Shown: positions 1 through 64,000 of the stretch, one piece after another
How the letters are laid out: each line of letters opens with the position of its first letter
Position numbering within the stretch: the first letter of the stretch is position 1
Origin: Okamejei kenojei
Lineage: Eukaryota
DNA length: 64,000 nucleotides
NCBI GenBank assembly: GCA_035221665.1
Contig: CM069153.1
Coordinates: forward strand, 24,924,001 to 24,988,000
Direction: 5' to 3'
Position numbers and translations under genes: made by a program
The notes under the pieces: generated by a model
Told to the model about the DNA's origin: nothing
The model's database searches: none
What the model saw: only the letters and a program-made list of their open reading frames with translations

Positions 1-261
1 TATTAAAGTATTTGATTTGAATATGTGATTTTGAGTATGACAAGTTAGCTGCTGTTATTAAATTGCAGCTCTTGCTAATTGTTCTTGATTTTGGCCAGGA
101 TTCACAAAGTTTCAGTATGTGAATTAAAGTTGTATGAGAACAAGTTGATGCAAATAAATTGGTTTGCAGTGTTTTTTAATTTCTTGTCTGAAATTGCATT
201 GTGCAGTATTTTTTTACTAGCAGTAAATTACTTCTTAGATTTTTCCTTTGTTTTATTCCAG

Positions 262-2898
262 ATATAAGCCACAGTGGTTTGGGAAATCATTATGAAAATT
301 CCCACTGGGGTCAACCCCCCTTTAGAAGTGAACCAAACAGCATCTGGGAAAAAGTGATAATAGACGGGAGTGACAAAGAGGCTTGGCCTTCCATTTCTGG
401 AAACGAGACTGAAACTGCCTCAGAATGCACAGACACTGACTCTGCCTCAACCTGTGGCTCTGATACTAGTAGCATGGCTACAGGGAGTGCAGCAGGCAAC
501 TTCAATGGACAAAATAAAAATTGCAATAACACTGGTAATGGGGCACTTGTCCAAAGCAGTTCAAACCAGAGTGCCATTGGAGGTGGAGCAAATGGTGGAA
601 ATGGAAATTCGTCCAGGGTGTGGGCTGTTGCCTCAGGTTCTGCACCTGGAATAGGTCACTGCTCTGCTACCAGTGCAAGTGGAAAGATGGACAGCATTGT
701 GAGTGTAAATCCAAACTGTTGGGGCACTTCTACATCCACTGCTGGCATTAACCTGAATCTTAATCCCAATGCCAACCCAGCTGCTTGGCCCGTAGTTGGG
801 CAAGAAATTCAAGGAACCGTAGGAGGAGGAAATGCTTCAACTGTTTGCAGTTCCAGTAATTCCATTGATCAGAATCTTGGTAATCCCAATAATGGTCCGA
901 CAGGTACATTGAATACCTGGGGAAATTTGCTGCAGCAGGAAAGCACAGAAATACAAACATCCACTTCACAGAATGTGTCTTTCAGCATACAACCTCAGAA
1001 CCTTAACACTGATGGACCAAATAACACTAACCCCATAAACTCTTCACCAAACCCTATCAATGCAATGCAAACAAACGGACTGCCTAATGTTTCTGTACCA
1101 GGAGGCTGGGCAATGACTGTAAGCATGGGTGCAATAAACCCATCCCATCTTCAAAACCTTCCTGGTGCTAGTGGGTCACCTGCAGTTTCTCAGCTCAATG
1201 GAGGTAACAGTGAAGGAATGAACAATCCTTCATGTAACTCTGTGTGGGGAGTGCCACACACTAATCCTACAGCCACCAATGGTAACTCTGGATTTAGTCA
1301 GGGGAATGGAGACACTGTGAATTCCGCGTTAAGTTTAAGTGCTAAGCAAACATTAGCAAACAATTCTAATAGTGCTGTAGAAAAGGATGTTGGAAGCAAT
1401 GCTTGGGACTCTGGCCCTCCTACCAGTCCTGGGGTACTGCCTTGGACAAGGGCTGGTACCATTGGGGGCTTGCACTCTGGTCCCAGTAACAATGGAGCTT
1501 GGGGTAACACAACATCCAACAGGAACACCAACAACAGTGTAAATGGAGAATGGGGAAAACCCTCAAACCAGCATTCCACTCATGAAGCGAATGGTAATGG
1601 AAAAGGATCGTGTACATGGGAGGCCCTTTGTGTTAGTAGCCAAGCTCCTGTTCTGCAGCAAAGTAATGAACAAATTAACTCTTGGGTGAAACCTTCTGAA
1701 TCGGGTACCACTGGTAGTGAGGGGAGTAATGAAAGTGGTGGTAGCCATCATGAAGGAAGCACTGGAAGAAATGGAGGAAGGCACAATGGTAGTCGGCGAA
1801 AGACTGACAAAGGAATAATTGAACAACAAGGGCTGGTCCAGACTGTTGTATTAAAACCGGATCATGACCCTAGAGTTTTATGTAATACTGGATGGGGCCA
1901 GACACCAGTAAAACAGAACATTTCTTGGCAAATTCAAGAATCTCTGAGGTCTGAGCGAAAAAGTGACATTGGAACTGAGGCTTGGGGTTCAGCTGCTGCC
2001 CAATCTTCAAACTCAGGAGGGAGAAGTGATGGGTCTAGCATGAGCAGTACTAATACCTCTACAGTATCCGGGTGGGGAAATCATCCACCAACAGTCATGT
2101 CCAATAGTACAGGTTGGGGAGACAAAGTACCTAATGGTCAAGGGGGATGGGGGGATTCTGCAAATTCAAATGCTGCTGCTGCCACAGCCAAAAGTGGCCA
2201 TGCCTGGAGTGGGGTTTCTGGTCAGGAGGAAAAGCCGCCCACTTGGGTAGACTCTCAGAAACCTAAGCCTCAGAATTGGGGTGAAGGACAGAAAAGTAAT
2301 CAAGGCTGGGCATCAGGAGGTGGAGTCGTAGGGGGTGGTAGTGGAGGAGGGGATTGGACTGATTCTGCTACAGGATCGTTAGCTGAGGCAAAGAAAAATG
2401 GGTCTGGTTGGGAAAATGAAAATAACAGATCTGCACCTAATTGGAGTGAGACCACCAGATCACAGTCTAGTGGATGGAGTAATGGTAGTACCAGCAAGCC
2501 AAACCCAAGTACGGGCTGGGGAGAGCCTTTAAAGTCAAATGTACCACCGAACTGGGGAAATAAACCTCAGGATAATAATGTTAATACCTGGGGAGGGTCT
2601 GCTGCTATAAAACAGTCTAATTCGGGTTGGATTGGTGGACCCATGTCTACAAAACAGAAGGACAGTGAATCCACTGGCTGGGAAGAGCCTTCTCCACCAT
2701 CTATTCGCCGCAAAATAGAGATAGACGATGGTACCTCAGCTTGGGGAGACCCAACCAATTACAAGAAAACAGTAAACATGTGGGATAGAAACAATCCTGT
2801 GAATCAAAGCAGTAACAATACCATGACTGAACAGCAACAACCACCTCCGCCTCATCAGTCATCTGCCACACAAAACCGCTCGCCGCTGCTTGCTCCTG
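262..2898 (+). CDS. TNRC6C: TNRC6C exon: large GW/WG-repeat Argonaute-binding region (2637 nt, phase 1-1)
   Basis: Acceptor ttttattccAG|ATATA, donor CCTG|GTAAGA. Lies in ORF 201..2936. Many GW/WG dipeptides and the motif TGWEEPSPPSIRRKIEIDDGTSAWGDP. Confidence 0.95.
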
Positions 2899-3344
2899 GT
2901 AAGAATCATTATTGTTTTAATGCTCAAGTTTTGTAACCAGAGGATTGTGTTAATATATGTGTGAGAAAGTAATACACGTAAGATCTGGAAATTTGACTGA
3001 AATGCACGATGTAATATGAAAGAGAAATGCAGATGCTGTTCAATAATATTAGATTGTTAGTCTTGAGGAGTACCCATTTTTGTCTCTTTTATTCAAACCT
3101 TCTGCCATTCGGTAAGATTATGGCTGATCATCTGACTGCATGAATTTCCTGTATTTATCTGATATTTTTTAATTCCCTTAATCCCAAAATTAATCTAATT
3201 CTGCCTTATCTACTTGGTGATCGATTCTCTAAAACCCTTTTGGATAGAGAATCCCAATGATTTGCTGCCTTTGGGTGAAGAATTTCTCGATTCAGACCTG
3301 CATGCCTAACCCATTATTTTAAGACTGACCAGCTCTCCCCCTCC

Positions 3345-3646
3345 CAGTGCCATCCTTATAGGTCATTGCAGGTCGAATATGTTGAAAATGTTGCAGGTTG
3401 AATATGTTGAAAATCCATCGGCGACCAGAACAAGGAACGACTCTTTGGGCGACTACTCACGATCATACAGGCTTCACCGAGCGGCATGTCACTGGGGTAT
3501 CGCCTTTATGGTCGTGAGTAGTCTCCTCAGTCTCCCAAAGAGTCGTAGCGTGTTTCTGGTCGCTGGTGAATTTTCAACATGTTGAAAATTTTCGTCGACC
3601 TGCAACGACCTATGACGGGTGCCGGCAGTCGCCGAAAAAGTTGCCA
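3345..3646. mobile_element. Palindromic non-autonomous DNA-transposon-like element (MITE), left end truncated
   Basis: 3358-3472 is an imperfect reverse complement of 3502-3614 (ATAGGTCATTGCAGGTCGA / TCGACCTGCAACGACCTAT). CpG-rich within an AT-rich intron. Confidence 0.7.
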
Positions 3647-6600
3647 TTAATCCACTAAATCTCCTTGCCTCACCCACCATCTTCTCAGGAACTGTTTGTT
3701 GACCTTTCATTCCCTCTGGTAGAAGTTTATTCTCCTTTGGGGAAATCTGACCTGCGCACAACATTCCTGATGTGGCTTTACCAGGGCCCTGTGTGATTGT
3801 GGGGGAAATAAATGTCTTTACTCTCGTATCCAAATCCTTGCATTTCTATGTGCTATTTCCCATCTACCACATTTTTTTTGCTCATTTATTGGTGTGTCTG
3901 TTTTACCTTGACGCTGGTTTGCTGCATTCCCAAGCTTACTGCTGCCCAGCTTTCATTAATGATTTGTTGCTTTAACATTAATGGATCTGTACAACAGCAG
4001 CTCTGTTCATTTCTTTCTACACAAGCTCTTCATGAGTATTTACAACATTTTCATTTCTGATTTTCAACCCACCTGCAGGATTTTGCAATTGTTCTGCATA
4101 TTGGCATTATGTGGCACAAAAGCAAAATACTACACCCCATTGTGTCCTGTTTTTTTATCTTAAACAACAGAAATACAAGAGATCTTCTGACAGTGAATAT
4201 GTCAAATAGCATTCAGAAATGGGAAAAGATTCATGCTTGATAGTAATTCAGCCCAAAATATAACTGCATTCTGATCTTAGAATGTCTCGGTGAATATCAA
4301 ATCAGCCAGATGAAGTGTCGGCCTGACCCGACGCTCCACCTATCCGTGTTGGCCAGAGATGCTGCCTGACCCGATGTGTCATTCTAGCACTTTGTCATTT
4401 TTTAATCAAATCTGCCATGATTCCAATTCAAATATCAAATTTATAAAGGGACATCTTCAAAATCAGAGAGAAAATAGTTCACCCTTGTACCATCTAATTG
4501 TGCTGCCATCGAAAATAGCAATAGTATTCTAAGTGTTTCTACTGATTTTTTTTTTTTTTTTGTTTATTCTTGACTGATTAATTTTTTAAGTTTTCTTGAA
4601 GGCATTTAATTTGGTTAACTTTAAACTTCTGTAGCGATTGTAGGATTGAAAGAATAGATATTATAGAATGTTTTATTATAGAATGAAATAACGGTGTCAA
4701 AGTTAGAGAAAGACAATGAAGCAGAATTAGGGGACAAATATTACAAATGTTTTAAACCATTTTGTAAATTCTAAATTAAGATTCTAAATTAAGATTGACA
4801 TAGCGTAGATCACCCTTCTCTGAGTAGTGGAATGTATCTGTTCGAAGCTGTTTTACATTATTTTCTTTTCTTTCAAAGTGCATATTTATCCCAGAAAATA
4901 TACTTTGAAGAATGGTGCACTTAAGTGAAGTTGATAGCTCGATAATATTGCATTTTTGGGAGAAAATGCTGGGAAATTCTGTACCATTCCTAGTGTGTTT
5001 GAATGATAGATATTTGGAAGAATTTATTTTTATAGTTAATATTCACATTAAGACAGATGTCTTGTGCATTATGTTGTTATTTCTCAAATATATTGAGTGT
5101 ATTAATGTAGCATGGAAGGTTGCATTATCAATTCCAAAGTGTTAGTCCCTTACATTTTATTTTTAAGTGAAAAGATTGTTGGCCTTAAATGAGGGGAAAA
5201 AAATCATTTTCAACCTATGTAATTTATTGTTAAAATAGAATTCCAGTAACAAAATTCAATTGCAATAATTAGTGGTTTAATGACTAATTTTTAATGCTTA
5301 CTGTCTATGATTAACAAGTAACTTGTTTAATGATAACTATTTGCATATCATTTGCTCAATTAGTGCTGAATACTTAGCACTTGGATTTGCATGCACTTAC
5401 ACCAATTAGGCTTGTACATTTATTACCAATTCTGAAAAGAGCATCGTTAATGAGAAGAGGTCTACATCATCTTTTCTCTTATGAATGTAACACTTTATTA
5501 AAAAATGGTTTACTTTTATCAATTTATGCAAGACACAGGCAATATGATAATATGGGGAATCTAGCTACATTTCAAGAAGTTATTTTGATATATCATTGGA
5601 CAATATTGAGTGTTTATTAAATAATGGAATTGCTTTGCACGTCATCAAGATATAATAAATTAACCAAATAATGAGCAAGTTCTAAAATATATCCACGATT
5701 TCTGCACGAAATGACTACCATGTTAACAAAAAATAGCCCGGCAAATGATGGTGCTATGATTATTTTATTTTAATTGCAATCGTTCATTGCAGAGATAAAC
5801 TATGTTTATTGCCGTTTCTGAACTTGCTTAAAGTTAATATAAATATCCATGTGACCATTTTGTATAAAGGGCAAAAGTAAAGATCTGAATTGGGGAACAT
5901 CACTGAGAAATCATATTTTTTGTTGTGCACAGTTAGTTTAAATAAATGATGGGTGGCCTTGTGAAAACACACTATTTCCTTTTTGGATAATAATGAGACA
6001 TGACATCTTTAAATGTCAGCATTTGAATGTACATTTGCTCACTTTATTACAAGTGTTTCTTTCTGTTAATTATTGTTGGTCGAAATTACAATGAAATCAT
6101 ATACTAAAAGTTAAATAGAGACTTGAATTTGACTGATTTCAAGGAATGTGTATTCCTGATGCACATTATGTTAGTTTGTGCATATCTATACTGCATAAAT
6201 GCAAGTGTTGTACCATGTTCTTTAAAATAAGTTCCATTGAAATTGAAGCATGTGCCACAGCAATTGTCATTTGAAAGACATAACAGGTTGCAATAATATA
6301 AAATTGCAACTTAATTGTGATAGTAAATTGGCATGTTCAAGAAATGGCAAAGGGTTCATTAAATACAAAAGGAAAGGAACGACTAATTCTTGATAGAATA
6401 AAAACTACGAAACAATACTGAGATGAGCATGTCGGACAATATAAGATGAGGCAAAAAAAGCTATTTGCATAAACAATCCAACATGGGAAATTCACACGTT
6501 TGGATACATTGTTTGTCCCTTGTGGTCGCCTTCTTGAACGTACAATGGTAAGGTATTCATGTTTCTGTTAAATTTAAATATCTGTGGCAATTTCTTCACA

Positions 6601-6759
6601 AATCAAGATGTTTAACTTGGGAATCTGAGAGAAGATTAGATTTCGAAATCTTCTATCGTCTTTGAATCTGAACTTTGTGGTCCGTATGTTGTCATTCTGC
6701 CTTGTGCAAAAATTTAGAATGTGGTGCAGCTGCAGAAAATAATTGAACTAATACACTAA

Positions 6760-7190
6760 AAAGGGAAATCAGGAGGGCAGTAAAGGGGACATGTGGTAGC
6801 TCTGGCAGATAGGTAAAGGTGAATGCTGGTAGGTTGTAAAGGAATATTAGGAGCAAGAAGGATAACCAGGGAGGAAATAGATATGCTTAAGGATCGATGT
6901 GGCTGTCTATCGAAACAGCCGCCGGAAATGGGTGAGGTCCTAAGCAGCAAGGTCTGGAGGGCTTGTATTAAAAGAGAGACTGGGTAGGCTGGGATTGTTT
7001 CCCCTGGAACGAAGGAAGTTGAGGGGAGTCCTCTTGGAGGTTTATAAAATCATGAAGGATGTTGGTAAGATAAATGGCCGTAGTCTCTTTACCAGGATGG
7101 GGGTATCTAAACCAGAGGATATAGGTTTAAGGTGAGAGTGGAAATACTTAACAGGGACCAAAAGAGTGGTGGGTATAAGAAATGAGCTCT
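6760..7190 (+). mobile_element. Degraded, internally deleted CR1-type LINE fragment
   Basis: Decayed KREIRRA.../EMGEVL ORF2 linker joined to 3'-end sequence (GGAGGTTTATAAAATCATG, AGGTTTAAGGTGAGAG). Confidence 0.6.
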
Positions 7191-7702
7191 TGATTTCTAG
7201 GAATCTTACCCAATCATTTTTTGTCAATGCCATTTTCGCCCTATGGTTGTCTTTCTATGTTAATTGCATCTGTTGGAAATAACATGAATAATTACAGTTG
7301 TTACTTAAGACAGCTGACAGATTAACTTCAGATGCAGTCTTAACTGGGCCAGGTTATTTCAGGGTAACAAACAATGAAAAAGCAAGAGGAACTTTATATC
7401 TGACTATTCATGGGGCAGATTGGAAAGGATGTAAAAAGGAACAGTGGAAGCAAAAATTCTTCTGAAATTGGGCTTTCATCTTTGTCACCTACCATTCTAT
7501 ATCTGTAGCTATGTTAACAACTAGACCATTATCGTGTTTAAGGTTAATATTCAATTTGTATGGTGAGGGTTGTTAGTGATATGTCAAATATATTAGCTAC
7601 AATGCACTAATTATAATTACAAGAATATTAATCAAATGAGAACATTTGTGCAATGCAGAGTTTGTTCATATTCATTAGGTAAAGAGCTTAATGTTTTCAC
7701 AG

Positions 7703-7909
7703 GTTGGGGAGAAGCACTCAGTGTTCCTGCAAAAACGGAGAACTCTTGGGGTGAGCCACCTTCTCCATCGACTGCAGTCGATAATGGGACTTCAGCATGG
7801 GGCAAACCTCCCAATGGCAGTTCAGGATGGGGAGATAATACTGTGGAATTAACGGGGAACTTTGGAAGAGGGAATGCTCCCGCTGCTGCCCCGGCAATGT
7901 GCAAACCAG
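7703..7909 (+). CDS. TNRC6C: TNRC6C exon: second Ago-binding motif (NSWGEPPSPSTAVDNGTSAWGKP)
   Basis: ttttcacAG|GTTGG ... CCAG|GTAACA; 207 nt, phase 1-1. Confidence 0.93.
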
Positions 7910-9149
7910 GTAACAAAATTGGAGCAAGATTATTTTTCTGCAAGCTGCTCAGACTAGACAGATGCTGAATGCTTTGTACTAACTTAATCCTTCACCAGGA
8001 TAAAGCTCCTCTTGAAATAGGGTGCATTTTGGTGAGGCTTCTCGATCAAGTTGATGGGTTTAGATACCCATTGTAATAATTTGTGAATTGAATATTGCAA
8101 AAGGGTATGAAATGTATTTTATGTACTGAAATCTATATCATGGCTATGTATTATACATACTTGTAGAAGAAAGTATTTTAAAGTTTGTAAGTTGCTAATT
8201 GTATCGAAAACATCAAAGTGCAACTATTACCTTGAATTAACAAGATTCATATAAGGCCCATTGTTCTCGGAGGTTTTTTTTTGCCTGAATCTGAAGAGTT
8301 GATGAAACAGCCATTCTTCAGATATCTTTCCACCCTGGTTGGCAAGTGACAATTTTGTAATCTTTCATTAATGTTGTGCAGACTTCATCTTTAGTATTAA
8401 GAAAGAAGGCTAAATGAATGTTGTGAAAATAAAGTTGCATGGTTATGATCAACTAGATTTGTGCGAGACATGTTCGGATCAGTATTAATAATGATAAATG
8501 AGATATTAAATGCATTAGTATAACATTTTTTTTTCTAAAGGCAAGTGTAAATGTTTTTCATAGTGTGTTGACATATTTATTGAGATCTTCATTATTTAGC
8601 GGTTATATTTCAATTATTTGGCAATTCATTTTTCCTAAGATCCTAAATTTTGTCTCCATTATGCCCTGAATTTTTCTCGATAGTGGGTAGATACTTGGGC
8701 TCCAAGTGAAGCTGTGCTAATGAACATGTTGAAATAAAAATATTTTATGACAAGCTGTAATTAATCAGTGGTGATCAATAGTTTTTAATTCATTTGTTTC
8801 CAAATTCCTGAAATATTGCAATGTAATTGCTAACCAAACTCAGTGAAAAACATGTACAAAATAAAATTATATGTTAATGAGCCCTGGATATAATTGCAAA
8901 GGATTTCATTCTCTCTGGATATGCATGTCGTGATGTTGATGAGTCTACTTTTTTTTTCACTATTCCATTTTAAATGATCACCAACACTTTCTGATGATTT
9001 ATCTTGAATGGTGATTATTATATTTCTACCATCTTCCCTTTCATGTCTTCTCCAAATCCATGTCCATGATAATATTTCCTATTCTCTTGAAATAATTTAC
9101 ATTGAATTTTAAGTCCAAATCCTGTTCCTTGTTATGTTATTAAAGGTTC

Positions 9150-9480
9150 TCTTCTTGATAATGATTGCCCCAACTTTTTAACCTCTGCCTCTTTTTCCCA
9201 ACTCCACTAAACTTTTCCAAATTGGTCATCATCACTTCTCTCTTCAAAAAAACACTTGCATCTTGCCAACATCTTCACTCTTCGGAGTTCTCAAATGGTT
9301 AGTTTCCCAAATTCATGTCCACTTTACCTGGAACATGGTGTGATGCCTGCAGTTAGGTTTCTGCCCAATCACACAAACAAAGTTTATTTACTCAGTTATG
9401 ATTGACGTCCTGTTTGAATTTGACCCGATTATCAATCCCCACTCCTCAACGTTTCGACTTCCTCTGTATGTCTTATCACA
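9150..9480 (+). mobile_element. Ancient L2-like LINE ORF2 remnant
   Basis: Decayed match to the IITPLLKK..LAN..SQI..QSGF.P.H RT N-terminal motifs; frameshifted. Confidence 0.4.
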
Positions 9481-9489
9481 TGCACAAGC

Positions 9490-9672
9490 CGTTTGGGGGA
9501 AAAGTGTAATGCTGAGAACTGTATTGTACACTCTGTGCTTTTCCCTTTGCTCTGCCTAGTGCACTTAAATTAAGCTTGATTATACTTTATTATCTGATCT
9601 GATTGGATAGCATGTAAAACAAAGCTTCCCACTCTACCTTGGTACATCTGGCAATAATAAACCTAATCCTAA
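9490..9672 (+). mobile_element. Rex1-type LINE 3'UTR/tail fragment
   Basis: ATCTGATTGGATAGCATG..AAAGCTT..CACT..ACCTTGGTACA...AATAAACCTAA, similar to the tail at 16800-16953. Confidence 0.45.
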
Positions 9673-10062
9673 AGGCTAGATTCACATTTTACAAAATTTA
9701 CATGCAAAAAGTAAAATGTCATAAAATTTACAAATTATTCTGCAAATTCTGCTGCATTCCCACATCTACAGCTTGAACAATTTGGCTCTTACCCACAATG
9801 TTATAAATAGTCTTTGAAAATGTATATAAGAATATATATTACTTGAATTACCAGAATTCGGAGGGCCAATGAGAGATGGTCATTTTTGAATGTATATGGA
9901 GTACATGCCCACAAGAAATATGCAAAGTTAAATGTTGATCTCGCTTTGAACTCTGAATATTTGTTTATAAATAAGTGACAAACTTAACCATTTCCTTCTT
10001 CAAGGTTTGTTGGTGTCCTTGCATAATTTAAATGTCCTTTTTTCAAATTTATTACAATTCAG

Positions 10063-10250
10063 CTTCTAAAACTATGCAAGAAGGTTGGGTCAGCGGTGGA
10101 GATGAAATTTCCCTCAATAGTAGCCATCATTCTAACTGGGAAGAAGATGAGGGTGAAATGGGAATGTGGAATAATGTAGCTTCTCAGGAGAGCAACTCTT
10201 CCTGTAATTCATCAGGCTGGAGCAATGCTAACAAGAAAGTGCATCAGAAG
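10063..10250 (+). CDS. TNRC6C: TNRC6C exon (ASKTMQEGW...KKVHQK)
   Basis: caattcAG|CTTCT ... GAAG|GTATAT; 188 nt, phase 1-0. Confidence 0.9.
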
Positions 10251-10379
10251 GTATATCTCCCTTTTTAGTTTTGTGATTTTCCAAAAATTGACATTTTATT
10301 GTGGTGAAGGCGGGAGAGTTTGACTGCCATTGTCAATGTTTAAAAGTTTCTGATTAAGATGTTTGCTTCCTTTTTGAAG

Positions 10380-10460
10380 AGTATAAAAGCATCCAGTAAG
10401 CAAGAAGAGACTTGGCTTATGAATCGCCTGATAAAGCAATTGACTGATATGGGTTTTCCT
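10380..10460 (+). CDS. TNRC6C: TNRC6C exon: UBA-like domain part 1 (SIKASSKQEETWLMNRLIKQLTDMGFP)
   Basis: tttttgaAG|AGTATA ... TTCCT|GTAAGT; 81 nt; MGF motif typical of UBA domains; not in the ORF track. Confidence 0.9.
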
Positions 10461-10800
10461 GTAAGTACCCTTTCGTTAAATCTCATGGCTTCCATTATAA
10501 ATACATGCACAATCATGTTTTGACCATGTTGAGTTTGCAATTAGGGTTGAATCAGTTGTACGAGATTGGCTAACTGTCAGAGGGCATTGCATTCATTAGA
10601 TTTAGGATTATTAATCTGGTGTGAATCTGTCAAATTCAGTAATTGGTTCAATAGGGAATTACCAATTATTGCAGCTAAACAAGTGAAAGGTTAAATACAT
10701 GAGGGCACATTTAAAACAAGTCTGGATAGAAGTTGCCGTCAACTTTTATGCAACTGGGTACATTTTGTGGAGTACAACTTTTATGCAACTGGGTACATTT

Positions 10801-11065
10801 AGGTGCAGGAGGCCATTCGGCCCTTCAAGCCAGCACCGCCATTCATTGTGATCATGGCTGATCGTCCCATATCAATAACCCGTGCCTGCCTTCTCCCCAT
10901 ATCCCTTGACTCGACTAGCCCCAAGAGCTCTATCTAACTCTCTCTTAAATCCATCCAGTCTTGGCCTCCACTGCCCTCTGTGGCAGGGAATTCCATCAAT
11001 TCACAACTCTCTGGGTGAAAACGTTTTTTCTCACCTCAGTCTTAAATGCCCTCCCCTTTATTCTA
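10801..11065 (-). mobile_element. CR1/HER1-like LINE 3' fragment
   Basis: Near-identical to 20997-21260 (AGGTGCAGGAGGCCATTCGGCCCTTC...TTCTCCCCATATCCC). Confidence 0.85.
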
Positions 11066-11731
11066 AAGTTATTCTAGAGTTATCAGGATTTACAGCAAAA
11101 CCACTGGAATTAGTAATTTTCTGGATAAATGAAACACAAATCCTGTTCTAAAATATGTTCAAAAATGGTGTGTTCCTGTTGCTTTAAAATGTCTTGCCTT
11201 GTTCAGTTTAATGACTGGATACTCCTGATTTCATTGATTCTGAGTAAGTTGTTGAATTGAAATAAAGGCAGAAATGTGTACTCCTTTCAACTTTGGCACA
11301 ACATTGAAATCCCTTTCCTTTGATAAGTAGTATTTTATACTGCCTTTCAGTAGCTTTTTTTTTGGAAATGTATGTACTCTAGGTGCATTGGTGTGTAACG
11401 ATACTCATTCAGTTTATGTCATTCAGTGGCATGAAGTTATAGTCTTAACATATCAAAAAACAAACTTTGCATTTAAACCTGTGCATCTTCATCAGATAGA
11501 ATGACTGTTTTTGCCAGCACTGAATTCTGATATGTTGTTAACACATTCAGGACAATGTATCTTGTTAGAAATTATAGTTTGTATACAAATCAATCTTTCT
11601 GAATGCTCATCAGTTATGCAGTTGTGTATCAGCATCACATTTGTAAGAATGTTGTCCTATATAATGAAGCTATTTTGTTTTTGACATATTTAATGCAAAC
11701 AATTAAATATGTCATATATAATCATTCACAG

Positions 11732-11789
11732 AGAGAACCAGCAGAAGAGGCTCTGAAATGTAATAACCTGAATCTTGATCAGGCTATGG
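11732..11789 (+). CDS. TNRC6C: TNRC6C exon: UBA-like domain part 2 (REPAEEALKCNNLNLDQAM)
   Basis: cattcacAG|AGAGAA ... ATGG|GTAAGT; 58 nt, phase 0-1. Confidence 0.92.
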
Positions 11790-13072
11790 GTAAGTCTAAG
11801 AGATGTGGTTTTGATATTTGTTCTTAATGAGATTTCTAAGCAGTAAAAGTCATTTGACATCCTGATTTATTTTTATAATAACAAATCTTGCTGGTTTAAG
11901 GCCATGCTGATAGATATACTAATATGAACTCCAGGAAGCCTTGAATTCTGCATGTTGTACAAAGGTCCAGTGCTATATATGCCATACATGGCCATTTGGC
12001 TGGCCTTGGGGTTTCCCTATTCTTCTGGAGGAGGGGAGAAATCCTGAAGTAGACAATTCTTTTTTTTTTTTTTTAACAGTCTGGTTCAATGTCTAAAATC
12101 AATTTACCACTAGCATGGAAATGTACAAGGTTGTTTGTTTATATGAAGAACAAATGCTAACGTAAATTGATTGGGCTGAATGGCCCAAGTCCCTGCTGTG
12201 ATCGCTGCATATTTCTCATCCTCATTCATGCTTTGTAAAATCCTACAGTTTTCTTTGGTTGAAGTACATCACCATCCAATAATTTAAGAGCTTCTCTTTA
12301 CTTGCCCTTTCTCCGAAAAGCAAAATTACAAAATGACCTTGCTGAGCTTGGCCAGCTACTGTATCCCTGCAAAAGTATGAACATGCAGCATAGAGTGGAG
12401 CTTGGGCTATAGAGAAACTATAATTTAAAAAGTGGTCTTTGTAGGCTTGGCTTCCTGTGCGACACACTATTTCCATCCCATTTATTTTTTCTTGTTAGCA
12501 CTCCGACTCGTAAACCCAGCTTGCCTGCAGCTTTTGAATACACTGAAACACTAGTAGATTTCATTTGAAGCACTTGGCATTTCCTGCTCTACCATCATCC
12601 CATGTCATTTGCTATAGCAAGCCATTTATGAATCCAGAATTATTCCACATCTCTTGTTCTAGCTACTATCTGTCAAATAGTTACTCCTAGTCATATGGGT
12701 CCATTTTCACTTTACTCTCAATATAGAGCAATAAAATACCTATTAATCCTTTATCATAATCTTTGTAATAGATTTGTGGGGGTTTGTATTCCTTTCCTCT
12801 CACTTTTTCATTTTGGGAGATTTTTGATCATTGTCCTCAAGCCCAACAGTGAAATGGCATTCATTAGTACGTTATTGTATAGTGGATTGTTTCGATCTGT
12901 TTTCATTCAAGTGCTTCTCAGCATGTGACCATTCATAGCATGTTGTATGTAAATACTCTTGCACTTCACCTGCACTCACTAGCCTGTGTCTTTAGTTGAA
13001 GTTAATGTTTGTCTTCTGTTTTTTCCTTTTTCTTTTTTGTTTTGTGTTAAGATGGATTTTCCCCTTTTCCAG

Positions 13073-13218
13073 GTGCTCTGTTGGAAAAGAAAGTGGAGAT
13101 GGACAAACGTGGAATGGGAATGTCAGATTACAATGGAATCGTTTCTAAACCACTTGGCTGCCGACCACCTTCTATCTCCAAAGAGTCTTCCGTGGATCGC
13201 CCCACCTTTTTTGACAAG
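13073..13218 (+). CDS. TNRC6C: TNRC6C exon (GALLEKKVEMDKRG...SVDRPTFFDK)
   Basis: ccttttccAG|GTGCT ... CAAG|GTTTGT; 146 nt, phase 1-0. Confidence 0.92.
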
Positions 13219-15284
13219 GTTTGTCATAACTAACTAACAGAAACTGAACAATGGTTTTGGCCTGATGGAGAATTTCATTACCTTGTGAACCAAAATTATT
13301 TTGGGGGGAAAAACCAAAAACTATCTGCTATACTTCAGCTCAATTCAAAGAAGAAAAGGGAATAATGCTGGATAACTAGTTTGGCCAACATGTGGATCTC
13401 ACTTAGAAATCTATGTGGAAATCTATTGGGGGGGAGAAAAAGACTTTAAATAATCGGATGAAGTTTTAAACTGGGATGAACTTTGTTTTAATTGTGTCAA
13501 GTAGCCTTTATCCCTAGCTCTATTTTTGAAGTATTACTTTTGACTGACATCCTGCAGTAAAATATCATGTGAAAGCTAATTTTTTTTAAATACTTTTTGC
13601 ACCAAAATAGATTTAACCAAATACAAATTGAGCTCATGCAAAGAAGTCAATATTTTTGTGTTTATGAATCTCCGGGCACCTTAACATTTTTGAAAACTAG
13701 CTTTAGTAATAATCTGAAACACTGCTATGGGAGGGCAAAGCAACTGACCATGACTGTGACTGATCTGTTGGGGTGCAGACATATTTTGCTACATTGTAAA
13801 AAATCAAAATTGGCTAAAATTAAAATAGTTTTGACTTGATTGCAGTAAAAACATTTACTAATTAACATTGATTTTTTCTATTGCTTTAAGATAAACTTGG
13901 ATCTGTCAAAGTTGCAGTTATAAAGTTCAGATATTTACAGATCAGCATAGCGGATAATAGATTAAACGCATTAATGGGAGTTTTATGGTCGCCAAATCAT
14001 AATGAGATTGATGTTCCCAATATGGTACAAGTATCATGACCTTGTTTCTGAAACACAAGCCCTCGGAGCTTTTGAGACTGGTTTATTTCAAGAATCTAAA
14101 ATAAGTAGAAGTCAAAGCTTTAAAAGCGTCACCAAAAGTAGTCAATAAACACTTTTATTTTGGCAAAGTTATGTCATTTCTTTGCTAATATTACTACATC
14201 ACATTTGTATGTACTTGAATTTTGATATCGAGATTTAATGCTCATTTTCCGTGCAAATTAATTTAAATTAGGCTTTGCTTGTTTATATTTCCATATTGGT
14301 TTTAAAGAATGTGTTTCAGTTTGTGATTTTTACGTTAAAATATCCTTGTGTTTGCCCTCTTTTAATGTGTGTAAGGGTGTATTGAATAGGTTGATTTCTC
14401 CACTTTGGCATCAGTTTCTTTGTCTCTTACTCTCACCTTTTTTAAAGTACTGTCTTTGCACGTACATTGAAGTACTATATAAATGGAGGTTGTTAGTTAA
14501 ACATCTAAATGTTTTATCATTTGTTAATACTTTGTGGAAAGCATCCTTTATATGTAATGTAAAACATTGCTCAATTCTAGATGGAGCTCAGCTGGTAGCA
14601 TTTCCAGCTCTAGGTCAAAAGGTAATGTCTAATTCCAGAAACATGAACAAATAAATCCAGTATTGTAGTATTGGAAAAGTCTCGTAGTTTAGTTCCCAAC
14701 CCGCAACTGCTGTGGATATCATTGCACTAATTCAGATGGCTGAGCAAGGCAGTGATCACAGGTGGTGTGATTCATCAACCTTAGTGAACCACATTGCTTA
14801 AGCATTGGGGAATCTTCCTCTCTCCAGCTCACACCTTGTGCTAACCTTTTGTGACCCCACAGTTTAAATCAATTTCTAGGCCTTGCTACCATGATGATAC
14901 TGAAAGGCACCGTAGCCCATTAGTTCTCATCCATCAGTGTGGTTGGGGACATAGTTTCATATTCTCATGCCTGGGGCTGCTGAACCTGAGGCTGTGTCCC
15001 AAATGCCCTGACCCTCCCTGCTGTCAAGAGGAATTATACATTGAAAAGGATTTTCTGATAGTCTGAAATCAGCTATTCAAGCTGAAGTTGTTTTCTGAAT
15101 GGCAGCTTTTAGTGTAAAAAAACTACCTACCAAATTTACTACATCTCAGCAGTAACTGCAATTCAGACGTATTTCCTGATCAGTAAAGTGTTTTGTAAAA
15201 TCCTGAAATAGATATGAAAGACACATTAAAAACCAAAGATAAAATGTAAATCTGTCTTATTTTCATTAAATATTAACAGTTCAT

Positions 15285-15410
15285 TAGTTATAGGAACAGA
15301 ATTAGGCCATTCCTCGAGTCCACTCCGCCATTCAATCATAGCTGATCTATCTTTCCTTCTCAACCCCATTCTCCTGCCTACACCACATAACCCCTGACAC
15401 CCATACTAAT
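15285..15410 (-). mobile_element. CR1-like 3' tail fragment
   Basis: AGAATTAGGCCATTC..CCGCCATTCAATCA..CTCAACCCCATTCTCCTGCC. Confidence 0.7.
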
Positions 15411-15480
15411 AAAGGTTGGAAGTATGTGTGCAATGTGATCATCTGAAAGTTATAACGAAAGGAGAACATTTGTCTTCCCA

Positions 15481-15606
15481 GAAAGTTCTGGAATAATACA
15501 GCAGATCAGACAGCATCTCTGAAGGACATGAATCCTGACCTGCTGAGTTTCTCCACCACTTTGTATTTTACTCAAGATTCAAGCATCTGCAGTTCCTTGT
15601 CTCTCA
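15481..15606. mobile_element. Short Penelope-derived fold-back insertion
   Basis: Inverted arm plus CAAGCATCTGCAGTTCCTT tail; direct repeat TGTCTTCCCA at 15471-15480 and 15610-15619. Confidence 0.65.
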
Positions 15607-16167
15607 ATGTGTCTTCCCATTGTTCCTTCGCAATGTCTTCCAATTGATGGAATGATTTACAATTTCTGTATAATCATAATTCTTGCATTTTGTTTAAGGA
15701 CTATGAATTCTTAAATTAAATAGTGAAACATATTTGCTTCTTCATTGAAGAAACTAAATGGTATTACTAGGTTCACTGGAAACTGAGCTGAATGGTATAA
15801 CAGTAATTTTAACATGTTAAAAAATTGATGTCAATGAGTATCATATTTTGAAATGGAGCTGATGAATGTGCTGTCACTGCTGTCTTTCCTCACCTATTGG
15901 TTCTTTACTCCTGCAGTGTTTGCTCTTTTTAATGTATGTACATCATTGTTAACATGTGAAGTTATTAGTCATGCATCTTAACCCTGTTTTTCTTTCTCTC
16001 TGTCTTTCACTTTTCCAAACCTGCATTCCCCATCATCCTTTTTAACCCCATTTTTATTTTGACTATGGGAATCCTTCTGTCCTTGCTCCGAATCCCATTC
16101 CACTACCATCTAACAATGCTGTGCCCTGGTTGGCACTACATAGCTCACCCTATCTTTCTCCAATCAG

Positions 16168-16317
16168 GATGGCGGCCTAGTGGAAGAGTCCCCTACTTCA
16201 CCATTTTTGCCTTCACCAAGCCTGAAGCTCGCCCTTTCAAACAGTGCACACCCTAATCAGGCTCTTGGTGCCATTGCCTCCGGGCTGGGCATGCAAAACT
16301 TGAATTCTTCTAGACAG
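16168..16317 (+). CDS. TNRC6C: TNRC6C exon ([21 protein letters not shown]...MQNLNSSRQ); alternative upstream acceptor at 16144
   Basis: ctccaatcAG|GATGGC ... ACAG|GTAAGA; 150 nt, phase 0-0. Confidence 0.9.
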
Positions 16318-16423
16318 GTAAGACTGGCTGTTCGTGAATTCGCTTTAACCCAGTTGATATTGCTTTGTAATGCAATCAGATATCTTTCTATCTACTAATA
16401 AATATTAAGTGTAATCCTAATTC

Positions 16424-16770
16424 TTGGACAGGCTAGATGCAGGAAGATTGTTCCCGATGTTGGGGAAGTCCAGAACAAGGGGTCACAGTTTAAGGATAAG
16501 GGGGAAGACTTTTAGGACCGAGATGAGAACAGCATTTTTCACACAGAGAGTGGTGAATCTCTGGAATTCTCTGCCACAGAAGGTAGTTGAGGCCAGTTCA
16601 TTGGCTATATTTAAGAGGGAGTTAGATGTGGCTAAGGGGATCAAGGGGTATGGAGAGAAGGCAGGTATGGGATACTGAGTTGGATGATCAGCCATGATCA
16701 TATGGGATAACGGTGCAGGCTTGAAGGGCCGAATGGCCTACTCCTGCACCTATTTTCTGTGCTTCTATGA
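16424..16770 (+). mobile_element. CR1/HER1-like LINE 3' fragment
   Basis: ORF SRTRGHSLRIRG...FFTQRVVNLWNSLPQKVVEA (CR1 ORF2 C-terminus) and tail GGCCGAATGGCCTACTCCTGCACCT. Confidence 0.9.
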
Positions 16771-16799
16771 AATTAGTTTGAGAAGTCTGAATTAGCAAA

Positions 16800-16953
16800 A
16801 CAATTGAACCATCCTATCACCAACTAGAGAGCAGTCCTGAGCTACTATCTACCTCATTGGAGACCCTTGGACATAACTGGACTTTATCTTGGATAAGCAT
16901 GCAATAAAAAAAGCTTTTCACACTAACTCTGTACACGTCATAATAAACTAAAC
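16800..16953 (+). mobile_element. Rex1-type LINE 3'UTR/tail fragment
   Basis: AACTAGAGAGCAGTCCTGAGCTACTATCTACCTCATTGGAGACCC...AAAAGCTTTTCAC...AATAAACTAAAC. Confidence 0.5.
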
Positions 16954-17364
16954 AAATATATATTTGTTTCTTCATTCACTAAAATATCTAAGTTCGCTGA
17001 AAGCTCCCATAAAGGGATAACTGGAGTTCTTACCCAAAATTTAATTAGTAACACTGAGCGTTTCAGATTTGGGTCTATGAAACACTTTTATATTTGCCGC
17101 ACAATCTACCCGAACTCATTGTGAATACATTTTATTTATTGTTCATTTGTACAATTCTCTACCCCACTCATTTTCCAGCCCAAAGAAAAACAAGTTGGCT
17201 GCTTCCCTCTGCTTCTATGCTCATTTCATTCAATGAGCTCAAAATTACCCTTTCAAGCTTTTCCTGGATCATTATGATTCCAAAGTAAACAAAGGATGCA
17301 AGCAAAAGTGATCAGCATGTTTAGGTAACAAGGTTGGCATGAATGTGGTGGACTGTTTCTGTGC

Positions 17365-17570
17365 TGTAGATAAACACAAAAAGCTCGAGTAACTCAGCAG
17401 GACAGGCATCATCTCTGGAGAGAAGGAATGGATGATTTTTGGGTTGAGACCCTTCTCAGACTGAAAGATGGAGAAGGCCAGAGCAAAACAAGGCTGGCAA
17501 CAGATGACCTCGGGAAGGTGGAGTCCATAAGGCCCCATTGTTGGGTGGGGAAGATGTGCTAACGACAATA
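17365..17570 (-). mobile_element. Penelope-like 3' repeat fragment
   Basis: ACACAAAAAGCTCGAGTAACTCAGC..GGCATCATCTCTGGAGAGAAGG..GAGACCCTTCTCAGACT, same family as 46444-46545. Confidence 0.65.
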
Positions 17571-17718
17571 AATAACGTATACTTTCTCACATTTGTGCTG
17601 CTTTAGCACGAAATAAATTGAAGACTCTCTGATTGCCAGTACTAAATTGATGTATGTAGATCAGATGATATTAATCTATGCACATGTCTGATAAGCTGGT
17701 ATTTTTATTAATTGACAG

Positions 17719-17859
17719 AGTGGCAATCTAGGTATGTTTGGCAATAGCGGAGCAGCACAAGCCAGGACCATGCAGCAGCAACAGCAGCCGCCAGTGCAAC
17801 CTCTTAACTCATCCCAGCCTAGTCTTCGTGCTCAAGTGCCTCAGTTTCTATCCCCTCAG
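17719..17859 (+). CDS. TNRC6C: TNRC6C exon: start of Q-rich region ([25 protein letters not shown]...QFLSPQ)
   Basis: attgacAG|AGTGGC ... TCAG|GTACGA; 141 nt, phase 0-0. Confidence 0.88.
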
Positions 17860-18305
17860 GTACGAGATGTGACAAACTACCGTAGCTGAAATGCTCGGTA
17901 ACTATCTTGTGCTATCTCTAAATTCATCCGGGCTTCAATTTAAGGCTTATTTTTTATGTCTGAGGGAAAAAAAGCATTATATAAAACCAATTAGATATAG
18001 TTAGATTAGAATTTGTGACTCAATATACAATTTTATTTTTTATTTTGGCTTTGAAGAACAGCTCATTTAAATTTTGATGTTTATTATCTTTGGCGTTAAA
18101 TTTATCGTTAAATGATACATAACTATTTTGCTTTGTCATGGATTGAAAATTTTAGAGTACTACTACATAGCTGAAGGAAGGTATTCACAGCTAAATGTAT
18201 AGTTTTGAAACACCTATGATTATTGATTTTTTCGAAGAATAGTAAATATGTATAATTCTGGATAGAAACAGTATTGGCTTGAGCATCTTTCTATATTCTC
18301 TAAAG

Positions 18306-18425
18306 GTTCAAGCACAGCTCTTGCAATTTGCAGCAAAAAACATGGGTCTCAACCCTGCACTATTAGCCTCGCCAATTAACCCTCAGCATATGACTATGTT
18401 AAACCAACTTTATCAGCTGCAGCTG
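18306..18425 (+). CDS. TNRC6C: TNRC6C exon: Q-rich region (VQAQLLQFAAKN...LNQLYQLQL)
   Basis: ctctaaAG|GTTCAA ... GCTG|GTAAGT; 120 nt. Confidence 0.92.
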
Positions 18426-19187
18426 GTAAGTATTTTTGTCATCTTCAACCACAGTGATAATTTATGTAATCAAAACTGTATCTTAATATTCTTATTTTTA
18501 TTTTTTGGCCTCCAAGGTCAATTCACCTTGAAATTGTTTTCTATCATAAAGTACTACAAAACAATTCTGCACACATCTTCCTCGCATTAATCAAGTTTTT
18601 TTTCCCCTTTATGGCTTTGTGATTTACTTGCCCTGAATCACAAAAGAGGTTATATGAGCTGCAAACTGTTTCTCCATGGCTACTGCCAATGTAACAATCA
18701 ATTGTTTAGATGAATTCTCTGATCAGTTTCATAATGTCTGTACTTTTATGTTATACAGATGAGCTTCTGAAAAAGTTGACTCCTCAAGAGAATTGGTTAA
18801 ACTAAGTTAACATGGAAATCTAATGTTCCATTAGAACCAGCAGAATCATTGCCACCAAATGAAGCTGAATTTGCCAATGTTAGGATGACATTTTTAATTG
18901 AATAAAGAACACGTATTTTAAGAGTAGGTTCAGTTAATGCAAAGATTACATGAACCTCTGACAACTATGAAGTCATTGACATGAATTACCTTAGTCAATC
19001 AATGACTAAGGATAGGATAGAAAGAAAAGCAGTTTCTGTTGAAGCTTGCTGTTCTACAATAAATGTGAAGAATTAATTACCATTTACTGGATGTACAAGA
19101 AGAGTTTGAATTGCACTGTTAAAATGGTTCAAGACTTTCATTTGCAGGTTATTCTTAAAATTAAAAATAACAATGCTTTCTTTGCAG

Positions 19188-19271
19188 GCCTACCAGCGTT
19201 TACTCTTCCAGCAGCAGATGTTACAGGCCCAGCGCAATGTTTCTGGAACCATTAGACAACAAGAGCAGCAA
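19188..19271 (+). CDS. TNRC6C: TNRC6C exon: Q-rich region (AYQRLLFQQQMLQAQRNVSGTIRQQEQQ)
   Basis: tctttgcAG|GCCTAC ... GCAA|GTATGT; 84 nt. Confidence 0.92.
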
Positions 19272-20974
19272 GTATGTACATTATGGGAACAGCTGGTTCA
19301 GAATTGACTTCGGTTCAGTCATTTACTTATCTATGTGAAGTTATTTCTCTCTCATTCATGCAATGTCAGTACTTCATATGCTCTTCAATATTCAAAAAAT
19401 GTTGAAAGTATAACTTCAGTAGTAATGGTTATTGCGTATGATGTCAAAGAAAGTGATATATTCTGCCAGGCATTTTTATTTATATTGTTCTGCTTAACTC
19501 CTACCTGTTGTGTTACTATTGTCCTGTTATGTCACAGTTGTACAAGATGTTGGTAAGACTGCATTTGGAGTATTGTGTTCAGGTACATGGATAGGATAGG
19601 TTTAGGCGGAGATGTGCCAAATGCAGGCAGGCAGATGGGGCATCTTGGTTGGCATGGGAAAGTTGGGTCGAGGGCCTGTTTCCATGCTCTGTCACTCACT
19701 CTCTGCAGATCTTTTGCAGTAGATCTGTGGAGTCATAGAAAAGAGTTGTGAAAATTAAATTCCAAAATGCTGTGAACAGGGTGGAATGTTGTGCACTTTT
19801 CAACAAATATTCCCACTTGTGATCTAATCATGGAGCTAAGATCGTTGCTCGCACCAAGTCCTTTTCTTGCGATGATTGGTTTCCAACAACTACATCAATT
19901 TCATCTGTGCTAAACATGACTCCGTGATTTCAGTCTTAGATTCCAGTCTAAGTTTTGCCTTGTCAGTCCTGTCGACACAAATGTTACTAGGATTCAAGAG
20001 GCGCTACTCATTTCATTACTGGAATTGTCCATATTTGTACCAAGACAGTAATGAAATTCCTAGTGATTTCACTGGTGAATACTGGCGAATCATAAACTGA
20101 ACATTGGCAACCGAGTTATTGGTGCAGCTCGACTGAAATAAAAAGATTGCAAGATTTATTCAGTGGATCCATCTGTGAAGATGGAGTCAATGTTCCAAAT
20201 CAATAAACATCATCATATTTTCATCTGATTAAGTTCATTAACCCAAAACTTTATTTCTGTTTGACACTCCAGATTTTCTAATTTGATTTCATTATGATGG
20301 TATTTTGCATTTGTATTGCTGCCGGATAATGCAGTGTATAGCAACTCCCACCACTTTGCAGAAGATTGCAGAGACAGAGTTAGTAATTAGTAAGATTGGA
20401 ATTTTGCTGCTTTGTGGTCAGGACATCCTTGGGCATTTTTCCATCTTAGCTGGCAGATTCCAGTGTTGTAACTATTGTGGCTGGAACTGCTTGACTCAAG
20501 GCTCCATCTTTGGATGCATTAATAGGTTTCCAAGAAGATACTTGAAAAGCAATGGAGCTTTTTTATTCATTGCTCTTCTTGCACTGCTTTCAAAATTGGG
20601 GATCTTTTCAGGGATAAATATTTAATGCACCACAGATTTTTATTTTGGGCTTCCTCGTTTTGAGGTATTGACCAAAGATAATAGTTCTCTCTGTTGTTGC
20701 TGACTAAGGCTGACAGCGGCTTTAATAACAACAGCAAGTGTATAGTTAACTGTGGAAATGAGAAAGCTCATATTCCTCCAAAAGGTCCTCCCATATAAAC
20801 TTGGCACTGATATCAGTGTAATGGCTTCGTTTAATTATCCAGTATTTTCAAATCCTACAGAGCTGAAAAAGTAAAGGTCCTTCAGGAGTGAGTGTAAGGT
20901 GTTATGATTACCCCACCTGCATCTGTTTTTTGTTTTGCTTCTAGACTTAACGAGCATTTGGTTTCACATCAAAG

Positions 20975-22010
20975 CTACATAGAAACATAGAAAATAGGTG
21001 CAGGAGGAGACCATTCGGCCCTTCGAGCCAGCACCGCCATTCATTGTGATCATGGCTGATCGTCCCCTATCAATAGCCCGTGCCTGCCTTCTCCCCATAT
21101 CCCTTGACTCCACTAGCCCCTGGAGCTCTATCTAACTCTCTCTTAAATCCATCCAGTGTCTTGGCCTCCACTGCCCTCTGTGGCAGAGAATTCCATAAAT
21201 TCACAACTCTGGGTGAAAACGTTTTTTCTCACCTCAGTCTTAAATTACCTACCCTTTATTCTAAGACTGTGGCCCCTGGTTCTGGACTCGCCCAACATTG
21301 GGAACATTTTTTTCCTGCATCTAGCTTGTCCAGTCCTTTTATAATTTTATATGTTTCTATAAGATCCCCCCTCATCCTTTTAAACTCCAGTGAATACAAG
21401 CATGGTCTTTTCAATCTTTCCTCATATGACAGTTCCACCATCCCAGGGATCAATATTGTGAACCTACGCTGCACTGCCTCAATCACAAGGATGTCCTTCC
21501 TCAAATTAGGAGACCAAAACTGTACACTATACTCCAGATGTGGTCTCACCAGAGCCCTATACAACTGCAGAAGAACCTCTTTACTCCTATACTGAAATCC
21601 TCTTGTAATGAAGGCCAACATTCCATTACCTTTCTTCACTGCCTGCTGTACCTGTAAGGCAACTTTCAGTGACCGGTGTACAAGGGCGCCCAGGTCTTGC
21701 TGCACCTCCCCCTTACCTAACCCCATTGAGATAATAATCTGCCCCCTTGTTTTTGCCGCCAAAGTGGATAACCTCACATTTATCTATATTATACTGCATC
21801 TACCACGCCTCTGCCAACTCACTCAACCTGTCCAGGTCACCCTGCAACCTCCTAACATCCTCTTCACAGTTCACACTGCCACCCAGCTTTGTGTCATCCG
21901 CAAACTTGCTAGTGTTGCTCCTAATTCCCTCTTCCAAATCATTCATATATATGGTAAACAGTTGCGGTCCCAACACCGAGCCTTGCTGCACTCCACTCAC
22001 CACTGCCTAC
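20975..22010 (-). mobile_element. CR1/HER1-like LINE, 5'-truncated (~1 kb), frameshifted RT
   Basis: SGVQQGSVLGP, SKFADDTKLGG, RPHLEYSVQFWSP; (CATAGAAA)n tail at 20978-20995. Confidence 0.92.
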
Positions 22011-22519
22011 ACTGAGGATGATGATAACTGGGAAATCTAGGTTTGGGAAGGAAAGATGTGATGGGGATAAGAGACGAGGATACAGATGGAGGAGCAGATT
22101 CAGCAAATGCCTGACCCCTCAAACTTTGTGCGTTCACTACACTCCTCTCTCAACGTGCAAGAAAACACCCAAAATCTATTCTTGCTGTGGCAATGTGAAA
22201 GCTCAACAGTAAATGTACTGTAGCTATTTGATAATGAAAACAGAGTTGCCAGTGAGAGGGGAGGGTCACATCAAATTGGGGATGTGCATGAGGACAGCAT
22301 TAGAAGAATACCCAATATCCCGAGCTGAAGGAAGTTACATAGGGAGATGCAAGCTGTGGAGGGATTTGACAGCTGAAAGTTTGTAATTAAATATTGCATT
22401 TACTTGTCATTGGATAAATGAAAAATATCAGTATGCTATCCTTCTCAGTACAATTTAAAACCCCATTTTAGTTTTCATTGTTTAAATCTTTTGACACTCA
22501 CTTCTGGGTATTTATGATG

Positions 22520-22750
22520 TCATGAGGGTGGTGAATCTGTGGAATTCATTGTCACTGACAGCAGTGGAGGCCAAGTCATTAGGTATCTTTAAAGCAGAGA
22601 TTGATGATTAGCAAGGTTCATGGTTAGCAAGGGTGTCAAAAGTTACAGCGAGAAGGCAGGTGAATGGAGTTGAGAAGGAAAAAGACTAGCCATGATCGAA
22701 TGGAAAATTTGGTGGACCGAATGGCCTAATTCTGCTCCTATGTCTTATGT
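22520..22750 (+). mobile_element. CR1-like 3' fragment
   Basis: GAGGGTGGTGAATCTGTGGAATTCATTG...GAATGGCCTAATTCTGCTCCTATGTCTTATG. Confidence 0.75.
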
Positions 22751-23059
22751 AAGGACATCAGCAATTCTAAAGCTTGTGAAGTTCCATCTAGTGCTAGAAG
22801 TTTGCAACTGCAGTAGTAGTCTGGTCATGATCTGTCGAACTGCAAATTGTGGGACCTACTTAGCAAATTCAAGAGAATATACTGCCTAGCAGAAAGTGGT
22901 ACCCCCCCTCCCCCCACCACCCGTCATCTTGTTAATAATTTGTTCCTACATACAATGGGGTCATCCATGAGGAAAACGTTAGTTTTTGTCAATTAATTGT
23001 GATTTTTGTTCAAAGCTGGAATTATTACCACTTCTAATTTGCATTTCCTTTACTCTTAG

Positions 23060-23282
23060 GTTGCACGTACAATCAACAACATGCAGCAGCAGATCCAACA
23101 ACACCAGCGGCAGCTGACCCAGGCCTTGCTTATGAAACAGCAACCATCACATCCACCATTGCACCCATCTGCAGGCAAAGTAACCATTGATAATCTGAGT
23201 CATCATCCACCTCCCAGCCTTTCAGACCTGCAGACCAAAGAGCAACAAACTTCACCCAATTCTTTCCCTGCATATTCCTTGG
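23060..23282 (+). CDS. TNRC6C: TNRC6C exon: Q-rich region (VARTINNMQQQIQQHQRQL...AYSL)
   Basis: tactcttAG|GTTGCA ... TTGG|GTAGGT; 223 nt, phase 0-1. Confidence 0.92.
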
Positions 23283-23407
23283 GTAGGTACATTACCAACT
23301 GAATAATGTTAAACTTGGGGAAAATGCAATCTTGCTGCACTCACTGATACTCTTCTGTCTATTTTACTTAACCTACAATAATTATTGGTGAAACTTGATC
23401 TTTACAC

Positions 23408-23705
23408 TAGAGATGCAGTGTGGAAACAGGCCCTTTGGCCCACTGAGTCCACGCTGAACAGCAATCACCCAGCACAGTAGCATTGTTCTACACACCAAGG
23501 ACAATTTACAATTATTTTTACCAAAGCCAATTAACATACAGACCTGTACGTCTTCAAAGTGTGGGAGGAAACCAGAGCACCCGGAGAAAACCCACGTGGT
23601 CACAGAGAGAACGTACAAACTCCATACAAACAGCACTCTTGGGATTGAACCCGGGTCTCTGGCGCTGTAAGTCAGCAACTCTACTGCTGCGCCACTGTGC
23701 CGCCC
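23408..23705 (-). mobile_element. tRNA-derived SINE (HE1/V-SINE-like)
   Basis: Minus strand has A box TGGCGCAGCAG, B box GGTTCAATCC, core GTGGGTTTTCTCCGGGTGCTCTGGTTTCCTCCCACAC and LINE-like tail GGGCCAAAGGGCCTGTTTCC. Confidence 0.85.
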
Positions 23706-23819
23706 TAAACCTTCCCTGTGATCTGATCACAATAATTACTGTTCATGGGATCCTACAGTTATTAAAAATACCTAATGTTTGTCACTGTTAGAACTAAATG
23801 TACACATTTAACGTGAATA

Positions 23820-24095
23820 GAATCATAGAAAATAGGTGCAGGAGTAGGCCATTCGGCCCTTCGAGCCTGCACCGCCATTCAATATGATCTTGGCTGATCA
23901 TCCAACTCAGTATCCTGTAGCTGCCTTCTCTCCATACCCCCTGATCCCTTTAGCCACAAGAGCCACATCTAACTCCCTCTTAAATATAGCCAATGAACTG
24001 GCCTCAACTACCTTCTGTGGCAGAGAATTCCACAGACTCACCACTCTCTGTGTGAAAAAAGATCTTCTCATCTCGGTCCTAAAAGACTTCCCCCT
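23820..24095 (-). mobile_element. CR1/HER1-like LINE 3' fragment
   Basis: FFTQRVVSLWNSLPQKVVEASSL; near-exact reverse complement of 16500-16760. Confidence 0.9.
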
Positions 24096-25705
24096 AGCGG
24101 GCATCCTAAAGATGTGCAAGGACATTGAACTATTCTGTACCTCAAAACCTGTGTTCAAATTCCTTCCACATTTGTCTGGGCATTATTTTTCAGGAAAGTG
24201 ATTCTTTTTCTGCTGCCAGGTATTATTGCACTTTCCTAAAGCTAGTTGAGTTTTTTGAATGCATTCGGCAGAGCTGCTAATAATTTGTTTTGTTTTGGCA
24301 AGAGCAATTTTAGTGGTTACATAAATGTTATTGACGCTTGTAACTGGCGGGGTTGGCAAAATCACCAACAAATATCATCGATGCTCATGAAATCATCCTG
24401 TAAACAAGATAACACTGAAGGGTTCATGTTTACAAGTGTCCAACTATTACACATTGTGCAAGCCAAATCATCAGATTGGCTCATTAGTAAAAGATAATGT
24501 TATCAATAAAAGTAAAGGATCATGCTGAATGCATCTTGTAGGCGACTGTGAAATGACTCCAAATATTAAAACATCTCTGCAGTTGTCAGTATGACAACAA
24601 CATTGGTATTGGATTATACAGTAGCACCTCACATAGTGCTCAGAATGCATTGCCTGGATAAATGGGTGTTAAAAGGCTTATTGTAGCATTATGTAATGAG
24701 TGTTGTGTAGTTGATGGTGCTGCATTGTCAGAAACCTAGCACGAATGGTGTGCAGTTTGGAGAGCCCACCTATTTTGTGTGGGCTGCTGCAAGCCGTGCT
24801 ATCATTCAGTCTGAGATGTTGGGCTCTACGATTCTGTCATCACCTCTACGGAATATAATGTGAATATCCTCTTCATTTGGCTGCATAGCTTTCCCTGACA
24901 CAGAGATTTCTGTACAATAACAAGATCAATGGGCAGCAACCACCACTGATTAGATATCTCTGGGCTGGACAGAGCACATCCAAGAGGAAGTGCTCAGGGA
25001 AACTGAAGAATCAACTAGGTCTCTGAGCATGTAGAGCAGTCAGTGCCAATGACCTGTACCCACTTTGCCAGCCAAGATGCAGCCCTGAGCCCAACACCCA
25101 GCTACTGAGTGGCTGCGCAAGTAGCCACAGCCTACCCAGTACTATGTCTCGCACAACCCATTTGGGAAAGTCAGTGCTGCAGGCGCACCAGTGGAGAGCA
25201 GGGATTCATGCCAATTTCCAAGTGGAGCAGTACACAACAAAGGGCAGGTGTTCGCCCCAGGTTCATAACGCAGTAGCTTGCAGCCTGGGTATATAATTTA
25301 AAGTTCAGCTGGGTGTATACTTGCGTGAATTCTGACTGGAGGACTGAGAGCACACTATATCATGCCAGCATATATGTGCTAACACATCAGCAAATTTGTG
25401 GCAGATCTAAGCACGTAGCCAGCATAAAATATGGTCTCAAATAAGCAAGATCATAATTTTGAAAATGTTGCCAATATTCTTGAGAGATATTTATAGGGTT
25501 TGTCTTTGCTGGACATAGGCTTGGAAAAGTGTCATATTCGAGTTATAAATCAGCCATAGGGTTCTACAGGCTATGTTTTGCTCAAAGAAAAATAATTCAA
25601 ATGTTCTTAGATTCTTTTATGACTTTCACAGTTGATGGGCTGGAGGGAACTGTTTACATCGGCTTCACTGCAGCAGTACCTTTTTAACATGCTTTTCCCT
25701 TGCAG

Positions 25706-25873
25706 CTGGATTGATCCCAAATATGAATGTAAGCAACATGGAACTAAATGCTGGTTTATCCATGAAGGATCCGGCTCAAGCCCAATCTCGATTGAGGCAG
25801 TGGACCCACCCCAACTCTATTGAAAATTTAAGCAGCAATTCTTTATCATTGGATCAGAACCAGAGCAAGCATG
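25706..25873 (+). CDS. TNRC6C: TNRC6C exon: silencing domain with CIM-1-like QSRLRQW
   Basis: cccttgcAG|CTGGA ... CATG|GTAAGA; 168 nt, phase 1-1. Confidence 0.92.
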
Positions 25874-26557
25874 GTAAGAGCCCTGTAGGGCAGAGTACTT
25901 CCAGACCAAAATACTTTATTAGTCCATTGGCACTAAAATTATTTTGGTATCTCAGCAATTTTGTGTGAGAAACGCAGAATATAACTGTGTTTATGACAGA
26001 CTTTTCAAAACTGTTAGAAAATAAGGCCGGTTTCAATTTGTTTGGCCACTTAAAAGACTCTGATCTATGTATACACATTTAAAATGCTGAAAGCATGCTA
26101 CGTGGTAAATGAAAAAATGAATTAAACAAGCCATCATTTTGTCACACTGATTCAGTGCCGTCATCAGCCCAACTCATTTTGTTGTCTTGCTCATTCAACT
26201 AAAACAACAGACAAACTTGAAAACATGTAATGATATATTTTACCCCTCGAATAGCGAATTATCTGCGCACATTTCAATTGGAGCAATATACCGCAGAAGA
26301 TTTTTCAGTTGCAATATTTTCAGAGTAAACTGTGGTAACTTGTTTTACTTTGCCTATGAAATTTGTTTAGTTCTGAAGAGCTTTGATGCTGTAATAAAGG
26401 AAGTGATAGATCATCAAAGACTCGTTCTGAATTACCTCAGCATTTATTTAACTAACTGGGTCTAATTTAGCTACTGCTGAGATTCAGTGTCAGGACCATA
26501 GCAAAATGTTTTTATATCCATGACCTTGCCTTTCTGTCCCACTTAACACATATTCAG

Positions 26558-26749
26558 GTGCTATCCCTGGAGGTCTCAATATTGGTCCAACAATCAAGCC
26601 CTCCCTTGAGGACTCCTACAGTCCATATGATCTGATAACCAGCAGTGAGTCACCAGCCAGTCCACCGGTACCAGTCAGTGATAGCTGGACACGTGCCAAA
26701 TCCCCTGCCGATAAGATCTCAAATGGCTCCAACATTAACTGGCCACCAG
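26558..26749 (+). CDS. TNRC6C: TNRC6C exon ending in the first half of PAM2 (…KISNGSNINWPP)
   Basis: atattcAG|GTGCT ... CCAG|GTAAAC; 192 nt, phase 1-1; not in the ORF track. Confidence 0.92.
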
Positions 26750-27978
26750 GTAAACCCCAAAGATTGGCAAAAATAAAATAGGTGTTAAGAATGTTGTGTT
26801 TAAATGAGACCTGTATATTTATTACACATTGAGAGAAATTAGTAAATTGAAAAGAGCTGCCAAATGTGTCAACTTAATTTGCTAATTTAGTGCAAATATT
26901 GCCAAATAATGTAAGATATGTCATTCATTTGTCCCCCCTTTAATATCTTTGGGGTTAATCCATGCTTTACGACCTTAGATGGGCAATTATTGTATAGCAA
27001 TCTAAAAACGTGGCTGCAATATAACAGAAGTTAGCTTAGTAACGATCTAACATTTTGGCTTTGGTCTTGACTGATATTCTCTTCGAAATTCCGGTGCATG
27101 CAATCACATCACAACATAACTGCGTCTTTTTTTAAAGAAAATAATTCTCAGACTGACCTGCTGATTTGATTCCAGCCATTTGCTGGAGTATATTTCCAAA
27201 TCGAGCATGCTGGATATGAATTTACAACTGAGCTACATTTCCACATGCATATTTGTTTCATTTTTCTTAGTAAGTTAATATGCCATTTCACTTACTGAGG
27301 AACAGACATTGTGATGTTTTAAATTTGAGAAACTGAACCAAGGTGTGCTGTAAGCGTGTCTTGGTAAGCTTGTCTGATGCAGTGTTACTTTATCTATTGT
27401 CCTAATAAATTCACTTTTTGAATAAATTAGTTTGTTATATGCATAGTCTAAATGCCCCATTTTATTCCTTCTAATGCAATTACAGCCTAGATTATTTTCT
27501 TGTCAACTTTACATTTACAAAGCAAAACTAATAAGCAGCTCTTTTGGTCTTATGATGTGGAATCTATATGTTATTTTGTAAATGTTAAATGCAATTGGTA
27601 TAGTGTTAACTTAATATTTGAAATGTCTTGCTGGACAGTATCACCTAAGCACATGGTGTGTGTGTGTGTGAGGCACATAAAGATGCATTTCCGTTCACAA
27701 AACCACTGTGGTTGAACATAGTTTTGAAATGTAACCATCGTATATGTGGGGGTTCATTTGTATTTAAACAATATTCACTATATTTTTTGTAGTTAGAAAA
27801 ATTTGCTGCCAGTGTTACTGATATGGAAGGTCATTATAGAAGCAGTGACAATGAAATTTAATAAACTTTCTCAAGGTATTACTTTTCCAAGAGCAAAAAT
27901 TATTAATCTGAGACCTTTCAGTATTTTTATTTTATACACTGTTGCCTGGAGAAAATAGTGTGATATCGAGCACAAAAT

Positions 27979-28022
27979 TGCTCATGTGTGGGCCAGCCTT
28001 TTGCTCATGTGTGGGCCAGCCT
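27979..28022. repeat. Tandem duplication of a 22-mer
   Basis: TTGCTCATGTGTGGGCCAGCCT x2. Confidence 0.8.
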
Positions 28023-28374
28023 CAGATAATGTGATAATTTCACAATTTATTTCTGGATTATACAATTAATTGACACAATGGTAATACTATCCAATATCTA
28101 ATTGTAAAACTTCAAAATGTTCTTGCCCTGGATGTTTTGTATTATCAGCATCTCACAGGGGAGTGGCATTGTTATTGCAGAAGCCTTGGTTTCATACTAC
28201 CAAGAGAAAAATATAACATTGATAAAATGAATCTAATTATTTCAGACAGTATTTTCAAGACCTTAACAGAAATAACATCTGTTAAAGTCTTGTTTAAGCA
28301 TGGTTAAATGTGATGGAATAATTCAATAGCCTTTTGTAAAAAATATTTGTAATCATTCTATTTATTATAGTACT

Positions 28375-28520
28375 TCTTGATTAGTACGGGGTCAGAGGTT
28401 ATGGGGAGAAGGCAGGAGAAAGGGGTTAGGAAGGAGAGATATATCAGCCATAATTGAATGGTGGAGTAGACTTGATGGGCCGAATGGCCTAATTCTGCTA
28501 CTATCACTTATAATCTTATG
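28375..28520 (+). mobile_element. CR1-like 3' tail fragment
   Basis: TTCTTGATTAGTACGGGGTCAGAGGTTATGGGGAGAAGGCAGG...GGGCCGAATGGCCTAATTCTG. Confidence 0.75.
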
Positions 28521-28894
28521 ATAAGAGTCACATGGCAAAGGATTTCAAAGTGCCAGTATTGGGCAACTTGCTCAGCTGAACCTTATGTTAAAATTTCATA
28601 AGTTCTAAGCGGTGCCCACTGGCATAGTTCAGTTTCAATCCCTTGTCTGTTAAATTAGTTAATATCAGTTGATATGGCAAATTTCGAAGAGGAACTGGCA
28701 CTTGATTAAAACCCCCTTTGGGTTGGGATGCAATAAAATTAGAATTATACAAGAAATAAAATTAATTTAACGATGTTTAGTTTTGTATTTATTTTAAACT
28801 GTAAACAAAACTTTCAATTGAACAGTAATTTGTATGGCTATTAAACTACTAAAAATGATTTACTGTTCTACTGCCTACTTCCTAACTGCTGAAG

Positions 28895-29044
28895 AGTTTC
28901 GGCCTGGGGAACCCTGGAAAGGACTTCAGAATATCGACCCTGAGACTGACCCTAATGTTACACCCGGAAGTGTCCCAAGTGGACCTTCCATCAATACTAC
29001 TATCCGGGATGTGGATCGCTATCTGCTCAGGGACAGGAGTGGAG
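28895..29044 (+). CDS. TNRC6C: TNRC6C exon: second half of PAM2 ([27 protein letters not shown]...)
   Basis: ctgctgaAG|AGTTT ... GGAG|GTAAGA; 150 nt, phase 1-1. Confidence 0.92.
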
Positions 29045-31108
29045 GTAAGAAAGCCAATTACACAAATTACGATATTATTCACAAGAAAACTATCTTTCGG
29101 GTTTCTTGAAAAAAATAAAATAAATGCTATAGTTGTGTAGAAGTAAGCTACATAATGTATGTCATCCATTGCATCAAACTTTTTCTCTTGAAAAAGTAAA
29201 AAGCAAGAGATGGCTTCAACTATTTAATATATCATAGTTACTACATTGTGCTGAAATCTATATGAATTAATCTAAGATTGATAATAAATATAAAAAGCCA
29301 AGGGATATAGGGAAACAACAGTTGCATGATTAGAATCTCAAATCAACCATAATCGGCTTGGCATGTCCACCTTGAAAGGAAAAAAAACCTCCTGTCTGTC
29401 ATTCCTGTGCTCCCATACGAGTTCAGATATGAGGCTGAGACTAATTTTCTATTATTTTGAAGAAAGGTTTATGTTTCCTACTAGATAAACATATTCATTA
29501 ATTCTTAGGTGTAAGCTCTGATTTGCAGACTGATTTCTGCTACATGATAGGAGATTGAAACTGAGGTGGAAAATCAGCTATAATCCTAATGTATCATTGT
29601 GCAAACTCAGGGTGCATGCCCTAGATATCAATTTATTGTGTTCTATTGATAACATATAATCTATAAAAATGATTTGTATTGCAGCAACGCATAAATGCTT
29701 GTTCTCTAAGGATATAATAATAATAAAAATAATGGTGTATGTATATTACCGTATCTAGTAAAACGTCACAGACCACTAATTTGTCATAGAGCTCTTTGTT
29801 CTGGAGTCCAAACACTCATGGCTATGTACCTTACTGTAGTTTAAATCTGCTCAAGTTGTGCATTTTGCTACTGTAGTGGGAAGCTGGCATGAAACTCTGC
29901 TCTCCACACGCACAAGCAATGATTACCTTGGGATGGGACAGTTGCTTTTGGAAACTGGTATGTTTCCAGGCATAGGCCTGAGTGTTGCAGCTGTTATATG
30001 CTGAGTTGTGAATTTAGGGTACATCCAGGCCAGCATAGACAGGCACAGGCCACTACTGCTTGTATTGCAGACCGACTGATCCTGCAGTCTGTCTCGTCAC
30101 CTCTTGTTGGATGCAATGGAAGCTGCCTCGCCATGGAACAGCTGCGCTGCTCGTCCTGACCCAACATGTGTTTCCAAAAGCAGCCTCTCCATCTTAACAT
30201 GTAGGGTAATTCATTCTTTGTGCCTAGGGAGTCTTCCCTTTGTTTTGCAGCACAGCTCCCTAGCCCAGAGCTTTCTCTGCAGTAACAAACTCAATGGTTT
30301 GTAACCACCATTTGAGCACTGGTGCAGCTCAGAGACCCACAATTTATTGCTGAGCAGATGCATCTTTATTCCCAGTCCTCGCATTCAGTCTTTCCATCTG
30401 AACTGTGAGGGGATTCATTGCTAGCTTCTTGCCAAGTTCCTGATGGAGCAGCAGAGAGGACTGGGGTTTGTGCCAGTGCTATCAGTATATGTATAAATGA
30501 CCCCTTTCAGCACCAAAACCATTAATTTCCTCAACCCTGGGAGAAACTGTCATGTGCACTAATGTGCCAGCCTGTTCTGTCCCTGTTCCACTTTATTCCT
30601 TGCTCATTTTCGCCATTTAACATGTGAAATGTTTTGAGTTGCGCTTTTCTGCACTCTGGCTTTAATCCATTCAGATCTTTAGATCAACAACTTGTCAGTA
30701 ACTGAATATTTAAGTAGAATGTAGCGAGCAGTTCCAAAAAGCAAATATGTTTCTCCTTAAGAATTAATTTTTTGGATTTTTCGTTTGGATTTAACAACAA
30801 AGCAGGCTCTGAGGTGAGTTTGCAACAGTAATGTAGACAAATGGAATGGATTAAGAAGTATTTTTATTTTATTATTCTGCATTTTCAGAAACCTGAAGAA
30901 ATAGTTAAACCTGAAGTGCTTGAAACTTTGCATTCCTGGGAATTGAATTTAAACAATAATATGGGATCACTGAACATCATTTTCCCACCCCATTCATTTG
31001 TTTTTTTGTCAAACTTTTCACGACCTAAACGACAAATGGAACAATCATCTTAAGATTTAATTTAAATCATTTTCCATTTCTTTGGTTGCTTTTTTGCTGT
31101 TTATGCAG

Positions 31109-31222
31109 GGTCATCCCCAACATCTCAGAACGCCACGCTGCCTTCATCTAGTGCCTGGTCCTTCAGTGCCTCTGGCTACACTAGCTCTTTCTGCAGCTCT
31201 ACATCTGCACCTAATCCTGCAG
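31109..31222 (+). CDS. TNRC6C: TNRC6C exon (GSSPTSQNATLPSSSAWSFSASGY...); frame-symmetric, probable cassette
   Basis: tttatgcAG|GGTCA ... GCAG|GTAGGG; 114 nt, phase 1-1. Confidence 0.85.
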
Positions 31223-33694
31223 GTAGGGGTCCTTTTGCTTTAATTGCTGACCACGCCAAAAAATCTCCATTGAAAATGAGGATTGTAACAAAAGTTTAAA
31301 ATGCACCATCTAAATGTTGGTTTGTGCAGTGATTGGACCTATAAAATGGCTGGTGGAATTCAGTACAACAGATGAGCAATGGTCCTTTCTATGCAGTTTT
31401 TAATTGGTTATTTAATAATTCCTCCTCTTGAACTTGACTAGGAGCTGTATAACTTCCCCGCTACATCATGAAAATGGTGTTTTGGGTGGGGCTAGTGAAG
31501 AGCATAACATTTGTTGAAAGGCTCATTATTTCTTCAAATTTAATTTAATATTGTTTGACTCTCATTACCCAAACATGTTATGGCTTTTCTTTCCTCATAC
31601 TGAGTGCATGCTTGCGTTTCTTCATTCTGCTACAAAGCTTCAGTGATTAATGCTCAACTGAGATTCAAAATGAAATTGAGAATAAAAATGTTACCTTAAT
31701 TCCATTGATGGCTCAAGTTTGTATTCTTAATTTTTTGGGGTCTACATGCTGATGTACAATGTTGGAAAATACTTGTTGGACTTAATCTCAGCCACAAAGG
31801 ATTTCACTCGATTCGTTGATTGGAGAAGGGTCCTGACCAGAAATATTGCCTATCCATTCCCTCCACAGATGCAGCCTGACCTGTTGGGATATTCCAGCAT
31901 TTTGTGTGTTGAATTGTATAAAATTGTCATTTTTGTTTCACTCTGTTCAATGTAATATGCAAAACATGGAAGGGTATGGATCACATACAGGCAGAAGTCA
32001 TTCGGCATGTTTAGTATGGGCAAAGGGCCTATTCCTGTGCTGTACATTTTTTTTAAACATAAAGAACTGTGAAATATTTTTCATCCCAAATTTTAAAAAA
32101 TAATTTAAAGAACTGACAGTATTGAAACATTCATAGCCTTGGGAAATAACACCAAGTTATAATATGCAACCATTTGTTTCTATTTAGCTCTGAGAATATA
32201 ACCAAATTGCAAACAAAATATATATTTTCCGAATCCAAACAAATACATTTTCTAGTTGTCTGATAATTTGATCAACCTAGATGCTATCTTTTCAAGTGAT
32301 AGCTTGGTAAGTTGCTTATCATTTGTTCCTTCTGGATTTTATTCAGTTAGAAAAATACAAAAAAGATGCTCAGATTTGATCCATTCATTTTTCCTTCTAT
32401 TTTGCAGATGGAATTTACTTAAGCAGTTCCCAAAATCCCAAAAGTGGTAGCATAAGTCTAATTGTGACGACATCGGACAGGAACTTCCAAATGTTGACTG
32501 AGAGAGGCTGTTAGCAAGTAAAGAGATGTCTGACAAGTAGGAAGGTTTTAAATATGGGATAGAGTTCATGGTGCACCTCTTCCCATTAGAATGAATGGCA
32601 AGGCAGGCAAGATTAGGGAACCTACTCAGACTAGGGATGTTGAGACTCTGGTCCGGAAAAGAAGGTTGCTCATGTTGGGTATAGGCAAGTGAGATCAAGC
32701 TGGTCCCTTGAGTATAAGGGATGTGGGAGTACACTTAAGAAGGAAAACAGATGGGCAAAAATGGGGCATTGTAGATAAGGTAAGGAGAATCCTAAGCAAT
32801 TCCGTCAGCACATTCCGAATGATGTCTTCCTCAAGACTATATGAAATAGGGTAGCCTTGGTGGTTAAACATTGCTTCGCTATTCAGTTTAATTTATTGTT
32901 GTGTGAAATGTCATGTGTTTATTGTCATGCAGTGAAAAGCTTTTTGTTACAAGCTTTAATTTTAAAAAACACGGCATAAATGCCCTTCTCTGCTATTGGT
33001 TAGACTTGAGACAATCGGAACATGAATTGTGAACATGACCTTTGATGCAAGATAAGTTGATAAAAAATTTGCGAAGCATGTGAAAAGATGAAGTAAAATG
33101 ATAGGACTGGAACACTGAATAATTTGCCTTCCTTCCGTGTAGTAAATATGAATTCTTTGTTTTAAATAGATTCCTCATTACTTTTTCACATAAATTGTTG
33201 ACAAATGGCATGTGTCATTATTTTTAATATTCACTTTACAATTTCATTGGAGGAAAGATGACCAAAAACTTGAATTTGCAGTTGTTTGCTTTTAACCATG
33301 GTATTTATGCCGGTTTAGAGCTAACCATAGAATGGTTGTGTGTGTCAGCTGGCATTTTTCCAGTTTGTTTTCTCGGTTTTATCACAGTAACAAATCGACT
33401 GATGCATTAAAAAAAATAAATTTGTAAATGTAACAATTAAGTTTGAGAATGATTACAGTTCTTTCCGAGCACTTCAGTGCCTCCTCGACCCACATGCACC
33501 TTTTTCCTCCCAACTTTATTCTCCAAATCCCATTTTCCCTTTTGCAACTTCCTTGCCGCATTTGCCTCCTTACTTTCATATTCACCATCTTCTGACAAAC
33601 TCTAACGTTCCCATCTTATTTGTGTTCTCTTGCACAGATGGGGATTTGTGCCTTGCTTTCTTTTAAATGAATGCCATCATTCTTTTAATAGAAA

Positions 33695-33807
33695 GGAAGG
33701 AACTGCAGATGCTGGTTTGAAGAATGGTCTCGACCCAAAAGTTTGCCCGTTCCTTCTCTCCATAGATGCTGCCTGACCTGCTGTTACTCCAACATTTTGT
33801 GTCTGTT
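33695..33807. mobile_element. Short Penelope-derived insertion (tail on minus strand plus inverted arm)
   Basis: GGAACTGCAGATGCTGG then TGAAGAATGGTCTCGACCCAAAA; direct repeat ATTCTTTTAATRGAAA at 33679-33694 and 33808-33823. Confidence 0.7.
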
Positions 33808-35013
33808 ATTCTTTTAATGGAAATGCCATAATTTTCCGGTCGCTCTGTCAGATTCTCTCTCAAATTGAGCAGTCAAACAGCAAGAGCGTGAAAATATTTT
33901 AATTTGCTCTGCTTCAGTACTTTGTAAACCAAGTTTTACTGAAGTTGGACTAAAGCACATTCTAAAGCACCTTATGAGTCACGTATATAATTTGGAGAAC
34001 CTTCTATCGAAAGTTTCAATTGGACAAACAAGTTTTTTGTGCACAAGCATGGATAGTGATGATTCACCTGCATGATGCTTTATTGGCTATCCGCATACAC
34101 TCATGGGTGATGAAGCTTCTTCCTCAGCACCTTTATATGTTTTAACAAAAAAACTTGAAGCCCTCTGCGAAAGCATGATTGAACCAAGTAGTTGTTCTTT
34201 GTGAGTGCTCAAAATCTTTTTGGTTAATCCTAACCCTCGTTGTTTTGCACAACTTTCAGAATATCTCACGAAATCGGAGAATGCAATGTATCTAAGTAGT
34301 ATTGAATTCTAAACATCTGAATGAAAGTGTGTTTATTAACTCTTCAAAATGTAATGTGTTGTAAATGGTGAAGCCAAAATATGTATCAAAATATGTATGG
34401 ATTTGCAAAAATGTTTAAGTTGTCCATTTAGAAATACTTAGAAAACTTTGAAGTAACCAGAGTTAGTTTTTTTCAATGAGCACATGTGAGCAGTTTGGAA
34501 ATAAAAATAAGTATTAATTCCTAATGTTCTGACATTAGTGCAAACTTTACAATTGCTAGTCTTTTCAATAGTATTTTGCATTTGGTCATTTTTTAAATAG
34601 AAAGTCGAATCAATCCGAAAACTTCATCCAAACTCAATGTAACTTTTGCAAGAGATTTCTTGATGGATGCAAAGGTTAACTTCAACGTCAAATTGTTTCT
34701 CCAAGTGACTAGTTGTCAATTGAAATGGGGGATTCTGGATTTTTTACATGGGTTCACTGATTATATGAAGTTGGGAAACATGTCTTTTGCTGGATCGTTG
34801 TTAAAAACAACAGTAACAGTTGATTTTCACCATTATGTTAGTAATATTCAAGCATTTGTATGAGAATATGGTTATGTAGGTCTTTATTCAATGATATAAA
34901 TATGTGGTCGAAGTGCTAGTATTTTCAATTTTGACATGTAATAGACCTGAAATCAATGTAAATTTAATTTGAAGGTTTTGACAACAAAAAAAAATGTTTT
35001 GCGTGTTTTCCAG

Positions 35014-35214
35014 CTAAACTGACAGATAAATCTACTTGGTCACCTGGACCCATTGCTCAAAGTCAAGCACCACTGTCACATGAATTGTGGAAAGTGCCGC
35101 TAGGATCCAAAAACACTAGACCACCACCAGGTCTGACAAATACCAAGCCATCACCATCCTGGGGTGTCAGTTCGCTCGGACTTGTCTCAAGCTGGCCAAG
35201 CTCTTACTCCTCCA
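35014..35214 (+). CDS. TNRC6C: TNRC6C exon: M2 region (LSHELWKVP, RPPPGL motif)
   Basis: gttttccAG|CTAAA ... TCCA|GTAAGA; 201 nt, phase 1-1. Confidence 0.92.
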
Positions 35215-35802
35215 GTAAGATGTGACCTATATTATTATCTTCTATGTTTCTCTATGAGTTGAATTCAAAAGATGTTGCAATGTGATCTTAATTTGAAGGA
35301 GGATCTGGTGTTTTTGTTTTATAAAAATAGAAATCCACAACCAGAGATGTCTAAATACGGTTGCATTTATTATCAAATGTAATGAACTGATGATTTACAA
35401 TAATTCTTCAAATTGATACTAATAACATTGTACCTATCTTACGAATATGCATTTTTCCTACTTTTTATGTTCATTCAAAGTTAGTTGAATGGTTCTCTCA
35501 ATTAAAGAATAAATAGCTTTGGATGGAGATAGATATATAATTTACAAGCTGCCTATTAATTTCCTATTGTACTTCAGTTGCATATGTTGTTTCATTTGTT
35601 GGCCTCTTCAACAAGGAACCAAGAAAATCATCACATTTCTATTCTTGAGAGGAAATGCCAATTTGCTTGATGGCACTATTAGATGCAATCAAAATCTAAA
35701 TGACATTCTTTTTGAAGAATGGTATAGCCTCTCCATTTTGATATAAATGAATTTAGTTTCAGAACATAAACATGGTAATAACATTCATCTGTTGTCTCTT
35801 AG

Positions 35803-35873
35803 ATTCTGCTTGGAGCACTGATAGCTCTGGAAGAAATAATAGCTGGCTGGTTCTGCGAAATCTAACACCCCAG
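35803..35873 (+). CDS. TNRC6C: TNRC6C exon: RRM start (SAWSTDSSGRNNSWLVLRNLTPQ), followed by a GC donor
   Basis: tctcttAG|ATTCT ... CCAG|GCAAGA; 71 nt, phase 1-0. Confidence 0.9.
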
Positions 35874-36628
35874 GCAAGAAGCGATCATTTCTTGTATTGT
35901 GAAAGTAACCTCAGCTTGCCTATTCATTCATCGTAATTAAGTTTGAACATCGCTACAACTGAAGTTTACAATTGATACTTTTTGAATGGAAATATGCAGT
36001 TTTACACACTTGCATTTCTAAAATTATTATTTGATTTAACTTTAAGTTTAAAGTTATAACCATAGACACAAGAATATTAAATTGAGTCTATCGACCTTTT
36101 AAAACATTTGTAAATGTGTGAACAGTGAAAACATTCTGTCAACTGGTTTTCATATAGTAGCAAAATCCCACTTCACATTGTTTTGAAAGGGAGGGTTAGG
36201 TTTCATTTGTAGCTATGTATCATCATCTCGTTCTGAAAAAATATACCAAAATGTCTTTTCACATATAGGTGAAGATTAATGTGTTGGTTGTGTTTAATAT
36301 GATCTGTTCCCTGATGTAAATCCTCCCACTTTAGCATCACTACACCAATGTGTTTTATTTCTCCAAATGCCTATTTGCCCTTGCCCTATGCCCACTAAAA
36401 CAGTGTATTCTCTGCTTATAAAGCAATGTAGGATTGGAGAAACATCTGCAGTTTACACCACAAAATTACATTGCATTGCTAGTTTTTTATAATTTTTCCT
36501 TTTTCAGTGTCATTTGTTTTCCATAAGCTGGAGAAATAGGTTGTTCATCTTCAATCTGTCTAGATTTAGTAGGATTTGGGAGTTCAAAGTTTTAGCAGTT
36601 TTTTCTTCAGAATGATATAATGACATAG

Positions 36629-36794
36629 GGTAGACAAAAATGCTGGAGAAACTCAGCGGGTGAGGCAGCATCTATGGAGCGAAGTAAGTAGGGCGCCTAT
36701 TTCCTTCGCTCCATTGATGCTGCCTCACCCACTCAGCTTCTCCAGCATTTTTGTCTACCTTCAATTTTCCAGCATCTGCAGTTCCTTCTTAAAC
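36629..36794. mobile_element. Penelope-derived fold-back insertion (~64-bp hairpin plus tail)
   Basis: 36629-36759 is a near-perfect palindrome; tail CCAGCATCTGCAGTTCCTTCT; direct repeat ATAATGACWTAGGGTAG at 36617-36633 and 36795-36811. Confidence 0.8.
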
Positions 36795-36966
36795 ATAATG
36801 ACTTAGGGTAGTGGTTTACAGCTTGAATGATAGAATGAGTAAATGTTGTGCAGCCAGATAATTTATCTCTTAAATCCATTTTGTGTCAAATTGCTACATA
36901 AAATTGTGGCTACTAAGTGCATGCTCTCAGATTGATAAGTAAGGGTGGTTTGTTCTTTTGCTGCAG

Positions 36967-37106
36967 ATTGATGGCTCCACTTTGCGGACTTTATGCATGC
37001 AGCATGGTCCATTGATAACATTCCATCTGAACCTAACCCAAGGAAATGCTGTGGTTCGCTACAGCTCTAAGGAAGAAGCAGCTAAAGCCCAGAAGTCTCT
37101 CCACAT
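36967..37106 (+). CDS. TNRC6C: TNRC6C exon: RRM core ([46 protein letters not shown])
   Basis: gctgcAG|ATTGAT ... ACAT|GTAAGC; 140 nt, phase 0-2. Confidence 0.95.
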
Positions 37107-38151
37107 GTAAGCTACCTGCATAATTCCAGACATGAAAGTTTTGAACAATTTAGTATTTTGAATTTGAATTTGTCGTGATGAATCAATGAATTGATAGAAA
37201 CACTTCTGTTCTCCTCATTTATATCAGAAAGGAAATTATTTGTTATCCCAGCAACTGCTCCTCAGTATGGCATGTCATCTGATCAATCCAATTTTTTTTG
37301 TATTCCGCCACAGCCTCCTTGTTTGCCAAAATGAAGGATTAATTGGTGTCTAGCATGCAACATAGGACCCGTGTGTTGCCATGTACTTTGGTTTGTGGCT
37401 AATTCTTCACAAACCATTAGTCTGTTTCTTTTAGGGAGTCTCGCTGATCTAACCTCCTCCATTAATCCCTCCTTGAACATTGTCTCTGAAGAAATACTGA
37501 GAAATGCACATTGGTAGAATTTCTCAGTTCAAAGAGCACTCCCATCTCTGCCCCTCTATTTGAACTCCACATGGGCAGGTTCAGGGAGGATTGTAACCAA
37601 GGGTGCCTCCGAATCTTTTCCTCACTATTATTTTGATCATAATGTAATTGTCAGAACTGGAACTGACAAAAATCACTTTGAATGCATTGATGCCATTTAT
37701 TTTTAAGATAAATCAGGGACAAAAAAATTGATCTTGACGCACTAAAATAACAGCATGTTTTGTGTCAGGACTCTTAAAATGTTGCTTATTCTCTCCAGAG
37801 ACTGCGTGACCCGCTGATTACTCACTTATTTAGTCTTTTTTTGTTAACCAGCATCTGCAGTTCCTTGCATCTAGCATATTTTAAAAGCCTGCCAACCTTC
37901 TGAAATAACAGGTGTAGATATTTGAGTGACTGTTTGCCGAGAGACAGAATTAGAACAGTACTATCCACTAAATTTAGTCCAAGCTTTATAATAGTAGCAG
38001 TTCTTGGTATTGTTCCATAAATATTTTTTGTCTGAACTAACGTATAGTGTGCATGTAAAAGTTTGCATTTATTGACACCATTCTGAATATGTAAGCCTTT
38101 GACGTGATCTGGTTTACTGCGCTCTCAACATTTGACTTTTCCTTTGACTAG

Positions 38152-38512
38152 GTGTGTTCTGGGAAACACTACTATCCTCGCTGAATTTGCCAGTGATGAG
38201 GAAGTAAATCGTTTCTTTGCACAAGGTCAATCGCTCTCTCAGACCTCCAGTTGGCAGTCTAACACAGGAACAAATCCGAGCCGACTTGGGTCAAGCACCA
38301 ACTCTCACGGATTGATTCGCAATGATCTAGGTCACTGGAATACTACAAGCTTGAGTGGGAAAGGAACCAATGACCTCCTCTGGAGTAGTGTCCCTCAGTA
38401 CTCCAGCAGTCTATGGGGTCCTCCTAACAATGATGACAGCAGAGTAATTTGCAGCCCTACACCTATAAACACCTTACTCCCTGGTGACCTACTCAGTGGA
38501 GAATCAATGTAG
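38152..38512 (+). CDS. TNRC6C: TNRC6C last coding exon: RRM end and C-terminal W-containing region, TAG stop
   Basis: tttgactAG|GTGTGTT; [12 protein letters not shown]...SSLWG...[12 protein letters not shown]. Confidence 0.95.
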
Positions 38513-41500
38513 GGAAAACTGATGATGTTGTGAAGCTAACAATCAGCACTAAACAACCCAATTCCGGACATCGTTTGGCCCTGGATCCACAACCTCTTCT
38601 GGTTGGGTGAGGGAGTGTGGGCAGGGAGTGGGGATGGGGTTGGGGAGGGTGGGTTTGGGGCATGGAAAGTCTACTTTTGCGAGCCTGGGTTTAGTATGCA
38701 CATTACCCTTGCTTTCATTATTTTGTTTGATCCCAAAAACATATCAACACAAATACTTGAATCAAGCAGGCCAATAATGAAATGTGAAAACCGTCTAATT
38801 TACACTTCTGATGTGTTGTCATCACAAATAGGCTCAAACAAAAAAAGTTTATTGTGTGTGTATGTGTGATGGTGCAGATGTATGCATCTATTTGTGTGAG
38901 TGTGTATGAAATCAGTGTGTTTTGTTTCTTTATACAGTATATGCTTTTATTTGCTCGTTGGTCAAATTATTAGCTTCTAACTTTGCACTGAGTGTCTGCA
39001 GCCCCTCCAGCTAATCTTACAAAGGGGGCCAGCAGCAATTCACGTGTAAATGTTTACTCAAGGACACTCTTAACAGTGTGTGCTCTGGAGATGATGTGTA
39101 TACCTACCTTTAGTGGCTTTTTTGTGGACTAATGCAAGAGAATTATTACAGGAGTATTGCACCAGTTTTCTTTCAGAGTATAAAAATAAAATAAAAATGC
39201 TCTAGTTGAACTGTGGCCATAGCTACACAATAGAGTGGACCCATCCTGCAAGCAGGTTTGGGAAGCACTTGGACTGGATATTTTTGTGACTGATTTAGAG
39301 GTGCCTATGTTTGGTAACCTCCTGTTTACAAACTTTGCAGAACTTTAAAAAAAAAAGGAAAAAAAAAAAGAAAAAAGGACAATTACTCTTCCATCAAAAC
39401 CTATTTTCAGAATGAAGATGTGCTACTTCAGAACTCTGGGAATGAAGTGTTTTTTTTGGCCATTGTTGTGTATTTTTTCCTTTGTAAATTTTTGCTCACT
39501 TTCTTGCACACAGTGGATAACGTCTCAGGAAGGCCTGAATTTTCTGGGGAGCTACTCCACGCCATTTCATGTATTTTAACCCAACTTCTAGCACTGAAGA
39601 AAAAGAAAATACCTGTTTATTCTGTAGCAGTTACTTATTTACCAAATAATGGACACAACAATGTTTGAAGAGTGCTTTATGAAATGCTTTATGTTTTAAA
39701 AAGAAATCAATGCTTTTGATTGTGTTAAAGACAATTGACTAACATACTGTAAAGTATGTTGCTGTATAAACCCTCCTTGTCCCAGCCTGCTTGGATCAGG
39801 TGACTTGTGCATTATCTTTGAATAGGTTTTTATTGGTTTTATCAAGCTGTTATTGGCAAGAAAAACGCTGGTTTTAAAGTGGATCATGAACTATGCACAA
39901 ATGGGTTCAAGATTTTAGTTTTTTCTGAGTTATAGTAGAGTGTATTTACTTGTTTCTTCTCGAAGGTATTTTGCATCTCATTGCCATTATGTATATTCCA
40001 AGCCGAAAATAGTCTTGAGTTGTAGAAAAAAGCCTGACTTTAAAAGATTTTCGGGGGGTGGGGGGGGAAAGTGGGAGTGAAAGTCTGTGTCTGTTTCATT
40101 TTTGCCTTTGAATTACAAATGTTGGTAATCCAAATTTTTTTTTAAAGAAAGTTGGTGGCTTTTAACAATTTCTTTTCCTCATAGAATGTGATTGTAAAAA
40201 AAGAAATATGCACAGCAAATTGTTTTCTTGAACTATTGGGCTTCTTTAGAACTATGAATTGCAGTTTTCCCCTGGGAATTGAACAAGATCATTAAAGCAT
40301 TATTCATTTGAGATGAAGGATATTTTTTATTCACTTACGCTGAGTGAATCCTAAAGACTCAGTGCATTGTGGTGAAGCTGCTTACCCACTCCATTCACTG
40401 TTTACTATGAAATTAGCAGATTACCCCATGGTGGATTGCACTAAGTGGATAGTCTCGGTTTAAAGATGACCCCATCAAATCTACAAAGATGTTGTTCTGT
40501 CGAGATATCTCTAAAACATTAAATGTTGAAAACTTAAAACCATGTCGGAAACTAACCTCAAGCAATTCTATGATAGCATGTAAATTTTTTTTCAAAATAT
40601 ATGCTGTATTGTGCATCTTTTGGTGAGATCCCCAAATGAATCAGTGAACCATTCCATGAGTTTGATAACCTGGTCTGGCACCAGTGAAAATGTGTGTGTG
40701 TATATTTTGTTGGGAATTTAAGACCACCCACTGGTTTATCAAATGCTGCCTCCACAAGAGCCTGTGAATACATGGAATTATTTAATTTGTAATTACAAAT
40801 TGACACCAGCATTCCAAATTGGTGTAATCAGATTTGAAGTGTAGCTCCACTCCCAAATTCTGACTTGTTAGTGGAAGTCTTATCGAAGAGATATTTTTCT
40901 GCCCCTCCTTTTTGGGGGGAAAAATGTGGTAACAGTTTATTTCCGATTTCAGTACATATTGTGGAATCTTGCCTGTACTAAACTGGCAAATGAATCTTGG
41001 AGGTTTTCTCGCATCTGAACGTGTATTGAATAATTAGACTGCACTGTACAAATGACAGGCTTCTGTATATAATCTACTAGAGTTCAAATTCAGTTACAGA
41101 AATGTTATGTCAAAGCACTGTTGTAAACTGAAACACAGAACTAGTTTCGGGTAATAAAAATGTTCAGTGTGGGAGCTGAGAGAACACATGCCATAACCCC
41201 TTCCCACGCGTAGTTTTGTTTTCGTTAAGAAATGGAATGGTTTTTTTTAAAAAAAACTCTCCAAGCTTTACTTTGAGATAGCAAAGCACAACTAGCCACA
41301 TTGAATGCAAAACAAAAAAAAAAATTAAAAGCGCAAGGGTTTTTCAGGTGAAATGTTTAAATGTGATGCATTTGAAATTAAAGTTTGATTTGGGTTAACC
41401 ATCGTAAGTAAAGACGTTTGACCGTTTGTTTACTTTAATGGACTATTTTCCCTTTCCGTGATCCTTTGTACCAGAAACAAGGGGCAGAACTGACACAAGC

Positions 41501-41670
41501 CCAAACGTTGAAAAAGTTGTGGCAAGCATTGTGCGCATATGTTGTTCATCGGATATTCATCCAAATCAAGTTTTCACCTTGTAATGTTTAAAATACATTT
41601 TTTTGTTTTTGCTGTTACAATATGTATTATTGAGTCAACAATGAATAAAAGATTATGCCTCCATTGGGTG
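38513..41670 (+). other. TNRC6C: TNRC6C 3'UTR (~3.1 kb; end inferred)
   Basis: Follows the stop codon. AU-rich with no recognisable transposon. Ends after AATAAA at 41644-41649, which has a GT/T-rich downstream element. Confidence 0.65.
41644..41649 (+). terminator. Probable polyadenylation signal of TNRC6C
   Basis: AATAAA with an upstream TGTA-containing U-rich tract and downstream GGGTGTTTCTCTT. Confidence 0.6.
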
Positions 41671-42392
41671 TTTCTCTTCAATCTATAATACCATTACTTA
41701 CTTCCACTATTAAACATTGGATTTCATGACAATCTTTTCAGGGATGCAAGATTGGAAATGGAGATTCATTTTATTCCATTCTATTCCAGGTTCAGTTTAT
41801 AGTAAACTTAAAGAGCATTTTGTCAGATGCACTGTAAAGATAGATGTGCCTTTGTTAAAAGCAAATGGTTTGTCTTATTGCCCAAATAAGCATCCCCTGT
41901 CCTGACATGAATCCATTTAAAATCTCATTTATACATTCAAGTAAGCAATGTTTGTATTTGCAGATCAAAGTGGGCTTTTGAATGAAAGATTATTACACTT
42001 ATAATTCGTGTCGCACAACAGGATTATTGTTGTAAATAGGAAGTGAAATGGTAATTGTATGAGTGGTGGTGTTGAACAAAGGTTATGCTTTATTAGAAAT
42101 CAGAATAGTTCTTAATGGAATTAACAGCCCCTAAACAAGGCTGGTGGTGCTGTTTTGTCATTCCTTGGACTGGAGCACGGTATTTGTTTTTCTTTCTCAC
42201 TAGATATGCAGATAACATTGAGGTAGTGGAGGGTATGTACAGTATCAGTTTTGTTTCTGGAGGGAAGAATGGTTAAAGCTGTTAACTAATTATTACAATT
42301 ATGAGAACTAAATCCATGAATTTTTGCAGTAGATTCAGGTAGGTGAGGAAAAGTAATTACAGAAGGTGGTTACATTGAAGGCAATAAAACAG

Positions 42393-43495
42393 TCAGAGTA
42401 TTGAGTTTAGAAGTTGGGAGGTCATGTTGCAGTTGTATAAGACCGCATTTAGAATATGGCTCAGCACTTCAACTCCCCCTCCCATTCCGTATCCGACCTC
42501 TCGGTCCTGGGCCTCCTCCACGGCCAGAGTGAGCAACACCGCAAGTTGGAGGAACAGCACCTCATATTCCGTTTGGGGAGTCTGCATCCTTTGGGCTTGA
42601 ACATTGAATTTTCTCAATTCTGTTAACCCTTGCTGTCTCCTCCCGTTCCCACCTCTCCCTCAGCCCTCGGGCCCTGGCATTCCCTCTATCTCTAACTCCC
42701 TCCCCCACCCTAGTCGCACCAGCTTCTCATTTTCACACCACAAACAGCTTACAATGGCTTGTTCCCTGTGTCATCGATATTTTTTTGCATATCTTTCATT
42801 CATTATTCTTTATCTCTCCACATCACCGTCTATATCTCTCGTTTCCCTGATCCCTGACCAGTCTGAAGGAGGGTCTCAACCCGAAACGTCACCTATCTCC
42901 TTCGCTCCTTAAATGTTACTGCACCCGCTGAGTTTCTCCATCTTTTGTGTAACCCTTTAGAATATTGTGTTCAGTTTTGGGCACCATGTTATAGGAAAGA
43001 TATTGTCCAGCTTGAAAGGGTTCAGAAGAGATTTACGAGGATGTTGCCAGGATTAAAGGGTGTGAGCTATAGGGAGAGGTTAAGTAGGCTGTGTCCTCTA
43101 TTCCATGAAGCATCGGGGAGATCTTATGGAGGTATATAAAATCATGAGAGGAATAGATTGGGTAGATGCACAGAGTATTTTACCCAGTGTAGGGGAATCG
43201 AGGACTAGAGCACATAGGTTCAAGGTGAAGGGGAAAATATTTAATAAGAATCCGAGGGGTAACTTTTTCACACAGAGGGTGGTGGGTGTATGGAACAAGC
43301 TGCCTGAGGAGGTAGTTGAGGCTGGGACTATCCCATCGTTTAAGAAACAGTTGGACAGTTACATGGATAGGACAGGTTTGGAGGGTTATGGACCAAGCGC
43401 AGGCAAGTGGAACTAGGGTAGCTGGATCATTGTTGGCCGGTGTGGACGAGTTGGGCCGAAGGGCCTGTTTCCACACTGTATCACTCTATGACTCT
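42393..43495 (+). mobile_element. CR1-like LINE 3' fragment interrupted by a Penelope insertion
   Basis: EVMLQLYK..PHLEY | LEYCVQFWAP...ERVQKRFTRMLPG...RGNFFTQRVVGVWNKLP; tail GGGCCGAAGGGCCTGTTTCC. Confidence 0.88.
42458..42955 (+). mobile_element. Penelope-like element 3' fragment: GIY-YIG endonuclease C-terminus plus 3' repeat with hammerhead-like motif
   Basis: Translates QHFNSPSHSVSDLSVLGLLHGQSEQHRKLEEQHLIFRLGSLHPLGLNIEFSQF; TSD TTTAGAATAT at 42448-42457 and 42956-42965. Confidence 0.85.
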
Positions 43496-45340
43496 AATAG
43501 GACCAGCTTAGGGGTGCATTTAGAATTGAAGTGGCGCCATGCCCATGTGGTTGTCTTGATGTAAATATTTGGATTTGGCATAACACAATTAGATTTAAGG
43601 AAGTTAGTAAAATACAACATCTCCCATCTTCATAATACTGTGTGTGCTTTGTTAAAATATTAAGTGCGATGTTCAAATTTTATTACTTAAATGTAATTAA
43701 AATATCAGTTGTATTTAATTAAAGAGCTGCATTAAAGTTGGACACTAAAACCTTAAGATATGCAACCTCAATGTAGCACAGCCATCAAAAATCATACTGT
43801 CGCACAGTTGCTAGTTATGATGGTTTTGTGAGTTTGCTTATTGTAGTGCATTTATACTGATATTTTGAAATATCAAAATGCATGAGCATGTATAAATATT
43901 AGAATGTTGGAATTATTTGAACAAAAACTAGTAGGTCAATTTCAGCTTTATTCAGGTAAGAGGTATTGTTTTCATGGAGCAATGTTTATGTATATGAATA
44001 ATTAATGCATGTGAGTACGTACGTCCAAAATGGATCACCATTTAAACTTTGAACCAAAATGTTGTTCTGCAGTTTAAAAATTCATGTAGAAAATAATTGC
44101 AGATAAATTGTGAAACTATTTTCCTTATTCGATTCTTGAATTATATAAATAAAGATTGGTGCAGTAAAATGCTTCTGCCAGAATAGGCGATTTCTCCAAT
44201 TTAATACCAGCAATGCCTCATGAGACATTAATGCTATATAATAGACTAATTATGGGTAGATATGTACTGTTTTCTATAAATTACAAGTATATTTGTAAAA
44301 GTCAGATCTGTAATGAATCTTTTATTCGTTATATCAATGAGATTTAATTCAGTCAATATAGTGGGATTTAAAATTGTACACTGTGGATCATTTTTTAAAA
44401 GCAAAACTGATTAGTGCTCTGTAAACTATCTTTTAAGGCTAATAAGCATGTAAAATTAATCACTTAAATATAACTGGCAAAATGACTTTAAAAAAAAATG
44501 CAGTTGCTATCAGTTGAATTCTGAACGAGCCATATTTTAAATTGAGCTGATTCAGAAACTATTCTTATTTCCATTGTTAAATCAGAAATATATCTTACCT
44601 CAATGGCAAGGGAATTAGGAAATTAATATTAACAGGATTATTCAACAATAAGTTCAAGGCACTCTGAAAAGTTAAATAATTAAGATGCATAACGTTTGAG
44701 ATGCAATTTAACGAGTCTTAGTGATTTGGCTATCGAGGGATTTAAAAAACCCATTTTACTTACAAAAGTGGATGATATTACACAGATTTAATGATATAAA
44801 AATTAACTGGAGTAGCTTCAGAAATACATAAACAAGCAGTGAACGTAATCCCCCAACTGGGAGATGCTCATTAGAGGAATAACTACAGCAGATATTAAAT
44901 TATTTTGTTTTAAATGTGGTTAGTCATTGAATTAAACAAACATCTCATTGAAAAACAGCGAACTTAAAATTGATACTAATTTTTTCAAAGCTTTTCAATG
45001 CCGATTGTTATATTGATGCAATTTTAATTGAAGAGGGTGATTTTGGACACCAATGTTTAAATATTGCAGGTTACAACTGTTGGAAATGCGGGTTTTTTTT
45101 ATCCTTCAAACTTTGATCAATTTACATCAAATATATCACCTTATTAATAATTTTATAACGTTCCTTTTCACAAGCAGCTCCCTTGTCATTTTGTTTTTGC
45201 TTAGGACTGATTTGGTGACACAAATGGACATGAGTGTAGTACATCTGGTAAGTTTCCCACTAAAAATGTATAAATTACTTTCTTGTGGGAAGTCCCAAAT
45301 AATATGCCCGCCACTTTAGCAATTAATTTTTTTAATATTT

Positions 45341-45625
45341 TGGCACGGTGCCGCAGCTGTAGAGTCTTACAGCGCTTGCAGCTTTGGAGACCCAGGTTCG
45401 ATCCCAATTAAGGGTGCTGTTTGTACGGAGTTTGTATCTTCTCCCCATGGCCACGTGGGTTTTCTCTGTGATCTTCGATTTCCTCCCACACTCCAAAGAC
45501 GTTCAGTTCTGTACATTTATTGGCTTGGCATAAATGTACATTGTCCCTAGTATGTGAAAGATTGTGTTAATGTGCGGGGATCTCTGGTCGGTGCAGACTC
45601 GGTGGGCCGAAGGGCCTCTTCCTCT
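45341..45625 (+). mobile_element. tRNA-derived SINE (HE1/V-SINE-like)
   Basis: GGCACGGTGCCGCAGC...GGTTCGATCC B box, GTGGGTTTTCTC..TTTCCTCCCACACTCCAAAGAC core, GGGCCGAAGGGCCT tail. Confidence 0.85.
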
Positions 45626-47023
45626 AAACTAATGTTTTTTTACTTTATGAAAGACCAGTTCATAACAATCATTCAATATGTATTTGTTACAATACAAGAA
45701 ACATTGAAGTTTGTCGCTTTTAGGACTAATGTGTAGGAAATTTTGAAAGGTAGTTTTGTTGAATTGTATGACAATTAATAAATTGTATTCAGACTATTTT
45801 CCAGTGCAGTATCCAGTGGTATTTATTTCTCATCAACACAGTTTAAATGAAATAAATATCATGGGCAATCCAACTTCACTCTACAAATAAATGTATCCCT
45901 CTGTGAAATTATTTTTTCCCAGCTTACAAAACCATCCTACAGACTCGAAAGTACTATAAATTTATGAACTGGTAATGTAACACGTGCAAAATGCAACCTA
46001 TTACAACCTTCTTTGAAAGTTGGTTTAACTGACGGGTCCCAAACATAATATTTTGAAACAATAAACATTTCCTAGTGAAAATTTATCAATGGATAATTGC
46101 ATTCAGCAACTGTACAAAAGGAGTAGACAGTATTCATTGTCAATATTCTTGCGATTGTCCAGTCAGTTTTCCTAAACTATAAATGTAGAATTTAGCAAAG
46201 CTAGGTGATAGTGTGAGTATGAGAAGAATGCAGAGAGTCCACAAGACAATATTGGCAAGTTACATAATTGGGAAAGACATGGAATTTAACATTGAGAATT
46301 ATAATGTCATCCATTATGGTGGAAAAAACAAAGTATTTTTGGTTAAATTAAAATTTGTTCTTCAGAAAAACCTTGATGACCCTTTCATTGAAAGTTAAAT
46401 GTGAATGTAGAGCTGAAAATGAGGAAGGCAAACAATATGTCCAAAGATAGACACAAAAAGCTGGAGTAACTCAGCGGGTCAGACAGCATTTCTGGAGAAA
46501 TGGAATAGGTGACGTTTCGGGGTCAAAACCCTTCTTCAAACTGAGAGTCAGGGAAATGAGATATAGACGTTGATGTAATAGAACAAATGAATGAAAGATA
46601 TGCAAAAAAGGAATGATGATAAAGGAAACAGGCTATTAGCTGTATGCTAGGTGAAAACGAGTTACATACAAAGTCTCAACACGATGACTTTGAAGCTAGT
46701 ACAACAGCTTGGGTGTGGGAGGGGTGGAGAGAGGGGATGCAAGGGCTACTTGAAGTTAAAGAAATCAATATGCTGCTGGGTTGTCAGTTGCCCAAGCAAA
46801 ATATGAGGTGCTGTACCTCCAATTTCATTTGGCCTCACTCTGACAATGGAAGTATGAGGCCAAATGCAAATTAGAGGAACAGCACCTCATATTTTGCTTG
46901 GCTTGGGCAGCTTATAACCCTGTGGCATCAATTTAATATCTCTAACTATCGGTAACCCTTGCATCCCCTCTCCATTCCTTCCCAAGTCGTTGTACTAACT
47001 TCAAAGTCGTCTCGTTGAATCTC

Positions 47024-49033
47024 AAGAAAGATTCTAAGGGGAGTAGGAGGCAACCGTGGCTGACGAGATAAGTTAGGGATAGAATAAAATTTAAAGAAAA
47101 GATGTATAACACAGCGAAGAGTAGTTGGCAGCCAGAGGATTGGGAAACTATCATAGAACAACAGGAGGAAACAATACGGGCTGAAAAGATGAAGTACGAG
47201 GGGAAGCTGGCCAGGAATATAAAGAAGGACAGTAAAAGCTTCTTTAGATATGTGAAGGGAAAAAGAGTAGCAAAATCAGATGTGGGTCCCTTGAAGGCAG
47301 ACACGGGTGAAATTATTATGGGGAACAAGGAAATGGCAATGGAGTTGAACAGGTACTTTGAATCTGTCTTCACTAAGGAAGACACAAACAATCTCCCAGA
47401 AGTACTGGAGGACAGGATCAAAGGGGGTAGAGGAGCTGAAATAAATTATCATTAGGCGAGAAATAGTATTGGTTAGGCTAATGGGACTGAATCCCCTGGG
47501 CCTGATGGTCTGCATCCCAGGGTCCTCAGGGAGGTGGCTCTAGAAATAGTGGATGCACTGGTGATCATTTTCCAATGTTCAATAGATTCAGGATCAGTTC
47601 CTGTGGATTGGAGGATAGCTAATGTTATCCCACTTTTCAAGAAAGGAGCAAGAGAGAAAACGGGGAATTACAGACCAGTTAGCCTGACTTTGGTGGTGGG
47701 AAAGATGCTGGAGTCAATCATTGAAAAGGTAATAATGGGGCTTTTGGATAGCAGTAAAATGATTAATCCAAGTCAGCATGGATTTATGAAAGGGAAATCA
47801 TGCTTGACTAATCTTCTGGAATTTTCTGAGTATGCGACAAGCAAAATGGATGAAGGGGAGCCAGTGGATGTAGTGTATCTAGACTTTCAGAAAGCCTTTG
47901 ATAAGGTCCTGCATGGGAGACTGGTGACTAAAATTAGAACACAAGGTATTGGGGGTAGGGTGTTGACGTGGATAGAAAATTGGTTGGCAGACAGGAAGCA
48001 AAGAGTAGGAGTGAACGGGTCCTTTTTGGAATGGCAGGCAGTGGCGAGTGGAGTGCCGCAAGGCTCGGTGTTGGGGCCGCAACTGTTTATCATATATATT
48101 AATGATTTGGAAGAGGGAATTAGGAGCAACACTAGCAAGTTTGCAGATGACACAAAACTGGGTGGCAGTGTGAACTGTGAAGATGTTAGGAGGTTGGAGG
48201 GTGACATGGACAGGTCGAGTGTGTGAGCAGATGTGTGGCAGATGCAGTATAATATAGATAAATGTGAGGTTATCCACTTTGGTGGCAAAAACAAGGGGGC
48301 AGATTATTATCTCAATGGGGTTAGGTAAGGTGGAGGTACAGCGAGACCTGGGTGTCCTTGTACACCGGTCACTGAAAGTTGGCGTGCAGGTACAGCAGGC
48401 AGTGAAGAAAGCTAATGGAATGTTGGCCTTCATAAGAGGATTTCAGTATAGGAGTAGAGAGGTTCTTCTGCAGTTGTATAGGGCTTTGGTACAACCACAT
48501 CTGGAGTATTGTGTACAGTTTTGGTCTCCTAATTTGAGAAAGGACATCCTTGTGATTGAGGCAGTGCAGCATAGGTTCACAAGATTGATCCCTGGGATGG
48601 TTGTCATATGAGGAAAGATTGAAAAGGCCATGCTTGTATTCACTGGAGTTTAGAAGGATGAGGGGGAATCTTAGAGAAACATAAAATTATAAAAGGACTG
48701 GAAAAGCTAGATGCAGGAAAAATGTTCCCAATGGTGGGCAAGTCCAGAACCAGGGGCCACAGTCTTAGAATAAAGGGGAGGCCATTTAAGACTGAGGTGA
48801 GAAAAACTTTTTCACCCAGAGAGTTGTGAATTTGTGGAATTCCCTGCCACAGAGGGCAGTGGAGGCCCAATCACTGGATGGATTTAAGAGAGAGATAGAG
48901 CTCTAGGGGCTGGTGATATGGGGAGAAGGCAGGAACGTGTTATTGATTTTGGACGATCAGCCATGATCACAATGAATGGCGGTGCTGGCTCAAAGGGCCG
49001 AATGGCTTCCTCCTGCACCTATTTTCTGTTTCT
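47024..49033 (+). mobile_element. CR1/HER1-like LINE, 5'-truncated (~2 kb), RT with frameshifts
   Basis: NYRPVSLT, QHGFMKGKSCLTNLLEF, YLDFQKAFDKV, SGVPQGSVLGP, FADD; 3' tail matches 20975-21300. Confidence 0.93.
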
Positions 49034-49210
49034 AACCCGTTCTCACCTAACCCACAGCTAACTATGACCTGTTTCCTATATAATTGTCCCTTTTTTAAGT
49101 ATCTTTTATTAATTTGATCTATATCACCATCTATATCTCAAGTTTCCCTTTCCCCTGACTCTCAGTCTGAAGAGAGGTTTTGACCCTAAACGTCACCTAT
49201 TCCTTTGCTC

Positions 49211-49352
49211 TTATGGCTAAGGGAATCGAGGGATATGGGGGGAAAAGCCGGAACGGGGTACTGATTTTGGATGATCAGCCATGAACATATTGAATGGCAG
49301 TGCTGGCTCAAAGGGCCAAATGGCCTACTCCTGCACTTATTTTCTATGTTTA
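49211..49352 (+). mobile_element. CR1 3' tail fragment inserted in the Penelope arm
   Basis: GGCTAAGGGAATCGAGGGATATGG...GGCCTACTCCTGCACTTATTTTCTATGTT. Confidence 0.75.
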
Positions 49353-49629
49353 CAAAGATGTTGTCTGACCCGCTGAGTTACTCCAGCTTTTTGTGTCTAT
49401 CTTTGCTTTAAACTGGCATCTGCAGTTCCTCCCTACACAAATAATATGTCCACCTTTTTCTGTAAGGGTGAGTACAAATATCATATTCCAAGGACAGAGG
49501 ACCCCCAGTGAGACTACATCTGTCTTTTCCCCCTACATAATAGAGGCATTGCATTGAATGTTCACCAGATTCATTCTTGGGAAGGTGCATTTGTCATAGG
49601 AGACTACTTTAGGAAGACTGGGACTACAC

Positions 49630-49631
<2 letters not shown>

Positions 49632-49666
<35 letters not shown>

Positions 49667-49680
49667 AGAAGAAGAAGAAG
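49632..49680. repeat. Compound microsatellite (GA)n(GAA)n
   Basis: Read directly from the sequence. Confidence 0.95.
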
Positions 49681-51260
49681 AGCAAGAAACAAACAGCTAG
49701 AGGAACGCCGCAGGTCAGACATAATCTATGGAGAAAAGTGGACACAAGACATTTCACTCCACCGATGATGTGTGACCCGCTAAATCCTTCCAGTTTTTTG
49801 CACTAGATCCTGGAATCTGTCATTAAAATAATGAAATTTGCAATCTTCTGGGCCCAGATGTGGAGTCAACTTTTTCCATCCCTTGGATATCTAGGACCAG
49901 GAGTTATGGTCTCAGAAATAAGAGATTGCTACTCAAGACTGAACGTGAAGCCATTTAATCCTGAGAACAGTAAATCTTTGAAAATTTCCTTGCAAGTGTC
50001 TAATTCAAAAGGATGCAATTCCTCTGTACTAAGTCGGGGGAAAACGTGGATGCCATTTCACTGGGAGTCTATGCTTGGAACACGATGTATCTACTCTTGC
50101 ACTCAAATAACCTTTCAGAAGTCAAACATAATTTGCTGCCTTACATTCACTTTAGCTTTCAATGAAAGAGTCACCAAGGTTTTCCTGAAGAACAACTATC
50201 AATCTCTAAAACTTTGTATTTTCTCTACCATAATACACATAATTCTCAATATTACATCCCATATCTTTGCCTATTCACATCACTTGCCTATATTATTTTG
50301 CAGACTCTACATTCTCCTTGTAGCCCACACTGCCACCCAGCTTTGTACAGGGGACATTCAATTCTACACCTTGAAGATTAGAAAAATGATAATAGTTTCA
50401 GTCACAAATACACTGACAATGAATATAGGCCACTCCTTTTTTACAGTTGTAGAATGCAGTTACCCATTTACCAAGGGATTTTTGGTTTCTAATTATAGTC
50501 AAGCCAGATATCGATAGATTTTTAGCTATGAAGGGAATCCATTGATTTGCAATTAGTGTAGGAAAGTGCAGGCTGGGGGGACATGTAGATGGGACATGTT
50601 GGTCAGTGTGGGCAGGTTGGGCCGAAGGGCCTATTTCCTCACTGTATGACTGCGGAAACCATTTAAATGCCCATTGTCAGTGAGCTATTCTCCACTTCCT
50701 TGCAATCAGTAATATTGCTTCATTCTCCAAGTCATTCCCTCAACTTGTGATACTACTTGACAAACATAGGACAATATGAATGAGTTGTTTATTTTTGTGA
50801 AACCTGTTCCTAAAATTCTTGCAGTCGTTAGTTGCAACAGTCTCTATTTTCGATGTTAATTTTGTAAGTGGGTATGGTGAAGAGGCATAAACCTAACTAA
50901 AGGAATTTGATTTTTAAATGTTAATTGACTCGAATGACATTCCTGCCATTTTAGTCAGTTGTGCAAATCAATCCCCAGTCCAGCATTCAGATTGTTCCCC
51001 AGTCAGATGGTGTACTGCAATAATTGGATCTTATCCTGAACATTTGATAGGTGTATGTTTTTTTTTCCAATCCCTGGTTTAATTTTCTTGTCTTAATTCA
51101 AAAGGGACTAATTATGGATTTTGGTTTCATTGGTATTATCGAGCACTTGCTGTGAACGACAAGGCCTTTGTTTGTTTAAACAAAAGCGCTGCGTGGTAGT
51201 GGAGGCAGATACGACAATGGCGATAAAGATCCTTTTAGATAGCCACATTGATATGTAAGG

Positions 51261-51356
51261 ATAGACACTAAAAGCTGGAGTAACTCAGCAGGACAAGCAG
51301 CATCTCTGGAGAGAAGGAAAGGGGTGACGTTTCGGGTCGAGACCCTTCTTCATACT
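51261..51356 (-). mobile_element. Penelope-like 3' repeat fragment with near-intact hammerhead motif
   Basis: Minus strand AGT-ATGAAGA-A-GGGTCTCGACCC-GAAAC-GTC-ACC. Confidence 0.75.
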
Positions 51357-51574
51357 TGGAATGATATGGATCACGTGCAGGCAGATGTGATTAGTATGAC
51401 GAAGCATCATGTTTGGCACAGAAACTGAACCAAATGGCTGGTTTCTGTTCTGTACTGTTCTATGATATGAAGATTACTAAACAAACAAGTTTTTTTTTTA
51501 ATCACAAAGCTGAACAAAATGTTATACAGTATATAGAACACAATAGTTTAAGGTTATTCAACAATCGTAGTGCC

Positions 51575-51768
51575 AAAAAAGACACAAAGTACTGGAGTAA
51601 CTTAGCGGATCAGACAGCATCTCTGCAGAACATGGATAGGCAACTCTTTGAGCTGAGGCCCTTCTTCAGAGCCTACTGAGCCATGTTCTCCAGAGGCACT
51701 GTCTGTGGAGAACACTCCAGCACTTTGTCCTTTTTGTAAGCCAACATCTGCCGTTCCTTGTGTCTACA
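51575..51768. mobile_element. Degenerate Penelope-derived fold-back
   Basis: GACACAAAGTACTGGAGTAAC... / ...ACTCCAGCACTTTGTC plus CCAACATCTGCCGTTCCTT tail. Confidence 0.65.
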
Positions 51769-53225
51769 TTATAGCACCAATTAGGACTATGAATGTAATT
51801 AATCCGATTTTGTTATTTTTGGGGGGCTGTTAGGGGTGATAGGTGCGCTTAATTTAGAAATACCTTAAATGTATGGACAAATAGAACAAGCCTGTAGTCT
51901 TTGAAATAAGATGTGCATTGTCATAAACATCTATAATTATCATGGGCAAATAAGTTATTCTATCATTAATGTAAAAATCGGTGCTTCACTGCAAGTTTTG
52001 TTAGTATTAATTTGAGAACAAGATCATATAAAAGGTTTAAAAATATTGAAAGTATAAAAGCTCTCCAAATTAAGCAGAGGGAAGGTTTTCCTGAGTATAT
52101 TGCTTGTTAGAAAACCTACAGAACATGTACCTCTTGGCATCATTCCATCGACTCGTCAAATATTATCCTCTCCACAGAAACAATGTGCGGAAATCACAGA
52201 GCAAAATAATATACTTCATTGTCTTTTAGGAATGTAAAAGGTAAAAAGATGCAATACACAATCACACTGTTCAAGAGAAAGGGACCTGATCAAATTACTG
52301 GTAGCTTTAAATATCAGTTGTTTAAAAGATATATTGAATTGAAATTGATTGAATGGCATTCCAGGTATCATATTTTATTTAGATCAAAATAACAAAATAT
52401 TTCAATGCTGAAAAATAAAATCGCAAACTTGGTTGCTACCAATTAGAAATTCAACCTTAGGTTTGAGTCACACATTGCTTAATTAAAATATGTTTCCATA
52501 TAAATGCATATTTTAAGGATCAGTTTTTATATTTAAATTTCAATAAGCCATGAAGGTTGTGTATTACTCTTTTTTTGTTCTTTCAGCTTTCCCAATTGAA
52601 GTTCCTCCATGCTTCAAGAGAAAGTCAAACTCCATTCCTCAACAAATTATTCAACTTCAGATGCGACCAAATGATGTGACGTAGTGAGCTCGTACATAGT
52701 GAGCTGCAAGAACAGATCAGAGTTTGGGAACCCTGTTAAATGTGAATGAATGCTCTTCAATTACCTGCATAACTCCAGCTCTAGTTAACACTCCAGAAGC
52801 TCAACACCATCCAGGACAAAGTAGTTAACTTGACTGGCACATTCGCTACCGTCCTATACATTTATGCACAGCGTCACTGGTAAACCCTGACTATAGTCTG
52901 TGTCTTCTGCTGAATCTATTGCAATTTTTCACCTAGACTGCACCATCTGCATCTCCCAGACTTGGAATTCTCAGCACTTTGTACACACGTACCATATGAT
53001 TTGATTGGATGTCACGCAAATAATTTTTCATTGAACATCGGTACATAAACCAATACCAAAAGACGAGCAGCAGTTATACTGAAATACCTGTACATTGTTC
53101 TGGCCTCAAAATATATCATTGGTTCCTTTCTTGTCAATGAATCCAAATTCTGGAACATCCTACCCAATGTCAATGCAACAGTGGTTTAATTTATAAAATT
53201 TCAGTGGTTCAACAATCACTGTGTG

Positions 53226-53510
53226 GGGTGGCACTGTAATGCAGCAGCCTTACACTGCTGGAGACCCGAGTTCGATCCTGATTACGGATACTGTCTGTAC
53301 AGAGTTTGTAGGTTCTCACTGTGACGATGTAGGTTTCCTTCAAGTGCTCTGGTTTCCTCCCACACTCCAAAGATGTACAGGCTTGTAGGCTAATCGGCTT
53401 GGGTAAAATTGTAAATTGTCCCTAGTGCACAGGATAGTGTCAGTGTACAGGGTGATCATTGGTCGGTGTGGATGGTGTTCCCTAGGGCCTATTTCTGCAC
53501 TGTATCTCTG
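53226..53510 (+). mobile_element. tRNA-derived SINE (HE1/V-SINE-like)
   Basis: GAGTTCGATCC B box; GGTTTCCTCCCACACTCCAAAGA core; GTAAATTGTCCCTAG. Confidence 0.8.
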
Positions 53511-53942
53511 AAGGAAAGTCTAAACCTAAAAGTAAAAGGTGGCCCACCAGCATTACTTCAGGGTCAGTGATGTTAACATCCTAGAAAGTATATTTTAGTA
53601 GATCAGTATGCTTTATTTAATTCATTTCCTCACCATATGGGAGGCGAAGACCTGGGAGATGCCTGTTAAGACTTGCATTGGGCCACCCTACAGTGCTGAA
53701 CTACCGACAGTTTACTGTGGCTTGGAGTGAATGATCAGAGATTTAGTGATATGATGATCAGACCAAATGAAAATGGCACAGTAAGCAGACAAGACGATGG
53801 AGAAATAGAATTCAAGGACACTAAAACCAAAACATCACTGCCAAAGGAGCATATTTTATGTTCTGGAGAATTTAAATTTGAATACAAACAGCTTAAAGAT
53901 GAAAAGAGTTTTGAATATGTATGATACTGAATCAAACCCATT

Positions 53943-54455
53943 TGCTGCCTCAAGAAGGTGGCATCTAATATTGAAGTCCCCCACCATCTGGGACATGCCC
54001 TCTTCCCACTGCTGCCATCAGGCAGGAGGTTGAGAAACCTGAAGTCCCACACCATCAGGTTCAGAAACAACTATTTTCCAGCAACTATCAGGTTCTTGAA
54101 CCAACCTACACAACCCTAACCCTACCTCAGCAAAGGAACACAACAGCCCACATCTTGCATTTTTATGAACTTGTTTTCTTTTCTAATTATGCTTTTGCAT
54201 GATTTTGTTTTGCACAATCTTTGAGGTTTTATTTTTGTTTGTCTGAGTCTATATACGATGATGCTGCTAGCAAGATTTTTCTTGTGGGTTACACAAAAAG
54301 CTGGAGAAACTCAGTGGGTGCAGCAGCATCTAAGGAGCGAAGGATGCTGCTGCACCCGCTGAGTTTCTCCAGCTTTTTGTGTAACCCTCGATTCTCCAGC
54401 ATCTGCAGTTCCTTCTTTAAGATTTTTCTTGTACTTGTTAATGACAATAAACTTG
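53943..54455 (+). mobile_element. Rex1/Babar-type LINE 3' end (ORF C-terminus plus 3'UTR)
   Basis: Translates PHHLGHALFPLLPSGRRLRNLKSHTIRFRNNYFPATIRFLN, a recalled Rex1 C-terminal motif; ends GACAATAAACTTGA. Confidence 0.7.
54286..54418. mobile_element. Penelope-derived fold-back nested in the Rex1 3'UTR
   Basis: GGGTTACACAAAAAGCTGGAGAAACTCAG / CTGAGTTTCTCCAGCTTTTTGTGTAACCC; 14-bp TSD AAGATTTTTCTTGT at 54272-54285 and 54419-54432. Confidence 0.85.
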
Positions 54456-54922
54456 AATGCATCTTAAAGTGAATTGAAGGAAGACTACCACACTCAGTAT
54501 GTAACAATGTTAAGAAAGGATTAATCAAATTTGTAAGTGTGCAAGTGAAATAGTGGTTATTGATTTTTTTTGCTAAAAATCAAAGCTAATTTTACCAAAA
54601 TGTTATCTGAAAATAGAATTGTAAAGAAATTCTATGTATATGATAGCTGACTTAATGAAGCCCCCTGCAATTATGGAAGGTTCTCAAATGAACTAACTAC
54701 TTGCTTAATCAAAATAATAGGAGAGGTGTTTCAGGAAATATCTTCTGTGTAGGCCCTGCAAATATGTAGCAATCCCCGTGGGTATTCAAAAGTGTTGTTT
54801 TTATTGAGTGGGAGACTCCAAAGCTTTACATTCATTCATGGGCAATGTATGGAAAAGCCTGGAAATAAGCAAGTATGCTTTCTGCAGGTGCAGGAGTTAG
54901 AAAATTATGTTTTCAAGGTTGA

Positions 54923-55126
54923 CCCAAAAATCTGGAGTAACTCAGCGGGAAAGGCAGCATCTCTGGAGAGAAGGAATGGGTGACGTTTCGGGTCGAGACC
55001 CTTCTTCGTCTCGACCCAAAACGTCACCCACTCCTTCTCTCCAGAGATGCTGCCTGTCCCGCTGAGTTACTCCAGATTTTTGTGTCTATCTTCAGTTTAA
55101 ACCAGCATCTGCAGTTCCTTCTTACA
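54923..55126. mobile_element. Penelope-derived fold-back (~80-bp arms plus tail)
   Basis: Arms meet inside the hammerhead motif; 14-bp TSD GTTTTCAAGGTTGA at 54909-54922 and 55127-55140. Confidence 0.88.
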
Positions 55127-55749
55127 GTTTTCAAGGTTGATTTATGTTCAGTAATATCAATTAATGTAGCATGGAGCTACAGCTACACGAACAAAACAAT
55201 CGGATTTGTAACCAATGAAGCATTATCCGAAACAGCTCTTGATGCAATTGTCTTGAAATGTATAAAACACAGCAGTTTGTAATTGGGATTAGAATTCAAG
55301 TAAATTTGATCAATTGATATGCTGAACTCAACACTAACTGGTTTAAAGTGAAAAGCTTCAAATATATTTTAACTGCAATTGCATGTACTGAATGCTAAAT
55401 AAATCTTAGGTGTCTGTCTCTAACATCTCCTTATTGATTTTGAAGAATAATTTGAACATCATAAATAAAGTCCATCTAATAATGGCACTATCCAACTTGA
55501 TAACAGAATTTCAAATGCATTGTTCACAATACAATTACTTTGAGTGTTTGATTTCACATTCATAATGCAAAGTACTATTTTTAAGAAAGAAAATGGTAAT
55601 GTTTGTTTCTTTTTCATTACAGTATATGGCTGTAACCAAAAAAAGACCAAGTTCTGGAGTAACTCACCAGGTCAGGCAGCATCTTTGGGTAACCATGTTT
55701 TTTTTTCTGGGGTAAATCAGATGGAACCTTTGTGGTACTTGTTTTGGAA

Positions 55750-56052
55750 TTATAGGTTCATGGTGAGGGTGAAAAGATTTAACATGAACCTGAGGGGTAA
55801 CTTTTTCACACAAAGAGTGATGAGTGTATGGAATGAGCTGCTGGAGGAGGTAGAAACAGGCTCTTCAGTTCGCCCTGCCCACACTGACCAACCTGTCCCA
55901 TCTACACTAGTCCCACCTGCCTGTGTTTGGCCCATATAACTAAATATTTCCTATCTGTGTACCTGTCTAAATGTTTCTTAAACATTGCAATAGTCCCTGC
56001 CTCAACTACCTCCTCCAGCAGCTCATTCCACTCACTCACCACCCTTTGTGTG
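55750..56052. mobile_element. Two CR1 3' fragments in opposite orientation
   Basis: TGGAATGAGCTGCTGGAGGAGGTAG (55829-55853) vs CTACCTCCTCCAGCAGCTCATTCCA (56006-56030). Confidence 0.7.
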
Positions 56053-56309
56053 TATGGTGTATAACTCTGACGGCATAGAGGTTGTCTATGATGCTAATTA
56101 ACACAATGGCAATTTGAAACTAATATTTTCCTAATATTATCATGTTTACAGCCTGAAGTGATTTTAATGTGGTGCATCAAAACTTTGTATGTCTCATTTT
56201 CAAAGAGAGGTGAGTTTTTCCATGCTTCAGGTAAGATCATGAATGGAGTCTATCTGCTGCATTTAGTTGTGAAATATTCCATGGTTTTATTCAGTATAGA
56301 GTTTAAAAT

Positions 56310-56440
56310 AGACACACACACTGATGGAGTAACTCAGCGAGTCGGGCAGCATCCCTGGAGAACGTGGATAGGTGATTTTTTTTGGGGTCAGGACCCTTCT
56401 TCAGACTGATTGTAGGAGGGGGGAAGAAAAGAAAGTCGGA
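56310..56440 (-). mobile_element. Penelope-like 3' repeat fragment
   Basis: GGAGTAACTCAGC..GGCAGCATCCCTGGAG..GGACCCTTCTTCAGACT. Confidence 0.7.
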
Positions 56441-56911
56441 AGAGAGAATATAGATTTCTAGTGTTCTGCCCAATAGAAAAGAGTGAACCTATGACATTTT
56501 AAGTCAGCTTAATTTTATCTTGCCTGTATTGACTGGTGAACCTAACTGATATTATATGAAACCAAGATGTGTACACTAAAATAATTTATTTTGGATGGCT
56601 ATTTTAGTCATTTTCTTCCAACATTCTCCGCTGGTGCCAATAATATTGTTGTGCATTTTTGTAACTCTTTCTCCTACCAACTCCCCAATCCTACCCCCAC
56701 TTACAATGACCGGGACAATGTCACTGTGGGCGTCTGTGGGGGAAATGCCATTTTGTGCTTTTGGTTAAAAGATGAGCATCAAATGATCCCACTAAACTGG
56801 TCTGCAACACCAGAGGTGACCATTCCACACATCTGCAGGTCCCTACACCACAACATGACAACAGTAAAATGGTGACTGCATTTGCAACCAAGGCAAAATT
56901 TACTGCATTAC

Positions 56912-59808
56912 TTTTTTTTTTTTTTCAAAATATACTTTATTCGAATGATAAATATATACAATCCATTAACCTTGCGGAAAATCCATCCGACATTTTCGGA
57001 GGCTGTACAATAGATCAATACAGTTTAGACATTTCTTTCCCCCAAATTTCCACAAATCAGTCCCCCACTCGTGCCACAGTGGCATGGGATACCTTCCCTT
57101 ATATTGAGGGGCGTCTCCACCATATCGTACCCCGCATGTCCAGCAGCGGAAGGGCGTTAGACTGTGGCCCTCCCCCACCGAGCCTTGGCGTTGGCTGCAC
57201 CGAGCTTCAGTGCGTCCCTCAGCACGTACTCCTGCAGTCTGCAGCGGGCCAGTCAGCAACATTCCCTGACGGACATCTCGCTCTGCTGGGTGGTGAACAA
57301 TGCTCGGGCAGACCAAAGGGCGTCTTTTACCGAGTTGATGACCCTCCAGCAGCACTCGATGTCAGCCTCTGAATGTGTCCCTGGGAACAGTCTGTAAATC
57401 ACCGAGTCCTCTGTGACGGAGCTGTTCGGGATAAAGCGTACCAGGGACCCTTGCATTTTTCTCCAGACTCTTTTAGCAAACCCACACTCTGTAAAGAGGT
57501 GGGCAACCGTCTCCTCGCCATAGCAGCCGTCCCGAGGGCAGCGTGCACTGGCAGTGAGGTTCCGACGGTGCAGGAAGGATCTGACTGGGAGGGCTCCCCT
57601 CACCGCCAGCCAAGCCAGGTCTTGGTGCTTGTTGGTGAGTTCTGGCGATGAGGCATTTTGCCAGACAAGCTGGGCAGTCTGCTCAGGGAACCACGCCACC
57701 GGGTCCATAGAGTCCTTTCCCTGCAGTGCCTGCAGGACATTCTGTGCTGACCACTGCCCGATGGACATGTGGTCAAAGGTGTTGGTCCGGAAGAACCCTT
57801 CCACCGACGACAGATGGGGCGGCAATGTCCAGCTGACTGGCACATTGCGTGGCACCTGCGCCAGGCCCATCCTTCTCAACACCGGGGAGAGGTAGAACCT
57901 CAGCAGGTAGTGACACTTGGTGCCCACGTGCCTTGGCTCTACACTCCGCCTGATGCAGCCACACACGAAGGTGGCCATCAGAATGAGGGCGACGTTGGGC
58001 ACGCTTTTACCCCCGTTGCCTGCTGACTTGTACATTGTGGCCCGTCGCACCCGGTCCATCCTCGACCCCCAGATGAACTGGAAGATGGCCCGGGTGATCC
58101 CTGTGGCGTATGAGAGGGAGGGACAGGCCACACTTGTGCCAAGTACAGCAGCCCCGAGAGCACCTCACACCTGATGACCAAATTCTTTCCCGTTATGGAG
58201 AGGGAGCGTTGCCTCCACAGCTCCACCTTCCTCCCCACCCTGGCTATCCGCTCCAGCCAATTTTTGTTACATGCCTCAGCCCCCCCAAACCAGATCCCCA
58301 GCACCTTCAAGAAGTCAGGCTTGATGGTGAAGGGGACGGAAGATCTGTCGGGCCAGTTGCCAAAGAGCATGGCCTCGCTCTTCCTGCGGTTCACCCTGGC
58401 TCCCGTGGCCGACTCAAACTGGTCGCAGATACTAATCAGTCTGCGAACCAACCCTGGATCCGAGCAGAAGACAGCGACATCGTCCATGTACAGGGAGGTC
58501 TTTACTTGAATGCCCCCACTGCCTGGCAATGTCACTCCTCTTATGCCAGCATCCTTCCTGATGGATTCAGCAAAAGGTTCAATACAGCAGACAAACAAGA
58601 CAGGAGAGAGAGGGCAACCCTGCCTGACTCCAGACCTTACCCACCCATTGATTTGGACTGCACTACGGATGTTGGTGTAGAGCAGTTTGATCCAATTCCT
58701 GATTCCTTCCCCAAAACCCATTTTGGAGAGCACGTCCCTCATGTACGTGTGCGAAATCCTGTCGAAGGCCTTCTCCTGGTCCAAGCTGACTAGGCAGGCA
58801 TCCACCCGTCTGTCCTGCACGTAGGCAATGGTATCTCTCAGCAGCGCTAGGCTGTCTGAGATTTTCCTGCCAGGTACAGCACAGGTTTGGTCCGGGTGGA
58901 TCACCTGTCCCAGAAGAGACTTGACCCGGTTGGCGATGGCCTTGGACAGGATCTTGTAGTCCACATTCAAGAGTGTTTATGGGTCTCCAATTCTTTAGGT
59001 CCTTCATCTCCCCTTCTGCTTGTAGATTAGGGTGATGCTGCCCTTCCTCATGGAGTCATGCTACCCAGCTAGAAGCATGTCGTTGTACACTTCTAGCGGG
59101 TCCGGGCCCATACAGTCCCACAGAGCAAATACAACTCGGCCGGTAAGCCATCGCTTCCGGGAGTTTTATTCGAGTTCAAAGGAATGGATGGAGCCAGTCA
59201 GCTCCTCTAGGGTCAGTGGTTGGTCCAGACTCTCCCGCTTGCTGTCCTCCAAGACCTCCATGATTGAGGACAGGAAGTTCTGGGAGGAGGTACGGTCTGT
59301 GGTCTTTTGGTCATACAAATCTGTGTAAAAGGATTTGCAGATCCTCAGCACGTCTGTCTGTGAGGATGCTACCGTGCCGTCCTCCTCCCTAAGGCTGTTC
59401 ATCACAGAGTTCCCCCTGTGAACCTTATGGAAGAAGAAACGTGAGCACGTCTCATCCTGCTCCACATGGCGGACCCTAGATCGGAAGATGATCTTGGAGG
59501 ATTCAGAGGTGAAGAGCTGAGCTTGCCGGTCCTTCAACTCTCTAAGTTCCTCCCTCACATCCACCCCGCTCGACTGCAGAAGGAGCCGTTGCTGCAAATC
59601 TGTCTGGAGTTGGCACAATTCCCTCTGACTCTGTCTTGCTCTCTGAACCCCTTTAATTATGAAGAACCTCTTAATGTTCTTCTTGGTTGCTTCCCACCAG
59701 AGTGTGGGGGAGTCAAAGAGGGGCCTCACCGTTCTCCAACATGCATAGTCCCTCTTTAGCTCCTCGACATTCTCTGGGGTCAACAGTTTTGTGTTTAACT
59801 TCCACGTA
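56912..59808 (-). mobile_element. Tx1/L1-clade non-LTR retrotransposon, 5'-truncated, ORF2 frameshifted
   Basis: NVDYKILSK, SLDQEKAFDR, GVRQGCPLSP, YMDD, and Cys-rich CPRDGC..ETVAHLFTEC. Poly(A) (T-run 56912-56925) with AATAAA. TSD TTACTGCATTAC at 56900-56911 and 59809-59820. Confidence 0.92.
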
Positions 59809-60313
59809 TTACTGCATTACTTGAAGTCTCAATTCTCCAAGAGCGAGGCATTTGTTGGTGACTTAGAGAACATGTGCCATGTTTTGTACTTGTCAGGGTC
59901 ATTTCTGTGTTTCACTGGGGAAATTAACAACCCAAGAAATTTGCCACGTTCTTTAATCTTTGCAGTACATGTCTGTAAAGTGGTGAAATTAGCTCGCCTC
60001 CCAAATAAGGCATGATATTCTTGTGCCCAACACACGATATACTGTCATTCAACCAAGGAATCTGCATAATTTCCTTTCTTGGCGCAAATTAAGCATTGTT
60101 TAAAGTGCTGAATTACTCTAAGTAAGTGAGTATGGATTTGGGCAACATTTCTTGTACGGGAGGCCTGATTCCAGTCATCATCTAATATGGTGGGTCATGC
60201 AAAACCATGTAAAGAGCTTTTATTCTTGTCTGCATATTCCAGCAGGTGCCACCAGTGTGGCAATTTTTTAGCTGGCTTTTGAGCTCTATTTCGGCACTTT
60301 GGCTTTCATCATT

Positions 60314-61720
60314 AGACAATAGGTGCAAGAGTAGGACATTCAGCCCTTTGAGTCAGCACATTCAATGAGATCATGGCTGATCATCCACAATCAGTACTGC
60401 CTTCTCCCCATATCCCTTGATCCCTTTCAGAGCTTTATTTAACTCTCTCTTGAAAGCATCCGGAGAATCGGCCTCCACTGCCTTCTGAGGCAGAGAATTC
60501 CACAGATTCATAACTTTTTGGGTGAAAAAGTTTTTCCTCATCTCCATTCTAAATGGCCTACCCCTTATTCTTAAACTGTGGCGCCTGCTTCTGCACTCCC
60601 CCAACATCAGGAACATGTTTCCTGCCTCTAGCGTGTCCAAACCCTTAATAATCTTATATGTTTCAATAAGATTCCCTTTCATCCTTCTAAATTCCAGAGT
60701 GTACAAGCTCAGTCGCTCCATTTCTTCAGTCCAGCCATCCCGGGAATTAACCTCGTGAACCTATGCGGCAGTCCCTCAATAGCAAGAATGTCCTTCCTCA
60801 AATTTGGAGACCAAAACTGCACACAATACTCCAGGTGTGGTCTCACCAGGGCCCTGTACGACTGCAGAAGGACCTCTTTGCTCCTATAGTCAACTCCTCT
60901 TGTTATGAAGGCCAATATGCCATTAGCTTTCTTCACTGCCTGCTGTACCTGCATGCTTACTTTGACTGATGTACAAGGACACCCAGATCTCGTTGTACTT
61001 CCCCTTTTCCTAACTTGACACCATTCAGATAATAATCTGACGTCCCGTTCTTGCCACCAAAGTGGATAACCTCACATTTATCCACATTAAACTGCATCTG
61101 CTATGCATCTGCCCACTCACCCAACCTGTCCAAGTCAGCCTGCGTCCTCACAGCATCCTCCTCGCCGTTCACACTGCCACCCAGCATCGTGTGATCTGCA
61201 AATTTGCTAATGTTACTTTTAATCCTTTCATCTGTCACTGCCTGTCATTCTGAAAGGGACCTGTTAATCCCTGCTCTTTGTTTCCTGTCTGCCAACCAAT
61301 TTTCTATCCATGTCAGTAACCTACCCCCAGTACCATGTGTTCTAATTTCCTAGTTACCTCCTCAAAAAATTCCAGAAGATTAGTCAAACATGATTTCCCC
61401 TTCATAAATCCATGCTGACTCAGACTGATCCTGTTACTGCTATCCAAATATGCCGCTCGCTATTTCACCTTTTTAATCTCCAGCATCTTCCCCACCATCG
61501 ATGTCAGGCTAAATGGTCTATAATTTCCTGTTTTCTCTCCCCCTCTTTTTTTTTTAAAAATGGACAACATTAGTTACCCTCCAATCCACAGGAACTGAAT
61601 CTATAGAATATTGGAAAATGACCATCGATTCATCCACGATTTCTAGAGCCAGCTCCGTAAGCACCCTGGGATGCAGACCACCCTTCAGTCCCATCAGTCT
61701 ACCCAAAACCATTTCCTACC
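60314..61720 (-). mobile_element. CR1/HER1-like LINE fragment with internal deletions
   Basis: KKANGILAFITRG, RPHLEYCVQFWSP, FFTQKVMNLWNSLP; QHGFMKGKSCLT region near 61380-61420; abuts the LTR at 61721. Confidence 0.88.
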
Positions 61721-61904
61721 TGTAAAGAGCTCAGACTTACACAGGTTGAAACACAAGCATCTTTATTGTTCAGGTCATTACACGTTCACACTGCTACTGC
61801 TACTGGCAGGCAGTGGGTAGGATCTTACACTATGAATGCTATCATTATGCGGGGTTATAATTACTAGGCATTCTAATTGGCTAACATGCTATAGCCAATC
61901 TACA
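61721..61904 (-). repeat. Probable 3' LTR (184 bp) of the Gypsy element
   Basis: TGTA...TACA termini; minus-strand PPT AGGAAGAA (61905-61912) immediately upstream; AATAAA (61762-61767) and TATAA (61855-61860) on the minus strand. Confidence 0.65.
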
Positions 61905-64000
61905 TTCTTCCTGTATAAATGAAAAACAAGTAAAGCGTTACAATACAATGAGTAAATAAATGTTAAATGCAAATCGCCACTTCTAATAATAATGGGGTTA
62001 AACATAATCACCATATCTAACAGGTGGCTTGCTAACCGGTCCTCGTATGGTCCTCGTACGGTAAGGAGCTGCCTCATCAACCTTTTCCTCCGAAAAGTTG
62101 AGAGCGCGTTTCGGTGAGCCCGACGGCCTATGGGGAGACACCGTGCGGGAAGACTGGTGAGCACCGGTGAGCCAGTTACAGAAAAGGGAAGAGCATGACA
62201 TGGGGAGTGGATTGGACTGGCAACTGCAGGTGCTGGAACGGTGATCACTTTAAAGTTGAGCAGTGGGGCATCAGGACCCTGGAGCGCGGACGCCGTTCCT
62301 TCACAGGAAGGAGGTGTTGACGGGTGCATCTATCGATGGTACCGCTGACATCGACCAGGTAGGAGTGTTGTTCCTTTGCGGGGTCATGAATGTACCCCAG
62401 TTTGGTATGTCCTTTGTCTGTCTGTAGTCGGACCACTTGGCCTTGATTGAGTGGCTCAAGTGGTTTACTGGTCTTGTCGTAAGTTAATTTCTGCGCATCA
62501 CGTTTGGACTGCATGCGCTTTTGAATGCTGGGTTGAAAACTTTGGGCTTTAAATGATCCTGGGTGACGGGCAGCAGAGGTCGTGTTCAGCGGGACAGAAG
62601 GCGCTGGCTGGAAAACCTAAAACTGTGTCTCTCGCAATATTTATCAGGTTCAACCAGTCCAGATAGACATCAAATTTCGCTAGATAGAAGCGCTCCATGT
62701 GTTGTTTAGCGCTCCGAACAGCGCGCTCAGCAAGTCCATTGGACTGTGGGTATTCTGGGCTGCTGGTGACGTGTTGCAAGTTCCACCGTTTGGCAAAGTC
62801 TTTAGATTTTGGGTGGTGAATTGGGTCAGTCTGAAGACGAGCTGGAATGCCATGTACAGAGAAGTGTTGTCGGAGCTTATGGACGACTATCTCAGAAGGA
62901 TGGTTGGCAGAAAGTCAATTTGAAACCAGTTCGAGTACGAGTCCACTAACACGAGATGGTGCTTCCCGTGCCAGTCAAAGATATCGGCAGCCACTGATGA
63001 CCAGGGTAGAGAGGGAGCTGGTTGGGACAGCAGGGGCTGTTTTTGCTGGTGCGGTGCTTGTCTGTTACAGATCACGCACGATTCTCTTTTCTCCCGAATG
63101 TACTTGGTCATTCCGGGCCAATAAATAATTTCTTTTGCACGCTGTAAGGTAGCCTCCACACCTGAGTGACCATCGTGAATTTCCTCATAGTACTCGTTTC
63201 GCAGGGAAGAAGGAAATGACCGTCTTGTGACCCTTAACTATCACTCCATCCTGTAGTGCTAGTTCGTCACGTACCAGGAAATAGGGTCGCAGTTCAGAAG
63301 GAGTGTTGGACTGTTTTGTTTGGACACCCGCCTTTGATGATTGAAGTTAGCGGCTGGGAGGTTTTATCTGCAGCGGTGTGTTCGGCGAGGTGGCGCAGGC
63401 GGTCAGTTGGAACAAACGAGACTTTCAAGACGGGAGAAGTCGTTGGAAGTGCTGTTCGCTGGTGGGTGCGTGGAGCTCGAGATAGAGTGTCTGCGATGTG
63501 CATGTTTTTACTTTTTTTGTAGACGATACGAAATTCAAACCATTGCAGCTGCATCATCATGCGTTGAAGCCTTGCTGGGGCAGCATGGATCGGTTTGCTC
63601 AGGATGGTGACTAGCGGCTGGTGATCAGTCTCCACCATGAAGGTTTTGCCAAAAATAAAGTCTTTAAATTTGGAGCAGGCAAAAACCACGGCAAGCAGCT
63701 CCTTCTCTATCTGAGCATAGCATTGTTCAGTATCCGTTAGGGTGTGCGAAGCATAGGATACCGGCATCACATCGCCGTTGAAGGAAGTCTGCAGGCATGC
63801 TGCGCCAAGTCTATACTGCGATGCATCGCAGGTGATTGTAACTGTCAGGTTGATGTTAAAGTAGGACAGGGTGGGTGCACTAGCGAGCTGTAGTTTTAAA
63901 GTCTCGAAAGCTCGCTGGTGGTTTGGGTACCAGGACCAAGTGTTGTCCTTGTGGGTTAGTTGGCGCAGAGGGGCTGACAATTCGCTGAGATTTGGGATGA
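61721..64000 (-). mobile_element. Ty3/Gypsy LTR retrotransposon 3' portion (RT connection/RNase H, integrase), frameshifted, continues beyond the window
   Basis: CDAS..LGA, YAQIEKELLAVVFAC, ETDHQPL, ADTLSR (RNase H); H..GH...YWPGM...C..C zinc finger; VLVDSYS, SSPEYPQSNGLAERAV (rve); C-terminal KPPVRYGDYV. Confidence 0.92.

Follow-up and report, generated by a model that had tools for sequence, protein, structure and literature searches.

Hammerhead repeats in a skate genome appear to be mostly by-products of the insertion mechanism of one Penelope-like retrotransposon

The window, a 64-kb stretch of the genome of the skate Okamejei kenojei, carries GW-rich exons on the plus strand (192-2936, 7597-7968, 18246-18590, 25636-25968 and 38108-38512) that we take to belong to a TNRC6/GW182-like gene; a Pfam search with these exons gave no match. 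The introns of this gene hold seven or eight of the repeat pieces listed below. Also present are CR1-like LINE copies (20980-22008, 47460-49034 and 60313-61715; 79-91% alike), such LINEs being the insertion targets of many Penelope stubs at the loci fetched from the genome, on the minus strand a young non-LTR element (57253-59816; presumably Tx1/L1-like) that has RVT_1 and zf-RVT domains, broken integrase fragments of an LTR retrotransposon, also on the minus strand (62245-63237; Integrase_H2C2 and a weak rve_3), and an imperfect, MITE-like palindrome of 255 bp (3358-3613; arms 69% alike) unrelated to the Penelope end.

An earlier note on this DNA had described a minimal hammerhead consensus in a Penelope-like repeat and listed six named and five weaker copies in the window. 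All of them are present at their places and on their strands, except that the copy at 54978-55027 is in fact two copies joined head-to-head. With a profile of the hammerhead and the tail that follows it, for which 66 near-exact copies were used, 20 pieces are detected in the window. The features are as follows.

4307-4395, plus strand: hammerhead-and-tail stub, old and decayed (profile)
15476-15598, unstranded: tail-only pieces of an old head-to-head pair (profile)
17365-17463, minus strand: hammerhead-and-tail stub (profile)
31821-31908, plus strand: hammerhead-and-tail stub, old (profile)
33715-33806, plus strand: hammerhead-and-tail stub, old (profile)
36625-36796, unstranded: head-to-head pair without hammerhead, one arm tailed; target duplication starts at 36617 and 36795
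42448-42457, plus strand: left 10-bp target site duplication (partner 42956-42965), inside a LINE fragment
42458-42955, plus strand: 5'-truncated copy of a young Neptune/Nematis-type Penelope-like element, 95.6% identical over 499 nt to the full-length element L183, spanning the ORF end, 3' UTR and hammerhead and stopping at the first 3' end site
42459-42626, plus strand: final 55 codons of the region for the GIY-YIG endonuclease, 100% identical to residues 1136-1190 of L183
42861-42892, plus strand: minimal type I hammerhead, predicted to cut after 42890
42861-42862 with 42891-42892, plus strand: stem I of this hammerhead
42863, 42869 and 42870, plus strand: its core, with C3, the A9>G lesion and the extra A, respectively
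42871-42874 with 42879-42882, plus strand: its stem II, with GAAA at 42883-42886 and then the ACGU palindrome
46432-47018, minus strand: older-subfamily copy with hammerhead at 46508-46542; its upstream end enters an inverted repeat containing GIY-YIG-end sequence
49054-49437, plus strand: older copy comprising pLTR and hammerhead (49164-49197) and interrupted by a LINE fragment (~49213-49350)
49689-49754, minus strand: tail piece, decayed (profile)
51258-51356, minus strand: hammerhead-and-tail stub, starting just ahead of the core
51575-51670, minus strand: hammerhead-and-tail stub, old (profile)
54286-54418, unstranded: tail pieces of a young head-to-head pair, one arm tailed; 14-bp target duplication at 54272 and 54419
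54923-55126, unstranded: head-to-head pair of hammerhead stubs joined at 55007/55008, one arm tailed; 14-bp target duplication at 54909 and 55127
55646-55688, minus strand: short tail piece (profile)
56306-56408, minus strand: hammerhead-and-tail stub, old, with GAAAC-GUC destroyed

The LINE fragment around 42448-42457 is one that we take to be CR1-like. Each window copy has a core lesion, as the earlier note had claimed: A9>G in the copy at 42863, G12>T at 49167, C3>T plus one extra inserted base at 46542 (minus strand) and C3>A at 51353 (minus strand), while the copy at 55007 (minus strand) starts only after U4 and that at 56408 (minus strand) has an A-run in place of GAAACGTC. A loose 27-letter pattern is weak evidence by itself, with 12 matches in the window against a chance mean of 5.8 (12 being reached by 3 of 100 shuffles). 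An Rfam scan of the window gave no hammerhead match even at E=10, and 17 further loci, L183 among them, had neither a hammerhead nor a U6 match at the gathering score.

The source of these pieces was reached by walking upstream from matches to the GIY-YIG end. A genome search with this 55-residue end gave 104,217 first-look candidates, and the 150 of them that were scored were all 100% identical; among the matches listed (20 stretches), L183 has the only frame of more than 1,000 codons. It is a full-length element flanked by an 11-bp target duplication, with 1,190 codons between two 179-bp pLTRs that are 100% identical and each contain an intact hammerhead. The 5' pLTR extends 46 nt beyond the point at which most other copies start (the 5' hotspot, see below). 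Pfam recognises RVT_1 (E 4.5e-4) and GIY-YIG (E 0.0027) in the frame, both below the curated cut-offs, and a search of solved structures gave no match to the RT-endonuclease fragment. The frame also carries what we take to be the DKG, GRPI, YIGET and GLN motifs. By its sequence, the parent is thus an EN+ Penelope-like element (PLE), with a single ORF predicted to encode a reverse transcriptase (RT) and, at its C-terminal end, a GIY-YIG endonuclease. Because the linker contains CX4CX2C (residues 1057-1065), and the accessible part of PMC8557442 gives CX2-5CxxC between RT and endonuclease as the Neptune/Nematis criterion, the element is placed as Neptune/Nematis-type; the same Cys linker rules out the Poseidon clade. 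The insertion marks of EN+ PLEs are all found: pLTRs in partial tandem, inverted 5'-truncated neighbours, a tail of 30-40 nt at one end and target duplications. As a separate observation, a conserved ATG in the tail of L183 opens 37 codons that lead to a donor-like AAG/GT (3213-3330), which suggests an intron at the ORF start; in the older subfamily the frame from this ATG closes early. The L183 tail can also fold, AGAUGCUG pairing with CAGCAUCU.

The motif match and the full-length element together bear out that the repeat contains the minimal type I hammerhead of a PLE. It agrees feature by feature with the consensus of metazoan PLE minimal hammerheads (min-HHR) as presented in the available text of PMC4209133: common to both are the CUGANGA and GAAA cores, an extra, unpaired base between positions 9 and 10.1, the G10.1-C11.1 pair and the palindromic 15.2-16.2 without a loop 3, and a NUH triplet is present here as well. 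As in that text, the motif lies in both pLTRs, is mostly solo and has nearby copies on opposite strands. Two details of the consensus in the earlier note need refining: stem II has 4 bp with a CUCG loop (the 2-nt loop drawn there is not feasible), and where GUC^ACC had been given, the youngest subfamily reads GUC^GCC. The non-CpG core columns are 95% conserved on average, and across subfamilies only 1 of 21 non-CpG columns varies in the hammerhead versus 16 of 57 in the tail (p=0.03). Since the core is kept across subfamilies, it must matter to the source elements somehow.

The high copy number that had been claimed is supported, and it is very high. In a genome sample of 88 evenly placed 10-kb stretches (880 kb, a size that limits the power of the cut-site and covariation tests), the profile finds 381 pieces, versus 0 when these stretches are reversed; relaxing the cut-off slightly gives 386 matches, which make up 3.6% of the bases of the sample. 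Extrapolation gives ~1.2 million hammerhead-and-tail pieces genome-wide (bootstrap 1.04-1.38 million). The 30-letter consensus of the earlier note has 14,101 exact matches in the genome, and a pattern for an intact core with stem II and a 2-bp stem I has 53,813 (control 0 for each). Among 227 sampled copies with C3, the core is intact in 60, and 41 of those 60 have a full stem II. Against the 53,813 exact intact cores stand ~4,000 for coelacanth and ~9,000 for Xenopus in the available portion of PMC4209133, where min-HHR in fish Neptune elements were already reported; a literature search found nothing specific on skate or chondrichthyan Penelope hammerheads, and the supplements of PMC4209133 and of a 2026 preprint (see below) may list fish or shark motifs. 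The kind of ribozyme is thus already known for PLEs, and its extreme abundance is what this genome adds.

The copy number should not be read as a sign of self-cleavage at work. Stem I comprises only 2 bp (of 168 copies, 97 have U-A and 43 have U-G as the first pair, and 100 have an A-C mismatch at the third position). In this it resembles D. virilis, whereas Schistosoma has 4-5 bp; the 4-bp helix II, with little sequence variety and no compensatory changes, is unlike the set described in the text seen of PMC4209133. Covariation in stem II, which had been proposed as a check, was looked for in 168 copies: a U-G wobble occurs in 12, changes that keep the pairing are one-sided, and there are no two-sided changes beyond scattered singles and CpG decay, the subfamilies being too alike for power. 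RNAalifold gave no consensus structure for 25 copies, and no conserved partner was seen by eye for a pseudoknot of loop II in place of stem I, a candidate that was rejected. In folding predictions for the monomer, stem II has a pairing probability of 0.02 and stem I of 0.002, the 5' strand of stem II pairing with bases 3' of the cut site instead; the predicted dimer fold is not the hammerhead either. The hammerhead fold is therefore disfavoured in the monomer as modelled. For this class, weak activity that depends on a dimer or on protein is reported in the accessible parts of PMC4209133, PMC11167929 and PMC6765202. The ribozyme of the skate element is likewise predicted to be weak and to need a partner RNA, and probably also the protein of the element. 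That tens of thousands of intact cores are tolerated in a vertebrate genome is probably because they adopt an inactive fold when alone.

A regular property of the copies is where they begin. The 227 sampled copies with C3 comprise 106 solo copies, 82 in head-to-head pairs, 34 that continue into shared pLTR sequence and 5 in tandem; 188 of the 227 start a few bases ahead of the core. In the 106 solos, element letters are found at 76% at -1 and have fallen to background by -6, and a few of these copies resemble diverged pLTR by eye. This edge is unlike the loss of copies inside the motif and tail, which is ~1% per base. Among 289 non-inverted copies, 32 have target duplications of at least 10 bp (2 in the control), and of these 32, 26 end within 10 nt of C3. 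For the young subfamily, exact copies preceded by a non-element base number 4,073 before GT and 3,580 before AGT; 60 of these that were inspected were 39 solo, 20 inverted, 1 tandem and 0 continuing into pLTR, some of them repeating one composite. The starts of 54 unselected young copies fall at -5 to +1 in 22 cases, inside the hammerhead in 15, further upstream in 13, near the cut in 1 and just after the cut in 3. The edge spreads over about -5 to +1. A cap-derived G at this edge is no more than a candidate: by eye, a G precedes 36 and 44 of the first 100 matches listed in the GT and AGT searches, respectively, but at the junctions bounded by duplications a plain extra G stands in only 1 of 10 and 2 of 13 cases. 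A pyrimidine tract, a CTRAC-like word and CAG directly precede stem I in every subfamily, so that the spot resembles a splice acceptor, and the sequence at about -3 or -2 fits what we take to be the initiator, YYANWYY.

The other end is also confined. Of the 32 duplication-bounded copies, 27 end at +82 to +101 and 5 at +124 to +139, clustering near +92 and +128; the ~35 nt between these sites correspond to the 30-40 nt tail of PLEs. Neighbouring copies in the 880-kb sample are arranged head-to-head in 77 pairs versus 3 tail-to-tail, and exactly one arm has the tail in 46 of 55 scorable head-to-head pairs (27 expected; p=3.5e-7). The three window pairs show the same one-arm tail, with duplications of 14-16 bp. 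The arms of a pair agree at 83% of diagnostic subfamily sites, versus 54% for random arms; private changes common to both arms (19 of 467, versus a control mean of 11 of 427 and a control maximum of 20) are not clearly above control.

These ends are best read, with a probability of about 0.6, as those of run-off cDNAs: most copies would have been made by reverse transcription up to the 5' end of uncut element RNA, with the hammerhead cut likely a rare side path and not the step that makes the template. As judged from DNA alone, the element RNA would start at about -3 or -2 from C3, and the limit of 2-3 bp on stem I in the 5' copy would follow from such a start. RT would begin inside the RNA at either 3' end site, as it does in vitro in the anole element, and the RNA would carry both start sites twice, once per pLTR. 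Priming in the 3' pLTR would then yield long 5'-truncated copies such as 42458-42955, and priming in the 5' pLTR, where the RNA end would be reached within ~95 or ~130 nt, would leave the stubs, while a dimeric protein that primes on both target strands may account for the head-to-head pairs. For the anole element, the accessible text of Frangieh (2024; PMC11167929) describes two internal RT start sites that bound the tail, nicking and extension of both target strands by a protein predicted to be a dimer, protein-assisted hammerhead cleavage, and uncut RNA as the main template. That element (PAc, a Poseidon element of Anolis carolinensis) is like the skate element in the hammerhead at the pLTR-ORF junction, the two 3' end sites, the 30-40 nt tail, the evidence of insertion from uncut RNA and the activity on both strands. 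It differs in that the Neptune/Nematis Cys linker is found here, in that the long frame starts ~130 nt after the hammerhead here but inside stem II in PAc, and in that a fixed 5' stop ahead of the hammerhead, found here, is not described for PAc in the text available. As in EN+ PLE insertions, going by the parts seen of PMC8557442 and PMC3846280, the copies have 5' truncation, an inverted 5'-truncated neighbour, a tail at one end and target duplications of ~8-16 bp; unlike those insertions, most here consist of the last 95-130 nt alone, single or as an inverted pair. The copies are, then, mostly by-products of the insertion mechanism of one retrotransposon and not a separate ribozyme family. 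Conservation of the core is a point for which the run-off reading has no explanation.

A self-cleaving RNA family at work, which the earlier note had proposed, is not supported so far. Starts at the cut site are not enriched, neither genome-wide in the young subfamily (169 at the cut, and 172 at a base three positions further on that served as control) nor in the 880-kb sample (8 versus 8.4 expected), and a cleavage footprint at GUC^ was rejected on these counts; few copies (5 of 227) have a tandem neighbour with which to dimerise, and to this come the one-sided changes in stem II and the other fold preferred by the monomer. In the older subfamily, the base before the cut, the cut itself and the base after it have 97, 246 and 362 raw starts; once indels and inverted joins are removed (30 loci each), ~32, ~115 and ~84 remain, at best a mild excess at the cut. 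Two loci, L351 (138-430) and L352 (137-375), hold duplication-flanked four-unit arrays with units of 64 and 59 nt, which start at the predicted cut, reach as far as the first of the two 3' end sites and contain no hammerhead core. These arrays resemble telomerase-like reiterative copying. Tail-to-cut joins occur at L356, L362 and L214. Rfam found no U6 at 14 solo loci that start at the cut, and with it no U6-to-cut-site chimera.

The alternative that makes most of these loci is the model of Cervera and de la Pena, in which dimer cleavage in pLTR-ORF-pLTR transcripts gives a unit-length circle; the circle would be the rare productive template that rebuilds partial tandems, and the stubs would be by-products of linear RNA. 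It would suit the conservation of the core across subfamilies, the arrays and tail-to-cut joins, and the 5' pLTR of L183, which by reaching past the hotspot implies that RT passed that point. A template jump or a read-through tandem transcript accounts for L183 equally well, however, and the array loci had been picked: 12 loci starting at the cut and 8 control loci were chosen by tail-like preceding letters, with 0 arrays among the 8 controls. Because none among 15 tandem joins taken without selection begins exactly at the cut (tandem neighbours numbering 12 among the 386 sample matches), the arrays remain a hint. With no genome-wide excess at the cut, and with the predicted folds of monomer and dimer given above, the circular route is unlikely to be the productive one. 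A related comparison is with animal non-LTR retrozymes (Li, Clavereau, Pollet 2026, bioRxiv 10.64898/2026.07.22.740005; PMC7229834), which, in the portions accessible, are likewise short, non-coding and PLE-derived with a type I hammerhead; they are tandem units each with a hammerhead, whereas tandem copies are 5 of 227 here and the four-unit arrays hold no complete one.

Quite improbable is that the stubs propagate themselves as a non-autonomous, SINE-like family, being re-copied by means of an internal promoter and the RT start sites that they contain. The huge copy number and the internal promoter of D. virilis Penelope (PMC2377424) would suit such a family, but members that continue into pLTR occur in all three large clusters (16 of 97, 7 of 28 and 9 of 24), young stubs are ~96% identical to the pLTR of the full-length element, and few private changes are common to both arms of a pair. 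The two oldest clusters (23 and 6 copies) are without a pLTR-continuing member, although pLTRs of that age may be too diverged for detection. Less probable still is that the 5' hotspot has its origin not in a transcription start but in splicing, as the pyrimidine tract, the CTRAC-like word and the CAG present in all subfamilies might suggest, and as in D. virilis, where an intron ends at this spot and the start site lies further upstream (PMC4209133 and PMC2377424, in the parts available), or in fold-back of cDNA at the CAG-T-CTG palindrome, a self-priming proposed for head-to-head PLE copies in the accessible part of PMC3846280: target duplications adjoin the motif, which means that copying did not include an upstream exon, just 3-6 nt separate the putative branch point from the AG, and fold-back leaves the solo stubs unexplained. 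The single spliced junction tested, that of a spliced or back-spliced retrocopy in which a donor-like site near the start of the ORF meets the acceptor-like site that precedes the hammerhead, has 0 genomic copies and was rejected.

The run-off reading invites a bolder and more tentative proposal, namely that PLEs may have a strong-stop step like that of retroviruses. Transcription would start at the first base of the hammerhead, a dimeric RT would prime at two internal sites, on the two strands of the target, and the run-off product would either be inserted as a stub or jump to the 3' pLTR and so rebuild the end repeat; the cut, 30 nt from the cap, would switch the RNA off by decapping or give access to a rare reiterative or circular route, and would not be what frees the template. 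If this holds, run-off stubs number ~1 million here, some 3.6% of the genome. A literature search found neither the strong-stop step nor the run-off reading of stubs stated. The use of this genome lies in an insertion record that is both large and regular, with a young near-intact element, fixed copy ends and one-tail pairs; going by what is available of PMC2377424, PMC8557442 and PMC11167929, the record bears on how PLEs rebuild their end repeats and on the role of the hammerhead. Most worth taking to the bench are the fixed 5' edge and the pairs with one tail.

Some stubs have been carried along in other repeats. At L305, L307, L311, L319 and L320 (G000 C1, ~1300-3035), 5 of the 30 loci of the GT search, a stub that has an intact hammerhead and a short inverted tail lies near one end of another repeat, in a composite that is 94-98% identical between loci. 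The frame downstream of the stub, for which Pfam gave no match, looks to us like a DIRS/Ngaro gag. A second composite, at L292, L295 and L297 (~1284-1780), has the same rearranged inverted junction at each locus, which indicates that it was amplified as a unit.
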